DNA from: Minisyncoccota bacterium
GTDB taxonomy: Bacteria > Patescibacteriota > Minisyncoccia > Phycocordibacterales > UBA6065
Direction: 5' to 3'
NCBI GenBank assembly: GCA_041661645.1
Contig: JBAZUA010000001.1
Span: 45,618 to 109,617 of the forward strand
Length of the DNA stretch: 64,000 nucleotides
In this document: positions 1-64,000 of the stretch, piece after piece
Layout: each line of letters opens with the position of its first letter
How positions within the stretch are numbered: position 1 is the first letter of the stretch
Made by a program: the position numbers and the translations under genes
The notes under the pieces: generated by a model
What the model was told of the DNA's origin: nothing
The model's input: the letters and a program-made list of their open reading frames with translations, nothing else
Database searches by the model: none

Positions 1-210
1 AAGTCTTCCGCGCAGATTGTCGCGCTCTACGCGAAGGAGAGCCTCGTCGGAAGACTTGTCTTGGGCGTGGTCAATTTTCCTCCCCGTAAAATAGGGCCAT
101 TCGAGTCCGAGGTTTTGACCCTTGGCGTGCCTGATGGGGACGGGAAGGTCATTCTCGTAGCCCCGGATGACAAAGATGCGGTGATTGGAAGTAAGTTATT
201 CTAAAAGCCA
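1..210 (+). CDS. 3' end of a gene encoding a tRNA-binding (Myf/EMAP-like) domain; start lies outside the window
   Basis: Frame-1 translation ...VNFPPRKIGPFESEVLTLGVPDGDGKVILVAPDDKDAVIGSKLF* matches the C-terminal tRNA-binding domain seen in MetRS C-termini and CsaA. Confidence 0.5.
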
Positions 211-758
211 TGGACATAAAACTAGGAAAATTGGACTTCGCCCTCGCAAAAGACCATCCCAAGCTTCTTTCCGCAAGCGTTGCTGAAGCGATATCGAAAC
301 TACCTGACGGCGGACTCATCGGCGTGGCGGAAATAGATCCGAACATGTCCGACACCGCGGCCTTTTGCGCCGAGTACGAGGTTGGCCTGAATCAGGTGGC
401 AAACTGCGTCATCCTCGAGGCAAAAAGGGCAGAGCGCTCGTGGTATGCGGGGTGCTCCATACTCGGAAGCACCAGGGCGGATGTGAATGGGCTCGCCAGG
501 AAAACCCTCGACGCGCGCAAGGTATCCTTTGCCCCAATGGAAAGGGCGGTCTCTGCCACGGAAATGGAGTACGGGGCGATATCACCAATCGGCCTTCCTA
601 CGGACTGGATGCTTCTCGTCGACAGGGCCGTAGCCGATTCTGAATATGTCATCGTGGGGAGCGGGATCAGAAAATCAAAGCTGGCCATTCCGGGTAAATT
701 ATTTTCAACCCTACCTAACGTGAAAATCCTGGATGGTTTGGGCAGTGCTATCATCTAA
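210..758 (+). CDS. YbaK/ProX-type aminoacyl-tRNA editing deacylase
   Basis: 182-aa ORF with a YbaK/EbsC-like fold pattern (…GVAEIDPNMSDTAAFC…VNGLARKTLDARKVSFAPMERAVSATEMEYGAISPIG…). Confidence 0.65.
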   Translation: MDIKLGKLDFALAKDHPKLLSASVAEAISKLPDGGLIGVAEIDPNMSDTAAFCAEYEVGLNQVANCVILEAKRAERSWYAGCSILGSTRADVNGLARKTLDARKVSFAPMERAVSATEMEYGAISPIGLPTDWMLLVDRAVADSEYVIVGSGIRKSKLAIPGKLFSTLPNVKILDGLGSAII

Positions 759-763
759 ATAAT

Positions 764-1246
764 ATGAAAACCCACCCCGAAACCACGATCGGCCACGTGC
801 ACCTGACCGTTGCTGACCTTGACCGATCGCTCGCGTTCTACCGCGACCTTCTGGGCTTTGAGGTGACGACCCGCTATGGCCAAAACGCGGTGTTCCTGTC
901 TGCCGGCGGGTACCATCATCACATCGGCCTCAATACCTGGGCGGGCAAGGGCGTCACACCGCCGCCACAGGGACACTCGGGCCTCTACCACTTCGCCATA
1001 CTCTATCCGAACAGGAAGGCCCTTGCTCAGGTCATCAAACGCCTCATCGACGCCGAATATCCGATCACGGGAATGTCGGATCACGGGGTCTCCGAGGCGA
1101 TATACCTCGATGACCCTGATATGATAGGGGTCGAGCTCTATGTCGATCGTCCAAGGTCAGAGTGGAAGGTAAGGAACGACGGTGAGGTGGAGATGGTGAC
1201 GAAGCCTCTCGACATCAAAGATCTGCTCGGCGAGCTTGATAAATAA
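764..1246 (+). CDS. VOC-family (glyoxalase/bleomycin-resistance/extradiol dioxygenase-like) protein
   Basis: 160 aa; N-terminal 'IGHVHLTVADLDRSLAFYRDLLGFE' and second beta-alpha-beta-beta-beta module are typical of the VOC superfamily. Confidence 0.7.
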   Translation: MKTHPETTIGHVHLTVADLDRSLAFYRDLLGFEVTTRYGQNAVFLSAGGYHHHIGLNTWAGKGVTPPPQGHSGLYHFAILYPNRKALAQVIKRLIDAEYPITGMSDHGVSEAIYLDDPDMIGVELYVDRPRSEWKVRNDGEVEMVTKPLDIKDLLGELDK

Positions 1247-1262
1247 AACCTAAAACAAACAC

Positions 1263-1697
1263 ATGCGAAAAATGATCCTCGGACTCGTCATCATAATGCT
1301 CGTCGGACTTTCGACTTTCGTCATACTGAAAAATCCCGGGCGAAATGAAGCCCCCGCAAATAGCACCGAACAGGTCACCACGACCACGGACAACGACAGC
1401 ACAGCGGTGACCACCAGCCTCAATCAGCCCCTCATATACAACAATGTCATGGTGACCGCCACCAAGGTGCTGGAGGATAGCCGCTGCCCGTCAGACGTTC
1501 AATGCATACAGGCCGGAACGGTCAGGCTTTCGCTTAACATAGAGACCACCCTCGGCACCTCGACCGTGGAGATGAGGCCGGGAGAAACGGTCAAACTCGA
1601 CGGATTCTCCCTTTCGTTTGATTCAGTTTCGCCATACCCGGTCTCGACATCAAAGATATCGCCTGCCGATTATAAGTTTATCCTCGGCATTCTCTAA
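1263..1697 (+). CDS. exported hypothetical protein (N-terminal signal peptide/anchor)
   Basis: 144-aa ORF with hydrophobic N-terminus MRKMILGLVIIMLVGLSTFVIL followed by a Thr/Ser-rich region; no recognisable domain. Confidence 0.4.
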   Translation: MRKMILGLVIIMLVGLSTFVILKNPGRNEAPANSTEQVTTTTDNDSTAVTTSLNQPLIYNNVMVTATKVLEDSRCPSDVQCIQAGTVRLSLNIETTLGTSTVEMRPGETVKLDGFSLSFDSVSPYPVSTSKISPADYKFILGIL

Positions 1698-1701
1698 AGA
1701 C

Positions 1702-2415
1702 ATGAAACTCATCTTTCTCGACACCGAATCGACGGGCATAGACCCGGCAAAGGATCGCCTTTGTCAGGTCTGCTACAGAACCGACGCTGACGGGACGCGC
1801 GTAGAATACTTCAAGCCACCAGTGCCGATATCGATCGAGGCAATGAGCATAACCCATATCACGAACAAGATGGTGTCGGACAAGCCCGCCTTCATGGGGA
1901 GCGGCATGCAAAATGATCTTTCCGCGCTTCTCGCCGAGGGAGTCCTTGTCGCCCACAACGCCAAGTTTGACAAGACCATGCTCGAGCTCGAGGGCCTGAA
2001 GGTGCCCAGGTTCATCTGCACCCTGCGCCTAGCCCGACATCTCGACGCCGAGGGTGTCATCCCAAAATACAACCTCCAGTATCTCCGCTATTATCTCGAC
2101 CTTGATGTAGCGGGAAGCGCGCACGACGCAGAAGGGGACGTGAACGTGCTCTATGCCGTATATCAGAGACTCTTCGCAAAGGTCCGCGCCCAGGAGGCGA
2201 GCGACGAGGCGGCGATCGCCAAGATGATAGACATATCGGGCAAACCCTCGCTCTTCCGAACCTTTAACTTCGGCAAGCATATGGGCAAGAGGCTCGAGGA
2301 CGTGGCCAAGACAGACCGGAACTATCTCGAATGGCTGCTCGGGCAAAAGCTCGCGAGCGGGGAGGATGACGAGGATTGGATATATACGCTCAAGTTCTAT
2401 CTGGGGAAGGCCTAG
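1702..2415 (+). CDS. DEDDh-type 3'-5' exonuclease (DnaQ-like) with C-terminal extension
   Basis: Start MKLIFLDTESTGIDP (Exo I motif D-x-E), later VAHNAKFDKTML (Exo II) and YHDA-like motif; upstream ORF extension lacks an RBS. Confidence 0.7.
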   Translation: MKLIFLDTESTGIDPAKDRLCQVCYRTDADGTRVEYFKPPVPISIEAMSITHITNKMVSDKPAFMGSGMQNDLSALLAEGVLVAHNAKFDKTMLELEGLKVPRFICTLRLARHLDAEGVIPKYNLQYLRYYLDLDVAGSAHDAEGDVNVLYAVYQRLFAKVRAQEASDEAAIAKMIDISGKPSLFRTFNFGKHMGKRLEDVAKTDRNYLEWLLGQKLASGEDDEDWIYTLKFYLGKA

Positions 2416-2432
2416 CGAGCGCCTGAAGATAT

Positions 2433-2461
2433 TTGACAATATACAATATATTATATATAAT
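2433..2461 (+). promoter_or_regulatory. near-consensus sigma70-type promoter (TTGACA-17 nt-TATAAT)
   Basis: TTGACA at 2433-2438, 17-nt AT-rich spacer, TATAAT at 2456-2461, ~50 nt upstream of the 2511 ORF. Confidence 0.5.
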
Positions 2462-2510
2462 ACACAAGTAAGCTGTTTCATTCAAAAACCGTCAGTTTTT
2501 CCTTTTACCT

Positions 2511-3230
2511 ATGAAAAAGCAGATCCTTGTCAGCATCAGTATTCTCGTGGCATTTTTTGCCACTGTTAGCGCGAGTGCCGAAGGCGGATTTTTCTCGTTT
2601 GACGTCTGGGACAAATATGTCACGGCAGACTCGGGTCTGGCCTACGACAATCCCGTGCTTCAGACCTACACCTCAAAAGACATCGGCAAAGGTTTCTACG
2701 CGGGTCTCTTCACGTCCGTCGCCGACAAGAAAGGCTACGGCAACGAAGTGGACCTGAGCTTGGGCCGATCCTGGGGAGACACCGTGCAATACGATGTCAG
2801 CGTATCGTATTGGAACATATCCGAGTTGGACAGGACGAACTCGGACCTCTGGGTGCTCACCCTCGACGCTTCGAAGGAAGTTCTCTCGGGACCCATCAGT
2901 GTAACCATCGGCGCATGTCTCGAAAGCTACGTTCCTATGGAGAAATCCTTCTGGACCGGCGGCTATCGGGGCACGCTAAGAACAAGCGTCACCAAAGAGC
3001 TAGTCAAGGACAAGCTCAGCCTCAACGGTGAGGTGTCGCTTATGCGTGACGATGGGTCCCTCGGGTCTAATCCATCCTTCGTAGCAGGCCTGTCCGGAAG
3101 CCTGGCGTGGACGGTCGGGAGATTCACAATCATGCCAATCGAGGTGAAAGTCACCGAGATACTAAGTAACGTGAGTGACGGCCGCAAGGACCGAATCGTC
3201 CTGGGCGCAGGCATGTCCACCACGTTCTAA
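2511..3230 (+). CDS. abundant exported beta-rich protein, porin/OMP-like (signal peptide, C-terminal Phe)
   Basis: Signal peptide MKKQILVSISILVAFFATVSASA; Gly/Ser/Thr/aromatic-rich alternating pattern; ends …GAGMSTTF; driven by the consensus promoter and followed by a terminator. Confidence 0.45.
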   Translation: MKKQILVSISILVAFFATVSASAEGGFFSFDVWDKYVTADSGLAYDNPVLQTYTSKDIGKGFYAGLFTSVADKKGYGNEVDLSLGRSWGDTVQYDVSVSYWNISELDRTNSDLWVLTLDASKEVLSGPISVTIGACLESYVPMEKSFWTGGYRGTLRTSVTKELVKDKLSLNGEVSLMRDDGSLGSNPSFVAGLSGSLAWTVGRFTIMPIEVKVTEILSNVSDGRKDRIVLGAGMSTTF

Positions 3231-3252
3231 CGCGTCGGAATTAGTCAGTTTC

Positions 3253-3293
3253 GGGAGCCGTAACCTTCAAGGTTGCGGCTCCTTTTGTTTTTG
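3253..3293 (+). terminator. rho-independent terminator
   Basis: GGGAGCCG…CGGCTCC hairpin followed by TTTTGTTTTTG. Confidence 0.6.
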
Positions 3294-3348
3294 TGTAAAA
3301 CCCGGAGACATCGTTACGATTGCCCCCATAGGGAGCTGATGATATGCT

Positions 3349-4344
3349 TTGGCTATCAAACCCATGTCACAGCCACGAAAAATCCTCCTCTCGGGCGTAA
3401 GGCCCACTGGTCGCCCCCATATCGGAAACTATTTCGGCGCGATGAAGCAGTTCGTCGACCTCCTGAACACCGGCAACTACGAGTGCTACTTCATGATCGC
3501 CGACTATCACGCCCTGAACTTCATACAGAACAAGGCCGAGATGCAGACGAACATCATCGACCTCGCCCTCGACTATATCGCCATCGGCCTCGACCCAAAG
3601 AAGTCCGTGCTGTTCAAGCAGTCTGACGTCTCCGCCCACACCGAGCTCGCCTGGATATTCGACAGCATCACCACCATGCCATATCTCATGCGCGCGAACG
3701 CCTTCAAGGATGCGGAAGCCAAGAACTCCGAGATAAACGTGGCGACCTTCAACTATCCGATGCTCATGGCGGCAGACATCCTGATATATGACGCGGATAT
3801 AGTTCCCGTGGGCCTCGACCAGAAGCAGCACATCGAGTACACCCGCGACACGGCCCAGAAATTCAACCGCATCTTCGGCGAAACTTTCAAATTGCCAAAA
3901 GAGCTCATCGTCGAGAATGTAAAGACCGTCCCTGGCATCGACGGGCGCAAGATGTCCAAGTCATACGGCAACACCATCGGGCTCTTTGCCACCGACGAAG
4001 AGATAAAGAAGGCCGTGATGTCCATAGTCACCGACTCCGGCAAGAATCCCGACGGAACCCCATCCGTGCCGGTAAACGTTCGTGCCATTCACGAGCTCTT
4101 CCGCGACAAGGCGTATCTCGACGCGCTCTATGCCGAGAAGGCGGGAAAATATAAAGACCTCAAGGAAGCTCTGGCCGCCGACGTTCAGGCGTTCATCAGG
4201 CCGATGCGAGAGCGACGCGACAGGCTCGCACAGAATCGATCAAAGGTAATGAAAATCCTGGCAAAGGGAGGGAAGAAGGCTGCGAAGAAGGCAAACAAGA
4301 CGATGGAGAGGGTGAAGGAGGCGGTTGGCGTGACCCTCGAATAG
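3349..4344 (+). CDS. trpS: tryptophanyl-tRNA synthetase
   Basis: Class I aaRS with HIGH-type motif (GRPHIGNYFGA) and KMSKS; 331-aa length and overall pattern are typical of TrpRS. Confidence 0.9.
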   Translation: MAIKPMSQPRKILLSGVRPTGRPHIGNYFGAMKQFVDLLNTGNYECYFMIADYHALNFIQNKAEMQTNIIDLALDYIAIGLDPKKSVLFKQSDVSAHTELAWIFDSITTMPYLMRANAFKDAEAKNSEINVATFNYPMLMAADILIYDADIVPVGLDQKQHIEYTRDTAQKFNRIFGETFKLPKELIVENVKTVPGIDGRKMSKSYGNTIGLFATDEEIKKAVMSIVTDSGKNPDGTPSVPVNVRAIHELFRDKAYLDALYAEKAGKYKDLKEALAADVQAFIRPMRERRDRLAQNRSKVMKILAKGGKKAAKKANKTMERVKEAVGVTLE

Positions 4345-4380
4345 GCTTTTGTATATACAGTATAGCAAACAGGTTGACGC

Positions 4381-6177
4381 TTGCGCAAGGCTATGGCATT
4401 TTGCTTTACTTATCCCATGAATAACAAAGAAAAAAACTATTCCTCGCTCGACCTCATTCGATCGCTCTGGTCCTTTCTGCGTCCCTACAGGGGAAAATTC
4501 ATCCTCGGAACCCTGCTTCGCATCATCGGCGAGATCACCTGGCTCTATCCGGCCTACGCCCTCGGGTCGATAGCGACGTTCTTTGTCGGATATCACATAG
4601 GCGATCCTCTTGGTCCTTTCTGGCAGATCATCGGTCTTCTGGGTATCGCGTCCTTGGTCTATTTCATAACGTCCTACTTCGGCAACCTCCTGGGCTTCAG
4701 GACCGCCCTCAGGACATCCATCGATTCGCAGCTTATCGCCATCAAACACATCCTCAAGCTCGACATCGGCTGGCACGAGACGGAGAACACCGGAAACAAG
4801 GTGAAGAAGATAGACCGCGGGAGCAACGCGGTCAACATGCTCCTCAGGGCGTGGTTCTCCCCGATGATCGGTATAGTCGTCAGCCTCGTCGGAGTCACCC
4901 TCATAATATCCCGCTTCGACAAGATGATCTCGTTTCTGACGCTGGTGTTCCTCGTGGCCTATTTCCTAGTCTCCTTCTTCTTCACGAAAAACGCGGTCAA
5001 GGTCCAGCGAGCCGAGAACATAAAGGACGAGAACCTATCCGGGCTCATATTTGAATCGGTCAACAATGTCCGAAGCGCCAAGGTGATGTCGATGATTCCA
5101 CCCCTCACGGAGATGATACGGGGGATGAGTTCGGAACTCTATAGCCTTGCTCGTATGAGGGTGTTCTGGTATCAGTCGGGCGGTGCCGTAAAGAATCTCA
5201 CGGGACAGGCCTTTCGCCTGGCCATCATGGCATACATAGGCTGGGGCATCATGCAGGGATGGTATGGCGTCGGCTTCATGGTCCTCTTCTACAGCTACTT
5301 CTCGAGCGTCCAGTCAGCGGTAGGCCAGCTGGCCGAAAGCTCCCAGGACTTCGCCATACGAAAGACCCAGGTGGGCAGGATGACGGACCTCCTCAAGGAG
5401 AAGCCCTCGACGGACATCGAGGATGGCAAGCTGCGCTTCCCCGACGGATGGAAGATGATCGAGGTAAAGAACGTGTCCTTCGCCTACGGGGACAAGAAAA
5501 TCCTCGACAACGTCACCTTCACCATATCCCGCGGCGAGAAGATAGGAATCGTCGGGCTCTCCGGTGCCGGCAAATCGACGCTCTTCAAGCTGTTGCTCAA
5601 GGAGCGCGAGAATTACGAGGGGGAGATCCTGGTCGACGGCATCCCGCTCAGGTCAATCAGCAAGAACGACTACTTCAGGCACGCGGCCGTCGTCCTTCAG
5701 GAGACCGAGGTGTTCAACTTCACCCTTCGCGACAACGTGACGATATCGAATCACGAGAAGGCACTTGATGACAGGCTCTTCGAGAGGGCGATCGAGATAG
5801 CGCACGTCGCGGAATTCGCCAAGGCGCTGCCGCAGGGGACGAACACCCAGATCGGAGAGAAAGGCGTTAAGCTGTCAGGGGGCGAGAAGCAGCGCGTCGG
5901 CGTCGCCCGCGCCATATTCAAGGAGCCCGAGCTGCTCCTTCTCGACGAGGCAACCTCGCATCTCGACATCGAATCCGAGGAGAAGATACAGGACTCGCTC
6001 CATCAGTTCTTCCAGAACGTCACGGCGGTCGTCATCGCCCATCGCCTCACCACAATAAGGGAAATGGACAAGATACTGGTCATCGAGGGAGGAAAGATCA
6101 TCGAGCAGGGAAGCTTCGCCGAACTACAGGCAAGCAAAGGCAGGTTCTACGGCCTCTGGGAAAAGCAGAAGCTCTAG
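4381..6177 (+). CDS. ABC exporter, fused permease + ATP-binding protein (MsbA/MdlB-like)
   Basis: Six-TM N-terminal half; Walker A GLSGAGKST, signature LSGGEKQR, Walker B LLLLDEATS. Confidence 0.85.
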   Translation: MRKAMAFCFTYPMNNKEKNYSSLDLIRSLWSFLRPYRGKFILGTLLRIIGEITWLYPAYALGSIATFFVGYHIGDPLGPFWQIIGLLGIASLVYFITSYFGNLLGFRTALRTSIDSQLIAIKHILKLDIGWHETENTGNKVKKIDRGSNAVNMLLRAWFSPMIGIVVSLVGVTLIISRFDKMISFLTLVFLVAYFLVSFFFTKNAVKVQRAENIKDENLSGLIFESVNNVRSAKVMSMIPPLTEMIRGMSSELYSLARMRVFWYQSGGAVKNLTGQAFRLAIMAYIGWGIMQGWYGVGFMVLFYSYFSSVQSAVGQLAESSQDFAIRKTQVGRMTDLLKEKPSTDIEDGKLRFPDGWKMIEVKNVSFAYGDKKILDNVTFTISRGEKIGIVGLSGAGKSTLFKLLLKERENYEGEILVDGIPLRSISKNDYFRHAAVVLQETEVFNFTLRDNVTISNHEKALDDRLFERAIEIAHVAEFAKALPQGTNTQIGEKGVKLSGGEKQRVGVARAIFKEPELLLLDEATSHLDIESEEKIQDSLHQFFQNVTAVVIAHRLTTIREMDKILVIEGGKIIEQGSFAELQASKGRFYGLWEKQKL

Positions 6178-6184
6178 TTTGCAG

Positions 6185-6431
6185 GGGTCGATTTTATGCG
6201 CTAGAGTATCCTCATACCACTGACCCGGCTGACACCGGCGAGGTAGGGGAAGGAAATCGCTCGAAACCCTTATGGTTCAAGGCGAAAGTAGAATCTCCCG
6301 GAACCCGCCCGATGCGGCAAACAAAGAGTGGGCCATGCAAAAAACGATGGCCCGAAAACAGGGTGGCACCGCGACAAAGTCGCCCCTGCGAATTTATCAG
6401 CCGATGAATTTGGAGGGGCGACTTTTATTTT
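6185..6431 (+). promoter_or_regulatory. T-box riboswitch leader (tRNA-sensing transcription attenuator) upstream of aspS
   Basis: Stem III-like hairpin GGGCCAT…ATGGCCC (6330-6353). T-box sequence AGGGTGGCACCGCG at 6360-6373 forms the canonical antiterminator (AGGG/CCCT helix, 7-nt UGGCACC bulge, GCG/CGC helix). Overlapping terminator hairpin GTCGCCCCT…AGGGGCGAC + TTTTATTTT (6379-6431). Confidence 0.7.
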
Positions 6432-6456
6432 CCCCCGAATCTCACAAGCCACACGC

Positions 6457-6792
6457 ATGACAACACTAGAATCACCGGAGCCGCAGGAGAAGGACAGTCA
6501 CCTCGACGCGTTCAATCATTGCCCGTGCCCACAAGGTCCGATGGACATCGCCCGCGAGGAAGAGTACATACACTTCACGAACGAGCTCCAGGGAATGCTC
6601 GCCCTGCGCAAGTTCGGCAAGGATCCCGAGACCGAGAGATTCGCGAAATGGGTGGAGATGTTCTCGGTGCGGTTCAGGGACAATTTCGAGCGTACGATAC
6701 GGGAAAATCCCCTCTATTTTGACGGAATAGCGACCATTGGTGACATAGGCGAGGAGAAGTGGGCTGATCTCGAGGAAAAGATATACAACTAA
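6457..6792 (+). CDS. hypothetical protein (111 aa) between the T-box leader and aspS
   Basis: ORF MTTLESPEPQEKDSH… with a protein-like charged/helical composition; no SD; no recognisable domain. Confidence 0.35.
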   Translation: MTTLESPEPQEKDSHLDAFNHCPCPQGPMDIAREEEYIHFTNELQGMLALRKFGKDPETERFAKWVEMFSVRFRDNFERTIRENPLYFDGIATIGDIGEEKWADLEEKIYN

Positions 6793-6800
6793 CAAAAACC

Positions 6801-8201
6801 ATGGAACGAACATACATAAAAGACCTTGAATCAAAGATGGGGCAGGAAGTGACCATCGCGGGATGGATAGACATTAGGCGCGACCAGGGTAAGCTCATAT
6901 TCATCGACTTCCGCGACATGACGGGATACGTGCAGGGCGTGGTGCTTCCAAACGCCAAGGACGCACAGGCCGTTGCATCAACCGTCCGATCTGAATGGGT
7001 CGTCGAGGTCAAGGGCAAGGTAAACCCTCGCCCCGAGAAGAACGTCCAGAAGGACAAGCAGAACGGCATGATCGAGCTGGAAATTCTCGGCATTACGGTG
7101 CTGAACGAGGCACAGACTCCGCCGATCGACGTACGCTCTGACGGCAGGGAGATCGGCGAGGAGAGCCGCCTGACCTATCGATACCTCGACCTGCGCAGGC
7201 CCCGCATGCAGAAGAACATACGAAACCGCCACGCGGTGAACATGTTCATCAGGAACTGGCTGACCAAGGAGGGCTTCGCCGAGATCGAGACCCCGATGCT
7301 CACCAAATCTACCCCTGAGGGATCCCGAGACTATCTCGTCCCATCCCGCATCGAGAACGGCAAGTTCTATGCGCTCCCTCAGTCACCCCAACAGTACAAA
7401 CAACTCCTCATGTCGGCAGGCTTCGAGAAGTACTTCCAGATCGCCCGATGCCTCCGCGACGAGGACTCTCGCGGCGACCGACAGCCTGAGTTCACCCAGC
7501 TCGACATGGAGATGAGCTTCGTAGCACAGGAGGACGTCATGGCCCTGAACGAGAGACTCTTAATTGAAATGGTTCAGACCGTGGCCCCGCACAAGAAGAT
7601 CCAGCAGATTCCCTTTCCCCGACTCAGCTACAAGGAGGCGATGGAGAAATACCAGAGCGACAAACCGGACATCAGGAACGACAAAAACGATCCCGACCTT
7701 CTCGCCTTCGCCTGGGTCATAGATTTTCCACAGTTTGAGAAGACTGATAAGGGTGGATGGACCTTCAGTCACAATCCATTCTCGGCGCCAAAGCCAGAGC
7801 ACGTCGACATGCTCCTCAAAAAGGAGAATATCGGTGACATAGTCGCCACCCAGTACGACATCACCCTCAACGGATTCGAAATCGGCGGGGGTGGCATCCG
7901 AAACCACAAGCCCGAGATGCTCGAGAAGGTGTTCGAAATCATGGGTCATTCCCCAGAGAAGATAAAGGAAAACTTTGGGCACATGCTCGATGCCTTCTCC
8001 TTTGGCACCCCTCCGCACGGCGGCATCGCCTGGGGCATCGACCGCGTCATGGCGATACTCGAGAACGAGCCGAACATACGCGAGGTCATCGCCTTCGCCA
8101 AGACGGGAGAGGGGAGGGACCTCATGATGAAGACCCCGTCAGAGGTATCGACCGAGCAGCTCATCGAGCTCGGCATCAGCGTGAAGAAGGCCGGAAAATA
8201 G
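6801..8201 (+). CDS. aspS: aspartyl-tRNA synthetase, short archaeal/eukaryal-type (no GAD insertion)
   Basis: N-terminal OB anticodon-binding domain, class II motifs (…FQIARCLRDEDSRGDRQPEFTQLDMEMSF…GGGIRNH…GIDRV); 466 aa is too short for a bacterial-type AspRS carrying a GAD domain. Confidence 0.9.
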   Translation: MERTYIKDLESKMGQEVTIAGWIDIRRDQGKLIFIDFRDMTGYVQGVVLPNAKDAQAVASTVRSEWVVEVKGKVNPRPEKNVQKDKQNGMIELEILGITVLNEAQTPPIDVRSDGREIGEESRLTYRYLDLRRPRMQKNIRNRHAVNMFIRNWLTKEGFAEIETPMLTKSTPEGSRDYLVPSRIENGKFYALPQSPQQYKQLLMSAGFEKYFQIARCLRDEDSRGDRQPEFTQLDMEMSFVAQEDVMALNERLLIEMVQTVAPHKKIQQIPFPRLSYKEAMEKYQSDKPDIRNDKNDPDLLAFAWVIDFPQFEKTDKGGWTFSHNPFSAPKPEHVDMLLKKENIGDIVATQYDITLNGFEIGGGGIRNHKPEMLEKVFEIMGHSPEKIKENFGHMLDAFSFGTPPHGGIAWGIDRVMAILENEPNIREVIAFAKTGEGRDLMMKTPSEVSTEQLIELGISVKKAGK

Positions 8202-8223
8202 GAAACGATACTATCAACCTGGA

Positions 8224-8258
8224 AAGCCCCGCATCGAAAGACGCGGGGCTTTTCGTTC
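8224..8258 (+). terminator. rho-independent terminator after aspS
   Basis: AAGCCCCGCG…CGCGGGGCTT hairpin + TTTCGTTCG. Confidence 0.6.
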
Positions 8259-8436
8259 GTACTATCAGGAGGGACGGGTTACAAACACCCTCCCACAGCT
8301 CCTTATGAGGCACGGACCTATATGCCGAAGCCTCGAGCCCGCGGTCCTCGAGCGCCTATATGGCCTCGGCCCAAGCGAGCAGGTATTCATGGGGATCAGA
8401 TGACTGTCGGGCATAGCCTGACCATCGGAAACCTCG

Positions 8437-8481
8437 GTGCCCGCGCCCACACTTGAGGCGCGGGCACCTTTTATCATTTTG
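8437..8481 (+). terminator. rho-independent terminator inside a long intergenic region
   Basis: GGTGCCCGCGCC-CACACTTGA-GGCGCGGGCACC hairpin followed by TTTTATCATTTT. Confidence 0.55.
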
Positions 8482-8495
8482 CCTCGCCAATACCC

Positions 8496-8523
8496 TTGAC
8501 GGATACAACCCATGTGCTATCCT
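8496..8523 (+). promoter_or_regulatory. candidate sigma70-type promoter (TTGACG-16 nt-TATCCT)
   Basis: -35/-10-like hexamers in the spacer upstream of scpA; followed by ~300 nt rich in hairpins ending in a terminator-like hairpin (~8792-8830). Confidence 0.3.
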
Positions 8524-8889
8524 TTATGTGGGTCGAGGATAGTTTTTCCTCCCCCACAGCTCTTTGACGGGGCACACAAACATCAGGTAGGGAGGATTCG
8601 TTCTCCCTACAAGGCACTGTATTCCCTCAAACTCGCGTTTCCATGATACACATTTGGCTTCGGCCAACGCGATCGGAATTGTTCTTTGTCTTGTGGCCGT
8701 CTGGATTTTTTTCCGCGCCCACGCCATCTCGGGTCTCCCTTTCGGAAACCCATCTGACGCATCCCTCACCAGATCGTCACCCACCCCTTTAAGCCGCTTC
8801 CTCATCTTTTTTGAGAAGCGGCTTTTCTATTGCCCGATGCGCCCGGTCCCGATGTGCTAAAATAGGCTCGCAAGCCAAAATAAACCCAC

Positions 8890-9609
8890 ATGTCATTCAC
8901 CGTAAAGCAGAACAAGTTCGAGGGCCCTCTCGACCTCCTCCTCGACCTCATCGAGAGGAGGAAGCTTTTCGTGAACGATGTCTCCCTGGCACAGGTTGCC
9001 GACGACTATATCGCCTATGTCCGAAATCTCGCGGACTTTCCCGTGGCAGACAGCGCCCATTTCGTCCTCGTCGCCTCGACGCTCCTCCTCATCAAATCCA
9101 AATCACTCCTGCCGACACTCAACCTGACCGTCGAGGAAGAGGCGAGCGTCAAGGACCTGGAGCATCGCCTGAAGATGTACGAGAAGATTCGCGAGGCGAG
9201 CGTAGGCGTGAAGGCCCTCTTTGGGGCGCGGCTCCTCTTCGCCCGAAGCGAGCGAGCCCTCGCTCCCACCTTCTCGCCCGATGCCGACATGACCGTCGGG
9301 AACCTCTTCGCCGCCATCGGCCGCGTCCTGGCCCATCTCCCGAAGAAGGAGTTCCTGCCAAAGGTGATCATCGACAAGGTCATGTCCCTCGAGGAGATGA
9401 TCGGCAACCTGACCGAGCGCATCGGCTCGGCCCTCAAGATGAGCTTCAGGGAGTTCTCGGGCACGGGTAAGGCCGAGCGCGTCCATGTCATCGTCTCCTT
9501 CCTCGCCATGCTCGAGCTGGTCAAGCAGGGCGTCATACAAGTGAGCCAGGAGAGGCATTTCGACGACATACAGATGCAGACCGAGAGCCTCGACGTGCCG
9601 CGATATTAA
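8890..9609 (+). CDS. scpA: segregation and condensation protein A
   Basis: N-terminus MSFTVKQNKFEGPLDLLLDLIERRKL… typical of ScpA; immediately followed by scpB. Confidence 0.85.
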   Translation: MSFTVKQNKFEGPLDLLLDLIERRKLFVNDVSLAQVADDYIAYVRNLADFPVADSAHFVLVASTLLLIKSKSLLPTLNLTVEEEASVKDLEHRLKMYEKIREASVGVKALFGARLLFARSERALAPTFSPDADMTVGNLFAAIGRVLAHLPKKEFLPKVIIDKVMSLEEMIGNLTERIGSALKMSFREFSGTGKAERVHVIVSFLAMLELVKQGVIQVSQERHFDDIQMQTESLDVPRY

Positions 9610-9675
9610 GAAGCCGATACCGGGAACACCCTGGATACTAGAACTTTATTCGCATTAGGCTATACTGGAAACACC

Positions 9676-10224
9676 ATGAATCCGCTCAGCCTGGAATCAC
9701 AGCTCGAAGCGCTCCTGTTCTGGAAAGGGGAGCCGATGTCGACCAAGAAGATCGAGGCGGCTTTGGGCTGCACGGCCGATGAGCTGGCCGCGTCCACGAC
9801 CGCCCTTGAGGCCAATCTGGGTGGCCGCGGCCTCCGCATCATGCGCCACGAGGGCGAGCTTGAGCTGCGCACCGCTCCCGAGGCGAGCGACCTCATCACG
9901 AAATTGACCAAGGAGGAGCTCATGCGAGACCTCGGCAAGGCCGGCCTCGAGACCCTCTCCATCATTTTATACAAGGGGCCCGTCAAGCGATCCGAGATCG
10001 ACTACATACGCGGGGTGAACTCGTCCTTCATCGTCCGAAACCTGCTCGTCCGCGGACTGGTCGAGCGCATGGCCGAGAAGGAGGGCGACAAGAGGGGATT
10101 CCTCTATGGCCCAACCCTCGACCTGCTCGCCCACATGGGCGTGGCAAAGAGGGAAGACCTCCCCGATTACGAGAAGACCCGCGCCGAGCTCGAGGCATTT
10201 TCAGCAACAAGCGATGAAGCCTAG
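9676..10224 (+). CDS. scpB: segregation and condensation protein B
   Basis: Tandem winged-helix pattern (LEALLFWKGEPMS…; …ILYKGPVKRSEIDYIRGV…) typical of ScpB. Confidence 0.85.
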   Translation: MNPLSLESQLEALLFWKGEPMSTKKIEAALGCTADELAASTTALEANLGGRGLRIMRHEGELELRTAPEASDLITKLTKEELMRDLGKAGLETLSIILYKGPVKRSEIDYIRGVNSSFIVRNLLVRGLVERMAEKEGDKRGFLYGPTLDLLAHMGVAKREDLPDYEKTRAELEAFSATSDEA

Positions 10225-11146
10225 GAGCATGGCCATATTGCAGCTGAGCGCCCTGGCCCTGTGCCTCGGGCTCATCCTCTGGTGGGCATATCCAAAGGCG
10301 GCCGTCACCGTGCCTCAAGTACAGCTCAGCGAAAGCGTCTCCACAACGACCTCTCCCATCTTCGATGCGGTGAACATCGAGGCAAAATCCGCCTACGTAT
10401 ACGACACGGTGACCAAGAAAGTCATCTTCGACAGGAACTCCGACCTGCAGCTGCCGCTCGCGTCCCTGACCAAGGTGATGACGGCACTCGCGGTGTCCAA
10501 CCTTCTCTCGGACAGGGATGTGGTCACGATAACCCAAAGCGACCTGAGCGAGGACGGCGACACGGGCCTCGTGCCCAACGAGGAGTGGAGCGTCAAGGAC
10601 CTGCTCGACTTCAGCCTGATCGTCTCGTCGAATGACGGCGCCCGCGCCCTGGCATCGGTGGCAGGCGCCTTCCTCGGCCCGACCTCCTCGACCTCTGCCG
10701 TCGAGGCCTTCGTGGGCAACATGAACTCGACCGCAAAAGGGCTCGGCCTCACCGAGACCTACTTCCTCAACCCCTCGGGACTCGACGCCTCGGAAACCCT
10801 CGCCGGGGGATATGGGTCGGCAAAGGACATGGCCCTCCTCGTCGACCACATACTGAGGAACAAACCACACCTCCTCGAGGCAACCTCCTTTGACAGGCTC
10901 AGGATCTCGTCCGGCCTTGCAGCCCACGAGGCCCTCAACACCAACAAGGCGATCGACATGATACCGAACGTCATAGCCTCGAAGACAGGGTATACGGACC
11001 TCGCCGGCGGCAACCTGGTGGTGGCCTTTGACGCCGGCGTCGCCCACCCTATAATCATAGCCGTCCTCGGCTCCTCCTTTGACGGCAGGTTCCAGGATAT
11101 GGCTCAACTGGTTAGTTCCACGCTCGACTATCTGGCGCAGAAATAG
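10214..11146 (+). CDS. D-alanyl-D-alanine carboxypeptidase / serine-type PBP (S11-like)
   Basis: Signal peptide; SxxK (ASLTKVM), SxN (SSND) and KTG (ASKTGYT) motifs; start overlaps the scpB stop. Confidence 0.85.
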   Translation: MKPRSMAILQLSALALCLGLILWWAYPKAAVTVPQVQLSESVSTTTSPIFDAVNIEAKSAYVYDTVTKKVIFDRNSDLQLPLASLTKVMTALAVSNLLSDRDVVTITQSDLSEDGDTGLVPNEEWSVKDLLDFSLIVSSNDGARALASVAGAFLGPTSSTSAVEAFVGNMNSTAKGLGLTETYFLNPSGLDASETLAGGYGSAKDMALLVDHILRNKPHLLEATSFDRLRISSGLAAHEALNTNKAIDMIPNVIASKTGYTDLAGGNLVVAFDAGVAHPIIIAVLGSSFDGRFQDMAQLVSSTLDYLAQK

Positions 11147-11161
11147 GGCCTCGCCGTCTAT

Positions 11162-11190
11162 TTGACTTTTCTCATATATAGTGATACAAT
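11162..11190 (+). promoter_or_regulatory. near-consensus sigma70-type promoter (TTGACT-17 nt-TACAAT)
   Basis: Hexamers at 11162-11167 and 11185-11190, ~85 nt upstream of the 11274 start. Confidence 0.5.
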
Positions 11191-11273
11191 AGTACAAGGA
11201 AATACACCCAAGCTCTTTGAGAACTCAACAGCACGTTGTTTCTTTTTCCGGCTTACCTACGAAAGGATTAGAC

Positions 11274-12575
11274 ATGAGCGAAAGCTCCGTCAGCGAAACC
11301 ACTGCCGGCCAAGGCGTCAAAGCCAAGGCTGTTGTCATCATCAACACAATCATCACTCACGCCCGTCCTCACTGGGACGAGACCGTGGGCATAACCCTCA
11401 TCCAGGACTACGGCAAGGACACGTTCGATACCAGCGGGGCCAGCATCATCACCGTCAAGGGTGACCCCAAGGAAATCGAAGCGTATGCCAAGCGCCCCGA
11501 TCTCATCATGATCGGCGTCGGTGGCGACCTGGTCAAGATGAAGGGTCGGCAATGCTTCATCTTCGATGAGCACGGGCTCACCGACAAGAAGTGCGCGGCG
11601 GACCTCGTGGCGGAATATCTCGGCGTTGACGAGCGGCTCATGCCTCTCCTCATCGAGGTTCGCGAGAGCGACCTCGAGCGCAAGAATAACCCCCTGTCGA
11701 TGGCGACTGTCCTGAAAGTGAGCCACGACCAACGCCCCCACGAGGAGGCCAAGGTGATCGAGCTCGGACTGCGGGCCGCGAAAGCGATCTGCGTCAGCCT
11801 TCTAGGCACGGGCTTAGTGGCAAAGGATCCCGACACCTTCCTGGTGAAGGCCTCCGAGGCCTACGTGAAGATTGGCGGGGCGAACGGCGTCAAGCCGATC
11901 GTCTTCAAAAATCTGATCGAACAGCTCCAGGTGGCGGCGGCCGCGAAGACCTTTTCCGAAATCAGCACGGTGTTCTACATCATGCAGGCGGAAAACAGGG
12001 AAGAAGCTGGATATTGGCTGAGCAAGGTCCTCACGGACCTCGTTCGTCGCCACGTCGACTTCGACCGTGCGCTCGAGGACTTCAACTCAAATCACGACGA
12101 AATCAGCGTCCCGTTCGGAAACAACGGCGCGACCATCCGAGTCGCCTTCATGAAAATGGAGAAGGAGTATGGCCTGATGGATCAGGTCTTCCGGTGCAAG
12201 CAGGCCGGCGGATGCGACATGTTGATCCTGAAGAACACGAGGGGTCAAGTCTGCATCTTCACCAATGACAAGGGTCAGAAGGGGAGATTCGACCTCGATC
12301 CTCTCGCGAGAATGATCCGCTGGGCGGAAATCGCGAAGTCGAAGCGCCACCCTGAGGGTTGGTGGTCGCTCAGTTGCGACCGTGATCATCCGGGCGTATG
12401 CCAGTGGCATTACTTCAAGAAGGGCTCGATGCTGCTGAATGGGAGCAAGAGCAAGCCCGATGTGCCTGCTACGCGGTTGGGTTACGAGGATTTCGTCTAC
12501 ATCCTCGGGTGCGCGTTCTCGGCGAACGGCATCAGACAGTTCATCAAGGACAGTCAGGTGGACACGAAAAAGTAA
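11274..12575 (+). CDS. hypothetical protein (433 aa), stand-alone transcription unit
   Basis: RBS AAAGGA 6 nt before ATG 11274. Own consensus promoter and own terminator. Cys/His/Trp-rich C-terminal part (…GWWSLSCDRDHPGVCQWHYF…). No domain I can assign. Confidence 0.6.
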   Translation: MSESSVSETTAGQGVKAKAVVIINTIITHARPHWDETVGITLIQDYGKDTFDTSGASIITVKGDPKEIEAYAKRPDLIMIGVGGDLVKMKGRQCFIFDEHGLTDKKCAADLVAEYLGVDERLMPLLIEVRESDLERKNNPLSMATVLKVSHDQRPHEEAKVIELGLRAAKAICVSLLGTGLVAKDPDTFLVKASEAYVKIGGANGVKPIVFKNLIEQLQVAAAAKTFSEISTVFYIMQAENREEAGYWLSKVLTDLVRRHVDFDRALEDFNSNHDEISVPFGNNGATIRVAFMKMEKEYGLMDQVFRCKQAGGCDMLILKNTRGQVCIFTNDKGQKGRFDLDPLARMIRWAEIAKSKRHPEGWWSLSCDRDHPGVCQWHYFKKGSMLLNGSKSKPDVPATRLGYEDFVYILGCAFSANGIRQFIKDSQVDTKK

Positions 12576-12597
12576 ACGAGTAGCCGAAAGGCCGACT

Positions 12598-12642
12598 CAA
12601 GACGGGAGATGCAGTAACATGCTCTCCCGTCTTTTTTATTTC
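12598..12642 (+). terminator. rho-independent terminator
   Basis: AGACGGGAGA…TCTCCCGTCT hairpin + TTTTTT. Confidence 0.6.
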
Positions 12643-12662
12643 CATATCGCCCCGCGACTGAT

Positions 12663-13778
12663 ATGATGAGTGTCATGAAAACGGCCCGCATGGACAGACA
12701 GCTCCTCATATCGACGCTTCTCCTCGCGGGCGCCGGGTTCCTCATATTCATGTCGGCGTCGCTCGGGCTCCTTTCTCGTGACTCAGTCACTTTCGGTTCA
12801 ATTGCCTTCAGGCAGATATTCTTTGGCCTGGTGCCTGGACTCATCGCCCTGTATTTCGCCTCGAGGACGCACTATCTATACTGGCGCAAGATATCTTTCT
12901 GGATATTCCTGCTTTCCATAGTCCTCAACATACTCATACTCATACCCTGGCTCCATATAGGCTTCTCCCACGGCGGAGCGACGCGCTGGATGCACATAGG
13001 ATCGTTCACCCTCCAGACGTCAGAACTGCTCAAGGTCGCCGCCGTGCTCTATTTCGCGGCCTGGCTGTCATCGGTCAAGGAACGGGTGGCGACCTTCAAG
13101 GAGGGATTCCTGCCCCTCATGGCCATCATCGTCATCGTCTCCGTGCTCCTGCTCCTGCAGCCCGACCACGACACCCTGGTCGCCATCATCGTGTCGCTCA
13201 TGGCTATGTACATGGTGGCGGGAGGGCAGTGGCGATGGGTGGGCGCGCTCGCCGTGGCGGGAGTGCTCGGCCTCGGCCTCGTCTACATGACCTCGCCCTA
13301 TATCGCCTCGCGCATCAACACCTTTGTGCACCCGTCCCAGCAAGCCGAGGGGGCGGGCTATCAGATACAGCAATCGCTCATCGCCGTCGGATCGGGGGGC
13401 GTGACGGGACGAGGTTTCGGCCAGAGCATACAGAAATTCAACTATCTGCCCGAGCCGGTGGGGGATTCCATATTTCCCGTGGCCGCTGAGGAATTCGGGC
13501 TCATGGGCTGCATGGTCCTGATCGGCCTCTTCCTCTTCTTCACCCTGCGCTCGTTCGTGGTGGCGAGCAGGGCGAACAGCCCCTTCGGCGGATATGTCAT
13601 CGTGGGAATCACAACCTTCATGATCTGCCAAGCCTTCATCAACATAGGCTCGATGATCGGCATACTGCCGCTCGCAGGCATCCCACTGCCATTCGTGAGC
13701 CAGGGAGGCACGGCACTTCTCTTCGCCCTGGGACAGGCGGGCATCATGCTCAACATATCGAGATATATGCTAAAATAG
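12663..13778 (+). CDS. SEDS-family peptidoglycan glycosyltransferase (FtsW/RodA)
   Basis: ~10 predicted TM segments; conserved SEDS motifs (…NYLPEPVGDSIFPVAAEEFG…; …PLPFVSQGGTALL…). Confidence 0.85.
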   Translation: MMSVMKTARMDRQLLISTLLLAGAGFLIFMSASLGLLSRDSVTFGSIAFRQIFFGLVPGLIALYFASRTHYLYWRKISFWIFLLSIVLNILILIPWLHIGFSHGGATRWMHIGSFTLQTSELLKVAAVLYFAAWLSSVKERVATFKEGFLPLMAIIVIVSVLLLLQPDHDTLVAIIVSLMAMYMVAGGQWRWVGALAVAGVLGLGLVYMTSPYIASRINTFVHPSQQAEGAGYQIQQSLIAVGSGGVTGRGFGQSIQKFNYLPEPVGDSIFPVAAEEFGLMGCMVLIGLFLFFTLRSFVVASRANSPFGGYVIVGITTFMICQAFINIGSMIGILPLAGIPLPFVSQGGTALLFALGQAGIMLNISRYMLK

Positions 13779-13801
13779 GCGGAATAACGAATACCTGACG
13801 C

Positions 13802-14928
13802 ATGAAAATACTACTCACAGGAGGGGGAACCGGCGGCCATTTCTACCCCTCATAGCCGTCGCAGAGGCCATACGAAAGATCGCAAAGGAGGAGAAGCTTC
13901 TCGACGCCTCGATATACTACATGGCGCCATCGAAATACGACGAGCGGGCCCTCTTCGAGAACGGCATCTTTTATCAGAAAAGCTATGCGGGGAAGATGCG
14001 CCGATACTTCTCCATACTCAACTTCACCGACCTGTTCAAAATCGCCTACGGCATCGCAAACGCCATCATCGATGTCTGGAACATCTATCCCGATGTTATC
14101 TTCAGCAAGGGCGGATATGTCGGCTTTCCGGTGCTTTGGGCGGCCAGGCTTCTGCGCATTCCCATCATCATACACGAGTCCGACTCGCATCCGGGCCGCG
14201 TGAGCCTCTGGTCAGCGAAATTCGCCCAGAAGGTAGCCCTCTCGTATCGAGAGGCGGCAAAGTACTTCCCGGCGGACAAGGTCGCCTTCACGGGCAATCC
14301 GGTACGAAGGGAGATACAAGAGACGCTCAAGGAGGGCGCTCGCGAGTTCCTCCGGCTCGAGGACAGCGTGCCGATAGTGCTCATACTCGGCGGCTCGCAG
14401 GGCTCGCGCAAGATGAACGATGCCGTGATCGACATACTGCCCGGCCTCGTCAAGAAATATTACGTCATACATCAGACCGGCAAGGACAACATCGAGGACA
14501 TGACGAACACCGCCAAGGTCATCCTGAACGAAAGCGTCTTTGCTGGCAGGTACAAGCCCTATGCCTATCTGAACAATCTCGGACTGCGCATGGCCGCAGG
14601 ACAGGCGAGCCTCATCATCTCACGCGCCGGCTCGACCATATTCGAGATCGCCCTCTGGCAGGTACCGTCGATCATCATCCCGATACCGGAAGAGATCAGC
14701 CACGACCAGAAGCCAAACGCCTTCGCCTACGCGTCGGCGGGGGCATGCTCTGTCATCGAGGAAATGAACCTCTCGCCGCACGTACTGTCGGCTGAAATCG
14801 ACCGCATCATCGAGAGCAAGGACATATCGGATGCCATGAGAAAGGGCGCCGCCACCTTCAGCCACAAGGATGCCGCCGAGATCATTGCCCGCGAGCTCAT
14901 CAGGGTGGCGCTGTCCCATACGAAATAA
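13802..14928 (+). CDS. murG: UDP-GlcNAc:lipid I GlcNAc transferase MurG, reading frame interrupted by a -1 shift in a C4 run (~13846-13849)
   Basis: MKILLTGGGTGGHFYP (classic MurG G-loop) in one frame runs into TAG at 13853. The rest of MurG (LIAVAEAIRK… to end) continues in the +2 frame from 13849. One extra C would give …HFYPLIAVA…. Confidence 0.8.
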
Positions 14929-14944
14929 GGTATACTTAAAAGCC

Positions 14945-16489
14945 ATGATATCCCTCATCAAAGCCCTCTTTTCAAAGAACCCGGAGTCGTCAAATGCCGG
15001 CACACCAGGCTCTGGCGTGGTTACCCGCTTTGCCCCGTCGCCGACGGGCTTTATGCATATCGGTGGCGCCCGCACGGCCCTTTATGCCTATCTCTGGGCC
15101 CGAAAGAACAACGGAACCTTCATACTGCGCATCGAGGATACTGACACCGAGAGGGAAGTCGAGGGCTCGATCGCCCACATTCAGGAGACCCTAAAATGGC
15201 TCGGCATCAACTGGGATTTTGGTCCCGACAGGAAGGACAATCCATTCGGCTCGTGCATTCAGTCCGAGCGACTCGACAGCTATCGCCAGTACGCCCAAAA
15301 GCTCGTCGACAAGGGCCTCGCGTATCCAGACCCCTATACGGCCGAGGAGCTTGCGGCATTCCGCGCACAGGCGGACCTCGAGAAGCGACCGTTCCTCTAC
15401 AGGCATCACAGACCCATCAACTTCGGCGTATGGAATGGCACCCAGGCACTGCGATTCAAGGTTGCGAAACCACGACGGTACAAGTGGCACGATGCGGTGC
15501 GCGGCGACCTCGAGGCAGGTGAGGAGGCGCTCGACGATTTCATCTTGATGAAGAAGGACGGCTATCCGACCTACAACTTCGCACACATCATCGACGACCT
15601 GCTCATGGGCGTGACGCATATCATGCGCGCCGATGAGTTCATCTCGTCCACCCCGAAGTTCCTCTCGCTCTACGAGGGCCTCGGCATACAGCCGCCGACA
15701 TTCGTCACCCTGCCGCCGATACTGCGCAGCGACAAGACCAAGAAGCTCGGCAAGCGAGACGGCGCAAAAGACATACTCGAATACCGCAAGGAGGGCTTCC
15801 TTCCCGACGCCATGGTCAACTTTTTGGCACTCGTCGGCTGGAACCCGGGTACCGAGAGGGAAGTGTTCAACCCGAAAGACCTCATCGCCGAATTCGACAT
15901 CGCAAAGATACACAAGGCCGGCGGCGTATTCAACGAAGAAAAGCTTCGCTGGATGAACAAGGAGCATCTCAAGCTCATGCCGATCGAAGGTGTCCGGGCC
16001 GACATTAAGGCCCGCATCGAATCGAACGAGCGCGCCAGTGACCTCAAATGGAACCTCACGCCCGAGATCGTGAAGACCATAACTCCCGTCATACTCGACC
16101 GCATCGAGGTGTATGCCGACATCGACACCATGATTGCAGAGCGCGACCTCGACTATTACTTCTCCGAGCCGTCATATGATGCGCTATCCCTCAAATGGAA
16201 AGACGAGCCGGATTTGACCAATACCATCAAGCACCTGAAGCATATCCGTGGCATCATGGCGGACATCCCCGACTCGAGATGGAATGAGGCGGACATCAAA
16301 GAGGCTGCCTGGCCCTACGCCGACGCAAACGGCAGGGGAGCGGTGCTCTGGCCGCTGCGATACGCCCTCTCGGGCAAGGATAAGTCGCCAAATCCGTTCA
16401 CGCTCTCAGCAATACTGGGCAAGGAAACCGTGCTCAGACGAATCGATGTGGCGCTTAAGAAATGCGCCGATCATGCACCTCTCGCATAA
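14945..16489 (+). CDS. gltX: glutamyl-tRNA synthetase
   Basis: Class I aaRS; HIGH region PSPTGFMHIGGARTALY; KMSKS-like region KLGKRDG; length ~514 aa; the upstream ORF extension is unlikely to be coding. Confidence 0.9.
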   Translation: MISLIKALFSKNPESSNAGTPGSGVVTRFAPSPTGFMHIGGARTALYAYLWARKNNGTFILRIEDTDTEREVEGSIAHIQETLKWLGINWDFGPDRKDNPFGSCIQSERLDSYRQYAQKLVDKGLAYPDPYTAEELAAFRAQADLEKRPFLYRHHRPINFGVWNGTQALRFKVAKPRRYKWHDAVRGDLEAGEEALDDFILMKKDGYPTYNFAHIIDDLLMGVTHIMRADEFISSTPKFLSLYEGLGIQPPTFVTLPPILRSDKTKKLGKRDGAKDILEYRKEGFLPDAMVNFLALVGWNPGTEREVFNPKDLIAEFDIAKIHKAGGVFNEEKLRWMNKEHLKLMPIEGVRADIKARIESNERASDLKWNLTPEIVKTITPVILDRIEVYADIDTMIAERDLDYYFSEPSYDALSLKWKDEPDLTNTIKHLKHIRGIMADIPDSRWNEADIKEAAWPYADANGRGAVLWPLRYALSGKDKSPNPFTLSAILGKETVLRRIDVALKKCADHAPLA

Positions 16490-17771
16490 AAAAAACACGC
16501 TCTGCGTCGTCATGCTGGCGGGGATAGTTCTCGTCACAGGATTCTCCTATGGGATCGCGCACGCAACCTCTGAGAGCGACCTGACCCAGCAGATCTCGGA
16601 CACCAACAGAAAGATAGCCGACCTTGAGGCCCAGATAAGCGGACTCTCCGCAAACCTCAACTCGACCTCAAAACAGGCCCAGACGCTCAAAAGCGCCTTG
16701 GCCACCCTCGAGCTCACCCGAAAGAAGCTAGAGACCGACCTGTCCCTAACCACAACCAAGATACGGAAAACCTCGCTCACCCTGACCGAGCTGGCGACGA
16801 GTATCTCCGCGACCGAAAAGAAGATAGGGAAGTCGTCCGACGCCGTCGCCCAGGGCATACGCAACATATCGATGGCCGAGGACCAATCTACCGTGCAGGA
16901 ACTCCTGAACCAGCACACCCTATCGGACGCCTGGGACTACGTGAATGCCCTGCGCGCCATACACAGCCGGGTGAGCGCAAGCCTGGCAGACCTCAAGGAA
17001 CTCAAGTCGAGTCTCGACAGCAAGGAATCCTCGGCCAGGCAACAGAAGGCTAGCCTGGTCACTCTCCAGAAAAACCTCTCGGGGCAAAAGCAGGCCGTCG
17101 AGTACAGCAAGACCCAGAAAAGCGACCTTCTCACCTCGACCCAGAACAGCGCCGCCGCATATCAGACGCAACTCGCCGCGGCAGTGACCCAAAAGGCGCT
17201 CTATGAAAAGGAGCTGGCGGAATACGAATCGAAGCTCCATATCCTCATAGACCCGACGGCCATACCAGCACCTCGACACGGCCTCCTGGCATGGCCCCTC
17301 AAGGACGTCTTCATCACCCAGTATTTTGGCTACACGGCTGCCGCCGCGATACTCTACAAGACGACAGGGAAGCACGGCGGCGATGATTTCAGGGCGGCGA
17401 TTGGCACACCGGTCTACGCGGCCCTTTCCGGCGTGGTGACGGATACCGAGGCGGTCAAGTACAAGGCCGGATGCCAGTACGGGAAATTCGTCCTGATCAA
17501 GCACCCGAACGGCCTCTCGACCATATACGGGCACTTCTCGTCAGTCTCCGTGAGCCCCGGCGACACCGTGCAGACCGGCGAACTGCTCGGGTACAGCGGC
17601 ATGACGGGATACTCCACGGGCCCGCATCTGCATTTCGGCGTCTATGCGACCGAGGGTATACGAATCGTGGACTCATCAGCACTCGGATCGGTCAACTGCA
17701 AAGGCATAAAGACCGTGGCCGCCGATCCAAAGGCCTATCTTGACCCACAGGGATACCTGCCAAACCTCTAA
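16473..17771 (+). CDS. M23-family (LytM/EnvC-like) peptidase with N-terminal anchor and coiled-coil region
   Basis: TM anchor, long Q/L/S-rich coiled coil, C-terminal M23 motifs (…HxxxD…GYSGMTGYSTGPHLHFGVY). The ORF's 5' extension overlaps gltX and is not coding. Confidence 0.8.
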   Translation: MHLSHKKNTLCVVMLAGIVLVTGFSYGIAHATSESDLTQQISDTNRKIADLEAQISGLSANLNSTSKQAQTLKSALATLELTRKKLETDLSLTTTKIRKTSLTLTELATSISATEKKIGKSSDAVAQGIRNISMAEDQSTVQELLNQHTLSDAWDYVNALRAIHSRVSASLADLKELKSSLDSKESSARQQKASLVTLQKNLSGQKQAVEYSKTQKSDLLTSTQNSAAAYQTQLAAAVTQKALYEKELAEYESKLHILIDPTAIPAPRHGLLAWPLKDVFITQYFGYTAAAAILYKTTGKHGGDDFRAAIGTPVYAALSGVVTDTEAVKYKAGCQYGKFVLIKHPNGLSTIYGHFSSVSVSPGDTVQTGELLGYSGMTGYSTGPHLHFGVYATEGIRIVDSSALGSVNCKGIKTVAADPKAYLDPQGYLPNL

Positions 17772-17812
17772 TCTAATATGTGCTACTATAAATACATATA
17801 AACTAGAGACAT

Positions 17813-18130
17813 ATGATCAAATACATCATCCTCGGCGTCATTGCGGTACTCGTCCTCAGCTATTTCGGATATGACCTTCGAACCATCGTGGAGGCACCGA
17901 CGACCCAGAACAACATCCACTACGTCTCGGGCGGCGTAGGATTCATATGGGATGAATATCTCTCCCAGCCGGTATTGTACTTCTGGAACAACATCTTCGT
18001 GGGCATACTCTGGAGTGCCTTCATCCATAACCTAGGCAAGGTGAACGAGGGTGCTCCAACCGAGCTCGAGGCCGCAGGACAAAGGCTCCTGCATGTCGGC
18101 GATCAGCCGTACACGCCGATAGCGGAATAG
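17813..18130 (+). CDS. small membrane protein, hypothetical
   Basis: 105-aa ORF with two hydrophobic helices. Confidence 0.35.
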   Translation: MIKYIILGVIAVLVLSYFGYDLRTIVEAPTTQNNIHYVSGGVGFIWDEYLSQPVLYFWNNIFVGILWSAFIHNLGKVNEGAPTELEAAGQRLLHVGDQPYTPIAE

Positions 18131-18159
18131 CAGATAGAAAAATTGTAGATAAGAAATAA

Positions 18160-18198
18160 AAATAAAATCTCCAGAAATTAATCTGGAGATTTTATTTT
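18160..18198. terminator. rho-independent terminator (symmetric hairpin)
   Basis: ATCTCCAGA-AATTAA-TCTGGAGAT followed by TTTATTTT; A-run upstream. Confidence 0.55.
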
Positions 18199-18387
18199 GA
18201 GAACCTACCAGGGGAGTCAATTCGAGGAAAAAGCCCAAGAGGGGTCAAACAAGGCCCAGGGCCGCATAGCCCTTATCTAATCACCGAAAATGTATATTGT
18301 GCGACACTACTATAAAGTCCCTCCCCACGGCTCCCTGTAAAGAAAAGCCGCCCGATTGCTTCGGGCGGCCCGGTGTCCGCACATCAA

Positions 18388-18900
18388 TTACATCAAAAGC
18401 TCGTCGGCCAGAATATTCCGGACCTCCACGAGGTTTATCTTGAGCTCGTCGAGGGTTCGGGCAATCTTCTTATACCTCATGGTCGTAAAATACTCGACCT
18501 GAAGGTTCACCAGCGACCCTTCGTTGTCCGCGGACAGGCGGAAGTCTCCCCTATACCCTGCCACCACCTTGCCGAGGGCCGCGGCGCAGCCGATCTCGCT
18601 CGCGGTGCCGCTGTCGACATCGATGCCATCGAGAATCGCGATGACGACATGGGACTGCCTTATGGCCTCGTGATTGTTGCGGGCGATGAGCGGATTGAGC
18701 CTCTGCCAGGACTTTCTCTTCTGGACGCCATAGGGCATCCTGACGACTGGATCGATAAGGGAAGGCGAAGTCAGTTCCCACGGGTCGAGGATCTCGAATC
18801 CGGCGGAAGCGACGAGTGGCTTGAACAAAGAGGCGTAGGCGTGTCTGCCTAGCTCTGAAAAGCCCAGAGGGCTTGCGATATACGCTTTTGGTTGTCTCAT
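18388..18900 (-). CDS. nucleoside 2-deoxyribosyltransferase-like protein
   Basis: N-terminal KAYIASPLGFSE (cf. 'IYLAGPFF') and VVIAILDGIDVDSGTASEIGCAAALGKVV (cf. 'DsGTafEiGyAyAlGKPV' with catalytic Glu) match the PF05014/SLOG-type fold; minus-strand terminator hairpin GCCGCCCGAAGCAATCGGGCGGC lies downstream. Confidence 0.7.
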   Translation of the reverse strand: MRQPKAYIASPLGFSELGRHAYASLFKPLVASAGFEILDPWELTSPSLIDPVVRMPYGVQKRKSWQRLNPLIARNNHEAIRQSHVVIAILDGIDVDSGTASEIGCAAALGKVVAGYRGDFRLSADNEGSLVNLQVEYFTTMRYKKIARTLDELKINLVEVRNILADELLM

Positions 18901-18996
18901 ATGATAAAGGTCTTCTGTCCCCGATACTACCCTCCTCCGCCCAATTTGCAAGAAAAAGCCGCACCTTGTGGGTGCGGCCCTGAATTGTAACGAGCC

Positions 18997-19839
18997 TCAG
19001 GAAGCAGGATGATCCTGATAGACCTTTGTGGCCATGAGGACCAATGAGTCGTAGTGCGTGAGGGGTCCCAAAACACCCCTGCACACGATAAGCGACTCAA
19101 CGGCGGTTTTTATCTCGGCCTTGCAGAGAGAGGACACCTTGATGAACAGCTCCCATGAGCGCTCGGGGGGAAGTTCCTCGTCAAAGGAAAGCCCTCCTAC
19201 CCCAAGCCTCACAATGATCTTCCTGAGGTCATCGACGACGAAACCTCCTTTACCCCCATGGCGAACCTTTTTCCAGAGCTCGGTCGGGGCCTCGATGAAG
19301 GCCGTGAACATGACGTCTTCCCTGAGATTAGGAACGATGTCTTTCCAGACGTTGCGGTTATTGTCATCCGTGACCCAACCGAGGAAGACCATGGACCACC
19401 TGCTGAGCTCAACGTCGATGTGGTCCGGGCCCGAGGCGCGAAAGACCCAGTTGCGCCGATGCGTCCTGTTCGTGTTGCACAGGAGATTCCTCAGAAGCGG
19501 GAGCAGGATAAACCGGTGAGGATCCTTGAAAAGGAGGCCTCTGTCCGAGCTGTTTCCGGACTCACGGCTGATAACCATGTTCACGAGCATCGAGCGAGCC
19601 TTGAGCGACAGGGTCTCCCCTCCCGCCTTGAGCTCCTCGTCGGAGAGTCCCGTCTGATCGGCGACCTCGAGATAGAAGGCGAGACGTTTTGCGCTCGTAT
19701 CCTCGTCCGATTCGTCGATCTTGATTTCGTAGCCGTGATGCAACAGGCCGAGCTGCTCATAGAGCGACAGGCCCGGGGTTTCCCAACGATCCATCCACTC
19801 TTTCCATGTGGCGGGTTTAGCGCCGATGTTTAGTTTCAT
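18997..19839 (-). CDS. hypothetical protein (281 aa) in an operon between PgeF-like and NDT-like genes
   Basis: ORF from MKLNIGAKPATWKEW…; co-directional, 96-108 nt gaps to both neighbours; no recognisable domain. Confidence 0.5.
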   Translation of the reverse strand: MKLNIGAKPATWKEWMDRWETPGLSLYEQLGLLHHGYEIKIDESDEDTSAKRLAFYLEVADQTGLSDEELKAGGETLSLKARSMLVNMVISRESGNSSDRGLLFKDPHRFILLPLLRNLLCNTNRTHRRNWVFRASGPDHIDVELSRWSMVFLGWVTDDNNRNVWKDIVPNLREDVMFTAFIEAPTELWKKVRHGGKGGFVVDDLRKIIVRLGVGGLSFDEELPPERSWELFIKVSSLCKAEIKTAVESLIVCRGVLGPLTHYDSLVLMATKVYQDHPAS

Positions 19840-19947
19840 TGTTCTGACCCTTTCGTATTTACGCCCAGTTATATAGGGCTTTATTTCAAAGAGGCGAAAT
19901 GTACGCCTGAAAAGGATACTACTCCCCTCTCCCCTTTTTGCAACCAA

Positions 19948-20757
19948 CTATCGCCCGACCAGGGTCATAAACCGCCCATTCGGCACATTCTCCCTCTTTG
20001 ATTTGAAATGCGATAAGAATTCGCTGCCAATCTCAGCCGTACCACGGGAATCACGAACGATGCTCTCGGGCTTTACGTCAATGAGAGCAAGCCTCGAGTC
20101 GAGGGCCGCTGCCAGGTCGAGAAAAGCACCACCGGTACGATGGTCAATAAAATCAGCTATCCACGGACATTTCTCGAGGGCCTGTTTCCCTACCCTCTCC
20201 CACATGCCAGACTTGGAAAGGTCATACTGCATGGCAGATATGTGCGGGCCCATATAAAACTTAACCCGCCAGATGGGAACGAGCATCGCCGTCAGAGCGT
20301 CGCCGAGCGTGCCCGTTATGTCGTTCAGGAGCCCTAAAAGACCGACGTGGAGAATGCCATGCAAGCCAGTTTCCTCGTCAGCCAACACCAAAGGAACGCA
20401 GTCTCCGCTCAGAAGCGCCACGGCAATCGTAGGGTCAACGGTCAACAGGCCATCAACGGCATCGATGTAGTCCGAAAAATCGGCGTCGATGGCGGAAGCC
20501 TTCATGAAAGGGTCATATTCGAAAGCTACCGCGCCGCCCGTAGCACCTCCCTCCTCCCTGCTGACCAGGGCCAGACTTCCCGTGTGGCGCGGCTCGATGA
20601 AGACGATGTCCGACGGGTTGACTCCGTGCGCCCGACAGAAAGCGTCCCGTCGCGCCGAGACCTCATCCCCGTCACCATAAAGGGCAGACATGTTGCCGTC
20701 CGCCTTCGTAGAGAGGATGACACGAAATCCTCCGAGAGCAATGCTATCCTTTTGCAT
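19948..20757 (-). CDS. pgeF: YfiH/PgeF-family (DUF152) purine nucleoside phosphorylase / multifunctional nucleoside enzyme
   Basis: Motifs …ILSTKADGNMS…, …LSGDCVPLVLADEETGLHGILHVGLLGL… and …GPHI… match the YfiH/PgeF family; alternative start at 20775. Confidence 0.7.
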   Translation of the reverse strand: MQKDSIALGGFRVILSTKADGNMSALYGDGDEVSARRDAFCRAHGVNPSDIVFIEPRHTGSLALVSREEGGATGGAVAFEYDPFMKASAIDADFSDYIDAVDGLLTVDPTIAVALLSGDCVPLVLADEETGLHGILHVGLLGLLNDITGTLGDALTAMLVPIWRVKFYMGPHISAMQYDLSKSGMWERVGKQALEKCPWIADFIDHRTGGAFLDLAAALDSRLALIDVKPESIVRDSRGTAEIGSEFLSHFKSKRENVPNGRFMTLVGR

Positions 20758-20835
20758 ATGCGCAAAGTCTAGCATAAAATGGTTGAAGGGCGTCCAGAAA
20801 CCAGATCCTACACATCTCCGCAACCAGACAAGACC

Positions 20836-21036
20836 ATGAAGCTCATCTGTGCCAATGCCACATGTCGAAAGGAATTCGAGGGAAAGTCCTGCAACCACAA
20901 TCAAAGCCTGTCGTTTTGCAAAAGAGAGTGCTTCGAGGAATACCACGCGTCACCCGAGGGACGATTCGAGTCCAAGACGTTCGCCGACAACCCTCCCGCA
21001 GGCGGGTCAAAGAAGGTCGGGATGCTTGGGTGCTGA
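20836..21036 (+). CDS. small Cys-rich (zinc-ribbon-like) hypothetical protein
   Basis: 66 aa, C-x2-C … C-x3-C spacing (CANATC…CNHNQSLSFCKREC). Confidence 0.3.
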   Translation: MKLICANATCRKEFEGKSCNHNQSLSFCKRECFEEYHASPEGRFESKTFADNPPAGGSKKVGMLGC

Positions 21037-21057
21037 GGGCCGTCGATAGACACAGGC

Positions 21058-21096
21058 AAAGCCGCCTGCCACGTACGTGGCAGGCGGCTTTTTCTT
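21058..21096. terminator. strong hairpin terminator, potentially bidirectional
   Basis: GCCGCCTGCCACG-TACG-TGGCAGGCGGC followed by TTTTTCTTG. Confidence 0.55.
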
Positions 21097-21121
21097 GCAT
21101 TAGTGTGACTCACCCTCTCGT

Positions 21122-21592
21122 TTAGATCCGAGCGATCACGTCAGTCTGAGACTTCTTCCAGCACGGTGACGAGCTCACCCATGGCTTGTCGCCATACTTG
21201 CCGTAGAGGATCTTGGCGAACTCGATGTTACCCTGAAGGGTATAGATGTCGAGGCCCATCTTGGTGGCGTCATCCTCGTGATAGTACTTGTTTATCTGCA
21301 TCACGCCGATGTCGTCGCTGTTGACAATGCCGCGAAGGGGCTTGCCCTCCTTGTCGAACTGCCTGAAGGAAGACTCGCACTTGGCGATTTCAGCCAATAT
21401 GGGCTTGTCCTTGAACGACTCTCGAACGTACTGTTCGGTCGTGGCGATGCTGAGGGGAATGTTCACCTCTCGGGTAAGGGCAGTCGCCTGGGTAGACGAG
21501 GCAGCCGATGCCTTTGATTCTATTACGGTGTTAGTCGAAGACGGTGAGAAAGCCGAGGCCAACATCAGGAGGCCGGTAGTAAATTCAATCAT
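21122..21592 (-). CDS. secreted lysozyme-like / lytic-transglycosylase-like small protein
   Basis: Signal peptide; …AEIAKCESSFRQFD…DIGVMQINKYYH… resembles an SLT/lysozyme-fold E-S … G(L/V)MQ(I)N pattern. Confidence 0.4.
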   Translation of the reverse strand: MIEFTTGLLMLASAFSPSSTNTVIESKASAASSTQATALTREVNIPLSIATTEQYVRESFKDKPILAEIAKCESSFRQFDKEGKPLRGIVNSDDIGVMQINKYYHEDDATKMGLDIYTLQGNIEFAKILYGKYGDKPWVSSSPCWKKSQTDVIARI

Positions 21593-21886
21593 AGCGTGGG
21601 GTCAATATTCAGAGGAGTGGTCCCTATCGACTTGCGTCTTTGAGAGATTCCTTTCCCTAAATAAAAAACCAGAGGTATTAAGCTCTGATGGGTACATTGT
21701 AGCACCTTACGATTCAAATGTCAATAGTTATGCAATGAAATTCGCCAGTGTCAATAGAATTATACGGCCTTGTACGGCCGTAAAATAGGGTATTTGGACG
21801 GGTGCCCCCGAATGAGGTTGACCCACCCATCGGCATCCACGGTCTCAATGTCTGGAATCATCAGGGAAACAGTGTCTCGAAGGGTG

Positions 21887-21920
21887 AATTGGGCGTAAAA
21901 AAGCCGCGGCGCATGCGCCG
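21887..21920. terminator. hairpin terminator (bidirectional candidate)
   Basis: AGCCGCGGCGC-AT-GCGCCGCGGCT flanked by an A-run and TTT. Confidence 0.5.
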
Positions 21921-21951
21921 CGGCTTTGATAGATGAAACGGGACAGTCCAA

Positions 21952-22350
21952 TCAGGATGATGGCCCCATGAAGACTTTGTCGGGATAGATGATTTCGAGA
22001 CGATTCAGGCGAGCCTTGTGTTTGCAACACATGGTCTCAACCAGCCAGATGAGCAGATCTGCGAGCAGGGACTTCTTCTCCTCATCGACTCTGGCGAAAC
22101 CAGTGATTTTGGGAAGGATCCGCTTGCTGACAAACAAATCAACGGTCGAAGTGGCCAAACACGGAGGTTTGTTGCAGTGACAGTGCTCGATTTGAGCCAT
22201 AATCACCAAAACCATTTCCTGAAGAAAGACATCCCCCAGAGGATCGCCCTCTTCCTTAAGCCGGTCGAGCTCTTCAAACACCAGCTTGTTCAATTGGGAA
22301 TGAAGCTCTTGTCGCTCAAAGCCACGCACTATCCATGGTTCAGCTGTCAT
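21952..22350 (-). CDS. hypothetical protein (132 aa)
   Basis: ORF with helical, charged composition and a Cys cluster (HCHCNKPPC…MCCKH). Confidence 0.35.
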   Translation of the reverse strand: MTAEPWIVRGFERQELHSQLNKLVFEELDRLKEEGDPLGDVFLQEMVLVIMAQIEHCHCNKPPCLATSTVDLFVSKRILPKITGFARVDEEKKSLLADLLIWLVETMCCKHKARLNRLEIIYPDKVFMGPSS

Positions 22351-22463
22351 AATAATTTCTCCGTAATATATAGGTTTCTGTGCAAAGAATCTTTACAAAC
22401 AACATATTACACGCCTTGTCCAGATAATCAAACGATGGAGGGTATATTTTTGGGGGCAGAGAA

Positions 22464-22883
22464 TCAGATTCCCTTACAGTTCCCCGCCGGCGCATATCCA
22501 GCCTTTTCGGCCTCTTCCTTGGTCGTAAACCAGATCTTGTTGTCATTGGATATAGTGCGAGCGCCCGCACAGGTGGGCAAATGGTATTTGGTGCCGGTCT
22601 TTGAGGCCACGTACTTGCCCGTCTTGGCTGAACTGGTGGACGTAACCGGAACAGGGTCTTTTGATGCTGATTTTACGGACGCAGCCGAGCTCGTGGCACG
22701 AAACTGTATTCCCTGCCCCATCTCTATGCGTACCGGGACGGCGGGCGGCCTAAGCGGGTCGATGCGACCCGCCATATAGCCGCCCGCCCCAGCCAATACT
22801 ATGCAGGAACAGGCCCACACATCCCGTCGATCGAGAATATGGGCAAAAGCCTTGATTTTTATAAGGATATGGCTTATACTCAT
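22464..22883 (-). CDS. membrane-anchored protein with Ser/Thr-rich linker and C-terminal Cys-containing small domain
   Basis: TM helix VWACSCIVLAGAGGYMAG. C-terminal …GKYVASKTGTKYHLPTCAGARTISNDNKIWFTTKEEAEKAGYAPAGNCKGI (a KYH-x-P-x-C … GY-x-P-x-x-C pattern seen at C-termini of some extracellular proteins). Confidence 0.4.
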   Translation of the reverse strand: MSISHILIKIKAFAHILDRRDVWACSCIVLAGAGGYMAGRIDPLRPPAVPVRIEMGQGIQFRATSSAASVKSASKDPVPVTSTSSAKTGKYVASKTGTKYHLPTCAGARTISNDNKIWFTTKEEAEKAGYAPAGNCKGI

Positions 22884-22938
22884 AAACCTAAGTATAAGGC
22901 TCGATTCGCGAGAAGAGAGATAAATTTTTCTTAAACAA

Positions 22939-23211
22939 ATGGCAACAAAAAAGGCAGCCGGTAAAACAAAGAACGGTCGAGACTCAAACCCACGATACCT
23001 GGGCGTAAAGCTCTACGCGGGCGAGAAGACCAAGACGGGCTCGATCATCATCCGACAGGAGGGACTCAACACCCTTTCAGGACGAAACACGGCTCTCGGC
23101 AAGGATTACACCATCTATGCCATCAAGGAAGGCACCGTCGCTTTCAGCACCAAGCGAAAGACCGGCTTCAACGGCAAGACCAAGATCAGGAACATCGTCT
23201 CGGTAAAGTAA
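22939..23211 (+). CDS. rpmA: 50S ribosomal protein L27
   Basis: MATKKAAGKTKNGRDSNPRYLGVKLYAGE… matches the L27 signature. Confidence 0.9.
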   Translation: MATKKAAGKTKNGRDSNPRYLGVKLYAGEKTKTGSIIIRQEGLNTLSGRNTALGKDYTIYAIKEGTVAFSTKRKTGFNGKTKIRNIVSVK

Positions 23212-23217
23212 CCTCTC

Positions 23218-23249
23218 GAAAAAGCCGCCTGTTGGGCGGCTTTTTCTTT
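23218..23249. terminator. rho-independent terminator (bidirectional)
   Basis: AAAAAGCCGCC-TGTT-GGGCGGCTTTTT. Confidence 0.6.
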
Positions 23250-23270
23250 GGTATCTTGTGGATTCCGTGA

Positions 23271-23714
23271 CTACTTGGCCTTTACAACGAGGGTGAAGGT
23301 GGCCGACTTGCCCTGAACCTTGATGTCGATCTTGTGCTCGCCGACTTCCTTGATGGCCTTGTCGAGCTTGATGAACTCGGGGGCGACGTCAACATGGGTC
23401 TGCTCTTTGACGAAAGGGGCTATGTCGACGGGATGGAGGCCCGCGAAAAGGTGACCCTTCTCGTTTGCTTCGGCGGTTATTTCTACGGTGGTGTCATGAA
23501 GCGACTTGAGGCTCTTTACGATGAGGTCCTCCTGGATCTTTTTCTCGGCGTCCTCCTGCTTCTTGAGGACCTCAACGCGGGCCATGACACGCGGGGTGGC
23601 AACCTCGGCGAGACCCTGGGGAATGAGGCTGTTAAGGGCGAAACCGTCGGCAACGGTCTTTATCTCGTGCTTCTTTCCGAGTCCTTTGACGTCTTTCAGT
23701 AATGCGATTTTCAT
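23271..23714 (-). CDS. rplI: 50S ribosomal protein L9
   Basis: [36 protein letters not shown]… matches the L9 N-domain. Confidence 0.85.
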
Positions 23715-23839
23715 AGTGGAATAAGATTACCATATTCCCCTGCCCTGAGCCAGATTCCCGAGCATTGACAATCACCTATTTAAAATAGTATAGTATCGCC
23801 TGAACTTCTGCCTATCAACCCGCCTGTTCCCTCAAAAAA

Positions 23840-24064
23840 ATGGACCTTAGACGCTTGGTATCAAAAATAATGATCGTGATCGGAGCAATCCTGCTGCCCT
23901 TTTCCATCATCATGTTCTCGTGGAGGGGTCACGACTCTTCACTTGACCAGTTCCTCTCAAAAGCAATCATGCTGGGCTTCTTCCTTCTCCTTTCGGGAAT
24001 CTACCTCTACCTGCCAACCCGTAACAGGGGCACGTGGGACGAGGAAAGCCTTTCCCAAAGATGA
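23840..24064 (+). CDS. small two-TM membrane protein, hypothetical
   Basis: 74-aa ORF; followed by a hairpin terminator (24086-24120: ATCCCGC…GCGGGATTTTTT). Confidence 0.3.
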   Translation: MDLRRLVSKIMIVIGAILLPFSIIMFSWRGHDSSLDQFLSKAIMLGFFLLLSGIYLYLPTRNRGTWDEESLSQR

Positions 24065-24154
24065 CAGGGTGATCCCCTCTAACGCAAATCCCGCAAGCTG
24101 CAAGCTCGCGGGATTTTTTGCCCCTATATACCGCCCACACGTCTGACTCTCCCC

Positions 24155-25393
24155 TTATTTGACCGTGTTCAGTATTTCTACCGCCTTTGCCATCTGGGGG
24201 TCCTTCTTGGCCTTTATATCGGCATCCGTGACCGGAACGACATAGTCAGGGGTGATTCCCTCGTGAGAGATCGACCTGCCGTTTGGGGTGAGCCATCGCG
24301 CAACGGTAACCTTGAGAGATGTATCCGAAGTGATCGGCACGAGCTCCTGGACCGACCCCTTGCCGAAGGTCTTGGCGCCAACGAGCTTTGCCACACCCTG
24401 TTCGGAAAGGGCGCCCGCGAGGATTTCCGATGCCGAGGCGCTGCCACCGTCGACAAGGATGACCATGCGGAGCTTGTCGGTGAATATGTCATAGCCCTTG
24501 CTGCGATACTCCTTGTCCTCGGCCTTGCCCTGAGACTCCTCGCGAACGATCATCTTTCCCGTGGGAAGGAACCAGCTGGCCATATCCACGGCCGCGTCGA
24601 GATATCCGCCCGGATTGCCGCGAAGGTCGAGGACGAGCTTGGTATCGCCGGAATCAACAAATTCCTTGAGGGCATTCCTGAAGAGATTTGCCGAACTTGC
24701 GCTAAAGCTGTAGAGGGAGATGGTGAAAATGCCGTCCTTGTCGTCGGTCTTGAGGGTGGGTATGTCTATGATGTCTCGGATAATGCTGAGGACGAAGGGC
24801 TGGGCGATGCCGTCACGGGCGAGGGTGAGCTTGACCGAAGTCCCGCTTTTGCCGCGGATGAGCTTGACCGCCCGGTCGGTCGACATCGAGAGGGATTCAA
24901 CGTCATCAATCCTTACGATGAAGTCGCCAGCCTTGACGCCCGCAGCCTCGGCGGGACTGCCCTTGATGGGAGAGACGACGGAAAGCTTGCCATCCTTTAT
25001 GCCCACCTCCATGCCGACTCCGCTGAAGCTGCCGGCTATCTCGCTTTTGAATATCTCGGCCTCCGCTGGCGGGAAGAACACGGTGTACGGATCGCCAAGG
25101 GACTCGGTCATGCCCTTGATTGCGCCCCAGACCCTGTCCTGAGAGGAGGCCAGGGTTGATGTCGAACTGGTCGAGTTGCTGGAGAACTTGTCGTCGAGTA
25201 TCTTCCAGGCCTTCCAGAAGGTGGCGAAGTCGACGCTGTCCATCTTGCCGTCCTTGTTGATGACGTTCTGGACCAATGACTCGGCAGGAACCGACCTCAC
25301 GCCGAATTTGAAGCCTGCGAAATACGATGCCCCGACCAAGACGACCAGCACCGCCGCCGATACTATGCGCTTTGATGAATTCATGGACGCCAT
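24155..25393 (-). CDS. ctpA: carboxy-terminal processing protease (S41 family, PDZ-containing)
   Basis: N-terminal anchor, PDZ region, tail-specific protease core with …GNPGG… and …DGGSASASEI… motifs; start choice 25393 vs 25384 is uncertain. Confidence 0.85.
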   Translation of the reverse strand: MASMNSSKRIVSAAVLVVLVGASYFAGFKFGVRSVPAESLVQNVINKDGKMDSVDFATFWKAWKILDDKFSSNSTSSTSTLASSQDRVWGAIKGMTESLGDPYTVFFPPAEAEIFKSEIAGSFSGVGMEVGIKDGKLSVVSPIKGSPAEAAGVKAGDFIVRIDDVESLSMSTDRAVKLIRGKSGTSVKLTLARDGIAQPFVLSIIRDIIDIPTLKTDDKDGIFTISLYSFSASSANLFRNALKEFVDSGDTKLVLDLRGNPGGYLDAAVDMASWFLPTGKMIVREESQGKAEDKEYRSKGYDIFTDKLRMVILVDGGSASASEILAGALSEQGVAKLVGAKTFGKGSVQELVPITSDTSLKVTVARWLTPNGRSISHEGITPDYVVPVTDADIKAKKDPQMAKAVEILNTVK

Positions 25394-25421
25394 TATACTA
25401 TAGGGACCACCCGAATTACAT

Positions 25422-26791
<1,370 letters not shown>

Positions 26792-26792
<1 letters not shown>

Positions 26793-27460
26793 TGAAATCG
26801 CGTGCCTTCACACTCATCGAACTCCTGGTCGTCATATCGATAATCAGCCTTTTGGCGTCCATAGTCATCTCATCCCTCGGCTCAGCGAGGCTCAAAGGCC
26901 TGGAGACATCAATAAAATCAAATCTACGCAGCGCCATAAACGCGCAGGAACTCGAATATGACAAGGCGAGCCCAAACACCTATGCCGCGGGATCAATCGC
27001 TCCCGCGGCCCTGTCCGGAATGCTTCAGGCCATCGATACTGCGGGTGGCACCACCGGATACTATAGCCGAGACGGCACGAGGTGGGCGGTCTCTGCCAAA
27101 CTAGACTCAAACACCCAAAAGAACTGGTCTGCGGACGGATCAAGCGTCGTGTCGTGGGACACGCAGGACGTGAACGTATCCGGGGCTTTTGTCTCATCGG
27201 GCGTGAAGATGAACTGGGTCACTGCCGTATCCGCCTGCGCGCTTTCGAGAGGGCGACTGCCGACAATCGAGCAGCTAGAGTCACTATTCCTGGCCCACAA
27301 CTCGCAGGTCCCCACTGCTTTTCTGCCCAGCTCGTATTGGTCAAACACCAGTGGCCTCGGCAACAATACCGCGTATTATATAAACCTGAACAACAACGTA
27401 ATACTAAGCTCCAACAAGACATCTTCGCTCTTCAAATATTACGTCCGCTGCGTTCGTTAG
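26792..27460 (+). CDS. prepilin-type (type IV pilin-like) protein with C-terminal DUF1566 (Lcl-like) domain
   Basis: N-terminus MKSRAFTLIELLVVISIISLLASIV (class III signal / N-methylation motif). C-terminus …RGRLPTIEQLESLFLAH…YWSNT…YYVRCVR matches the DUF1566 hallmark (WRLPT…EL…L … RCVR). The ATG shares its A with the cysS stop TAA (…TAATG…). Confidence 0.7.
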
Positions 27461-27464
27461 GGAA

Positions 27465-28340
27465 TCATCTCGACGCGACTGTCGGTAGACCCTCGGATTC
27501 GATGGCATACAATGCGCCGATTTCGGTCGCCGTGAGCGTCTTCGCGTAAAGGCGGACCTTGGTGATATTTCCTGTGAGGTAACCCGTCGTACCCCCGGCA
27601 GAGGCACCCGACAATAGCGGGCCGTTCAAATTCAGATTTCCCGCCATCCCGCTAATGCTGAAATTAGAGACGCTTGTCGCGGTGCCGTTTATGTATATGC
27701 TTACCACATTGGCGCTTCGATCAACGACCATGGCCAAGAAGGTCCATCGATTGAGCGGTATTTTCTGTGAGGTACTGAAGCTCTTGTTGGTGCCGGCCGA
27801 ATCTATCATCATCCCCGCCACGTTGCCGTTGCAGTTCATGCCCAGGGCCATGCGTACGGGGTTACCCCAGCTCGAGAGAACATTCACGTTGTGCGAACAG
27901 GAAGGGTTTGCGGTCGGGTAGATCCAGCCGGCGACCGTGAGGTTGCCCGTGCCGAGCTGATATGCGGGCACGTTCGTGCTGCCTCCCGCGTATGTTATCG
28001 GTGCCGTGCCGTTCATGACTATCGAGCAGCCCTGGTTATTGGGACTCATGTTTGACCAGGATATCCCCGACGCGATCGCGCCGCCGTTACCATAGCCCGA
28101 CCTATCTGACATGGTCACGCCTGAACACTCATTGAAATCCCACATGCCCACCGCCTGATCACCGGCGACGCCATCAAGAGTCTGCGCGAATTGGAGCCCG
28201 GCGGAGATGCGGGCCCTGTCTCGGGCTGAATTGAGCGTGGAAAGCACGACCGAGGACAGCAAGGAGATTATCGATATGACGACCAAAAGCTCGATAAGGG
28301 TGAATCCTTGATAGCGTGTCGTGGTTTCTGGATACATCAT
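27465..28340 (-). CDS. prepilin-type protein with C-terminal LamG-like (ConA-like lectin) domain
   Basis: N-terminus …QGFTLIELLVVISIISLLSSVVL; C-terminal …GNITKVRLYAKTLTATEIGALYA… typical of Laminin_G_3-type domains. Confidence 0.7.
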   Translation of the reverse strand: MMYPETTTRYQGFTLIELLVVISIISLLSSVVLSTLNSARDRARISAGLQFAQTLDGVAGDQAVGMWDFNECSGVTMSDRSGYGNGGAIASGISWSNMSPNNQGCSIVMNGTAPITYAGGSTNVPAYQLGTGNLTVAGWIYPTANPSCSHNVNVLSSWGNPVRMALGMNCNGNVAGMMIDSAGTNKSFSTSQKIPLNRWTFLAMVVDRSANVVSIYINGTATSVSNFSISGMAGNLNLNGPLLSGASAGGTTGYLTGNITKVRLYAKTLTATEIGALYAIESEGLPTVASR

Positions 28341-28387
28341 GGATGGCTGATATTATAACACCGCTAGTGCATGATATAATCTTTTCC

Positions 28388-29209
28388 ATGCGGACTATTT
28401 CTCGAAAGGGCTTTACCCTCGTTGAGCTCCTGGTCGTCATATCGATAATCAGCCTCCTCGCAAGCACCGTCCTGTCAACCCTAAGCGGCGTCCGAGACAA
28501 GGCTCGCGTGGCCGCGGGAAGGGAGTTCAACGCGATCGTCTATCACACCATAGGCGATATGGCCGTGGGCGTCTGGAGCTTCGATGAGTGCTCGGGAACG
28601 GCAGTGTCCGACACGTCGAGTTTGGGGAACAACGGAACCGTTGGATCGACGCTCTGGTCGAGCGACACGCCAACAGGATCGGGCTGCTCCCTCTCGTTCT
28701 CGACCTCCTATGTCAGCGTCGGCACATCAAACATGCCGAACATAGAGTCACCAAAGACCTTTAGCGTGTGGATAAAATACAACGGCGTCCCTGGCGGGAG
28801 CACGATCAACCTCTTTGCCGGCGGAAGCAACTCGATACAAATGGGCTTTAGCGGCGGAACGGCATTCAGGGTCTGGAAATATGGCGGATCGGCGCTCGTC
28901 AGCCTGCCAAGCCTCTTCTCTTCCGGCGTCTGGCATCAGGTAGTCTACACGTATGACGGGACGAATCACATACTCTATCTAGACGGAGCGGAAAAAGCCC
29001 GCTCGACGAGCGTCTCGGGACAAAGCGGTCAGACCGTAAGCGCCTCACTGGGCGGATCCGTATACGACAACCTGATAGGCATGCTCGATGACGCACGCGT
29101 CTATTCCTCAACCATTTCAGCGCAGGAAGTCGGAAGGCTCTACGCTGACGGACTATCGGCCCATCGTCCCATGGCGGACATTTCAACACTCATCCGGCCG
29201 AAGATCTAG
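28388..29209 (+). CDS. prepilin-type protein with C-terminal LamG-like (ConA-like lectin) domain
   Basis: N-terminus MRTISRKGFTLVELLVVISIISLLASTVL; C-terminal …LDDARVYSSTISAQEVGRLYADGL (LamG_3-like). Confidence 0.7.
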   Translation: MRTISRKGFTLVELLVVISIISLLASTVLSTLSGVRDKARVAAGREFNAIVYHTIGDMAVGVWSFDECSGTAVSDTSSLGNNGTVGSTLWSSDTPTGSGCSLSFSTSYVSVGTSNMPNIESPKTFSVWIKYNGVPGGSTINLFAGGSNSIQMGFSGGTAFRVWKYGGSALVSLPSLFSSGVWHQVVYTYDGTNHILYLDGAEKARSTSVSGQSGQTVSASLGGSVYDNLIGMLDDARVYSSTISAQEVGRLYADGLSAHRPMADISTLIRPKI

Positions 29210-29219
29210 GTTGAAACAA

Positions 29220-29975
29220 CTATTTTCGAGAATCCCCTTTTATCGTCGCGATCGCCTCCTGTACGGTGGTCATGAACTGTGCCGGGAATATAATCGTGGA
29301 GTTTTTCTCGGTGGCGATCTCGGACATGGTCTGAAGGGTACGCAGCTGAAGGGCGACAGGATGGAGGGCTATGATGTCTGCGGCCTCACCCAATTTGACG
29401 GCGGCTTGGAACTCGCCCTCTGCGGCAACTATCTTCGCGCGGCGCTCCCTTTCGGCCTCGGCCTCTTTTGCCATGGCCCTCTGCATGTTGTCGGGAAGGA
29501 ATATATCCTTTATCTCGACGGCGGTCACCTCGGCTCCCCACGGCTCGGTATGCGCGTCTATCACATCCTTTATCTGGACGTTAATGTCGCCAGTCTGGGA
29601 AAGCAGCTGATCGAGCGAGAATCGTCCGACGATGTTTCGCACCGTGGTCTGGCTGATCTGATTCACCGCATCATACACATTCTCGATGGCGATGACGGAT
29701 TTCTGAGGATCGACGATCTTATAATACGCCACAGCGGCAATGTCTATCGAGACATTGTCCTTGGTGATTATCTTCTGCGAGGGAATGTTCATGGTGATGG
29801 TGCGCAGGGTGACCTTTGTCATCATCTCGAGGATTGGGATGAGGATGATGAGGCCCGGACCACGCACCCCCGTACACTTACCAAGAAAGAATATGACCCC
29901 TCGATCGTATTCCTTTACGACCTTGAGCGAGAGGGCGAGCAAGATGACGATAACGACTGCGATAATGGTGATCAT
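29220..29975 (-). CDS. SPFH/Band 7 (stomatin/prohibitin-like) membrane protein
   Basis: N-terminal TM, then …[14 protein letters not shown]… and a long Ala/Glu-rich coiled coil typical of the stomatin family. Confidence 0.85.
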
Positions 29976-29999
29976 GATGTTTAAAGTATATATCAGTTC

Positions 30000-31448
30000 C
30001 TAAAAGACTTCGAGAACGTCGCCCGACAGGCTATCCAGGATTTTCTGACGCTCCTTGCCCAAGAGTTCCGCCGCCGTATCGACGGACACGCTCTCCGCCA
30101 TGAGATAGTCGCGTGTTGCGTCAGAGGGATTGACTACATATGCGTCATACTCGTTCTTCTTTCTGGTCCAGAGGTCGACTTGCGCCTGATAGGCCTTGAG
30201 TCGCACGTCATTGTCCGCCTGAAGCTTTCCGAGGACCTTCTGTTGATAGGGGTCAAGCTTCGCCACGGAGCCGTCATAATCGATCAGGAAGACGCGAAAG
30301 GCATATGATATCGATTTGAGGGAATCGAATGCCTTGGCGATGTTCTGCGCGGCCGCCTTGAGCTTGATGGCATAGAGCCTCGGTATCTTATCCTCCGTGT
30401 CACTGTTGAGCTTGCCGTTGAAATAGTCAAAGGAATTCTTCCCGGTGACGCTGTCGACGGCGAACTTGATCGAGTCAGACTGATTGATGTTGGCGTAGAG
30501 TCCGTCAAGATATCCGCGGAAGAGAACCTCTACCGCCGTCTTGTCCTTCTTGTCCTTATAGAGCTTCATGCCCTGGACAAGCAACGGGACCCTCGAAGGA
30601 AAGAGGTTCGTCGTAATCGTATATTTGAGACAGGTCTTCCCCTCCTCGAGCACCTTGCAGGCAAACGAGCCCGACATGCCGATAAGGCCACCCTTTGCGC
30701 TGATGAGGGCGCTGCCATTGTCAAAAGGCCTGCTGTCGCTCGTGGCCTGCATCGATGACGATGTCTTCTGGGTGACGATAGCCGAGACGAGAGACAGACC
30801 CGTGGACTGGGATCCGGGAAAACCTACTACGTAGACGCCATCGCCGACCGCCGACGCGCTGCCATAGTTCAGGGAAAGGTATGAGGAGGACTTTTTGTCG
30901 GAAAGCTGGAGCACAGCCAAATCGTTTGCCTCTTCGAGGCCAACCAGAGTTGCCCTCTTCGTCACGCCGCTCGAGAGGGAGACGTTTACAGAGGTGGAGG
31001 TGCCCATGACATGAAAGGCTGTCAGTATGTGCCCTTGGGCATCGATGATTGATCCGGCGGCGCTCGAAGAGGCACCAATCACGAGGACGATGGATGGCCT
31101 GACCTTTGCCAGAATGTCCTTTGACGCGAGGTTAGCGCCCGAGGATGCAGAAGGGGCCGCAGGGGTGGGCACGGATGCTGACACAGCCGATGGCTTTGCC
31201 CCCGATTGGGCTTTCTCCAGATCCTCCCGGGCACGATCAAGCTTGAGCTCAAGCTCGGCAATCCTCCTATAGAGATCGTCTGTCGTGGGCAGTGACGAGA
31301 GGTCCGCCACGCTTGTCGATGCCGTAGTCGAGGCTGTCGCCGGGGTCGTTCTGGCGTTCTTCCAGGTGAACGGATTCCACCAGGCGGCGGAAGCCGTAAG
31401 GGGCAGAAAAGTGAGGCTTAGGAGCGCCAGGACTATCGCTTTCTTCAT
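30000..31448 (-). CDS. secreted trypsin-like serine protease domain protein with coiled coil and large C-terminal domain
   Basis: Signal peptide MKKAIVLALLSLTFLPLTASA. …GHILTAFHV… (His), Asp region, …GGLIGMSGS… (Ser) arranged like the S1 family. C-terminal ~200 aa unassigned. Confidence 0.6.
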   Translation of the reverse strand: MKKAIVLALLSLTFLPLTASAAWWNPFTWKNARTTPATASTTASTSVADLSSLPTTDDLYRRIAELELKLDRAREDLEKAQSGAKPSAVSASVPTPAAPSASSGANLASKDILAKVRPSIVLVIGASSSAAGSIIDAQGHILTAFHVMGTSTSVNVSLSSGVTKRATLVGLEEANDLAVLQLSDKKSSSYLSLNYGSASAVGDGVYVVGFPGSQSTGLSLVSAIVTQKTSSSMQATSDSRPFDNGSALISAKGGLIGMSGSFACKVLEEGKTCLKYTITTNLFPSRVPLLVQGMKLYKDKKDKTAVEVLFRGYLDGLYANINQSDSIKFAVDSVTGKNSFDYFNGKLNSDTEDKIPRLYAIKLKAAAQNIAKAFDSLKSISYAFRVFLIDYDGSVAKLDPYQQKVLGKLQADNDVRLKAYQAQVDLWTRKKNEYDAYVVNPSDATRDYLMAESVSVDTAAELLGKERQKILDSLSGDVLEVF

Positions 31449-31526
31449 ACCCTACAGATTAGCGCAGCCTGGGTGGACAAACAAGCGGATTGAATGTAGT
31501 TTACATACCAGAAAACCTATCGTCCT

Positions 31527-32072
31527 ATGAACTACCTAAAAACTGCACACTACACGGTGTGCTGGTCAGTCGTCGCCTTCACGGGCTTCATTGTCTTCAT
31601 CGCCCTGTTCCTTCCCCGCTACTATGAGCGAAACACACCCTCCCTCATCAGCAAGGTCTGGATTCCCAAAGAAGGAATCATGCTTGAGCCCAATCAACAG
31701 AACATCGAGAAAGACAGGCTGGTCTTGGCCGTGTCTCTGGGCGAATTCAAGAAGAGGTTCTCGGGCAAGCCCGTGTCACTCATTGTCAGAAAGCATGACT
31801 ACGCGATCGATCTGTTTGGGGAGACCAGCGATGGAATCCTCATAAAGTCGAGTGAGCGGATTCCCCCGCCCAAGGAGACGGCGAGAAACACCCACGTCGT
31901 TGAACTGAACGTAAGCAGGAGCGGCATCGTGAGCTTCCAGCTAAAGCCCGACGGGCTTCTCGGGCACATCATACTCATGGGAATATTCTCGGCGTTCGTT
32001 GCGATGTTCATGTGGGTAGCTCAAATCGTCTTAGGGCTTCACCCCTACCTGGCAACCGAAAGGCAGTCATGA
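31527..32072 (+). CDS. membrane-anchored hypothetical protein
   Basis: 181 aa; N-terminal and C-terminal hydrophobic helices. Confidence 0.4.
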   Translation: MNYLKTAHYTVCWSVVAFTGFIVFIALFLPRYYERNTPSLISKVWIPKEGIMLEPNQQNIEKDRLVLAVSLGEFKKRFSGKPVSLIVRKHDYAIDLFGETSDGILIKSSERIPPPKETARNTHVVELNVSRSGIVSFQLKPDGLLGHIILMGIFSAFVAMFMWVAQIVLGLHPYLATERQS

Positions 32073-32266
32073 GCAGCTATCGAAACCTCAGGGACAGAGA
32101 GATCGAGATTATCCCAGGAAACCCCGGAGAGCCGGTATTCGCGTCATGTACCGAACGAGACAGGTTCTGGGAGCGTTTCTACGAGAAGGTCCAGCCAGAG
32201 CTTGACGAGCTAGCTCGAAAGCGAGCGTTGTGCAATCCCCCGTTCCCACTCATTCGTCATACCTAG
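32069..32266 (+). CDS. small hypothetical protein (65 aa), ATGA-coupled to the upstream gene
   Basis: ATG 32069 overlaps the TGA of the 31527 ORF; followed by two consecutive terminators. Confidence 0.3.
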   Translation: MSSYRNLRDREIEIIPGNPGEPVFASCTERDRFWERFYEKVQPELDELARKRALCNPPFPLIRHT

Positions 32267-32271
32267 AAACA

Positions 32272-32370
32272 AAGGCCCCGCAATCTTGCGGGGCCTCTTT
32301 TATTTCCAAGAGTTCTTCATTAAAAAAACAAAGACGACGGGAGAATAAATTCTCCCGTCGTTTTTTTTGA
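32272..32370. terminator. two tandem rho-independent terminators
   Basis: AGGCCCCGCAA…TTGCGGGGCCT + CTTTTATTT (32272-32305), then ACGACGGGAGA…TCTCCCGTCGT + TTTTTTTT (32330-32370). Confidence 0.6.
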
Positions 32371-32599
32371 GGCCTACCATCCCCTCACAAGACGTATATA
32401 TGATTTCTTTTTAGTCTTGAAGGTTCAGCTTCCTCGCGGGGGCTCTGTTTCCCCTAGGCTGCTTTTTAAAAAAAGCAATAAACTATGGTTTTTGAGCTCG
32501 TTAACGGAAACGAGTCCCGGCGCTCAAAACCTGACACTGTAGGAACAGTTTTTCAACTTCCTATATATGATAGCATATTGTATAAACATTGTCAAGTAT

Positions 32600-34417
32600 C
32601 TATTCGTAATCCTTTGCCTGAAGGGCGAAAAGACGGGCATAAATGCCTTTATGGGCGACAAGCTCCCTGTGGCTTCCCAATTCGGCGACACAGCCATCCT
32701 CGAAGACGCAGATTCGATCGGCCTTTCTCACGGTCGAGAACTTGTGGGAGATGAGAATGACCGTCTGGCCGCTCGTGAGGCCCTCGATGCGCTCGAATAT
32801 CTTCATCTCGGCCTCGGCGTCGATGGCGGCGGTCGGCTCGTCCAAAATCATGAGGCCCGCCTTTCGATGGAAGAGTCGGGCGATGGCGAGACGCTGCTTC
32901 TGGCCCTTTGAGGGGTCGACGCCCCCGGCGAACTCGACGCCGAGCATCTGCTCGTACCCGTCCTTCCACTCGAGGATGAAGCTCTCCGAATCGCTCGACT
33001 GGGCCGCCTCGACCACCCGCTCGAGGCTGAAGGGCGCATCCGACCTGCCGAGGGCGATCGCCTCCTTAACGGGAAAATTATACGAGGCATAGTCCTGGAA
33101 GAGGATGCCGAGGGTCGAATACCACTCCTCGATATCTATCTCCCTGAGATCCTTGCCGTTCACCAGGATGCGGCCCTCGGTCGGGTCGTAGATGCGACAC
33201 AGGAGCTTCACAAAGGTCGTCTTCCCCGCCCCGTTCTCTCCCACGAGGGCGAACTTCTCACCAGGCTCGAGGGTGAGCGATATGTTCCTGAGAATCACCT
33301 TCTCGCTTCGAGGATATGCGAACGACACGTTCTCGAAGACGACCCTCGGCGTCACGCTGCCGATTGATACGGGTGTCTTGGAACGATAAAGGACGTTCTC
33401 GCTATCGAGTATCCTGAAGAGATTGTCGGCATAGGTACTCCTGTCCTGCTGTTGGGAGACCTCGCTCAGGAAGTCTATGAGGGCCGACTGGAACCGGTCC
33501 ATCGAGGCGAGGAGGAACAGCATGGTGCCCACCTCCACGAAACCGCCCGCGACCCGATATATGATCCACATCGCCACGCCCCCGATGATCAGGCCGAACA
33601 CGACGGTGGAAAGGGACTCGAACAGGAGCCTCTTCTTCTCGACGGCCTTCTGCTTGTCGCCGAAGACGTTCAGTATCTTTGAGAGATGGGCAAAGAAGTG
33701 CCTGACGTTCTGAAACAGCTTGAGCTCGACGAGCCATGTCTTGTTGTCGAAATGCGACTTCAGGTCGTTATGGCGCCTGCGAACCTCGGTCTCGGCGTCC
33801 CATATGCCCCAGGCATCCTTGCCGTACTTTATCTGGGTCAAGAATCGGGGAATGACGCTTATTGCGACGAGCAGGCATATCTTCCAGTTGAACTGGGCGA
33901 GGATGACGACCGCGACCGCGACCTGTGTGAGGCTTCGCAGGAGGTTGAACTGGATCTCGGACATGTTGACGATCGGCCAGACGTCCCGATCCTCGGCCTT
34001 GTTGATGAGGTCCTGGAACTCGGGATCCTCGAACTGCTGTATGTCGATGGAGGACTTCTTCTTGAGATACAAAAGCTGGAACTCCTTTCCGAGATCGATG
34101 TAGTTCCTTCGCTCGAAGTACTTCCTCAGACTCGAAACGATGTCGGGCACAAAGAGGGTCAAGGCGAAGCCGAAGGCGAGGGCCCACAGCACGGTGGGCG
34201 TCGTCGCGCCTGATACGAGGTCGTTTACAAGGACCGCCGAGATTCCAGACTGGATGAAGGGGGCGATCGCCAAGAGAAGCGATGTGCCGACCATGCCGAT
34301 GACGATGGATTTGTCATGCTTCCAGGCGAAAGCCGCCACTCGCCAGCTGGTGACGAGGACCTTTTTGAAGGAGGCATAACCCGAATCGGCCTTTTTATCA
34401 GCTTTTGCCATAATCAA
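32600..34417 (-). CDS. ABC exporter, fused permease + ATP-binding protein
   Basis: Six-TM N-terminal domain; Walker A GENGAGKTT, signature …SKGQKQRLAIAR, Walker B MILDEPTAA. Confidence 0.85.
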   Translation of the reverse strand: MIMAKADKKADSGYASFKKVLVTSWRVAAFAWKHDKSIVIGMVGTSLLLAIAPFIQSGISAVLVNDLVSGATTPTVLWALAFGFALTLFVPDIVSSLRKYFERRNYIDLGKEFQLLYLKKKSSIDIQQFEDPEFQDLINKAEDRDVWPIVNMSEIQFNLLRSLTQVAVAVVILAQFNWKICLLVAISVIPRFLTQIKYGKDAWGIWDAETEVRRRHNDLKSHFDNKTWLVELKLFQNVRHFFAHLSKILNVFGDKQKAVEKKRLLFESLSTVVFGLIIGGVAMWIIYRVAGGFVEVGTMLFLLASMDRFQSALIDFLSEVSQQQDRSTYADNLFRILDSENVLYRSKTPVSIGSVTPRVVFENVSFAYPRSEKVILRNISLTLEPGEKFALVGENGAGKTTFVKLLCRIYDPTEGRILVNGKDLREIDIEEWYSTLGILFQDYASYNFPVKEAIALGRSDAPFSLERVVEAAQSSDSESFILEWKDGYEQMLGVEFAGGVDPSKGQKQRLAIARLFHRKAGLMILDEPTAAIDAEAEMKIFERIEGLTSGQTVILISHKFSTVRKADRICVFEDGCVAELGSHRELVAHKGIYARLFALQAKDYE

Positions 34418-34500
34418 ACAAGTATATCAGCAAGCCGAGGAGGTTGTCCCCAAGCTGCCAACACTTTATGAACTTTTCATAGTTTCTTGATTGAATCCTC

Positions 34501-35895
34501 ATGGGATACAATGACCCCATGAAAAGAACCGGCGACCACATACGCGTCCCACCTCAGTCCATCGAGGCCGAGCAAGCCCTCCTGGGCTCCATCTGCCTGC
34601 GACCCGAGGCAATCCACGACGTCACCGACGTGGTGAAGGAAGAGGACTTCTATTCCGAGAAGCATCGCATCATCTGGACCGCCTGCCTCGAGCTCATGCA
34701 AAAGAGCGAGCCGATCGACATCATCTCCCTCTCGGCCAGGCTCAAGGACAAGGGCCAGCTCGACCGCATCGGCGGAAGCTCCTACATTTCCGAGCTTGTC
34801 CAACTCGTGCCATCGGCATCAAACGTGCGCCACTACGGCGGCATAGTCCAGAAGAAGAGCATGATGCGACGTCTCATCGAGGCCGGCGAGCACATCAGCC
34901 AGTCGTCCTTCGAGGAAGAGGGCGAGCTCGAGGAGATCATCGACCGCGCCGAGAAGAAGCTCTTCGACGTGACCAATTCCGTGGGAACGCACAAGTTCAT
35001 CCAGATCAAGGACACCCTCGGCGAGGCCTGGGACAGGCTCGACCGCCTGCACAACACCAAGGACGAGCTCCGCGGCGTGCCGACGGGATTCCCCGCCCTC
35101 GACAACAAGCTCTCGGGATTCCAGAAGTCCGACCTCATCATCCTCGCCGCGCGACCTTCCGTCGGAAAGACTTCGTTCGCCCTCGACATAGCCCGCAAGG
35201 CCGCCGTCGAGCACAACATACCCGTGGGAATATTCTCCCTTGAAATGTCCTCACAGCAGCTCGTCGATCGAATGCTCGCCGCCGAGTCGCGCGTCGACGC
35301 CTGGAAGCTCCGCACCGGAAAGAACCTCTCGGTCGAGCATGACTTCAGCCGCATCCGCGACGCCATGGACAAGCTCTCGAGAGCACCCATCTACATCGAT
35401 GACTCGCCGGGCAACAACATATTGAAGATGCGGGCCATCGCCCGCCGCCTCAAGTCCGAGAAGTCCCTCGGCCTCATCATCGTCGACTACCTTCAGCTCA
35501 TGACCCCGATGAACTCGGCCAAGGATAACGTGGTGCAGCAGGTCACCGAAATCTCCCGCTCCCTCAAGAACCTTGCTCGAGACCTCGAGGTTCCCGTCAT
35601 CGCCCTCTCCCAGCTCTCCCGAGCCGTTGAGGCCCGAGGAGGCAAGCCGCGACTCTCCGACCTCCGAGACTCTGGCTCGATCGAGCAGGACGCCGACGTG
35701 GTTATGTTCATCCATCGCGAGAAGGACGAGTCTGGCGACCAGGCCCGCAGCCGCGAGACGACTATTCTCATCGAGAAGCATCGAAACGGACCGACCGGCG
35801 AAATCCAGCTCGTCTTCGATGCGGACAAGGCGACATTCCTCTCTGTCGAGAAGGCGGACTTTGGGGATTTCAATGCGGGAGGGGGTGGATTCTAA
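34501..35895 (+). CDS. dnaB: replicative DNA helicase
   Basis: N-terminal DnaB domain (…PPQSIEAEQALLGS…); RecA-like core with Walker A ARPSVGKTSFAL and Walker B …IIVDYLQLM…; ~464 aa. Confidence 0.9.
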   Translation: MGYNDPMKRTGDHIRVPPQSIEAEQALLGSICLRPEAIHDVTDVVKEEDFYSEKHRIIWTACLELMQKSEPIDIISLSARLKDKGQLDRIGGSSYISELVQLVPSASNVRHYGGIVQKKSMMRRLIEAGEHISQSSFEEEGELEEIIDRAEKKLFDVTNSVGTHKFIQIKDTLGEAWDRLDRLHNTKDELRGVPTGFPALDNKLSGFQKSDLIILAARPSVGKTSFALDIARKAAVEHNIPVGIFSLEMSSQQLVDRMLAAESRVDAWKLRTGKNLSVEHDFSRIRDAMDKLSRAPIYIDDSPGNNILKMRAIARRLKSEKSLGLIIVDYLQLMTPMNSAKDNVVQQVTEISRSLKNLARDLEVPVIALSQLSRAVEARGGKPRLSDLRDSGSIEQDADVVMFIHREKDESGDQARSRETTILIEKHRNGPTGEIQLVFDADKATFLSVEKADFGDFNAGGGGF

Positions 35896-35898
35896 AAA

Positions 35899-36667
35899 AA
35901 TGAAAATAATCACCCTTAACACCTGGGGCGGTCGAGCGGGAGCGAAGAATCTCCTTTCCTTTTTCGATGCACACAAAGACTCCGTCGACGTGTTTTGCCT
36001 CCAGGAGATATGGTCTGCTGAGTACCCTCAGAACGAGGGACGTCCCGCCGGAAGCATTCCAATAAAACTGTCGGACATACAGACCAGGGGCCTTCAAGAG
36101 ATAACCGCCGTTCTTTCGAACCATGTCCCCTATTTCAGACCACACTATGGAGATAATTACGGTCTTCTCATGCTCGTGCGAAAAGATATCAAAGTATTAG
36201 ATGAGGGAGAACTCTTCGTCCACAAACATAAGGGATACGCGCCAACGGAAAACGCAGGCCTTCATGCCAGGAACATACAATACATAACATTGAAAGAAGG
36301 CGGCGAAACACTAACCGTGATCAATTTTCATGGTCTCTGGAACGGCAAAGGAAAGACTGACAGCGAAGATCGATTAATCCAGTCGAAAAACATTCTTGCC
36401 TTCACCAAGACCTTGAAAAACGAGTTCATCCTCTGTGGCGACTTTAACCTCCTGCCTGATACAAAGAGTCTCTCCATGTTTGAGGAAGACGGGCTCAGAA
36501 ACCTCATAAAGGAACATGGAATAACCTCCACCAGAACATCTTTCTACCCCCACCCTGTCAGATATGCCGATTACGTGTTCACCACCAAAAATCTAGCGGT
36601 CAAAGAATTCAGAGTTCTTCCCGAGGAAGTTTCTGACCACTCGGCAATCCTTATCGAAGTGAAATAG
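35899..36667 (+). CDS. endonuclease/exonuclease/phosphatase (EEP) family protein
   Basis: MKIITLNTWGG…; FCLQEIW, …GDFNLLPD…, …SDHSAILIEV motifs typical of EEP hydrolases. The long upstream ORF extension overlaps dnaB and is not coding. Confidence 0.75.
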
Positions 36668-36687
36668 GGTTTGGTATACTATCCCCC

Positions 36688-37320
36688 ATGGACAGCCTCA
36701 ACCGCCTTCACGACCTCTTCAAGCAATTCCCCGGCATAGGGCCGAGGCAGGCAAAGCGCTTCGTGTACTTCCTCCTCAACTCCCCCGAGGGGCTCAAACA
36801 GGCGCTCGCCAGGGAGATTCTCGAGCTCGCCTCGCATGTCTCGAAATGCTCGTCGTGCCATCGCTATTTCGACAGGAAGCGCATGGACAATGACCTATGC
36901 CTCATCTGCCGGGACGACTCGCGCGATGCGGCATCGCTCATGGTCGTGGCCAAGGACGTGGACCTCGACGCCATCGAGAAGAGTCATGTCTACAGCGGAT
37001 TCTATTTCGTGCTCGGCGACGCGCTTTCCCTCATCGAGAAGGATCCGGAGTCGAAGATTCGCACCGTCGAGCTTCTCGAGACGATCGAACGGCGATCGAC
37101 GACGGGACTCAAGGAAATCATCCTCGCCCTGTCCCTCAACAGCGAGGGCGAGCATACCCGCGAGTACGTCGAGAATCTCATCTCCCCTCTCGTGAAGTCA
37201 AAAGGGATAAAGATATCGATGCTGGGCCGAGGCCTCTCGACCGGAACCGAATTGGAGTATTCCGACGCCGAAACTATCAAGAACGCGCTCCTGAGCAGGA
37301 AGCAGGAGGTCATCGTCTAA
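36688..37320 (+). CDS. recR: recombination protein RecR
   Basis: N-terminal HhH (…FPGIGPRQAKRFVYFLL…), C4 zinc finger (CSSCHRY…CLICRD), Toprim domain. Confidence 0.9.
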   Translation: MDSLNRLHDLFKQFPGIGPRQAKRFVYFLLNSPEGLKQALAREILELASHVSKCSSCHRYFDRKRMDNDLCLICRDDSRDAASLMVVAKDVDLDAIEKSHVYSGFYFVLGDALSLIEKDPESKIRTVELLETIERRSTTGLKEIILALSLNSEGEHTREYVENLISPLVKSKGIKISMLGRGLSTGTELEYSDAETIKNALLSRKQEVIV

Positions 37321-37431
37321 CGGAAAATCTTTAGAATTATTTTATTTGACCGAAGAAACTAATCTGATAGTATTGAGACACAAACGGCTTCGGCCCGACC
37401 TTGTCGCGAGTCAAGGGTAAAAATGAGAAAT

Positions 37432-37896
37432 TCAAGGTATCAAAGCCTTGAATTTTTCTTTCAACACCGAATATTCTGATATAGGCAAAGTGCCCACCTT
37501 GTATCCCAGACGCCTACCATCAATCAATCTGACCTGAGACAGGATGGCCCGACTTTGAATGCCCGGAACGAAAGAAAATTCAAAATAATAAACACCAACC
37601 CTGTCGCTCAGGCTCTTGTTTGATTTAGTCAGTGGCACAGCCCAAAAGATGTCATGGTTAAACTTCCTGAGTATGATGACGGGCCTAAGGAAATCGGGTC
37701 CCTTGCCGTCCTGCTCAAGACCCACATTTGCACCCATATACACAAACCAAATCTCCCTCTCATGAAAGAGGGGTCTTGATCTCGACGCGTCTATCGACCT
37801 CTTCTTTTGGTGCCATGTATCGAAATCTTTCCCCATCCCGTTATCATACAAAAAGGAGCATGAAGAGACGCTAAAGAAAATATAAAAAGGAACCAA
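37432..37896 (-). CDS. PemK/MazF-family endoribonuclease-toxin-like protein with N-terminal extension; no adjacent antitoxin gene
   Basis: …REIWFVYMGANVGLEQDGKGPDFLRPVIILRKFNHDIFWAVPLTKSNKS…AILSQVRLIDGRRLGYKVGTLP… aligns well with MazF/EndoA/Kid (GxEQxGxRPxxVI…VxPxT…ID.RRL). Probable start at 37836 (MGKDF…); a hairpin overlaps the 3' end. Confidence 0.65.
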   Translation of the reverse strand: MVPFYIFFSVSSCSFLYDNGMGKDFDTWHQKKRSIDASRSRPLFHEREIWFVYMGANVGLEQDGKGPDFLRPVIILRKFNHDIFWAVPLTKSNKSLSDRVGVYYFEFSFVPGIQSRAILSQVRLIDGRRLGYKVGTLPISEYSVLKEKFKALIP

Positions 37897-37916
37897 AACC
37901 GAGGCGCCACAGAAAC

Positions 37917-39506
37917 CTACGGCACCTCCTCCGCCACAGGCAGTCGCACGATGAACTCGGCACCCTTGCCCAAGCCCTCCGAGACCGCCTGGATTGTGCC
38001 CCCATGCCTCTCGATGATCTGGCGGGCCATGAAAAGGCCGACGCCCATACCCTCGGTGTCCGACGTCTTGGCCTGCTTGCTCCTGAAGAACTTGCTGAAG
38101 ATGCGAGACATATCCTCCTTCGATATGCCGATTCCCGTATCCCTGATGCGAACGACGATGAATCGCCCGTCCTGCTCGGCGGAGAATGATATGGAGCCTC
38201 CCGCCGGGGTGTACATCAAAGAGTTCTCAACGACGGTCTGGAAAGCGAAGTTCATGCGGCGCAAGTCGATGGAGACGAAGGGCAGGTTCTGGGGGCAGGT
38301 CGCCGACAGGCTGATGTTCTTGTCCCTGACCAGCTTCTGCAGGCTTGACGCCGCCCTATCGAGCACCGAGCACATGTCCACCCGCTCGGGTGAATAGGAA
38401 TAATGCGCCTCGTCCGACTGCTTGAGGCTGACCAGGGTGTCCGTGAGCTCGACAAGAAGCTCGTTCGCACTATCGATTTCCTCAAGGGCCGCCGCGGCAT
38501 CCTCGTCACCGCCCTTCCCTGCGATGCTCTTCTTGAGCATCTCGGATGCCCACCTGATGCGAGTCAGCGGGGTTCGGAACTTGTGGGTGACTATGGTGAT
38601 GAACTCGTACTTCAGCACGTCTATGTCGCGCGTCTTCTCCCAGACGAACCCCCCGACGAGCACGGCGATCATGGAAGAGACGATAGGCAGGGCCCATGAC
38701 GGCATCCACGGATACGCGGTGGCGGCTATGTCCTGCGCCGAATTTATGCCCGCGATGAGAAGACCTCCCACGGCGACCAGGACGCCGTATACCAGGGACT
38801 TCTTCGCCACGACCTTGACCTCCATGATGTCCGAGCGGATGATTCCATATGCAAGAGGCAGGACGTAGAGGCTGAACGGTATGGCGTAGAGGGGGTCGAG
38901 GGGAATGTCGAAGACGAGGACGAACGAGACGCTTCCCAAGGGGAGGCCTATGGCAATTGCCCAGATGTAATAAAGGAGACTCTCGCGCTCCAAAGGCTCA
39001 GCCTTTCTATATGAGAGAATTACCTCGAAGAGACAATATGCCCCGCAGAGCATGAAAAAGGCGACCATCGCCCAATAAAGGAAGCCGGGCTGATAGTAGT
39101 TCGGGAGGTAGAGCTTTGGAATCGATGGGTGAAGGAAGGCGGATGGGTTCGCCATGAAATAGAGAATGAAGCCAGCGACGACTGAATAGAGACCGACGAG
39201 GATGCCCGACCTCTTCTGATCCTTCCCGAGCGTTGCCAGTATCCAATGAACAAGGAAGGCGGCGATGAAGAAGACGGAAAGATCGCCCATGAGAATGCTC
39301 CTCGAGACCTCGGGATCGGGCGCATTGATGCCCAGGATGTGTGTTATCTGAAAGGTCGCAACAGATATGCTCAGAAAGAGGAATATGACGTGAAGAGTCT
39401 TGTGCCTCCCCTTCAGATAGACGGCAAAGCCAAAAATGAGGGTGAGCACGAAGGAAAAAGCGTATGCGACGTTGAGTATTGTCAGGGATATGTTGGTCGA
39501 ATTCAT
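37917..39506 (-). CDS. sensor histidine kinase with multi-TM (about 7-8 helices) sensor domain; no response regulator adjacent
   Basis: H-box …FITIVTHKFRTPLTRIRWASEML…; HATPase_c N/G1/G2 boxes (…NSLMYTPAGG…DTGIGI…GMGVGL…). Confidence 0.85.
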   Translation of the reverse strand: MNSTNISLTILNVAYAFSFVLTLIFGFAVYLKGRHKTLHVIFLFLSISVATFQITHILGINAPDPEVSRSILMGDLSVFFIAAFLVHWILATLGKDQKRSGILVGLYSVVAGFILYFMANPSAFLHPSIPKLYLPNYYQPGFLYWAMVAFFMLCGAYCLFEVILSYRKAEPLERESLLYYIWAIAIGLPLGSVSFVLVFDIPLDPLYAIPFSLYVLPLAYGIIRSDIMEVKVVAKKSLVYGVLVAVGGLLIAGINSAQDIAATAYPWMPSWALPIVSSMIAVLVGGFVWEKTRDIDVLKYEFITIVTHKFRTPLTRIRWASEMLKKSIAGKGGDEDAAAALEEIDSANELLVELTDTLVSLKQSDEAHYSYSPERVDMCSVLDRAASSLQKLVRDKNISLSATCPQNLPFVSIDLRRMNFAFQTVVENSLMYTPAGGSISFSAEQDGRFIVVRIRDTGIGISKEDMSRIFSKFFRSKQAKTSDTEGMGVGLFMARQIIERHGGTIQAVSEGLGKGAEFIVRLPVAEEVP

Positions 39507-39516
39507 GTGAGACTGT

Positions 39517-40521
39517 TTATCGCCTCGGTTTGCGGGCGATCGCTGCCTTTGCCGCGGCCTTTATATGCGAGGATCCCATGCCGTAATGCTCGACGAGCTC
39601 GGACGGGGTTCCCGACTGTCCGAACCTGTCATGGACGCCGATGAACTCGATCGGCACGGGACATTTTGCCGCGAGGAGCTCGGCAACGGCACTACCCATG
39701 CCTCCCGCCACCTGATGCTCTTCGGCGGTGACGATGGCGCCGGCCTCCTTTGCCGCGCGGACGATAGCCTCCTCATCGAGGGGCTTTATGGTGGCGAGAT
39801 TGATGACGCGTACCCCGATTTTCTCCCTTTCGAGTTCGCGCGCGGCGACGAGTGCCTTGTGAACCAAGGCGCCCGTGGCGATGATGGCGACATCAGGCTT
39901 GCCTGTTATGGGCTCGAAGAAGGTCTGTGCCTTCCCTATCGCAAACGGCGACGCATCGGTGGTCATGACAGGCGTCTTGTCGCGAATGAGACGTATGTAA
40001 ACGGGTTTGTCGGTCTTTGCCGTGGCGAGGGTCGCCTTGCGGGCCTCGATCGAGTCGCAGGGAGATATGACGGTCATGTTCGGCATGGCGCGCATGAGGG
40101 CGATGTCCTCGATGGCCTGATGGGTTCCCCCGTCGGGGCCGACCGATATGCCGGCATGGGAGCCGACTATTTTTACCGGCACGTCATTGTACGCGATGGT
40201 GGTGCGTATCTGCTCCCAGTTTCGTCCGGGCGAGAACATGGCATACGAGGTTATGAAGGGAATCTTCCCCATCGCAGCCATTCCCGAGGCGACGGTGGCA
40301 AGATTCTGCTCGGCCACGCCCATCTGGACGAAGCGCTTGGGGAACTTGTCGCGAAAGAGATTCATCTGGGTCGAGTCCGTGAGGTCGGCGCAGAGCCCGA
40401 CAACGTTATCATCCGCCTCACCCGCCGCCAAAAGCCCAAGGCCGAACCCTTTGCGTATCGGCACCTGTTCGACGTCCTTGTCGAATAGCTTTGGATTGAG
40501 TTTTTGTGAGGGGCTGAGCAT
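39517..40521 (-). CDS. transketolase, C-terminal (pyrimidine-binding + C-terminal domain) subunit
   Basis: 334 aa; …LCADLTDST…FVQMGVAEQNLATVASGMA… and …GSHAGISVGPDGGTHQAIEDIALMRAMPNMTV… are typical of TktB/split-transketolase C subunits. Confidence 0.85.
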   Translation of the reverse strand: MLSPSQKLNPKLFDKDVEQVPIRKGFGLGLLAAGEADDNVVGLCADLTDSTQMNLFRDKFPKRFVQMGVAEQNLATVASGMAAMGKIPFITSYAMFSPGRNWEQIRTTIAYNDVPVKIVGSHAGISVGPDGGTHQAIEDIALMRAMPNMTVISPCDSIEARKATLATAKTDKPVYIRLIRDKTPVMTTDASPFAIGKAQTFFEPITGKPDVAIIATGALVHKALVAARELEREKIGVRVINLATIKPLDEEAIVRAAKEAGAIVTAEEHQVAGGMGSAVAELLAAKCPVPIEFIGVHDRFGQSGTPSELVEHYGMGSSHIKAAAKAAIARKPRR

Positions 40522-40555
40522 AAAGCCTTTTTATTATACCATCACCGCCCGAGGC

Positions 40556-40804
40556 CTATAGGATAATCTTCACGAGCGCGACGAGGCCGACAATGATCCA
40601 CACGACGTTAAGCGTCGCGGGCTGATAGTTCTTCTTGTGCACGGAGACGACGAAGATGCCGAGCGCCGCGGTTATGTTTATGAGCTGATATGTCAGACCG
40701 TCGACGGAAAGGAATCCGAAGCTTGAGAGGGCGTATGCGGCGATCAGCCCGATCGCCCCATACCACCCGAACGCCTCGATGGCGATGTTTCTTTTATTGT
40801 TCAT
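40556..40804 (-). CDS. small membrane protein (83 aa, ~3 TM), hypothetical
   Basis: Start MNNKRNIAIEAFGWYGAIGLIAAY… overlaps the end of the upstream zinc-ribbon ORF; the longer 119-aa ORF extension is Arg-rich and unlikely to be coding. Confidence 0.4.
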   Translation of the reverse strand: MNNKRNIAIEAFGWYGAIGLIAAYALSSFGFLSVDGLTYQLINITAALGIFVVSVHKKNYQPATLNVVWIIVGLVALVKIIL

Positions 40805-40955
40805 TGTTTTTCTTAAGTAAGACCAGCCTCTCGTAGCACGCCTTGCAGACATGGTCCTTCTTGGCCATGCCGTTTGCGTCGGGAGCACTGAAAAGAAGCG
40901 CGCCGTAATCGACAAGCTCCTCTCCGCAGAAATCGCATGTGGGGTTTATTGCCAT
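40794..40955 (-). CDS. small zinc-ribbon protein (53 aa), hypothetical
   Basis: Not in the ORF track (<60 aa). Hand translation MAINPTCDFCGEELVDYGALLFSAPDANGMAKKDHVCKACYERLVLLKKNNEQ* shows CxxC…(24)…CxxC. Begins 2 nt after the stop of the upstream gene. Confidence 0.4.
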   Translation of the reverse strand: MAINPTCDFCGEELVDYGALLFSAPDANGMAKKDHVCKACYERLVLLKKNNEQ

Positions 40956-40956
40956 A

Positions 40957-41268
40957 TTATAGAATCTTAGATCTCGCCTGTTCCACCCTCATCCTCCTCA
41001 ACCTTCGTAAGACGAATATGTTACGGATTATCGAATAGAACGCGGCGGCGAAGGATATGAGGATCAGGGGCGCGAAGACTGGAATCGGCGACATGTTCCT
41101 GAATTTTGTGAAAAGCTCCCCATTTCCATGCGTCACGGCCACGTAGACTAAAGCGGCAATGAATCCAGCACTGTAGATTATCAACAAGGAAAGGATAACT
41201 CGCTGCGGCCACCTCACTATTTTGAAGGGCTTTATGACGGCGCCCGCATTTGTGTTCGTAGGTATCAT
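40957..41268 (-). CDS. small two-TM membrane protein (103 aa), hypothetical; ATGA-coupled to the transketolase N-subunit gene
   Basis: Start MIPTNTNAGAVIKPFKIVRW… whose ATG overlaps the TGA of the upstream tkt-N gene (…CATATGA… on the minus strand). Confidence 0.4.
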   Translation of the reverse strand: MIPTNTNAGAVIKPFKIVRWPQRVILSLLIIYSAGFIAALVYVAVTHGNGELFTKFRNMSPIPVFAPLILISFAAAFYSIIRNIFVLRRLRRMRVEQARSKIL

Positions 41269-42116
41269 ATGTGTGATTTCGCCTCCCTCAATTCGCGCAG
41301 GGCCATCTCCCCTTCCTCCTTGCTCGGCGGCTTGCCGTGCCATTCGTACTTGTGCTCGAACTCGGCGACGCCCTTGCCCGGTATGGTATGGGCCATGATG
41401 CAGGTCGGCCTCTCGAAGGTCGCGCGGGCCCTCTCGAAGGCGTCGGCTATTTCCTCCATGTTGTGCCCGTCTATCTCGATGACGTTCCAGCCGAAGGTGA
41501 TGTACTTGTTCACGAACGGCTCAAGGGGCATGATGTCCTCAGTGTTGCCGTCTATCTGTATGTTATTGCGGTCCACGACGCAGACGAGGTTACCCAGCTT
41601 CTCCTTGCCCGCAAGCATTATGGCTTCCCAGGTATTACCCTCGTCATGCTCGCCGTCGGAGGTCAGGCAATAGATGCGCCTTGACGTCGACTTGCCGCTA
41701 TCGATCCTGTCGGCGAGGGCCATGCCCACGGCCTGGGAGAGGCCCGAGCCGAGCGGTCCGGACGAGGTCTCGAGCATCGGGAGGAAATCCCGATGCGGGT
41801 GCCCCTGCAGGCGAGAGCCGAATTTACGCAGGGTCAGAAGCTCCTCCACCGGAAAGTATCCCGCATGGGCCATGCTCGAATAGAGGACCGGGCAGATGTG
41901 GCCGTTCGAGAGGACGAGCCTGTCACGGCCGTCCCATTTCGGATTCTTCGGATCATGCTTGAGGGTGTGAAAATAGAGCACGGTGAAGATATCCGCCATG
42001 CCGAGAGGCCCAGCGGTGTGTCCCGAACCCGCCTCTACGAGCATCTCTATGATCGACTGGCGAATATCATTCGCCTGAAGCTCGAGGTCCCGTGTCTTTT
42101 TGCTTGAGAGGGCCAT
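41265..42116 (-). CDS. transketolase, N-terminal (TPP-binding) subunit
   Basis: 283 aa; …GSGHTAGPLGMADIFTVLY…, …DRLVLSNGHICPVLYS…, …GSLGQGLS…, …CLTSDGEHDEGNTWEA… match the TktA N-subunit. Confidence 0.85.
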   Translation of the reverse strand: MALSSKKTRDLELQANDIRQSIIEMLVEAGSGHTAGPLGMADIFTVLYFHTLKHDPKNPKWDGRDRLVLSNGHICPVLYSSMAHAGYFPVEELLTLRKFGSRLQGHPHRDFLPMLETSSGPLGSGLSQAVGMALADRIDSGKSTSRRIYCLTSDGEHDEGNTWEAIMLAGKEKLGNLVCVVDRNNIQIDGNTEDIMPLEPFVNKYITFGWNVIEIDGHNMEEIADAFERARATFERPTCIMAHTIPGKGVAEFEHKYEWHGKPPSKEEGEMALRELREAKSHI

Positions 42117-42146
42117 TGAATGTATGTGATTATTCTATCACGCCGA

Positions 42147-42848
42147 CTAGAGCGCCTTGAACTGCTGAAGTGTCTCCAGGATGTTGTGCGAGGCGAACAG
42201 GGCCGATCCGACGACCAGCCTGTCAGCGCCGGCATCCACGAGCATCCTGCCCGTCTCGAGACTCACTCCCCCGTCAACGGATATGACGAGGTTGGGATGG
42301 GCCAGCCTCAATGCCGAGATGAGCGCAAGCGAACGCGGGTCGAAAGGCTGGCCCTGATGTCCGACCTTGGCTATGCCCATGACCTGGACGAAATGGATCT
42401 GTTCGACGATGCCGGCGACGATGCCCGCATCGGCGGTGCTGTCGAGGGCGATGCCGAGCTCGATGTCGAACGGTCCGAGCTCCTCGGACTTTTTTCCAAA
42501 GTCAGCCAAGATACCCTCGAGCTCCTCGTCAGTGACGCTTGCCCTATGCACGACGATGCGCGAGGCACCAGCCGATATGAAGTCGGGGATCTTCCCTTGA
42601 ACGTATTTGGTCATGAGGTCGAACTCGATGTTGGCATCCTCCCAGTGAGGGAGCGCCCGATTCTGGTCAATGATGTCCTGGAATATGTCGTCATGATCAC
42701 CCTTGAGGTACGGCCAGGTGCGCGATGACGTGTATCCGCCGTCGCAGACGTCCACCTGTACCACAGGCGCGTGCGCGGCGATGAGCTCGAGCTTTTCCTC
42801 GAGCTCGGCATATGACTTTGGGAGTATCGCTGGGATGATTTCGGCCAT
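42147..42848 (-). CDS. rpe: ribulose-phosphate 3-epimerase family (TIM-barrel) protein
   Basis: …IIPAILPKSYAELEEKL…VQVDVCDG…, …VISVDGGVS… matches RPE-like (beta/alpha)8 barrel motifs. Confidence 0.75.
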   Translation of the reverse strand: MAEIIPAILPKSYAELEEKLELIAAHAPVVQVDVCDGGYTSSRTWPYLKGDHDDIFQDIIDQNRALPHWEDANIEFDLMTKYVQGKIPDFISAGASRIVVHRASVTDEELEGILADFGKKSEELGPFDIELGIALDSTADAGIVAGIVEQIHFVQVMGIAKVGHQGQPFDPRSLALISALRLAHPNLVISVDGGVSLETGRMLVDAGADRLVVGSALFASHNILETLQQFKAL

Positions 42849-42873
42849 GGGATTTGATGCGCCTCTCGCGGGG

Positions 42874-43329
42874 TTACTGGTGAATTATGTTATAGAGCTT
42901 CTGTATGCGCCTCTTGTGCCTCTCGTCGCCCGAGAAGGCCGTGCCGATCCACAGCGTTGTGGCCCTAAGGGCCTCTTCAGGCGATAGGAACCTCGCCCCG
43001 AGGGCGAGGACGTTCGCGTCGTTGTGCTCGCGCGACAGCTTCACAATGTCCATATTGCCGCCATAATAGACCGCTGCCCTGACACCATAGAACTTGTTGG
43101 CGCAGATGGCCTCACCCTGCCCAGACCCGCCGATGACGATGCCCCTGACGAGGCTCGGCTGATGCGAGACCTCCTTGGCGACGAGAGAGATGAAATCGGG
43201 ATAGTCGTCCTCGGCATCATAAGATTTCGCGCCAAGGTCACGCACGTCATGTCCCTCAAGGGAGAGCCTCTCGAGGAGGAATCTCTTCAGCTCGAAACCG
43301 GCATGGTCGCTTGCGATGAATATCTTCAT
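42874..43329 (-). CDS. rpiB: ribose-5-phosphate isomerase B
   Basis: MKIFIASDHAGFELKRFL…GIVIGGSGQGEAICANKFYGVRAAV… typical RpiB/LacAB. Confidence 0.85.
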   Translation of the reverse strand: MKIFIASDHAGFELKRFLLERLSLEGHDVRDLGAKSYDAEDDYPDFISLVAKEVSHQPSLVRGIVIGGSGQGEAICANKFYGVRAAVYYGGNMDIVKLSREHNDANVLALGARFLSPEEALRATTLWIGTAFSGDERHKRRIQKLYNIIHQ

Positions 43330-43454
43330 ATCTCCGTTATTCTACCATGTGCATAACTCGATGGAAAACGACTCCCGACAGGCAGATACTTATACGAGGA
43401 AACTCTCTCGGTCCACCATCACCCCAACCCCATACCCCTCGAGGAGTCAGCACA

Positions 43455-43940
43455 ATGAAACACATAGCCGTCCAGGCCATCGTCCTGCTGTTGCTTGTCT
43501 TCGCGGCAGATCTTCACGGATCAGCCGCCGACCACGCCCGCCAGTCATTCAGCTACAACCCCAACGCCCGCACAACTTCCGTCGACGATTCGACGCCTCC
43601 CGCGCCCGAGACCCTGCTGTATGTCCGCGAGGCCATACAGAGAGACCTCGCCGCCCGCTTCGCGCCGAAGACCGTCAAACCCGACGTTCTCGATGCCTTG
43701 GATAGATTCACCTTCGTGTCCAACCTGCAAGAGGACAGCATCCTGAGTGGCCTCATAGACAAGATCAACCTGGTCAACAACGCATACAAGGACATGAGGG
43801 CAGGTTTCGACGCCAACTTCATGGGAGCATCCTTCACTGTGTATGCGAGGTCAAAGATAATCTGGAACATCGGCCATGCAAAGACTATCGAGATAAAGTA
43901 CGCTGGCGAAAAGTCGCTCAGCTTCGTGTACTCGTTCTGA
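43455..43940 (+). CDS. exported hypothetical protein with C-terminal beta-barrel-like signature
   Basis: RBS GAGGAG; signal peptide MKHIAVQAIVLLLLVFAADLHGSAA; ends …KSLSFVYSF (alternating hydrophobic residues, terminal Phe). Confidence 0.45.
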   Translation: MKHIAVQAIVLLLLVFAADLHGSAADHARQSFSYNPNARTTSVDDSTPPAPETLLYVREAIQRDLAARFAPKTVKPDVLDALDRFTFVSNLQEDSILSGLIDKINLVNNAYKDMRAGFDANFMGASFTVYARSKIIWNIGHAKTIEIKYAGEKSLSFVYSF

Positions 43941-44018
43941 CATCCACGGCCCGTCAGCAAAGCGCCCCGAAGTAATTCGGGGCGCTTTTTATGACTGAGG
44001 TGTTTAATATGGCCTATC

Positions 44019-44327
44019 CTATGAGCCTTTCTGGCCCTTGAGAATGATCTTCTCGTCGAAGCCGCCCCGCTCCTCCCTCTTCTTCTGCTGAATCGCCTCA
44101 ACATCGGAATATTCAGGGAGCCGTTTAAGGGCTTCGACTACCTCTATGACATCAGCCAGCTCTTCCACGTCACCGGCTTCCGAGAACTCCTGAATCTCTT
44201 CGCCCAACTTCTTTATCAGTTCGGCCTTGTATTCTTCGGGAGAGGCGATTCTCTTTTCGTAAGTGACGCCCTTCTCATCAAGAATCTCAGGGATCCTGTC
44301 CCTGACTAGTTTGTTGTAGCTTTCCAT
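44019..44327 (-). CDS. MazG-like all-alpha NTP pyrophosphohydrolase family protein
   Basis: MESYNKLVRDRIPEI…EELADVIEVVEAL… matches the small MazG-like/PRA-PH-like NTP-PPase pattern. Confidence 0.55.
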   Translation of the reverse strand: MESYNKLVRDRIPEILDEKGVTYEKRIASPEEYKAELIKKLGEEIQEFSEAGDVEELADVIEVVEALKRLPEYSDVEAIQQKKREERGGFDEKIILKGQKGS

Positions 44328-44329
44328 GA

Positions 44330-45370
44330 TTATTTTATGAGTCCCCCGGCCTTCACCACATGATCCACCAACGTGTAGGTGTACCCCATCTCATTGTCAT
44401 ACCAGGCGAGCACCTTGACGAGATCACCGTCGACGACTCGAGTGAACTCGAGGTCGACGATGGAGGCATGTCGGTTACCCTTGATGTCAGAGGACACCAG
44501 AGGCTCGTCAGAGACGGTGAATATCCCCTCCCATCGGGACTCCTTGGCTGCGGCGCTCAAGATGGCGTTGACCTCCTCGGCACTGGTCTTTCGCTTTGCC
44601 ACGAAGGTAACGTCGACGATGGAGCCCACGACGACGGGGACGCGAATCGACACGCCGTCGAACTTGCCGGCGAGCTGAGGAAGCGCCTTGGTTACGGCAA
44701 TCGCGGCACCGGTAGAAGACGGAACGATGTTCATGGCCGCCGCCCTGCCCTCTCGCAAATCCTTCTTTGAGGGACCGTCGACGAGAGCCTGGCTCGCCGT
44801 GTAGGCGTGCACGGTGTTGAGGATGGCCTTCTGTATGCCGATCTTCTCGTCGAGTATGGCGATGAGGGGCGATCCCGCGTTCGTGGTGCATGAGGCATTC
44901 GAGGTGATCGGACAGGTGCCGAACCCCTCCTCGTTCAGGCCCATGAGTATGGTCGCGGCGGCCGTGGATCCCGGCTCGTCCTTTGCGGGAGCCGATATGA
45001 CGACGTGCTTTGCGCCCGCATCGAGGTGAACCTTGGCCTTATCATAGCTCGTGAAGAGGCCGGTGCACTCGACGACGACGTCGATGTCGAGGGCCTTCCA
45101 CGGGAGCTTGGTCGGGTCCTTCTCCTGAACGAACGCGACGGACTTGCCATCGATGACGAGGGCCGATCCGTCGGCCTTTGCCTCGACCTCGAAGGGGGCG
45201 ATGCCGTAAGCGCTGTCGTATTTGAGGAGATAGGCGAGGTTGGCCGCGTTGCCGAGGTCGTTTATGGCAACGACCTCGATGTCCTTCCTCTCGCGGGCGA
45301 CCTTCACGAACGCCCTGCCTATCCTGCCGAAGCCGTTGATGGCTACCCGAATCTTCTTTGTGGTGAACAT
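44330..45370 (-). CDS. gap: glyceraldehyde-3-phosphate dehydrogenase, type I
   Basis: …IRVAINGFGRIGR… NAD-binding motif; catalytic …SNASCTTNA…; ~346 aa. Confidence 0.9.
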   Translation of the reverse strand: MFTTKKIRVAINGFGRIGRAFVKVARERKDIEVVAINDLGNAANLAYLLKYDSAYGIAPFEVEAKADGSALVIDGKSVAFVQEKDPTKLPWKALDIDVVVECTGLFTSYDKAKVHLDAGAKHVVISAPAKDEPGSTAAATILMGLNEEGFGTCPITSNASCTTNAGSPLIAILDEKIGIQKAILNTVHAYTASQALVDGPSKKDLREGRAAAMNIVPSSTGAAIAVTKALPQLAGKFDGVSIRVPVVVGSIVDVTFVAKRKTSAEEVNAILSAAAKESRWEGIFTVSDEPLVSSDIKGNRHASIVDLEFTRVVDGDLVKVLAWYDNEMGYTYTLVDHVVKAGGLIK

Positions 45371-45449
45371 GGTGTTGATATGGTTTAGATGGGAATAGTA
45401 TACCAGAGGATTAGGGAATCATGCCGCCCCGTGATAATCTTTTCAGACC

Positions 45450-46163
45450 ATGCAAAAGCCCACGACGCTTATGCCAGGACAGGAACGACTCGAGCGGGCC
45501 ATCGCCCACAAGGGGCTTGCCTCGAGGCGCGAGGCCAAGGCCCTCATCGTCAAGGGCGCGGTGTCGGTCAACGGCAGGATGGTGACGGAACCGGGCTTCG
45601 GCATACTGCCCGACACCGACGTCATCGAGATAGACGGCATCGACGCACTGGCAGACAAGCAATCATTCCTCGTCTACAAGCCCCGCGGCATCGAGACGAG
45701 CAAGACGAGCGCGTCATCGAGGGACCTTCACGACCAGTTCCCCGCCCTCGCCCGCCTCCATCCGATTGGCAGGCTCGACAAGGATTCGGAAGGACTCATC
45801 ATCATGTCGGATGACGGCGTCCTCGCCCGCGCCCTGACCAAGGTCGGCTCCACCGTCGGCAAAACCTATCTGGCCACCGTTCGCGAGCAGGTCACAGACA
45901 CGAGCCTCGGCAGGATGGCGCACGGCATCGTCATAGACGGCGTCATTACCCTTCCCGCCATCGTCAAACGCGCGTCGCGCACGTCATTTACCATCGAGCT
46001 CCACGAGGGCCGCAAGCATCAGATCAGACGCATGGCCGACCACTGCAAGCTCACCCTCGAATCCCTCGAGCGCGTGGGCATAGGGCATCTCGTCATCGGC
46101 ACTATGAAGCCAGGCAGTTCCCGCAAGATATCAGCCGAGGACATAGAGACACTCAAGGCATAG
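45450..46163 (+). CDS. rRNA pseudouridine synthase (RsuA/RluB family) with N-terminal S4 domain
   Basis: S4 domain (…RLERAIAHKGLASRREAKALIVKGAVSVNGRMV…); catalytic …HPIGRLDKDSEGLIIMSDDG…. Confidence 0.85.
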   Translation: MQKPTTLMPGQERLERAIAHKGLASRREAKALIVKGAVSVNGRMVTEPGFGILPDTDVIEIDGIDALADKQSFLVYKPRGIETSKTSASSRDLHDQFPALARLHPIGRLDKDSEGLIIMSDDGVLARALTKVGSTVGKTYLATVREQVTDTSLGRMAHGIVIDGVITLPAIVKRASRTSFTIELHEGRKHQIRRMADHCKLTLESLERVGIGHLVIGTMKPGSSRKISAEDIETLKA

Positions 46164-46236
46164 CCAAAGCCACCCTCGCTTGACTTATAGATAAGTTACT
46201 ATAATATAGTACTATATATTAATAGCTGCCAAAGCC

Positions 46237-46458
46237 ATGACAACCATCACCATACCCATAAACGACAGCCTCAACGACTTCGTGAACGAACAGGTTAGGA
46301 TCGGCAACGCCTCGAGCAAGGCCGACCTGGTGAGACGCGCCATACAGAAGATGAAGGAGGATGAATTTGTGCAGATGGTTCTCGCCGCAAAAAGGGAGAT
46401 AAAGGATGGAAAGATCCTCAAGGGAGACTTGGACCAGCTGGCTAAGGGCTTCGAATAG
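46237..46458 (+). CDS. ribbon-helix-helix (ParD/CopG-like) antitoxin candidate
   Basis: 73-aa ORF immediately upstream of and abutting a RelE/ParE-like ORF; AT-rich promoter-like sequence at 46185-46230. Confidence 0.55.
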   Translation: MTTITIPINDSLNDFVNEQVRIGNASSKADLVRRAIQKMKEDEFVQMVLAAKREIKDGKILKGDLDQLAKGFE

Positions 46459-46459
46459 C

Positions 46460-46720
46460 ATGCTGGAAATCCGATACGCGCCAAGCTTCGTGCGCATGTA
46501 CGCAAGACTCCCTGCCAGCCTCAAATCAGAGATTAAAGAGAAAATCTCGACATTCAGGGACAAGGGCAATCACGATGCGCTCAAGGTTCACAAGCTCAAA
46601 GGAAACCTTGAAAACACCTTTTCCTTTTCAGTCAATTATAAAATCAGGGTCATCTTCGAATACGAGGACAAGAAATCCGTCAACCTGCTTTTGGTCGGCG
46701 GACACGACAACGTATATTAA
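46460..46720 (+). CDS. RelE/ParE-family type II toxin candidate
   Basis: MLEIRYAPSFVRMYARLPASLKSEIKEKI…YKIRVIFEYEDKKSVNLLLVGGHDNVY fits the RelE/ParE fold pattern; hairpin terminator at 46721-46748. Confidence 0.6.
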   Translation: MLEIRYAPSFVRMYARLPASLKSEIKEKISTFRDKGNHDALKVHKLKGNLENTFSFSVNYKIRVIFEYEDKKSVNLLLVGGHDNVY

Positions 46721-46763
46721 AAAATCCCCGCACATGCGGGGATTTTTTATATCTTGGATTGTC

Positions 46764-64000: not shown

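Follow-up and report, generated by a model that had tools for sequence, protein, structure and literature searches.

The transcriptional (class I) T-box riboswitches of Rfam family RF00230, such as those of B. subtilis tyrS and glyQS, combine a 14-nt T-box sequence, an antiterminator that has a UGGNACC bulge of 7 nt and competes with an intrinsic terminator, a K-turn at the base of Stem I, a specifier codon followed by a purine, a Stem II with an S-turn, a Stem IIA/B pseudoknot and a Stem III. They lie upstream of aminoacyl-tRNA synthetase genes whose amino acid matches the codon. Their Stem I holds the specifier in an internal loop with an S-turn of its own and continues above it to the AG bulge and the distal loop (the interdigitated T-loop platform), which dock the tRNA elbow. 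The second relevant group are the ileS T-boxes of Actinobacteria (class II, translational), which reportedly have an "ultrashort" Stem I, ileS being the gene that is said to be under T-box control there. They have a K-turn and no elbow platform, read AUC and act by Shine-Dalgarno sequestration. Structures of ileS T-boxes (6UFG, 6UFM) have been described, in which the K-turn, the S-turn of Stem II and the pseudoknot enable tRNA binding by the short Stem I, and transcriptional T-boxes are said to depend on the distal motif that binds the elbow if they are to capture tRNA fast (PMC7583486). Reviews and recent single-molecule papers hold that transcriptional T-boxes require a long Stem I with its elbow platform for capture within transcription time, and they report the short Stem I only from translational T-boxes, for which equilibration is possible (PMC7583486, PMC11297988, PMC7778990). 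A T-box has also been reported before an aspartyl-tRNA synthetase (AspRS) gene, namely the Asn-specific one preceding the ND-AspRS/GatCAB operon of Clostridium acetobutylicum (Saad et al. 2012 JBC, PMC3370219, as related in PMC4206432).

Here we analysed a window of 64,000 nucleotides from an ultrasmall bacterium of the Paceibacterota (CPR), in which an original prediction had placed a canonical T-box leader upstream of a short aspS. A full-length Rfam match and all the listed elements, with small coordinate offsets, bear out the leader itself. Positions 6216-6431 are very probably the leader of a two-gene operon (a gene for a 111-aa protein, then aspS), and it would work as a tRNA-Asp-sensing T-box riboswitch by transcription attenuation. 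Judged by its sequence, this is a genuine T-box of unusual build, with a tiny codon-presenting hairpin, no tRNA-elbow platform and a coupled terminator. The features, all on the plus strand, are as follows.

6179-6207, plus strand: promoter-like site, -35 TTGCAG at 6179-6184, 17-nt spacer, -10 TAGAGT at 6202-6207.
6216-6244, plus strand: ultrashort Stem I, from the Rfam alignment; a module common to the leaders of all relatives, with covarying helices.
6216-6218 and 6242-6244, plus strand: Stem I base helix, ACC with GGU, covarying.
6219-6223 and 6240-6241, plus strand: Stem I K-turn by sequence pattern, bulge ACU at 6219-6221 and tandem GA at 6222-6223 opposite GA at 6240-6241.
6225-6228 and 6235-6238, plus strand: Stem I upper helix, CCGG with CCGG, 4 bp, covarying.
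6229-6234, plus strand: Stem I terminal loop, CUGACA, 6 nt, holding the specifier.
6231-6233, plus strand: putative specifier codon GAC (Asp), followed by the conserved purine A6234, from loop conservation among the leaders.
6246-6298, plus strand: Stem II with S-turn, Rfam alignment to the Stem II of the model (GAAa...AGUA).
6246-6250 and 6294-6298, plus strand: Stem II outer helix, GGGGA with UCUCC, covarying.
6251-6256 and 6286-6293, plus strand: Stem II internal loop with the S-turn, AGGAAA and AAGUAGAA.
6257-6260 and 6282-6285, plus strand: Stem II inner helix, UCGC with GCGA, covarying.
6261-6281, plus strand: distal extension of Stem II.
6299-6317, plus strand: Stem IIA/B H-type pseudoknot, CGG 6299-6301 with CCG 6309-6311 and CCGC 6305-6308 with GCGG 6314-6317.
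6330-6336 and 6347-6353, plus strand: Stem III hairpin, GGGCCAU with AUGGCCC, 10-nt loop, from folding and the Rfam alignment.
6354-6359, plus strand: purine-rich linker GAAAAC, directly 3' of Stem III.
6360-6373, plus strand: T-box sequence AGGGTGGCACCGCG (RNA AGGGUGGCACCGCG), an exact consensus match.
6360-6387, plus strand: antiterminator (discriminator), from the Rfam alignment, covariation and a folding energy of -12.3 kcal/mol.
6360-6363 and 6384-6387, plus strand: antiterminator helix A1, AGGG with CCCU.
6364-6370, plus strand: antiterminator bulge UGGCACC, 7 nt, whose UGGC can pair with a tRNA 3' GCCA.
6371-6375 and 6379-6383, plus strand: antiterminator helix A2, GCGAC with GUCGC.
6379-6431, plus strand: intrinsic terminator, hairpin GTCGCCCCT...AGGGGCGAC at 6379-6422 and U-tract TTTTATTTT (RNA UUUUAUUUU) at 6423-6431.
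6457-6792, plus strand: gene of the 111-aa protein, the first under the putative T-box control; a conserved family of uncharacterised function.
6801-8201, plus strand: aspS, 466 aa, bacterial-type AspRS without the GAD insertion domain.

In a permissive search the Rfam model RF00230 aligned end to end with 6211-6390 (E = 1.8e-7 locally, 1.5e-5 for the whole window) and had no other match in the window. The score, 40.6 bits, falls far below the gathering score of 93, and a search of the whole window at the gathering threshold gave 0 Rfam matches, the T-box being visible in permissive mode only. The score is low because 74 Stem I positions of the model are replaced by 4 nt; the leaders of related species score 30-39 bits on the same model, and two of them go unreported. 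Given the set of elements and the E-values, the leader is more than a chance resemblance. A cmsearch with RF00230 had been named as the check to make, and the lack of a T-box match as what would speak against the leader: read literally, that is the outcome at default Rfam thresholds, and the permissive search is the part of the check that succeeded.

From its position, the promoter-like site would start transcription near 6214, where Stem I has its foot. Most relatives have a comparable -35/-10 pair ending about 4-9 nt upstream of the leader. A simple promoter and terminator scan of 5800-7000 returned nothing, the -35/-10 pair being below its strict threshold.

Stem I begins as in the RF00230 T-boxes. 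At its base a 3-nt bulge and tandem GA/GA, aligned to the K-turn of Rfam, form the sequence pattern of a K-turn (the GA motif), and the hairpin CCGG-CUGACA-CCGG is present as predicted, at 6225-6238 rather than at 6226-6241. Unlike in those T-boxes, there is nothing above the specifier, neither AG bulge nor distal loop, and the codon is presented in a 6-nt terminal loop instead of an internal loop. For this reason "canonical", the word of the original prediction, does not hold for the leader. Were this a T-box of the Firmicutes style, with Stem I at full length, it would capture its tRNA through both anticodon and elbow, and Stem III, the T-box sequence, the antiterminator and the terminator do all look canonical. 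However, the strands of the base helix span just 29 nt (6216-6244), the Rfam alignment deletes the 74 Stem I positions, the internal Specifier Loop is missing along with the distal elements, Stem II follows right after at 6246, and the mini-hairpin is the same in every relative. The full-length reading is already refuted by these features, and we assign it a practically negligible probability.

The remaining modules between Stem I and the antiterminator are those of the RF00230 T-boxes. In Stem II of the relatives GAAGAAA and AGUAGA are near-invariant and both helices covary. The Stem IIA/B pseudoknot comprises 7 bp, a number equalled by only 4 of 500 shuffles; Rfam aligns its CGG/CCG to the IIA helix, and about 11 of 13 long-class leaders have the same topology at the same position, with covarying helices. 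Stem III, found where a Stem III-like hairpin had been pointed out, is present in only some relatives. A truncated Stem I that has no elbow platform and leads on to a Stem II with S-turn and to a IIA/B pseudoknot is the arrangement of the class II T-boxes.

The 3' half of the leader is that of a transcriptional T-box. The T-box sequence agrees exactly with the 14-nt consensus AGGGUGGNACCGCG, as claimed, and the antiterminator folds as it had been drawn, with AGGG/CCCU, the 7-nt bulge and a GCG/CGC helix that is here GCGAC/GUCGC. Helix A1 shows compensatory changes among relatives (AGGG/CCCU, AAGG/CCUU and GAGG/CCUC). The terminator hairpin consists of a 9-bp and a 10-bp helix with a 1x1 internal loop between them, and its folding energy is -31.1 kcal/mol (-38.1 with an extension) versus -12.3 kcal/mol for the antiterminator. 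Positions 6379-6387 belong to both structures, the 5' arm of the terminator being the 3' strand of the antiterminator, which makes them mutually exclusive; the predicted terminator/antiterminator switch thus stands as the putative expression platform. The terminator is clear by folding although the simple scan gave none, and the limits of that scan (loop of 3-8 nt, uninterrupted stem) probably exclude the stem at 6379-6422 with its internal loop.

The same region bears on the question of whether the leader could control translation by sequestering a ribosome-binding site, as the actinobacterial ileS T-boxes with a short Stem I do. In the literature consulted, accounts of the ultrashort Stem I concern translational T-boxes alone (PMC7583486, PMC11297988), which would favour such control. 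Nevertheless, the alternative helix is here a hairpin of -31 kcal/mol with the U-tract immediately after it, the first start codon comes 25 nt past the end of that tract and has no Shine-Dalgarno sequence, and the helix overlaps no start region. A comparable hairpin with a U-tract occurs in all related leaders, and in those measured the start codon follows after 16-98 nt; the terminators of several relatives were read directly from the sequence and not by script. Translational control is therefore very improbable in our estimate, and we retain attenuation by an intrinsic terminator as the probable mode of action. Other differences from the ileS T-boxes are the codon (GAC or AAC, not AUC), the gene (aspS, not ileS), the phylum, and the loss of Stem II as well in some relatives.

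In order to follow the leader in related species we used a covariance model, R1, built from a MAFFT alignment of 12 leaders. The leader of the window scores 118.7 bits on it (E = 6e-25), and in other loci the model matches 24 leaders, of which 22 belong to the 80 aspS loci of Paceibacterota species searched and two to the short contigs L001 and L002. RNAalifold on the plain MAFFT alignment of the 12 leaders recovered Stem I, Stem II and the antiterminator, with compensatory changes in 18 of 25 pairs. In the R1 alignment 92.9% of cells are paired, whereas shuffles give 69.5% and slid controls 34-46%, and double changes occur in 23 of 25 pairs, values that 0 of 500 shuffles reached; a model-guided alignment is biased to the structure of its model, which the independent RNAalifold result mitigates. 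Two further R1 matches were set aside as spurious, one on the minus strand of L033 (3758-3862; its loop UUGCCA would read Ala) inside a 262-aa ORF, the other in L055 inside aspS. Near 58929 the minus strand of the window holds a second T-box-like motif, which neither Rfam nor R1 supports and which was taken as chance.

In the Paceibacterota DNA scanned, aspS is the sole gene that bears a T-box, which parallels ileS in Actinobacteria. The other three synthetase genes of the window, trpS, gltX and cysS, had been said to have no such leader, and they gave no T-box match with Rfam at E <= 1 or with the family-specific model.

The distribution is uneven: the leader is absent from many related species, in some of which aspS directly follows trpS. 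This, together with the low Rfam score and the reduced genomes of CPR bacteria, would suit a decaying relic, a T-box that has lost the distal part of Stem I and its response to tRNA, with leaky read-through or a different promoter accounting for the expression of aspS. However, 22 species representatives keep the truncated build, each helix of which shows compensatory changes, the T-box sequence is still the exact consensus, and the codon is limited to two tRNAs that a non-discriminating AspRS would charge. Covariation and an intact, strong terminator before an essential gene are not what is expected of a relic, and we consider decay highly doubtful compared with a functional riboswitch.

Regarding the specifier, GAC-A at 6231-6234 matches the Asp of aspS and is followed by the purine, as had been predicted. 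Across the leaders ACA of the loop is invariant and the first codon base is only G or A, so the relatives read GAC-A or AAC-A. The AAC loop occurs in eight of them (L004, L014, L025, L039, L062, L063, L067 and L073). In L004 it precedes an archaeal-type aspartate--tRNA(Asn) ligase, a non-discriminating AspRS (481 bits versus a cutoff of 353). We infer that a single G/A change of the codon retargets the leader between tRNA-Asp and tRNA-Asn; should the AspRS of the window be non-discriminating, it would accept the two as substrates. The eight leaders, which would read tRNA-Asn before an AspRS gene, match the T-box of C. acetobutylicum in this, unlike the leader of the window itself, which reads GAC. 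The C. acetobutylicum leader reportedly has the standard long Stem I, in a Firmicute.

The effector might also be a tRNA other than tRNA-Asp, either because CUG, UGA or ACA is the register in which the loop is read or because tRNA-Asn is sensed, as seems to be so in some relatives. The invariance of ACA, the eight AAC loops and a possibly non-discriminating AspRS would agree with this. Yet the conserved purine after the codon appears only in the NAC-A register, and the sole variable base toggles between G and A, that is between Asp and Asn, which fits the downstream enzyme. Thr (ACA) fits neither the gene nor the bulge, since UGGC calls for G73, and bacterial tRNA-Thr usually has A73 or U73. 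Finally, the codon of the window is GAC and not AAC. Another effector has only a very slight probability in our view, and tRNA-Asp is kept as the putative ligand.

The variable bulge base C had been predicted to fit a G73 discriminator, and the bulge UGGC would indeed pair with a 3' GCCA. The window holds no tRNA and hence not the tRNA-Asp of this genome; the tRNA-Asp(GUC) of the relative L067 has G73. Bacterial tRNA-Asp generally has a G73 discriminator. On these two grounds G73 is expected in the tRNA-Asp of this genome, where it would pair with the bulge C.

The first gene behind the terminator had been left as either an unknown protein or non-coding leader, and only the former alternative stood. 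Its dN/dS of 0.12 and 0.22 indicates purifying selection, differences by codon position are 14/6/36, GC3 is 0.70, and the family counts 20 representatives of 105-123 aa. By this substitution pattern and conservation, the ORF is a real conserved protein gene. The family is rare and is also seen beside proS and trpS. The protein had no match in Pfam; its AF2 model is helical (pLDDT 78) and found no match in a fold search. The absence of a Shine-Dalgarno sequence before the ORF is uninformative because such a sequence precedes only about 10 of the 48 long ORFs of the window and is lacking at aspS too.

The enzyme encoded by aspS lacks the GAD domain, as predicted. Pfam finds only tRNA_anti-codon and tRNA-synt_2, and the matches to bacterial models are split in two. 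The description as archaeal-type fails, however: the protein scores 629 bits on the bacterial model NF001750 (cutoff 443, in two stretches), versus 242 on NF003483 (cutoff 353) and 216 on TIGR00458 (cutoff 368), the archaeal/non-discriminating models. Among PDB entries, 1efw (T. thermophilus AspRS-1) gives 474 bits, again in two stretches, and the archaeal 1b8a 158 bits. The best match by far is thus the bacterial type (NF001750/TIGR00459; T. thermophilus AspRS-1, E. coli AspRS), with its anticodon-binding and catalytic domains, unlike which the insertion of about 120 aa is missing (466 aa versus about 590). Its sequence marks the enzyme as a GAD-less derivative of the bacterial type. All of the 80 kept loci encode a short aspS (58-86% identity). 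Since the GAD-less aspS and this type of leader are both widespread in Paceibacterota, the leader does not point to a recent horizontal acquisition of the two together, which had been put forward.

In the mechanism that we propose, the GUC anticodon of tRNA-Asp would pair with the GAC specifier in the Stem I loop. With an uncharged tRNA, the free NCCA end would pair with the bulge and stabilise the antiterminator, and RNA polymerase would read through into the 111-aa gene and on into aspS. With a charged one, the terminator would form and transcription would end near 6431. A terminator-coupled T-box without the elbow motif would be contrary to current expectation, and an unknown helper or slow transcription may be involved.

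Some relatives have short-class leaders of about 90 nt (such as 9843-9932 of L031) without Stem II and the pseudoknot, in some cases also without Stem III. Our boldest reading, whose chances we see as evenly balanced, is that the leader of the window stands for an undescribed T-box class widespread in CPR/Paceibacterota, which would take a co-transcriptional termination decision without contact to the tRNA elbow. The ~90-nt relatives would hold the tRNA by three anticodon and four NCCA pairs alone and would be the smallest natural T-boxes. Within the class, the single G/A change in the loop would retarget the sensor between tRNA-Asp and tRNA-Asn.

We found no description of T-boxes in CPR, Patescibacteria or Parcubacteria in a literature search. 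The leader would thus extend the range of T-boxes to the Candidate Phyla Radiation, for which no published native riboswitch of this kind was found; standard Rfam annotation is unable to detect the aspS leaders of Paceibacterota. Inducible expression tools are lacking for Patescibacteria, and riboswitches have been named as promising candidates (PMC11665869); a compact tRNA-responsive switch could serve as a regulatory part for them. Furthermore, a conserved terminator-coupled T-box without elbow platform would be a counter-example testable in vitro. If the aspS leader works, elbow contact would not be required for fast tRNA capture; alternatively, transcription or pausing in slow-growing hosts may relax the kinetic demand. 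Within the family, the Asp/Asn codon toggle would be a clean example of how a T-box can switch from one substrate of a non-discriminating synthetase to the other.

The ABC exporter stops at 6177 and the next ORF starts at 6457; the 279-nt spacer separating them holds all the leader elements named in the original prediction. The features of the leader, read from the sequence or from its alignment to RF00230, the Rfam T-box model, are:

6179-6207: sigma-70-like promoter (TTGCAG, 17 nt, TAGAGT), putative, from the sequence
6216-6218/6242-6244: Stem I base helix (RF00230 alignment)
Stem I K-turn: bulge ACU and tandem GA/GA (RF00230 alignment)
6225-6238: specifier hairpin CCGG-CUGACA-CCGG
What remains of Stem I: base helix, K-turn, 4-bp helix and 6-nt terminal loop CUGACA (RF00230 alignment)
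Stem II S-turn: GAAA.../...AGUA (RF00230 alignment)
Stem IIA: CGG/CCG (RF00230 alignment)
6330-6353: hairpin GGGCCAU...AUGGCCC, Stem III (sequence and RF00230 alignment)
6360-6373: T-box sequence AGGGUGGCACCGCG
Antiterminator: AGGG/CCCU and GCGAC/GUCGC flanking the bulge UGGCACC (sequence and RF00230 alignment)
6379-6422: terminator hairpin, followed by UUUUAUUUU at 6423-6431

The 3' strand of the antiterminator is reused by the long terminator hairpin (6379-6422). The folding energy was -12.3 kcal/mol for the antiterminator and -31.1 for the terminator (-38.1 including its extension), a terminator more stable than the antiterminator being the usual asymmetry in T-boxes. The entire leader was more stable than its shuffles (z = -3.3), and IIA/B in the window is an H-type pseudoknot of 7 bp (CGG/CCG and CCGC/GCGG) which was equalled by 4 of 500 shuffles. 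The promoter-like sequence ends 4-9 nt upstream of the leader at most loci; therefore, its position and the U-tract predict a terminated transcript of around 215 nt, both promoter and length being putative.

The search suggested earlier, cmsearch with RF00230, was negative at the gathering threshold (93 bits), where no family of Rfam matched anywhere in the 64-kb window, but positive in permissive mode, with a full-model match at 6211-6390 (40.6 bits; E = 1.8e-7 regionally and 1.5e-5 over the whole window) that was the only T-box match within the 64 kb. The score is low because 74 positions of the Stem I model are replaced by 4 nt, and thus the leader is a T-box, as had been claimed, but not a canonical one. 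RF00230 gave only 30-41 bits against the threshold of 93 on the family members tested, some of which were not detected, therefore standard annotation would pass this family over. Other weak sub-threshold Rfam matches in the window were His_leader (36 bits, 32266-32368, + strand) and Thr_leader and Leu_leader (28-30 bits, 46689-46779, both strands), which probably represent terminators (hairpin plus U-tract) and not attenuators.

Searching one genome per GTDB species with the AspRS as query yielded 80 loci, nearly all labelled as Patescibacteria/Paceibacterota lineages. By motif scan, roughly 20 of these loci have a T-box core around 80-170 nt before aspS, each time with the mini Stem I. The upper helix of Stem I covaries (CCGG/CCGG, GUGG/CCAC, AGCC/GGCU, UCGA/UCGA, GCUG/CAGC, GGUAG/CUACU, CCGA/UCGG), and the loop of the relatives carries GACA or AACA in every case. 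Twelve full-length leaders were aligned with plain MAFFT (A2), and from this alignment RNAalifold recovered the base and upper helices of Stem I and the two helices each of Stem II and the antiterminator, with compensatory double changes in 18 of the 25 pairs. We built a covariance model (R1) from A2 and searched it against the window and 82 loci (1.31 Mb). The window leader scored 118.7 bits (E = 6e-25), and 24 other leaders were found, each immediately preceding aspS or an operon containing it: 22 among the 80 aspS loci and two on short contigs (L001, L002). Two further weak matches were spurious. In the R1 alignment, which is model-fitted and so biased toward the structure of the model, standard pairs filled 92.9% of the cells versus 69.5% with shuffled partners and 34-46% with partners slid by 1-3 columns, 23 of 25 pairs showed changes on both sides, and none of 500 shuffles reached any of the observed measures. 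That this covariation is a real signal is supported by RNAalifold, which did not depend on the model, and by variation in every helix. The IIA/B pseudoknot occupies the same position in around 11 of the 13 long-class leaders (those with Stem II), its helices covarying (first helix CAG/CUG and CGGC/GUCG in relatives; second helix UUUGC/GCAAA, CUGC/GCAG, GAAGC/GCUUC and UAGC/GCUA). At two loci (L007 9844-9890; L044 ~787-825) an additional hairpin of around 40 nt sits in the terminal loop of the antiterminator, which recalls the lineage-specific 'stem Sa' insertion of staphylococcal glyS T-boxes (PMC9177973).

Regarding specificity, a purine is conserved after the codon only in the register NAC-A of the terminal loop, and the sole codon base that varies among leaders is the first, G or A only, giving GAC or AAC. 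GAC (Asp) was found in the window, L005, L007, L011, L012, L013, L024, L026, L031, L033, L038, L042, L044 and L064, and AAC (Asn) in 8 related leaders (L004, L014, L025, L039, L062, L063, L067, L073). At L004 the AAC leader (8418-8581) is followed first by an archaeal-type, non-discriminating 'aspartate--tRNA(Asn) ligase' (8655-9962; NF003483, 481 bits vs a cutoff of 353), with the bacterial-type aspS coming second. Register, restricted first base and this gene order support the terminal-loop triplet as the predicted specifier, and with it the GAC previously proposed for Asp in the CCGG hairpin loop. In the other seven loci the AAC leader is immediately upstream of the bacterial-type aspS, which suggests that this enzyme charges tRNA-Asn too; a precedent is the Asn-reading T-box on the non-discriminating AspRS operon of C. 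acetobutylicum (Saad et al. 2012, as cited in PMC4206432). With the exception of a few leaders (U or G), the base in the bulge is C, which calls for G73, and G73 is present in the sole tRNA-Asp(GUC) of the relatives' flanks (L067 5236-5310). The 64-kb window has no tRNA genes.

The structure competing with the antiterminator, in the window as in all related leaders, is a long hairpin of ~17-22 bp and then a U-tract, which upholds the proposed terminator/antiterminator switch; where measured, the U-tract is 16-98 nt from the start codon. There is no Shine-Dalgarno to sequester at the leader. Counting GGAG/GAGG/AGGA upstream of the first ATG, which is crude because starts are uncurated, an SD-like motif precedes about 10 of the 48 long ORFs in the window, and not aspS; Shine-Dalgarno sequences seem to be little used in this genome. 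The expression platform is, as predicted from these signals, transcriptional. In L062 and L073 (~9985-10003) the terminator U-tract continues directly into the aspS start codon (UUAUUUUUAUG), so that the signals for termination and translation initiation abut. The terminator inner helix GCGAAUUUAUYA... is near-constant (window 6388-6413; equivalents in L004, L005, L013, L024, L026, L033 and L038) in species whose other helices covary freely.

The predicted product of aspS is a bacterial-type AspRS minus the GAD insertion. Pfam matches are limited to the OB anticodon-binding domain and the class II core, and the NCBIfam bacterial aspS model matches with 629 bits in two stretches; with the archaeal and non-discriminating NCBIfam models the score did not reach the cutoff. 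Among solved structures the closest are T. thermophilus AspRS-1 (474 bits) and E. coli AspRS (424), in two stretches each, vs 158 bits for solved archaeal enzymes. Therefore, the earlier label of a GAD-less, archaeal-type aspS holds for its first half but not for its second. Joint horizontal acquisition of T-box and GAD-less aspS had also been proposed; the short AspRS form (463-470 aa) occurs throughout Paceibacterota and the leader, though patchy, in 22 of 80 species, which speaks against it, and neither marks a recent transfer into this genome. In some close relatives aspS sits immediately after trpS, with no leader; L003, L018 and L020 (around 10001) show this arrangement. In the window the ABC exporter (3349-6177), then the T-box and the small ORF, separate both genes, pointing to a local rearrangement in a conserved trpS-aspS neighbourhood. 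At L083 (5413-6663) the ProRS has only 416 aa, matches the bacterial-type model in two stretches and apparently lacks the editing insertion, a parallel to the GAD-less AspRS that suggests general domain loss in Paceibacterota synthetases.

The 111-aa ORF, for which an unknown co-regulated protein or a non-coding leader had been considered, is by its coding signature a real gene; against the non-coding option, dN/dS was 0.12 with the 83%-identical homolog of L001 (codon-position differences 14/6/36) and 0.22 with the 54% homolog of L002, and a profile search of 1.84 billion representatives gave a family of 20 members, all 105-123 aa. GC3 (0.70) is similar to that of the neighbours. The conserved motifs are CPQGP, F(T/S)NxLQ, S..FR..FE, DP.(Y/F)F.G and TIGDIPE.KW; the protein matches no Pfam family, and its helical AF2 model (pLDDT 78) has no significant structural neighbour. 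Members of this family are found at:

window 6457-6792, + strand
L083 5001-5342
L086 517-876
L087 77-430

Only in the closest members is the gene placed between T-box and aspS, in the window and L001; the L002 contig stops short of the following gene. The distant ones have no T-box nearby and are directly upstream of proS (L083-L085) or downstream of trpS (L086, probably L087). This repeated position beside synthetase genes of Paceibacterota, in few contexts, is suggestive.

With its K-turn, short Stem I, Stem II S-turn and IIA/B pseudoknot, the decoding half of the leader is composed as in those actinobacterial ileS T-boxes for which structures of the tRNA complex exist; there a string of purines in the S-turn clamps the duplex of codon and anticodon, which is positioned by the K-turn and the pseudoknot, and this makes up for the missing elbow contact (PMC7583486; PMC11297988). 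Stem III, the T-box bulge and the antiterminator/terminator form a sensing half of the classical transcriptional type. tRNA-Asp would dock through GUC:GAC; if uncharged, its GCCA end would pair with UGGC and stabilise the antiterminator, and RNA polymerase would proceed into the 111-aa gene and aspS, whereas with charged tRNA-Asp the terminator could form. We consider this mechanism as a whole highly probable. A long Stem I with an elbow-docking motif is said to be present in, and required by, transcriptional T-boxes, intermediate or 'ultrashort' Stem I being described for translational T-boxes, mostly actinobacterial ileS (PMC7583486, PMC7778990, PMC11297988). Unlike the latter, the window leader couples a short Stem I to a terminator. 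Full-text searches outside the subscription literature gave no paper linking T-boxes to CPR, Patescibacteria or Parcubacteria, and terminator-coupled ultrashort variants may have an earlier mention in the literature or unremarked database entries. This leader is a genuine T-box, conserved and Asp-specific, with an unusual architecture in an unexpected phylum, and is predicted to control the small gene and the GAD-less bacterial-type aspS.

Some aspS leaders, the short class, have neither Stem II nor the IIA/B pseudoknot, and some of these lack Stem III as well:

L011 9822-9956
L012 776-866
L014 9819-9931
L031 9843-9932
L038 9818-9938
L042 9803-9918
L044 701-830
L062 and L073 9851-9961

Their mini Stem I is only ~25-65 nt upstream of the T-box sequence, and from Stem I to antiterminator they span ~90-135 nt. 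They have no elbow platform or S-turn clamp, therefore the tRNA would be held by its anticodon and NCCA end only. If functional, these leaders would be the smallest natural T-boxes.

Follow-up and report, generated by a model that had tools for sequence, protein, structure and literature searches.

Ribosomal RNA operons carry in their leader a nut-like site associated with NusB/NusE (S10), NusA, NusG and SuhB, in which the elements follow each other in the order boxB, boxA and boxC, boxB being dispensable in rrn. In the rRNA leader of Escherichia coli, the boxB hairpin is followed by CAC-U-GCUCUUUAA (CAC-T-GCTCTTTAACA at the DNA level), published as the "CAC-boxA"; the E. coli boxA itself is UGCUCUUUAACAA, and the gamma-proteobacterial consensus reads GYTCTTTAANA. 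Outside rRNA operons, a boxA is present in the 5' UTR of suhB (Baniulyte et al. 2017, PMC5725501), and boxA elements upstream of CRISPR arrays guard the untranslated transcript from Rho (Stringer et al. 2020, PMC7665894). The surveys of boxA omitted ncRNAs and dealt chiefly with Proteobacteria, Bacteroidetes and Cyanobacteria (PMC5725501, PMC7665894).

Here, we analyse the spacer between aspS and scpA in a genome of Paceibacteria, a lineage of the candidate phyla radiation (CPR). The CPR/Patescibacteria are uncultivated bacteria with reduced genomes and, to our knowledge, almost nothing is known about their ncRNAs and their transcription control; a literature search on CPR sRNAs returned nothing relevant. 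Judging from comparative sequence analysis, this spacer most likely holds two small ncRNA genes (units 1 and 2), each with a 5' hairpin-plus-boxA anti-termination signal of the type seen elsewhere chiefly in rRNA operons. We estimate at about 55% the probability of what we see as the best explanation, i.e. two independent, clade-specific ncRNA units on the + strand that are equipped with rRNA-type boxA (NusB/S10) signals.

The likeness to the rrn leader lies in the succession of a promoter, a hairpin near the predicted +1, CAC, one nucleotide and GCUCUUU(R)A at ~25-35 nt from the predicted start. Unit 2 matches the E. coli CAC-boxA at 13 of 15 positions, although the rrn boxA of the lineage itself may differ, and a GGCAC follows the motif within a few nucleotides, reminiscent of the E. 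coli boxC (GGGCAC). Unlike in rrn operons, no rRNA follows, and intrinsic terminators would close the predicted transcripts of ~200-300 nt. At position 8, a G stands in place of an A, divergence at positions 5-11 is seen in several copies, and two modules stand in tandem. With the boxA of suhB and of CRISPR arrays, the locus shares the presence of a boxA-like element in the predicted leader of non-rRNA transcripts, but the predicted RNAs are here short, terminator-bounded and structured, and belong to a CPR bacterium.

Conservation of the aspS-scpA spacer

The window, i.e. the whole stretch of 64 kb of DNA that was analysed, carries aspS (6801-8201) upstream and scpA (8890-9609) downstream of the spacer, both recognized by Pfam; all elements described below lie on the + strand. 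The spacer measures 688 bp (8202-8889) and not 630 bp as first given, and is indeed ORF-poor, with short ORFs only and no Pfam match. The internal terminators seen in the original prediction are confirmed as three + strand terminator hairpins, all of which were omitted by a strict terminator scan (loop of at most 8 nt, no stem mismatch) because of loops longer than 8 nt or a stem mismatch.

Homologous spacers are found in L085, L094, L088, L092, L086 and L087; in addition, L096 has unit 2 and L097 has a divergent form. The two conserved non-coding units occur in seven to nine close Paceibacteria relatives; both are found in seven, one of which (L087) has them in reversed order, unit 2 preceding unit 1. 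Conservation along the spacer is a mosaic with troughs of ~0.3 and peaks of 0.74-0.87, the highest values belonging to the unit 1 core (0.74-0.87), against 0.54-0.68 at the four-fold sites of the flanking genes. Since the features of the spacer are kept in relatives above this synonymous-site baseline and their helices covary, they exceed chance. Fold z-scores range from -2.8 to -6.4 across all genomes; fold energies do not discriminate between strands, and the counts of G.U versus A.C mildly favour the + strand (21 to 10 in unit 1, 10 to 8 in unit 2). A pattern scan of the metagenome gained L092 and L094, plus a chance match within coding sequence in L090, and the same-strain contigs L081-L084 are uninformative because they are identical to the window save for one SNP. 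Searching the spacer by blastn and tblastx against 80 GTDB-representative aspS loci gave no match, and the spacer elements appear confined to a narrow Paceibacteria clade.

Insertions of cargo genes are seen only between the units (a LamG pilin-like gene in L086) or between the units and scpA (PemK, located 3' of unit 2 in L088 and L096). By their comparative layout, the two units are independent modules, each with its own promoter-like and terminator elements. Both adjoin the scpAB-dacC-ftsW-murG cluster, to which they are linked by proximity alone. At the gathering threshold of Rfam 15, the whole window had no match (6S, SRP, tmRNA, RNase P, riboswitches, T-box and others), as the original reader had suspected by eye; ranked by E-value, the window and the L088 and L094 spacers yielded only terminator-like matches below threshold, and ARAGORN detected no tRNA or tmRNA. 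A riboswitch or attenuator of scpA was discarded given that no single downstream gene is conserved and that a promoter intervenes.

Architecture of unit 1

Unit 1 is predicted to extend from 8268/8272 to 8478 (~205 nt). Preceded by promoter-like blocks, it would be made up of a 5' hairpin, CAC-A-GCUCCUUAUGA, a conserved three-way-junction core, a variable linker and the GC hairpin T2. Upstream of it, the inverted repeat P1 (8223-8257), made of a hairpin (8223-8252) and the T-run TTTTCGTT, is the aspS terminator in this genome. The loop of P1 holds (T/C)GAAAGA; TGAAAGA is invariant across eight sequences and the stem is variable. This block accompanies unit 1, which it adjoins in L087 with no aspS upstream. 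The invariant promoter-like blocks of unit 1 (8234-8265, CGAAAG-N17-CGTACTAT) are kept with their spacing in the window, L085, L086, L087, L088, L092 and L097. They may represent a -10 TACTAT with no -35 at a good distance, or else an ECF-sigma-like TGAAAG-N16/17-CGTA; the promoter is unorthodox in that the -35-like block stands 19-20 nt from TACTAT. The ECF-like form resembles the sigma-W-type layout TGAAAC-N16-CGTA, but its -35 ends in G and not in C; ECF promoters of the sigma-W/sigma-E type include those of sigma-E-dependent sRNAs (MicA, RybB). Other TGAAAG-N16/17-CGTA sites were not found beyond chance in the window or the loci, no ECF sigma gene was identified, and the idea of an ECF-sigma regulon was left aside as a mere lead.

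The 5' hairpin in boxB-like position (8268-8293) pairs as GGAGGG/CCCTCC or GGGA-GGGU/ACCC-UCCC and covaries among relatives (GGGATGG/CCATTCC, GGGAG/CTCCC, GGGAC/GTCCC). It is directly followed by the boxA-like element (8294-8308, CAC-A-GCTCCTTATGA), a direct repeat kept in eight relatives, with which the conserved core (8298-8380) overlaps. This core is predicted to form a three-way junction with the helices H1 (GCUCCU/AG(C)GAGC), in which the boxA core is paired in the predicted fold, H2 (GAGGC/GCCUC), H3 (CGG/CCG) and H5 (CGAG-C-GCC[UAUAU]GGC-CUCG). In a covariation sample of ~5 independent lineages, a size that gives the statistics little power, and with a structure that was drawn in part from the window sequence, 88% of the cells of unit 1 are paired (38-45% in slid controls) and 10 compensatory pairs are present (2-5 in the controls), values that none of 500 shuffles reached. 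The covariance model R1, built on the unit 1 core, recovered true copies in seven genomes only: a weak match in L062 was rejected as being full of non-canonical pairs, L095-L097 gave no match, and unit 2 was not detected, the part shared by both units being the 5' module.

At the 3' end, T2 (8436-8480) is a perfect 12-bp GC hairpin (8436-8468) followed by TTTTATCATTTT. The hairpin is present in seven genomes, with a good T-tract in three and a weak one in four, and its stem covaries (GGTGCC/GGCACC, GATGCC/GGCATC, GACGCC/GGCGTC). An anti-terminator pairing of the core GCCCGCG with T2 was abandoned, as the complementarity is lost in L087 and L086 and shows no covariation in L087. Depending on the genome, unit 1 is followed by unit 2, by the LamG gene or by scpA, in each case with a promoter in between.

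Architecture of unit 2

Unit 2 is predicted to span 8530 to 8832 (~300 nt). Behind an extended -10 promoter, it would open with a 5' hairpin at +1 and CAC-A-GCUCUUUGA, continue through a structured middle that varies, and close with a conserved 3' hairpin and the terminator T3. The promoter-like element TTGACG-16-TATCCT noted earlier at 8496-8523 is present as described, and has in addition a TG upstream of its -10 (TTGACG-16-(TG)cTATCCT), which makes it a putative sigma-70-type promoter. Its -35, spacing and extended -10 are kept in eight genomes as TTGACR-16/18-TGcTATCYT. TGnTAnnnT is the general promoter motif of this genome, with a strong enrichment just upstream of genes: 21 of its 34 matches fall in the 11% of the sequence that is intergenic.

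The 5' hairpin in boxB-like position (8530-8554, GGG-GAGGA/TCCTC-CCC) starts at the predicted +1 and covaries (GGGGA/TCTCC, AAGAG/CTCTT, GGAAG/CTTCC). Next comes the boxA-like element (8555-8569, CAC-A-GCTCTTTGACG), unpaired or in a loop in the predicted fold. The variable structured middle (8570-8754) includes a hairpin at 8587-8610 and is found in the window, L085 and L094, being absent from L088, L092, L086 and L087. Further downstream, the conserved 3' hairpin (8755-8779, UGACG-C-AUC[..]GAU-CGUCA), or helix 3, is 93.8% paired with three compensatory pairs; for unit 2 as a whole, pairing amounts to 86.8% against 49-58%, with seven compensatory pairs against 0-3 in controls. The unit closes with the intrinsic terminator T3 (8791-8833), a perfect 10-bp hairpin (8791-8824) preceding TTTTCTATT, which has a covarying stem and is followed by a T-tract in all eight genomes with unit 2. 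The GC skew of unit 2 is the most negative of the neighbourhood (-0.31 to -0.33), a rut-like excess of C over G; a CsrA-type enrichment in GGA showed by eye no excess over expectation. Downstream of T3 and outside the RNA units, scpA has its own extended -10 promoter (8855-8863, TGCTAAAAT), kept in L086, L087 and L092.

The shared boxA-like module

The original prediction rightly saw two copies of a repeated motif in the spacer, but placed the first ~13 nt away, at 8279-8305 instead of 8292-8313; the second lies at 8553-8575. The copies truly share just 13 nt plus GGCAC, and CCCACAGCTCYTT has exactly two occurrences in the 64 kb, each within the spacer, for 0.12 expected from shuffles. The C-rich tract said to close a hairpin before the motif is there for both copies; for the second one, the hairpin is GGG..GAGGA/TCCTC..CCC (8530-8554), GTAGGGAG/CTCCCTAC (8587-8610) being located downstream. 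Besides these exact copies, to which the 64 kb adds no other, a related third copy was found at 11212-11222, and the motif is conserved in relatives.

The third copy (11162-11231) lies outside the spacer, where it belongs to the 5' leader of a hypothetical gene nearby (433 aa, ATG at 11274), a situation that resembles the boxA of the suhB 5' UTR. Downstream of its promoter TTGACT-17-TGATACAAT come GCTCTTTGAGA (11212-11222) and GAACTCAACAG (11221-11231), with no boxB-like hairpin before the motif, and the copy is kept at an equal position in L092, L094 and L086, i.e. in four genomes with the window. Compared with the gamma-proteobacterial boxA consensus, from which that of the host may differ, this third copy (GCUCUUUGAGA) matches at 10 of 11 positions, and unit 2 (GCTCTTTGACG) and unit 1 (GCTCCTTATGA) at 9 of 11 each. 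Consensus positions 8-11 are poorly kept in several copies of both units (e.g. GCTCCTTCACA, GCTCTTCGTCA and GATCTTTCGAG). Units 1 and 2 moreover display CAC-N upstream of the boxA-like element and a covarying hairpin directly before it (8268-8293 and 8530-8554), so that the shared module reads hairpin plus CAC-A-GCUCYUU(R)A. For comparison, the sequence of the E. coli rrn P2 leader reads hairpin (GCCGCU..AGCGGC)-AC-U-GCUCUUUAACAA. A conserved promoter motif lies 27-40 nt upstream of each of the three boxA-like elements, the start sites being predicted. The 64-kb window and the loci of relatives contain no rRNA gene, and the comparison rests on E. coli and gamma-proteobacterial sequences. A wider scan for a promoter followed by GYTCTTTRA in other Paceibacteria loci returned L051 and L061, the former overlapping a start codon and probably due to chance.

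Taken for its sequence and position, the shared module best fits a boxB hairpin plus boxA of the rRNA-leader type, a candidate NusB/S10 signal on the nascent RNA, rather than a functional domain of the RNA. The alternative of repeated protein-binding sites proposed at the outset is partly right since the boxA would be such a site, as predicted, but acting at the RNA level. In the same vein, the idea of one or two structured ncRNAs sharing a module is partly supported: two conserved units, compensatory changes in the helices of both and the absence of any kept frame speak for it, the transcripts themselves being predicted.

Discussion

The architecture of the spacer suggests how both units may be expressed. 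Once transcribed from the predicted start sites, the boxA on the nascent RNA would bring NusB/S10 together with NusA/NusG to RNA polymerase. The resulting Nus complex would probably shield the untranslated C-rich transcripts of both units from Rho-dependent termination and possibly aid their co-transcriptional folding, a shielding that would last until the intrinsic terminators fix the 3' ends. For the RNA bodies of both units, a role as small RNAs that are regulatory or bind proteins is the most likely. The finding involves no new mechanism. It is also conceivable, as a more tentative and rather less probable extension, that Paceibacteria place boxB-boxA Nus-loading sites before a set of lineage-specific structured ncRNAs and leaders near the cell-division and cell-wall genes scpAB-dacC-ftsW-murG, and that the ~85-nt unit 1 core represents a new class of antitermination-dependent RNA, either protein- or ligand-binding or part of a stable RNP. 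In that event, boxA-dependent transcription, known from rRNA and from CRISPR arrays, would also serve small regulatory RNAs in a phylum with minimal genomes.

Trans-encoded sRNAs, including duplicated "siblings", are similar to both units in gene architecture, size, intergenic location, clade-specific distribution and tandem arrangement with a common 5' module. Both units could act in trans by base pairing, with a GCUCCUU/GCUCUUU seed that blocks the Shine-Dalgarno AAGGAGC/AAAGAGC of targets, the likeness to boxA being coincidental. The succession of promoter, 5' hairpin, conserved motif and terminator, the complementarity of the motif to AAGGAG and its predicted unpaired or loop position in unit 2 would suit such a function. 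Nevertheless, we consider it unlikely: the common segment fits a transcription signal better than a seed, as the match to the rrn leader goes past the CU-rich core to the CAC, the hairpin and the distance from the promoter; the motif is also present in the 5' leader that precedes a protein-coding gene, which is unexpected for a seed; that of unit 1 is predicted to be paired intramolecularly; and a search of the window gave no complementary site.

The spacer may otherwise be a long regulatory leader of scpAB-dacC-ftsW-murG, in which boxA-modified polymerases read through T2/T3 and the "sRNAs" are mainly attenuated leader products. All elements are co-oriented with scpA, there are three terminators in tandem and two boxA-like sites, the T2 of L085, L086 and L087 has no good T-tract and the next promoter comes directly after it, and a further boxA is found in the leader of the next gene of the cluster. 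This scenario is doubtful because a conserved promoter of its own precedes scpA downstream of T3, the units do not keep a fixed order, and unrelated cargo (PemK, LamG) is found between units and scpA. Besides, aspS and scpA are directly adjacent in many relatives, with a gap of just 4-30 bp, the conservation of the unit 1 core far exceeds the needs of a spacer leader, and, by published description, it is Rho-dependent and not strong intrinsic terminators that rrn-type Nus complexes resist.

An action of the conserved blocks as DNA (operators, recombination or integration-hotspot sites, mobile-element remnants) is improbable. An insertion hotspot exists at the aspS-scpA junction, where relatives have 4 bp to 2.2 kb of varied cargo, and TGAAAGA and GCCTAYATGGC are invariant as sequence, but several hairpins are maintained by compensatory changes, G.U pairs are conserved, promoters and terminators come in pairs, the motif is non-palindromic, and neither an integrase or transposase nor extra copies were found in the 64 kb and the 1.4 Mb of loci from relatives. 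Finally, small protein(s) encoded by the 68-aa TTG ORF (8654-8860), which opens with a hydrophobic, transmembrane-like stretch and had already been judged implausible, or by the minus-strand ORFs (8265-8513 and 8524-8805) that almost tile a spacer where AT and GC skew change sign, are scarcely credible given that these ORFs have low-complexity translations with no Pfam match, that indels, mostly of non-multiples of 3, break the frame against every close relative, that substitutions are evenly spread across codon positions with no 3-periodicity, that the middle of unit 2 is absent from four genomes and that no gene is called at the spacer in four independent assemblies. A small protein or a type I toxin-antitoxin was likewise rejected as no short ORF is conserved.

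Returning to two independent ncRNA units preceded by boxA signals, this reading has a practical side: the 82-, 93- and 130-aa ORFs that are sometimes called in the spacer (e.g. L097 3540-3932) are spurious and call for caution in annotation. If the reading holds, it would provide two concrete sRNA candidates with comparative support in the CPR, together with the probable boxA sequence of this lineage. It would also place Nus-factor (boxA) signals on small ncRNAs, a class that boxA surveys explicitly omitted (PMC5725501).

Conservation of the aspS–scpA spacer

The window belongs to a Paceibacteria (Patescibacteria/CPR) genome: its AspRS has its relatives among MAGs from this group, and its ScpA is listed under 'Candidatus Paceibacterota' in one source. 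The spacer between aspS (end at 8201) and scpA (start at 8890) measures 688 bp, and not 630 bp as in the original prediction. It contains three + strand hairpins, each with T-runs after it (8223–8252; 8436–8468, with a perfect 12-bp stem; 8791–8824, with a perfect 10-bp stem) and a promoter-like TTGACG-16-TATCCT element with a TG upstream of the -10 (8496–8523). Two copies of the 13-mer CCCACAGCTCYTT, at 8292 and at 8553, are the only exact ones in the 64 kb (0.12 expected from shuffles). The hairpins, promoter-like element and repeated motif initially described were thus essentially re-found, except that the first motif copy had been misplaced and the wrong hairpin named as preceding the second.

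The aspS–scpA synteny is common across the group, and the junction (8202–8889 in the window; L001–L097 in relatives) is an insertion hotspot. It is hypervariable, from 4 bp to ~2.2 kb, with unrelated cargo such as a nucleotidyltransferase-like ORF, an M16 peptidase, LamG/N-methyl pilin-like genes, PemK toxins and unannotated ORFs. Among the 80 species-representative loci, none showed similarity to the window spacer. Closer relatives were found via ScpA homologues (81–89% identity) and one metagenome pattern scan. L085 and L094 align across nearly the whole spacer at ~71% identity, while L088, L092, L086 and L087 align partially; L096 carries unit 2 (~8530–8832) and L097 (ScpA 74%) a divergent version with two motifs. 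Identity is mosaic, reaching 0.74–0.87 at 8325–8369, 0.85 at 8515–8529 and 0.72 at 8755–8784, with a trough of ~0.3 at 8400–8429, against a baseline of 0.54–0.68 to the same relatives when only four-fold degenerate positions in aspS, scpA and scpB are compared. The spacer feature is real and conserved. Same-strain contigs are identical to the window except for a T>C SNP at 8700 within a T7 run of unit 2, the sole difference from three other same-strain assemblies over 2–6 kb.

Concerning neighboring genes, a conserved hypothetical protein of ~106–111 aa without Pfam family lies directly upstream of aspS (or YceI-aspS) across the clade (window 6460–6792; L081 568–903; L085 421–753; L095 202–522; L097 1713–2033). 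The listed ORFs of scpB (9676–10224) and a D-Ala-D-Ala carboxypeptidase (10106–11146) overlap by 119 nt; the carboxypeptidase of relatives begins only ~10 nt ahead of the scpB stop codon, so that in the window, too, translation probably starts further downstream than 10106.

Two structured, non-coding units

Across ~5 independent lineages, the proposed helices of unit 1 (~8268–8478) are paired in 88% of cells versus 38–45% in slid controls, with 10 compensatory pairs versus 2–5. For unit 2, the corresponding values are 86.8% versus 49–58% and seven compensatory pairs versus 0–3. Compensatory change therefore maintains the helices in both units. In addition, most spacer indels have lengths that are not divisible by three, and substitutions fall evenly on the three codon phases. 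Candidate ORFs gave implausible translations without Pfam match, and no gene is called within the spacer in four assemblies. From these indels, even phases and absent Pfam matches and gene calls, we conclude that the spacer is non-coding. The covariation and indel data weaken both the view that it encodes a small protein and the view that its conserved blocks act as DNA sites. At L097 3540–3932, a public 130-aa gene call overlies a divergent boxA-containing non-coding region with two CA(A)CAGCTCTTT copies, a 3' hairpin and a terminator; this call is probably spurious.

An Rfam search returned no match at the gathering threshold over the whole window, and only sub-threshold terminator-like matches for the spacers of the window and two relatives, which points to no known family; ARAGORN gave no match. 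Fold energies of all copies are well below those of shuffles on both strands alike, so the + strand was assigned from promoters, T-tracts and a mild excess of G·U over A·C pairs. A T-tract follows the unit 2 terminator (T3, 8791–8833) in every genome and that of unit 1 (T2, 8436–8480) in some, being weak in four. The unit 1 core is predicted to form a well-conserved three-way junction, in which loops such as GCC[UAUAU]GGC are invariant; a protein or a ligand could be bound by this core.

Both units are present in 7/7 close genomes in variable arrangement: their order is reversed in L087, a LamG gene separates them in L086, and L088 and L096 have PemK inserted between scpA and unit 2. The middle of unit 2 (~8570–8754) is absent in four genomes, its loss being tolerated. 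In L085, ~600 bp of extra unannotated sequence without called gene (3410–4000) separates the unit 2 terminator from scpA. The spacer might also be read as an scpA leader, possibly with processive antitermination. This model is weakened by the cargo insertions, which are confined to positions between units, by the variable unit order and by an extended -10 promoter of scpA itself (TGCTAAAAT, downstream of T3), all of which argues for self-contained units.

Promoter signals

The motif TGnTAnnnT is clearly a general promoter signature of the host genome, as judged from its distribution: 21 of 34 matches fall in the intergenic 11% of the window, typically 4–54 nt before start codons. The distance is often as little as 4–12 nt (e.g. 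34421, 36672, 48318, 45432, 59253), suggesting that leaderless mRNAs, or ones with very short leaders, are numerous. Unit 2 combines this motif with a conserved TTGACR at 16–18 nt in eight genomes. Upstream of unit 1 lies an invariant (T/C)GAAAG-N16/17-CGTAYTA. In the window, the loop of the aspS terminator hairpin contains the (T/C)GAAAG block, which accompanies unit 1 without that context in L087 and L097. These blocks are compatible with a TACTAT -10 whose -35 is poorly spaced, and also with an ECF-sigma-like layout; the latter is a possible lead, no further site of this type being found in the window or loci.

Other long intergenic gaps of 440–747 bp (28341–29087, 32073–32599, 36146–36687, 23715–24154) may in part hold more ncRNAs. 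Orphan promoter motifs occur at some gaps (28348/28372 +, 32567 -, 23249 +, 48351 +), and the divergent promoters at 28348–28380 drive pilin-like genes with GFTL(V/I)ELL N-termini.

A shared boxA-like module

In every genome, both units display a covarying hairpin starting around the predicted +1, followed by (C)CAC-N-GCUCYUU. What the units share is this 5' module; a covariance model of the unit 1 core (R1) does not detect unit 2. The E. coli rrn boxA is 5'-CAC-UGCUCUUUAACAA, in which the upstream CAC increases NusA affinity, and rrn elements are ordered boxB, boxA, boxC (PMC2724277); the gamma-proteobacterial consensus is GYTCTTTAANA (PMC5725501). Read directly, the E. coli rrn P2 leader shows a -10 TATTAT, a GCCGCU...AGCGGC hairpin, AC, TGCTCTTTAACAA and, ~20 nt on, GGGCAC. 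Units 1 and 2 are laid out like this leader: the promoter is followed by the hairpin, CAC, a single base and then GCUCUUU(R)A, at similar distances. The window GAGAACUCAACAG also resembles what is presumably the NusA-bound mycobacterial rrn boxC, GAACUCAAUAG. At positions 5–11, several orthologous motif copies differ from the boxA consensus, a consensus that is gamma-proteobacterial and may not be that of the host. On this resemblance, we lean toward the motif being a functional boxA, and the module would then serve as an rRNA-type loading signal for Nus factors. Unit 2 is strongly enriched in C and depleted in G (GC skew ~-0.32), as expected of a Rho substrate. A boxA preceding CRISPR arrays shields untranslated RNA from Rho (PMC7665894).

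A third motif copy lies beyond the spacer, within ...CACCCAAGCUCUUUGAGAACUCAACAG (11205–11231), downstream of a TTGACT-17-TGATACAAT promoter (11162–11190), and is conserved in L092, L094 and L086. It belongs to the 5' leader (11162–11273) of a 433-aa hypothetical gene without Pfam match (ATG 11274), between dacC and ftsW. This leader carries GCTCTTTGAGA, near the boxA consensus (gamma-proteobacterial, and possibly not the host's), then GAACTCAACAG. For a listed 452-aa ORF, the TTG start (11217) falls within the motif and has probably been misassigned. The motif could instead be an anti-Shine-Dalgarno seed of base-pairing sRNAs, a reading weakened by this location in an mRNA leader and by a match to the rrn leader extending past the core. 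Relatives without the 433-aa gene have a dacC–ftsW spacer of 330–420 nt that is non-coding and carries a strong promoter (L085 6279–6640; L095 6265–6680; L096 3510–3835). A clear intrinsic terminator is present in L085 and L096, and close to the 5' end L095 and L096 show GTTCTTTGA or GTTCTTCTAGA. These may be more ncRNA units of the same kind.

To conclude, the most economical account is that of two tandem, clade-specific structured ncRNA genes with a common 5' module. We put the probability that both units are transcribed ncRNAs at about 0.7, the initial interpretation as structured non-coding RNAs being supported and sharpened. The novelty here lies in candidate sRNA genes and putative non-rRNA boxA elements, both of known kinds, in a poorly studied phylum.

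Follow-up and report, generated by a model that had tools for sequence, protein, structure and literature searches.

Three neighbouring genes in a 64-kb stretch of DNA (the window) raise the question of what kind of protein they encode and whether cysS, the housekeeping gene directly upstream, has any part in their function. The DNA derives from a 'Candidatus Paceibacterota' MAG, and thus from an uncultivated, ultrasmall bacterium of the CPR/Patescibacteria. The genes, termed here g1, g2 and g3, have the coordinates and the + / - / + arrangement given in the initial annotation, as checked against the ORF list (Table 1). We conclude that g1-g3 are probably modular type IV pilins, which would carry lectin-fold modules on a pilus for attachment to a host or a particle.

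Table 1. Features of the three-gene cluster, with positions in the window
Feature	Position	Strand	Basis or remark
TAATG junction; cysS stop and g1 start share one base	26790..26794	+	sequence
g1, probable bimodular type IV pilin, 222 aa; pilin module, then DUF1566/Lcl_C module	26792..27460	+	
class III signal peptide of g1 (aa 1-5), then the alpha1 helix (aa 6-58)	26792..26965	+	sequence; AF2 helix 8-58
predicted globular head of the g1 pilin module (about aa 59-125), with helix 72-83 and a four-stranded sheet	26966..27166	+	
g1 C-terminal DUF1566/Lcl_C module, C-type-lectin-like by prediction (about aa 126-222)	27167..27457	+	
g2, LamG-headed prepilin, 291 aa	27465..28340	-	ORF list, Pfam, NCBIfam
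g3, LamG-headed prepilin, 273 aa	28388..29209	+	ORF list, Pfam, other gene callers
Putative divergent g2/g3 promoter region, two perfect TATAAT boxes	28341..28387	.	sequence inspection
Putative TATAAT with TGn (extended -10)	28375-28380	+	7 nt before g3 ATG
Putative TATAAT	28357-28352	-	11 nt before g2 ATG

All three proteins are of the prepilin type. A six-frame scan of the 64 kb for the class III motif [GAS][F..][TS]..E... returned exactly three matches, one per gene, and Phe+1 and Glu5 are present in each product. Each also scores above threshold with N_methyl in Pfam (PF07963; 29-32 bits, cut-off 21.2) and TIGR02532 in NCBIfam (28-31 bits, cut-off 16.3), which bears out the prepilin assignment first made by eye. 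The g1 leader is MKSRA, with cleavage predicted after Ala5 to give the mature N-terminus FTLIELL, including Glu5; Ala at position -1 recurs in the homologues P0028, P0061, P0094 and P0115. The leader of g2, MMYPETTTRYQG (...RYQG), likewise precedes FTLIELL, and that of g3, MRTISRKG, precedes FTLVELL. For g3, the start is ATG 28388, since other gene callers agree on 273 aa; the listed GTG 28316 is an artefact. By blastn, the only repeats common to g1-g3 are the ~45-nt stretches that encode the signals. The public MAG annotation already has these proteins as prepilin/LamG.

The AF2 model of g1 (pLDDT 95.4, pTM 0.88) contains alpha1, a pilin head and a second domain. The profile of the g1 family finds Thermus PilA4 (E 5e-14) and Lcl (E 1.3e-4). 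The closest likeness of the pilin module is to major-type CPR pilins of ~140 aa; the earlier description of these proteins as minor, tip-located pilins was conjectural and finds no backing here. The predicted structure of the second domain has the same C-type-lectin-like fold as the C-terminal domain of Lcl, and PF07603 (Lcl_C) is recorded for most full-length homologues, so that predicted fold and homologues together confirm the module as Lcl_C/DUF1566. It contains Cys149 and Cys220, invariant across the family, and has a computed pI of 9.4; variability in the family is greatest in the last ~30 residues. In g1 itself, Lcl_C scores 32.2 bits (E 1.4e-7), just below the Pfam gathering score of 34.9, a point that counts against the adhesin-pilin reading.

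g2 and g3 share 34% identity over their full length and contain Laminin_G_3 (PF13385) at 75.2 and 76.0 bits, respectively, against a cut-off of 27.6; in g2 the match covers aa 121-274 (window 27519-27980). The AF2 model of g3 (pLDDT 85.5) consists of helix 11-58 and a beta-sandwich, alpha1 being directly joined to a jelly roll of ~200 aa (aa 59-~265; 28562-29182 in the window). By prediction, then, a pilin head is absent from g2 and g3, and alpha1 leads straight to the LamG domain. Foldseek with g3 gave 411 PDB matches at E<1e-3 (top E 1.7e-10, highest target TM 0.76), the best being AbnA domain 4, the lectin domain of a trans-sialidase and tetanus HcN; some of these fold relatives bind sugars and others do not. 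The A2 profile matched 4qvs at E 1.3e-24 over positions 58-258. Assignment of g3 to TafC (NCBIfam) was rejected: the score is 38 bits against a cut-off of 410 and reflects LamG-like similarity to a haloarchaeal Tat-fimbria subunit. The lectin-like C-terminal folds anticipated in the initial annotation thus reappear in confident models, as a C-type-lectin-like/DUF1566 domain in g1 and as ConA/LamG jelly rolls in g2 and g3.

Judged from sequence matches, both architectures, N_methyl+Lcl_C and N_methyl+Laminin_G_3, are common in Patescibacteria and already catalogued. About 60 full-length N_methyl+Lcl_C homologues occur among the best 120 matches to g1. g3 has 163 matches (E<=0.001); of the 120 listed, nearly all have N_methyl+Laminin_G_3. 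The named matches to the two proteins belong to Paceibacterota, Nomurabacteria, Taylorbacteria, Parcubacteria and Saccharibacteria. A search of 1.84 billion representatives with a LamG-pilin HMM yielded 868,149 matches, a number swamped by giant multi-LamG proteins and not specific to pilins. Within both families alpha1 is conserved, and the variable stretches lie inside the lectin modules. The LamG pilins of relatives are singletons among housekeeping genes in the three contexts read, and one has a 4-nt overlap with 6PGD.

Fusion of an adhesin to a pilin remains the best reading of these genes, and it matches the published concept of modular pilins. The survey of Raynaud et al. 2021 (PMC8179133) has IPR012902-PF13385 as its commonest architecture, with 229 proteins, and also lists IPR012902-IPR011460, in which IPR011460 is DUF1566, for 7 proteins and, with the domain doubled, for 2 more; representatives of the 15 most frequent architectures include several from CPR bacteria (Magasanikbacteria, Falkowbacteria, Wolfebacteria). 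By their Pfam and NCBIfam matches g1-g3 are modular pilins in this sense, with architectures identical to those in Dataset S1 of that work: N_methyl plus Laminin_G_3 for g2 and g3, and plus DUF1566 for g1. The survey is a census based on domains, in which neither architecture's structure or function was determined. Moreover, its concept is of a module grafted through a linker onto a complete pilin module, whereas the LamG domain of g2 and g3 is predicted to follow alpha1 directly.

Several characterized proteins offer partial parallels. Streptococcus sanguinis PilC, from a bacterium without an outer membrane, is a type IV pilin with a module of the ConA-like lectin/glucanase superfamily; it binds sialylated glycans and GAGs and is proposed to act in a tip complex (PMC9934059). 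Its lectin activity has been demonstrated by experiment (Shahin et al. 2023). PilC is larger (~53 kDa), with a pilin head that is short and distorted, followed by an Ig-like module and, last, the lectin module, and is encoded in a pil locus with PilA and PilB; g2 and g3 (~28 kDa) appear to pass from helix to jelly roll directly, and none of g1-g3 lies in such a locus. PilC is absent from the best 60 of 112 PDB matches of the A2 profile, and no relationship at the sequence level was seen. Closer in lineage are the Saccharibacteria, in which lectin-like minor pilins and T4P-dependent host binding have been described (PMC11623550). PilX1 and PilX2 of TM7x are patescibacterial pilins with lectin-like accessory domains, PilX1 being beta-jelly-roll/L-type-lectin-like, and both are linked to sugar-inhibited host binding (Grossman et al., PMC11623550 / PMC12206443). 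They lack a predicted PilD signal and are encoded inside T4P loci, unlike g1-g3, whose signals are canonical and whose neighbours are housekeeping genes. For the g1 module, the solved relatives are the C-terminal domain of Legionella pneumophila Lcl (8q4e) and the Bdellovibrio Bd2740 fibre tip (8oks), both of them trimeric and at the tips of fibres that are collagen-like or coiled. A disulfide is absent from Lcl, in contrast to the invariant Cys pair of the g1 family, and the g1 module is carried by a pilin and is therefore probably monomeric. That both solved DUF1566-type domains are trimeric counts against the adhesin-pilin reading, in that a single pilin-borne copy may not reproduce their arrangement.

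How might these proteins act? The class III signal would insert each of them into the membrane, where prepilin peptidase would cleave before Phe+1. The hydrophobic helix with Glu5 would then place them in a type IV pilus, the machinery for which would be encoded elsewhere in the genome, and the lectin-fold modules would be displayed outside the cell. On this scheme, g1 would be PilA-like, its pilin head followed by an additional C-type-lectin-like domain of the DUF1566/Lcl type, and g2 and g3 would have a LamG/ConA-like jelly roll in place of the head. The three different modules would most likely differ in the glycan or surface polymer that they bind, and the ultrasmall, probably host-dependent cell would be attached through the tip or the length of the pilus to a host cell or particle. 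LamG and C-type-lectin folds bind proteins and lipids as well, so that 'glycan' is only a prior for the ligand. It is conceivable that g2, g3 and their CPR family of several hundred members form a distinct structural class of 'headless' pilins, in which LamG replaces the head and is not appended to it; since Glu5 and alpha1 are kept in full, they might enter the filament along its length, as g1 might, and not only at its tip. We regard this idea as doubtful. Counting against the adhesin-pilin reading, the missing head of g2 and g3 is itself a prediction, and subunits of this kind might not polymerise.

The machinery itself is not encoded nearby. Pfam scans of ~57 ORFs uphold the claim that the window lacks pilus assembly genes: no prepilin peptidase, PilB/C/T or PilM/N/O is found in the 64 kb or in 9 kb upstream, which counts against pilus assembly in this organism, and the window contains no gene for a ~140-aa major pilin. 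The flanks are covered by Logan and ENA contigs from the population that yielded the window; these extend 9 kb upstream and 0.4 kb downstream and contain no T4P genes. On a relative's contig, a LamG pilin lies 7 kb from a PilB-like T2SSE ATPase, a protein with at least 8000 matches at E<=1e-20; the organisms named among the matches listed are all patescibacteria. Paceibacteria MAGs contain pilBCDMT together with clusters of pilin-signal genes (PMC9763046), and T4P are reported to be well conserved across Patescibacteria and nearly universal within Saccharibacteria (PMC11623550).

It is also possible, if rather unlikely, that g1-g3 are surface-anchored lectins or pseudopilins, in which the class III signal serves only for export and anchoring or for a short pseudopilus, and the modules capture polysaccharides or other substrates. 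Analogues would be the sugar-binding proteins of the Sulfolobus 'bindosome' and the numerous proteins with prepilin signals in Planctomycetes and Verrucomicrobia. Strict conservation of Glu5 and of alpha1 throughout its length in both families, as expected of subunits that pack in a filament core, argues for pili; the same N-terminal motif, on the other hand, occurs in very many proteins of the PVC group (Planctomycetes, Verrucomicrobia). The lack of pilus machinery or a major pilin nearby, and the scattering of relatives' genes singly among housekeeping genes, outside pil operons, would suit anchored lectins, and g2 and g3 would, as modelled, have no pilin head for normal subunit contacts. 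g1, however, has a complete predicted head, nearest to those of filament-forming pilins, and the filament system described in Patescibacteria is the T4P, not the T2SS. We favour modular pilins, with this alternative as a minor one.

Two further proposals concern g1 alone. According to one, g1 is a DGR variable protein, its C-terminus hypermutated to follow changing receptors; DGRs are frequent in CPR, DUF1566 is a recognised class of DGR target (PMC5758913), and the end of the g1 module is where its family varies most. At this locus the proposal is largely refuted, and we consider it extremely unlikely: a blastn search (word size 7) of the 64 kb for template-like repeats of the 3' half of g1 gives none, Pfam scans of the window contain no reverse transcriptase, and, over g1, metagenome contigs from this population show 99.99-100% identity. 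The other proposal is regulatory, and ties expression of an adhesin pilin to translation of cysteinyl-tRNA synthetase. The identity of cysS is supported by a tRNA-synt_1e match of 297 bits (Pfam), and the sequence does have a single base shared between its stop codon (TAA, 26790-26792) and the g1 ATG (26792-26794), as had been reported. An SD-like AGGAAG lies inside the 3' end of cysS, 8 nt upstream of the g1 start, and the two invariant cysteines of g1 might lend such a link some sense. Against it, a consensus scan places a promoter-like site 136 nt upstream of g1, and 4-nt overlaps recur in the window, overlaps of 1-4 nt being routine in this genome and its relatives. The only context read for a g1 homologue (48% identity) shows it after mscL and not beside cysS, and no conserved cysS-pilin synteny is seen in that context or in the three LamG-pilin contexts. 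Two contigs (L001 and L002) share the arrangement, but are 99.99-100% identical, come from the same population and are not independent. Regulatory coupling is thus very unlikely. The overlap, previously called odd, resembles ordinary packing in a compact genome, where overlaps of this size are routine; we read it as incidental, reflecting gene packing and possible co-transcription and no functional partnership.

g2 and g3 may have their own start signals, the TATAAT boxes between them being putative promoters by sequence; no SD is found for either gene, and their mRNAs are predicted to be leaderless. The consensus scan places 9 promoter-like sites in 25300-30100, compared with 2.9 in shuffles. 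Intrinsic terminators around the cluster are at chance level, with none convincing, and tRNA and Rfam scans of the 64-kb window gave no matches.

In itself, the locus contributes little: its architectures have been catalogued, its proteins carry annotations in a public MAG and its overlap with cysS is incidental. The predicted direct junction of helix and LamG domain in the g2/g3 family is perhaps the one point of structural interest. Little is understood of how CPR/Patescibacteria recognise their hosts; the foremost candidates are type IV pili. The products of g1-g3 are most likely glycan-binding pilus adhesins for host or surface attachment, and lectin-bearing pilins of this kind are plausible determinants of specificity. 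If 'headless' pilins of the g2/g3 type were indeed incorporated together with the PilA-like g1, the pilus would be a multivalent lectin fibre, and an interchangeable set of lectin pilins would decide which host an episymbiotic member of the Paceibacterota attaches to.

The three neighbouring genes g1, g2 and g3 almost certainly encode prepilin-type proteins bearing lectin-fold modules (DUF1566/Lcl_C in g1, LamG in g2 and g3), and the cluster is a real feature, correctly described in the initial annotation. Each ORF has a class III signal with Phe+1 and Glu5 and exceeds the cut-offs for Pfam N_methyl and NCBIfam TIGR02532; a six-frame motif scan of the 64 kb returned exactly three such signals, one in each gene. 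Laminin_G_3 (Pfam) scores 75–76 bits in g2 and g3, paralogues with 34% identity across their full length, and Lcl_C (Pfam) in g1 reaches 32.2 bits (E 1.4e-7), slightly under its gathering score of 34.9. The GTG start of g3 (28316–29209) was rejected; the ATG, which lies just downstream of a perfect extended −10 box and is picked by other gene callers on identical metagenome contigs, is the proper start. Lectin-module prepilins are a known and common kind. In their definition of modular pilins, Raynaud et al. 2021 counted architectures in InterPro and found IPR012902-PF13385 to be the commonest (229 proteins), with IPR012902-IPR011460 (IPR011460 is DUF1566) in 7 proteins and a double-domain version in a further 2 (PMC8179133). 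The present three are already annotated in the public record, where identical proteins (Candidatus Paceibacterota MAG, contig of 263,169 bp) appear as 'prepilin-type N-terminal cleavage/methylation domain-containing protein' and 'LamG-like jellyroll fold domain-containing protein'.

Features in the window and, where named, on contigs of relatives (a slash marks the predicted leader/mature junction)
Feature	Position	Strand	Remarks
S41/PDZ C-terminal processing peptidase	24155–25480	−	flanks pilin cluster
g1	26792–27460	+	222-aa ORF; MKSRA/FTLIELL
g1/g2 convergence	27458–27467		stop codons 4 nt apart
g2	27465–28340	−	291-aa ORF; MMYPETTTRYQG/FTLIELL
g2/g3 divergent spacer	28341–28387		47 bp
g2 TATAAT box	28357–28352	−	11 nt upstream of g2 ATG
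g3 TATAAT box	28375–28380	+	TGn before box; 7 nt upstream of g3 ATG
g3	28388–29209	+	273 aa from ATG 28388 (ORF listing gave GTG 28316); MRTISRKG/FTLVELL
SPFH/Band 7 protein	29220–29975	−	flanks pilin cluster
Trypsin-like protease	30000–31448	−	flanks pilin cluster; hydrophobic signal-like N-terminus judged by eye
PemK/MazF-like toxin ORF adjoining 7TM-HisKA histidine kinase	37432–39506	−	
DUF3800 protein	48426–49157	−	
Surface-glycan cluster (51.6–64 kb)	51599–63850		same strand throughout; Methyltransf_24, Polysacc_synt_3 flippase, exostosin-like GT, GT2, GT4, GT11 (fucosyltransferase family), further methyltransferases
L003, region with Peptidase_S74 protein	1–3674		3136 aa
L003, additional N_methyl protein	18806–19345		179 aa
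L012, LamG pilin	10001–10849		
L012, 6-phosphogluconate dehydrogenase	10846–11775		

The modules had been described as standing in place of a classical pilin head, which appears to hold for the modelled g2/g3 type but fails for g1. In the g3 model (pLDDT 85.5), helix 11–58 leads directly into a beta-sandwich that fills the remaining protein and therefore leaves no space for a separate head. Foldseek gave 411 PDB matches to this model at E<1e-3, the best being AbnA domain 4 (TM 0.76 on the target, ~215 aligned columns), with a trans-sialidase lectin-like domain and the clostridial neurotoxin HcN among the other top matches. The LamG-pilin profile matches the LamG domain of an S-layer protein (4qvs; E 1.3e-24, positions 58–258). 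The g1 model (58-sequence alignment; pLDDT 95.4, pTM 0.88) has three parts: alpha1 (residues 8–58), a small pilin head (helix 72–83, with four strands within residues 86–122) and, spanning roughly residues 126–222, an alpha/beta module of its own, so a head-replaced pilin was rejected. The g1 family profile matches PilA4 (E 5e-14, positions 7–113) and Lcl (E 1.3e-4), and the first half of g1 is 40–47% identical to many ~140-aa CPR 'PilA' proteins. Given its own head and these matches, g1 is a PilA-like pilin to which a DUF1566 module, with Cys149 and Cys220 invariant across the family, has been added.

The last base of the cysS stop codon does indeed double as the first of the g1 start codon (TAATG), and an SD-like AGGAAG precedes this junction by 8 nt; the odd housekeeping-adhesin coupling seen in it was not supported. 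The one g1 homologue examined for its gene context (48% identity) lies between mscL and an efflux/ABC unit, and the LamG pilins of three relatives are single genes amid housekeeping genes. On L012, a 305-kb Paceibacterota contig, LamG pilin and downstream dehydrogenase overlap by 4 nt, which supports generic packing, and three consecutive glycosyltransferase/methyltransferase genes in the window are linked by 4-nt overlaps. Contigs repeating the cysS-g1 order are 99.99–100% identical to the window; because they represent the same population, they are not independent evidence. In our reading, therefore, the overlap comes from tight packing in a compact genome, and co-transcription may go with it; regulatory coupling is very improbable and nearly excluded. 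Each strand of the g2/g3 spacer carries a perfect TATAAT box, and the two stand back to back. As an SD sequence is lacking from both genes, their mRNAs could be leaderless or close to it. No terminator-like hairpin lies between g1 and g2, and their transcripts would each extend antisense into the other.

Pfam scans of the ~57 other window ORFs found only housekeeping and envelope genes, including several aminoacyl-tRNA synthetases, FtsW, MurG, ScpA/B, DnaB, RecR and pentose-phosphate and glycolysis enzymes. The S41/PDZ, SPFH/Band 7 and trypsin-like proteins on either side of the pilin cluster are envelope proteins. The S41 ORF as called shares 59 nt with the start of cysS, which makes a start site further downstream probable. 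The PemK/MazF-like, 7TM-HisKA and DUF3800 genes are small accessory genes within this otherwise housekeeping stretch. The surface-glycan cluster, in which several genes overlap by 4 nt, could make a cell-surface glycan, notable beside lectin pilins. tRNA and Rfam scans found nothing in the 64 kb. GC content is 50–60%, high for CPR genomes.

Both families are widespread. The g1 search gave 2113 matches, and about 60 of the top 120 were full-length N_methyl+Lcl_C proteins of 200–270 aa; sources named among those listed were Paceibacterota and Nomurabacteria. Nearly all listed among the 163 g3 matches were N_methyl+Laminin_G_3 proteins (255–300 aa), the named sources being Paceibacterota, Taylorbacteria, Parcubacteria, Saccharibacteria and 'Patescibacteria group'. 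The LamG-pilin profile had 868,149 matches among 1.84 billion representatives, mainly giant multi-LamG proteins, which demonstrates only the ubiquity of the module. L003, the contig of the closest g1 homologue, encodes a protein with a Peptidase_S74 (tailspike-like) match ~6–9 kb from that homologue, then, after one small gene, a 706-aa protein in which Laminin_G_3 occurs twice, and an additional N_methyl protein; in these genomes, lectin-type modules are thus carried by various types of surface protein. In both families alpha1 and the first strands are most conserved, and the least conserved positions fall within the lectin modules (g3 residues 111–180 and 201–230, g1 residues 191–220), a pattern consistent with diversified binding surfaces.

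We favour, with moderate confidence, the reading that g1–g3 would be processed by prepilin peptidase, displayed on type IV pili (T4P) and act as adhesins for a glycan or surface polymer, attaching the cell to host or particle. The main rival, that they are non-filament lectins, surface-anchored or pseudopilus-borne, seems unlikely to us. As first reported, the window shows no pilus assembly genes (T2SSE, T2SSF, Peptidase_A24 and PilM/N/O were not found in the Pfam scans of ~57 ORFs), and no T4P genes occur in the 9 kb upstream, traced through contigs of the same population by exact-protein look-ups. At the lineage level, evidence for T4P machinery is strong. On a relative's contig, 7 kb separates a LamG pilin from a 438-aa PilB-like ATPase; this ATPase has >8000 matches at E<=1e-20, and every organism named among those listed is a patescibacterium. 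Paceibacteria MAGs reportedly encode pilBCDMT along with clustered pilin-signal genes (PMC9763046), and T4P are described as well conserved throughout Patescibacteria and almost universal in Saccharibacteria (PMC11623550). That g1 is the variable protein of a diversity-generating retroelement (DGR) would fit DUF1566 being a DGR target class (PMC5758913), but neither template repeat nor reverse transcriptase was found within the 64-kb window, and this reading is nearly excluded, with only a minimal chance of being right.

Lectin-bearing pilins have precedents. In S. sanguinis, the ConA-like lectin pilin PilC, modelled as part of a tip complex, has sialylated glycans and GAGs as ligands (PMC9934059); the TM7x lectin-like minor pilins PilX1 and PilX2 are implicated in host binding (PMC11623550). 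Among solved structures, those nearest to the g1 module are Lcl (a GAG-binding trimer) and Bd2740 (a trimeric C-type-lectin tip on a prey-handling fibre), both of them surface adhesion tips. More speculatively, and in our view rather doubtfully, the g2/g3 family may be 'headless' LamG pilins; if true, this family would set host range through lectin-decorated fibres.

Follow-up and report, generated by a model that had tools for sequence, protein, structure and literature searches.

Type III toxin–antitoxin systems (ToxIN, CptIN and TenpIN) pair an endoribonuclease of a Kid/MazF-related fold with a neighbouring structured RNA that serves as the antitoxin, and the known antitoxins of this type are tandem repeats located upstream of the toxin gene, on the same strand, with a terminator between the two. 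RNA antitoxins are also found at convergent type I loci, including par fst/RNA II of pAD1 and bsrG/SR4 and txpA/RatA of B. subtilis, where the toxins are small hydrophobic peptides (under about 60 aa) and the RNAs act by base-pairing. MazF proteins, to our knowledge, are textbook type II toxins, and accounts of them invariably come with a protein antitoxin (MazE, PemI, Kis); we know of almost no regulatory RNAs or toxin–antitoxin systems that have been characterised in the Candidate Phyla Radiation. Here we describe a locus, within a 64-kb stretch of DNA (hereafter the window), in which a gene for a MazF/PemK-like protein is met at its 3' end by a small convergent RNA gene. With a probability of roughly 0.6, the two form a toxin–antitoxin module in which the RNA is the antitoxin, most likely acting through direct binding of the toxin by its two hairpins P1 and P2. 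We infer all four parts of this proposal: expression of the small RNA, toxicity of the protein, neutralisation of the protein by the RNA, and the way in which this happens.

Table 1 Predicted features at the MazF-like locus (positions in the window)
Feature	Positions	Strand	Details	Basis
7TM sensor histidine kinase gene	37917..39506	−	529 aa; HisKA_7TM, HisKA, HATPase_c; outside the module	Pfam
Terminator-like hairpin at kinase stop codon, followed by GGTTTTGGTT	37901..37928	−	consensus match only	terminator scan
Extended −10 box TGTATGAT	37843..37850	−	ends 6 nt before ATG	direct sequence reading
MazF/PemK-family toxin gene	37432..37836	−	134 aa, ATG at 37836	Pfam, homologues, profile alignment, Foldseek
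Small-RNA promoter	37346..37373	+	TTGACC, 16-nt spacer, TG-extended TAGTAT	promoter scan
Small RNA, about 83–85 nt	37380..37462	+	antisense orientation to toxin gene; ends predicted	
P1 hairpin	37386..37395	+	GGC-UUCG-GCC; nearly invariant in family, including 5' flank	
P2 hairpin	37399..37416	+	CCUUGUC-GCGA-GUCAAGG; GNRA loop; one U-U mismatch in window copy	
Bidirectional intrinsic terminator hairpin	37428..37455	both		terminator scan, inverted repeat, RNAalifold

The protein is a genuine member of the MazF/PemK family and looks catalytically competent. It matches PemK_toxin PF02452 in Pfam (25.8 bits against a cut-off of 23.1, E = 1.3e-5), as do nearly all of its listed homologues, and the first-pass annotation was right to call it a clear MazF/PemK-fold protein. 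A 154-aa ORF that begins with TTG is the mechanical maximum only and was rejected as the gene; some 370 homologues have 128–135 aa, and their alignment begins at the ATG at 37836, from which we take the protein to be 134 aa long with an N-terminal extension of about 26 aa. An extension had thus been noticed correctly, and it is conserved (KDFxxWHxKK..., with K3, W8 and K12 near-invariant), but the 25–45 residues first allotted to it did not hold. Relative to canonical MazF, the protein also has a 5-residue insertion in the β1–β2 loop. The family profile aligns to the MazF proteins of B. subtilis, B. anthracis and S. aureus and places R51 and T70 opposite the catalytic R25 and T48 of the B. subtilis enzyme. 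R51, at the end of the β1–β2 loop, is invariant across the family, and T70, in the PxT motif, does not vary among 41 sequences and is kept in at least 90% of a set of 110; the catalytic Arg and Thr, on which the MazF assignment had been made to depend, are thus retained on alignment. Using Foldseek, the top PDB matches of an AlphaFold model are the MazF structures of E. coli, S. aureus, B. subtilis and M. tuberculosis, with TM-scores of 0.6–0.76 (normalised to the target). With a deeper alignment, the core, an SH3-like barrel of the MazF/Kid fold, is modelled at a pLDDT of 82–93, while the N-terminal helix is at about 65 and residues 23–47 fall below 50; we therefore rejected the modelled placement of the N-terminal extension and of an RNA-binding surface as too low in confidence. 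A single-sequence search of the protein against the PDB gave no match, the MazF structures being reached by the family profile only, and PADLOC returned no match at the locus. Genome annotation gives the whole subfamily the label 'type II toxin-antitoxin system PemK/MazF family toxin', and its members stand there as orphans for which no explanation is offered.

The kinase gene that precedes the toxin gene was correctly described by the first-pass annotation, and its product gives Pfam E-values of 5e-9 (HisKA) and 1e-22 (HATPase_c), has its H-box histidine within THKFRTPLT, and has 1191 homologues in Patescibacteria. It is also an orphan, as had been stated, in that phmmer with five receiver queries found no response-regulator receiver among the 525 ORFs of the window, where an EnvZ query did detect the kinase in the same pipeline, and no response regulator was found within 5 kb of three kinase orthologues (47–54% identity; loci L207, L209 and L211). 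In those three loci the kinase gene lies between tktC and recR without a MazF-like gene, and the closest MazF-like relative (67% identity) lies in the order tktC–MazF-like–recR without a kinase. To judge from gene order, the kinase is the ancestral last gene of a gap-rpiB-rpe-tktN-tktC operon and merely neighbours the landing site of the module, and the adjacency is coincidental. The gap from the kinase stop codon to the ATG of the MazF-like gene is 80 nt, not the 20 nt first reported. Because it contains a terminator-like hairpin and an extended −10 box, the co-transcription that had been proposed for the two genes is not apparent. The box TGTATGAT may be a promoter of the toxin gene's own, which would give a leaderless or near-leaderless, monocistronic-looking mRNA, and a TAnnnT box is found 6–10 nt before the ATG in many homologous loci.

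The second component of the locus is a convergent RNA gene, which, on the comparative evidence given below, is real and lies on the strand opposite the toxin. The RNA is ordered as a 5' ACAAAC, P1, P2, an A-rich linker, a terminator hairpin and a U-tract. The terminator hairpin has T-rich tracts on either side, contains the toxin stop codon (37432–37434) and overlaps the last seven or so toxin codons. Toxin mRNA and small RNA would overlap by about 40 nt, confined to the shared terminator and these last codons; this region forms a stable hairpin in both RNAs and is the sole complementarity between them. No tandem repeats were found at 37000–38200 and the small RNA is a single unit, with rare variants in other loci in which P1–P2 or P2 is duplicated (L026, L025). 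The RNA has no match in Rfam, the element was identified neither as a tRNA nor as a known RNA family, and the literature searched contained nothing that matches.

Comparison across homologous loci provides the main evidence for this RNA. A promoter of the form TTGAC[AT]-N16-18-TAnnnT occurs in 90 of 92 loci, and the first hairpin begins 12 nt past the −10 box in 74 of 85. The near-invariant 5' segment, ACAAAYGGCUUCGGCCC (17 nt), forms the UUCG-capped P1; a 14-mer at P1 recurs without change in 48 of 86 loci and the loop reads UUCG in 74 of 81 RNAs, although the partner proteins are only 45–67% identical. P2, whose stem has 7 bp in one class of RNAs and 4–5 bp in another, occurs with 38 distinct 5' arms and loops that are mostly GCAA, GAAA or GUAA, and 6 of its 7 pairs show compensatory changes (74 sequences). 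For the RNA as a whole, compensatory changes are seen at 13 of 18 base pairs, a number matched by none of 500 shuffles, and 94.5% of alignment cells are paired, compared with 83% in shuffles and 28–52% in slid controls. RNAalifold independently recovers P1 and the terminator helix, with compensatory changes at most terminator pairs, and the covariance model scores the window RNA at 86.2 bits (E = 1.5e-19). On the small-RNA strand, G-U pairs outnumber A-C mismatches 71 to 15 overall and 54 to 7 in the terminator, and the terminator count therefore favours this strand; the folding z-score is −4.45 here against −1.63 on the opposite strand, and the UUCG and GNRA tetraloops are present on the small-RNA strand only. 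Together with the convergent promoter, these observations disfavour a sense-strand 3' UTR structure. P1–P2 has no complementarity to the remaining toxin mRNA (mean duplex z-score −0.12). An 11/12 match between the two occurs in only 4 of 85 loci, each at another position, and the one in the window (37546–37557) is unconserved, so antisense pairing of the 5' domain was rejected. As P1–P2 lacks complementarity to the toxin mRNA, its conservation points to protein recognition and not to antisense; alternatively, P1 may be conserved because it keeps the RNA stable or because some other factor recognises it.

The RNA and the toxin gene are strictly linked. In 862 kb, each covariance-model match of at least 36 bits adjoins a MazF-like gene at its 3' end and runs on the strand opposite to it. 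The 86 loci of the first round had all been selected via the MazF-like protein; of 80 metagenome loci picked by the RNA motif alone, in a scan that samples only RNAs keeping the conserved 5' sequence, 4 lacked enough flanking sequence and 68 of the other 76 have a convergent MazF-like gene. Conversely, none of about 93 toxin genes is without a convergent promoter-plus-hairpin RNA, the divergent paralogue in L040 (gene at 3160) having a reduced version that is missing P1 and falls below the covariance-model threshold. The small RNA is kept beside internally deleted toxin genes (L144, L149) and beside toxin-gene remnants (L100, L097), and such orphan-RNA cases are few (4 to 6). The pattern of loss, as read from these loci, is antitoxin-like. 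The module spans about 540 bp (roughly 37346–37880), in the convergent junction of the pentose-phosphate/kinase operon and recR, and elsewhere occurs in variable contexts, in tandem and in several copies per genome. A Y1 transposase lies next to it in one lineage only; a search at the module for flanking direct repeats, a target-site duplication or an adjacent integrase gave nothing convincing, and viral contigs scanned for the RNA motif gave no match. The best reading of these data is a mobile toxin/RNA-antitoxin cassette, widespread in Patescibacteria, for which we propose the following mechanism.

We hypothesize that the module was inserted into the junction between the operon and recR, and that a promoter of the sigma-70 type, belonging to the RNA gene itself, would drive transcription of an RNA of about 85 nt in the direction of the toxin gene. 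The conserved P1–P2 domain, which does not overlap the toxin mRNA, would bind the MazF-like toxin directly and bring about a type III-like neutralisation, with the N-terminal extension and the enlarged β1–β2 loop as candidate RNA-contact surfaces. The 3' overlap of about 40 nt may add a layer of antisense, type I-like control. More tentatively, and with the odds somewhat against it, the module could represent a new class of protein-toxin/RNA-antitoxin system, in which a MazF/PemK RNase is bound by a single-copy convergent RNA and uses its N-terminal extension as an RNA dock. This class would be present in at least 547 Patescibacteria species genomes and possibly, in diverged form, on Campylobacterota plasmids and prophages.

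Antisense control could also be the whole of the mechanism, with cis-antisense pairing at the terminator and last codons leading to RNase III cleavage or a block of translation, and with P1–P2 serving to stabilise the RNA. The convergent layout and an overlap that includes the toxin stop codon would fit such a mechanism, as would the resemblance to convergent type I loci with a shared terminator or 3' overlap. We nevertheless consider it unlikely, as the overlap is limited to a stable hairpin common to both transcripts, conservation of the RNA is strongest outside it, in a part with no complementarity to the mRNA, near-invariance over 17 nt exceeds what a stabilising hairpin needs, and the toxin, with its soluble RNase fold of 134 aa, is not a small membrane peptide. 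It is less probable still that the RNA is no antitoxin at all and is instead a terminator or insulator cassette, or serves a non-toxic MazF-fold protein as its partner or substrate; toxicity would then be absent or be restrained in cis by the protein's own N-terminal extension. Conservation of that extension and the many copies among housekeeping genes would be in keeping with this. However, the constant spacing at which the promoter is conserved argues for a transcribed RNA with a function of its own; the patchy, multi-copy distribution in variable contexts and the decayed copies speak against a housekeeping role, and the catalytic residues are invariant or nearly so.

A protein antitoxin encoded elsewhere in the genome, or one that cross-neutralises from another toxin–antitoxin pair, is very improbable. 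The window covers 64 kb of the genome and has a second toxin, as the first-pass annotation had recorded, namely a RelE-family protein at about 46.4–46.7 kb (pair at 46.2–46.7 kb) with HigB-like and ParE-like Pfam matches; in addition, a distant relative of the MazF-like protein on a Nitratiruptor plasmid has an RHH-like 62-aa ORF downstream. Against this, phmmer with E. coli MazE, B. subtilis MazE and PemI as queries found no MazE/PemI homologue among the 525 window ORFs, and the window is without a MazE/PemI/AbrB-like ORF. Neighbour clustering across about 90 loci returned no conserved small protein gene upstream or downstream of the MazF-like gene, the neighbour proteins being mutually unrelated, and the homologous loci have no conserved overlapping or alternative-frame ORF inside the gene, so the earlier statement that no antitoxin-sized ORF lies upstream of the toxin gene stands. 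A cluster of six small opposite-strand 'ORFs' near MazF-like genes proved to be the translated RNA element. Moreover, a mobile module relying on an unlinked antitoxin could not spread, and this reading gives no account of the strictly linked RNA. Of the three explanations first offered, an antitoxin encoded elsewhere nonetheless came closest: an antitoxin does seem to exist, but it is likely an RNA and adjacent to the toxin stop codon. Another of the three, an RNase regulated by and co-transcribed with the orphan histidine kinase, is scarcely credible. The two genes are adjacent and on the same strand in this one genome; across 86 MazF-like homologous loci a kinase lies within 6 kb in only 2 and is adjacent in none, so that among the loci compared the adjacency is unique to this genome. 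The lack of conservation in either direction contradicts a functional kinase–MazF link, and the terminator-like hairpin and separate −10 box between the genes also count against it. The case is a caution that gene adjacency alone is a poor guide to function.

If an RNA antitoxin is indeed the partner of this toxin, a type II toxin family would be able to switch to an RNA antitoxin, and the module would form a bridge from the toxins of type II to the antitoxins of type III. An RNA partner conserved in this way would also explain hundreds of 'solo' MazF genes and add an RNA family absent from Rfam. The 405-bp gene and RNA of about 85 nt would provide a compact and testable module from the Candidate Phyla Radiation.

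Among Campylobacterota, plasmid pVir of C. jejuni carries an RNA antitoxin, that of the type I system cjrA/cjpT (Shen et al. 2016, as cited in PMC10470494 and PMC7826846), and it resembles our case in also carrying a distant MazF-like relative (WP_011117588, 31% identity). On pVir of strain 81-176 (NC_005012) the MazF-like gene spans 30630–31034. The literature searched gives no position for cjrA. A validated pVir small RNA, CJpv2, is located at 25244–25412 of IA3902 pVir (PMC5447181), where it adjoins WP_011117577/WP_014517463, about ten genes from WP_011117588. If CJpv2 is cjrA, as we assume, the cjrA locus differs from the pVir MazF-like locus, and we rejected an identity of the module with cjrA/cjpT because CJpv2 maps elsewhere on the plasmid. 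A convergent RNA of its own at the pVir MazF-like gene is only suggested by the sequence.

With type II MazEF, PemIK and Kis-Kid the module shares the toxin family, the fold and the catalytic Arg and Thr; it differs in having no MazE or PemI upstream, in the extra 26-aa N-terminus and the 5-residue β1–β2 insertion, and in a toxin mRNA that looks leaderless and monocistronic. Its similarity to convergent type I systems lies in the opposed transcripts, the 3' overlap with a shared bidirectional terminator and an antitoxin RNA with its own constitutive-looking promoter, whereas it is set apart by the 134-aa RNase fold and by a conserved RNA domain that falls beyond the overlap and lacks complementarity to the mRNA. 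Unlike type III systems, it has a toxin that is a member of the PemK/MazF Pfam family only, and not of ToxN/AbiQ, CptN or TenpN, and its RNA, a lone unit encoded downstream of the toxin gene on the other strand, has a promoter to itself and a bidirectional terminator in common with the toxin gene. What it has in common with type III systems is a toxin of endoribonuclease fold, an adjacent small structured RNA, a terminator that sets the relation between the two transcripts and, as proposed here, direct binding of the RNA to the protein.

The ORF immediately downstream of the kinase, on the same strand, matches the Pfam family PemK_toxin at 25.8 bits against a threshold of 23.1, which upholds its first-pass assignment to the MazF/PemK family. 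Its longest mechanical reading frame starts from a TTG at 37896 (154 aa) and is overlong compared with its homologues. Searching 5.8 billion proteins gave 370 such homologues, nearly all 128–135 aa in length, with the alignment beginning at a downstream ATG, and the protein is therefore 134 aa long. With this start, the kinase stop codon lies 80 nt from the MazF-like ATG rather than the 20 nt originally read. Because the gap holds a terminator-like hairpin and a separate extended -10 box, the apparent co-transcription with the kinase is not evident. A -10-like box is found at an equal distance from the start codon in many homologous loci, and its placement suggests that the MazF-like mRNA may be leaderless.

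Features of the kinase, MazF-like gene and predicted small RNA (window positions)
Feature	Position	Strand	Description or basis
Histidine kinase, 529 aa	37917-39506	minus	HisKA_7TM (N-terminal), HisKA, HATPase_c
Terminator-like hairpin overlapping kinase stop codon	37928-37901		in kinase/MazF-like gap; terminator scan
Extended -10 box TGTATGAT	ends 6 nt upstream of ATG 37836		in kinase/MazF-like gap; sequence reading
MazF-like gene, 134 aa	start ATG 37836	minus	homologue alignment
Small-RNA promoter	TTGACC at 37346; -10 box ends 37373	plus	16-nt spacer, TG-extended TAGTAT; promoter scan
Predicted small RNA	about 37380-37462	plus	sequence and fold
Small-RNA order			ACAAAC; P1 GGC-UUCG-GCC; CGA; P2 CCUUGUC-GCGA-GUCAAGG; A-rich linker; terminator hairpin; U-tract
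Small-RNA terminator hairpin			UUCAAGG-UAUCAAAG-CCUUGAA, then U-tract

As a single sequence the protein returned no match in PDB, NCBIfam or PADLOC; a profile of 41 family members aligns to MazF of B. subtilis, B. anthracis, B. cereus and S. aureus (E≈5e-5). In that alignment R51, which is invariant in the family, falls on the catalytic R25 of B. subtilis MazF, and T70 (invariant among the 41 sequences and at least 90% conserved among 110) falls on T48, so both catalytic residues are kept. The family carries a five-residue insertion, KGxDF, in the β1-β2 loop. The best PDB matches of the AlphaFold model are all MazF structures, and modelling with 110 sequences gives the core a pLDDT of 82–93. 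The proposed N-terminal extension of 25–45 residues does exist, although it is confined to residues 1–26 (MxKDFxxWHxKKxxI...RPFFHERE); it is specific to this family, near-invariant at K3, W8 and K12, and retained in divergent paralogues too. As AlphaFold confidence is only moderate for the extension and low for residues 23–47, no structural conclusion is drawn for this region.

The kinase has the 7TM sensor region and catalytic domains ascribed to it, and it is indeed an orphan, as a phmmer search with five receiver domains, validated with an EnvZ query, finds no response regulator among the 525 ORFs of the 64-kb window. A functional link with the MazF-like gene, suggested by their adjacency here, finds no support in related genomes when searched from either gene. 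A kinase lies within 6 kb at only 2 of 86 MazF-like loci, is adjacent at none, and has the 7TM domain at none; the closest relative (L001, 67% identity) reads rpiB-rpe-tktN-tktC-MazF-like/recR with no kinase. The kinase is itself a member of a large Patescibacteria family of ~520-aa kinases, and three orthologues (L207, L209 and L211; 47–54% identity) share the arrangement gap-rpiB-rpe-tktN-tktC-HK/recR-dnaB-cysS, with a 4-nt overlap with tktC in two of the three, no MazF-like gene and, within 5 kb, no response regulator. Since the adjacency is absent in both directions, the kinase is the ancestral last gene of the operon, with the MazF-like gene inserted between it and recR. Judged from gene order, the kinase is a bystander and the adjacency an accident of insertion; the first-pass observation largely stands, while its emphasis on the kinase does not.

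Two observations concern this operon in its own right. The orphan 7TM kinase is conserved at the end of a gap-rpiB-rpe-tktN-(small membrane protein)-tktC operon in the window (37917-43329) and at the three orthologue loci, which places a sensor kinase within a pentose-phosphate operon across Paceibacterota. An endonuclease/exonuclease/phosphatase-family gene sits between dnaB and recR (35573-36667); as recR and dnaB directly adjoin in L207 and L209, it marks a second insertion at this junction, again lineage-specific.

Clustering of neighbouring genes yields no conserved protein partner of the MazF-like gene, in agreement with the reported lack of an antitoxin-sized protein gene. One cluster of small opposite-strand ORFs proved spurious: alignment of these regions shows a non-coding element directly 3' of the stop codon that is almost invariant while the proteins are only 52–60% identical. 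In 48 of 86 loci a 14-mer, GTCGGGCCGAAGCC, has a single exact match, always on the same strand and in the same position; the window also has one match. The common plan of 94 downstream regions is stop codon, T-rich tract, variable-stem hairpin, GGC-CGAA-GCC hairpin, ATTTGTA, ~8 nt, TATA-rich box, ~17 nt and GTCAA. Read on the opposite strand, 90 of 92 loci contain TTGAC[AT]-N16-18-TAnnnT, a sigma-70 promoter directed at the toxin gene, and the first hairpin begins 12 nt downstream of the -10 box in 74 of 85. The terminator hairpin includes the toxin TGA and covers its last ~7 codons; as T-rich tracts flank it on both sides, it would be a bidirectional terminator common to two convergent transcripts, which would account for the conservation of the C-terminal ...LKxKLKALLP and for TGA being the near-universal stop codon. 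Variants of this layout include two tandem P1-P2 units before the terminator, a short-stem then a long-stem unit (L026, 6348-6478), and a duplicated P2 (L025, 2412-2534).

In a 74-sequence alignment of the RNA, 94.5% of cells pair, compared to 83% in column shuffles and 28–52% with slid partners, and compensatory double changes occur at 13 of 18 pairs and in 157 cells (49 expected), a number matched by none of 500 shuffles. RNAalifold independently recovers P1 and the terminator (14 of its 18 pairs are compensated); its failure to recover P2 comes only from the misalignment of two stem-length classes. Read on the proposed strand, 74 of 81 RNAs have a UUCG loop in P1, and most have GCAA, GAAA or GUAA in P2; these loops would be unremarkable if read on the toxin sense strand. 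The symmetric count gives 71 G-U vs 15 A-C, and the folding z-score of the window RNA is -4.45 for the plus strand vs -1.63 for the minus. A search of Rfam 15 returns no match to the RNA, even at E≤10.

The association holds from both sides. R1, a covariance model of the RNA, gives 92 matches of at least 36 bits in 862 kb (86 loci and the window), all at the 3' end of an opposite-strand MazF-like gene; weaker matches are either marginal or fall at these same sites on the other strand. One paralogue, a divergent gene at 3160 in L040, scores under the R1 threshold and keeps the convergent promoter, a GCAA-capped hairpin and the terminator. Weak matches of 27–29 bits away from MazF-like genes (L004 10056-10155, L065 5154-5226 and L043 6456-6531, one of them beside an 89-aa ORF) may be unrelated terminators or remote RNA relatives. 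Conversely, metagenome contigs scanned with the RNA 5' motif ACAAAYGGCTTCGGCCCKMCYC alone gave 80 loci, 68 of which have a convergent MazF-like gene; the remainder comprise four without flanking sequence, one chance match in a GC-rich gene and seven with the RNA but without an intact toxin. Internal deletions in L144 and L149 join the toxin N-terminus to its last codons and leave the RNA intact, in L100 and L097 only C-terminal toxin remnants remain beside the RNA, and in L153 the RNA adjoins a HicAB pair. The L153 copy (~3093 and downstream; promoter, P1 and P2) has a different terminator and is convergent to HicA/HicB; the MazF-like gene may have been replaced there, or the RNA re-used. Among the loci examined there is no intact toxin gene without a convergent RNA, and that the RNA outlives toxin loss, never the reverse, is expected if it protects against the protein. 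We consider both the existence of the small-RNA gene and its linkage to the toxin gene very probable.

How such an RNA would act can be weighed from its complementarity to the toxin mRNA, which is limited to the shared terminator (~40 nt). Outside the terminator, the mRNA shows no complementarity to the conserved 5' domain: duplexes are no more stable than those of shuffled sequences (mean z -0.12), and no target position is conserved; an 11/12 match in the window was rejected as an antisense target as it is not conserved in homologous loci. A 17-nt stretch of the RNA hardly varies among loci whose proteins share only 45–67% identity, which points to recognition by a protein, and the obvious candidate would be the RNA-binding toxin encoded 50 nt away. 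We favor a type III-like neutralization of the toxin by the RNA, possibly with antisense control of the type I kind at the overlap in addition. The probability that the small RNA is the antitoxin of the MazF-like protein is about 0.6; that it acts by binding the protein directly is proposed tentatively.

The family is large, with 1860 clusters at E≤1e-10 when 1.84 billion cluster representatives are searched with a profile, and 547 loci in a scan of one genome per species, the best 80 of which belong, with few exceptions, to Patescibacteria (CPR) metagenome-assembled genomes. Some genomes have several copies; in L002 (4389-5441, identical to L036) two tandem MazF-like genes each have their own convergent RNA, the first of a divergent class with an extended P2, and a weak Y1-transposase-like gene lies upstream. 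Using tblastn, distant relatives (23–41% identity) are found on Nitratiruptor, Helicobacter and Campylobacter plasmids, including C. jejuni pVir, and in CJIE4 prophages; their annotation goes no further than 'type II toxin-antitoxin system PemK/MazF family toxin' or 'toxin MazF'. Those of the Nitratiruptor plasmid (L212, record 24558-25030, 132 aa) and C. jejuni 81-176 pVir (L213, record 30630-31150, 134 aa) have the same N-terminal extension, here FDxWN..KK. Downstream of the Nitratiruptor gene are two hairpins, an opposite-strand TATAAT box and a small RHH-like ORF; downstream of the pVir gene are hairpins and an opposite-strand TGATATAAT box. R1 falls short of significance at both loci, and in such AT-rich DNA these hairpins and boxes are leads only. 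The convergent-RNA arrangement may thus reach these plasmids and prophages, which are experimentally tractable. A type I pair of C. jejuni, cjrA/cjpT, has reportedly been published from pVir. CJpv2 is a validated pVir small RNA (PMC5447181). It maps about ten genes from the pVir MazF-like gene and, if it is cjrA, as we assume, cjrA/cjpT is a different locus.

Other features of the window deserve mention. An 86-aa RelE-superfamily toxin (46460-46720) with HigB-like and ParE-like Pfam matches follows a 73-aa ORF (46237-46458) that has no Pfam match and is RHH-like by eye; with this type II pair (46237-46720), the same genome also uses protein antitoxins. A DUF3800 protein is encoded at 48426-49157 (Pfam E=4e-9). 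In other bacteria DUF3800 genes are accompanied by candidate structured RNAs; no Rfam family reaches its gathering score anywhere in the window. At 26792-29984, several consecutive ORFs start with a type IV pilin-like N-terminal motif, FTLIELLVVISIISLL, in what looks like a pseudopilin or pilin gene cluster.

Full-text literature searches on MazF in Patescibacteria, RNA antitoxins with MazF, and PemK with small RNAs returned nothing describing this compact toxin and RNA module, which is widespread in Patescibacteria and apparently undescribed. It falls outside the formal definition of all three established toxin-antitoxin types: it differs from type II systems in having no protein antitoxin, and from type I systems in that its toxin is not a small peptide. 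From type III systems it is set apart by the lack of a repeat array, a toxin outside the ToxN family and the opposite orientation of its two genes; the duplicated RNA modules of L026 and L025 recall the repeat arrays of type III antitoxins.
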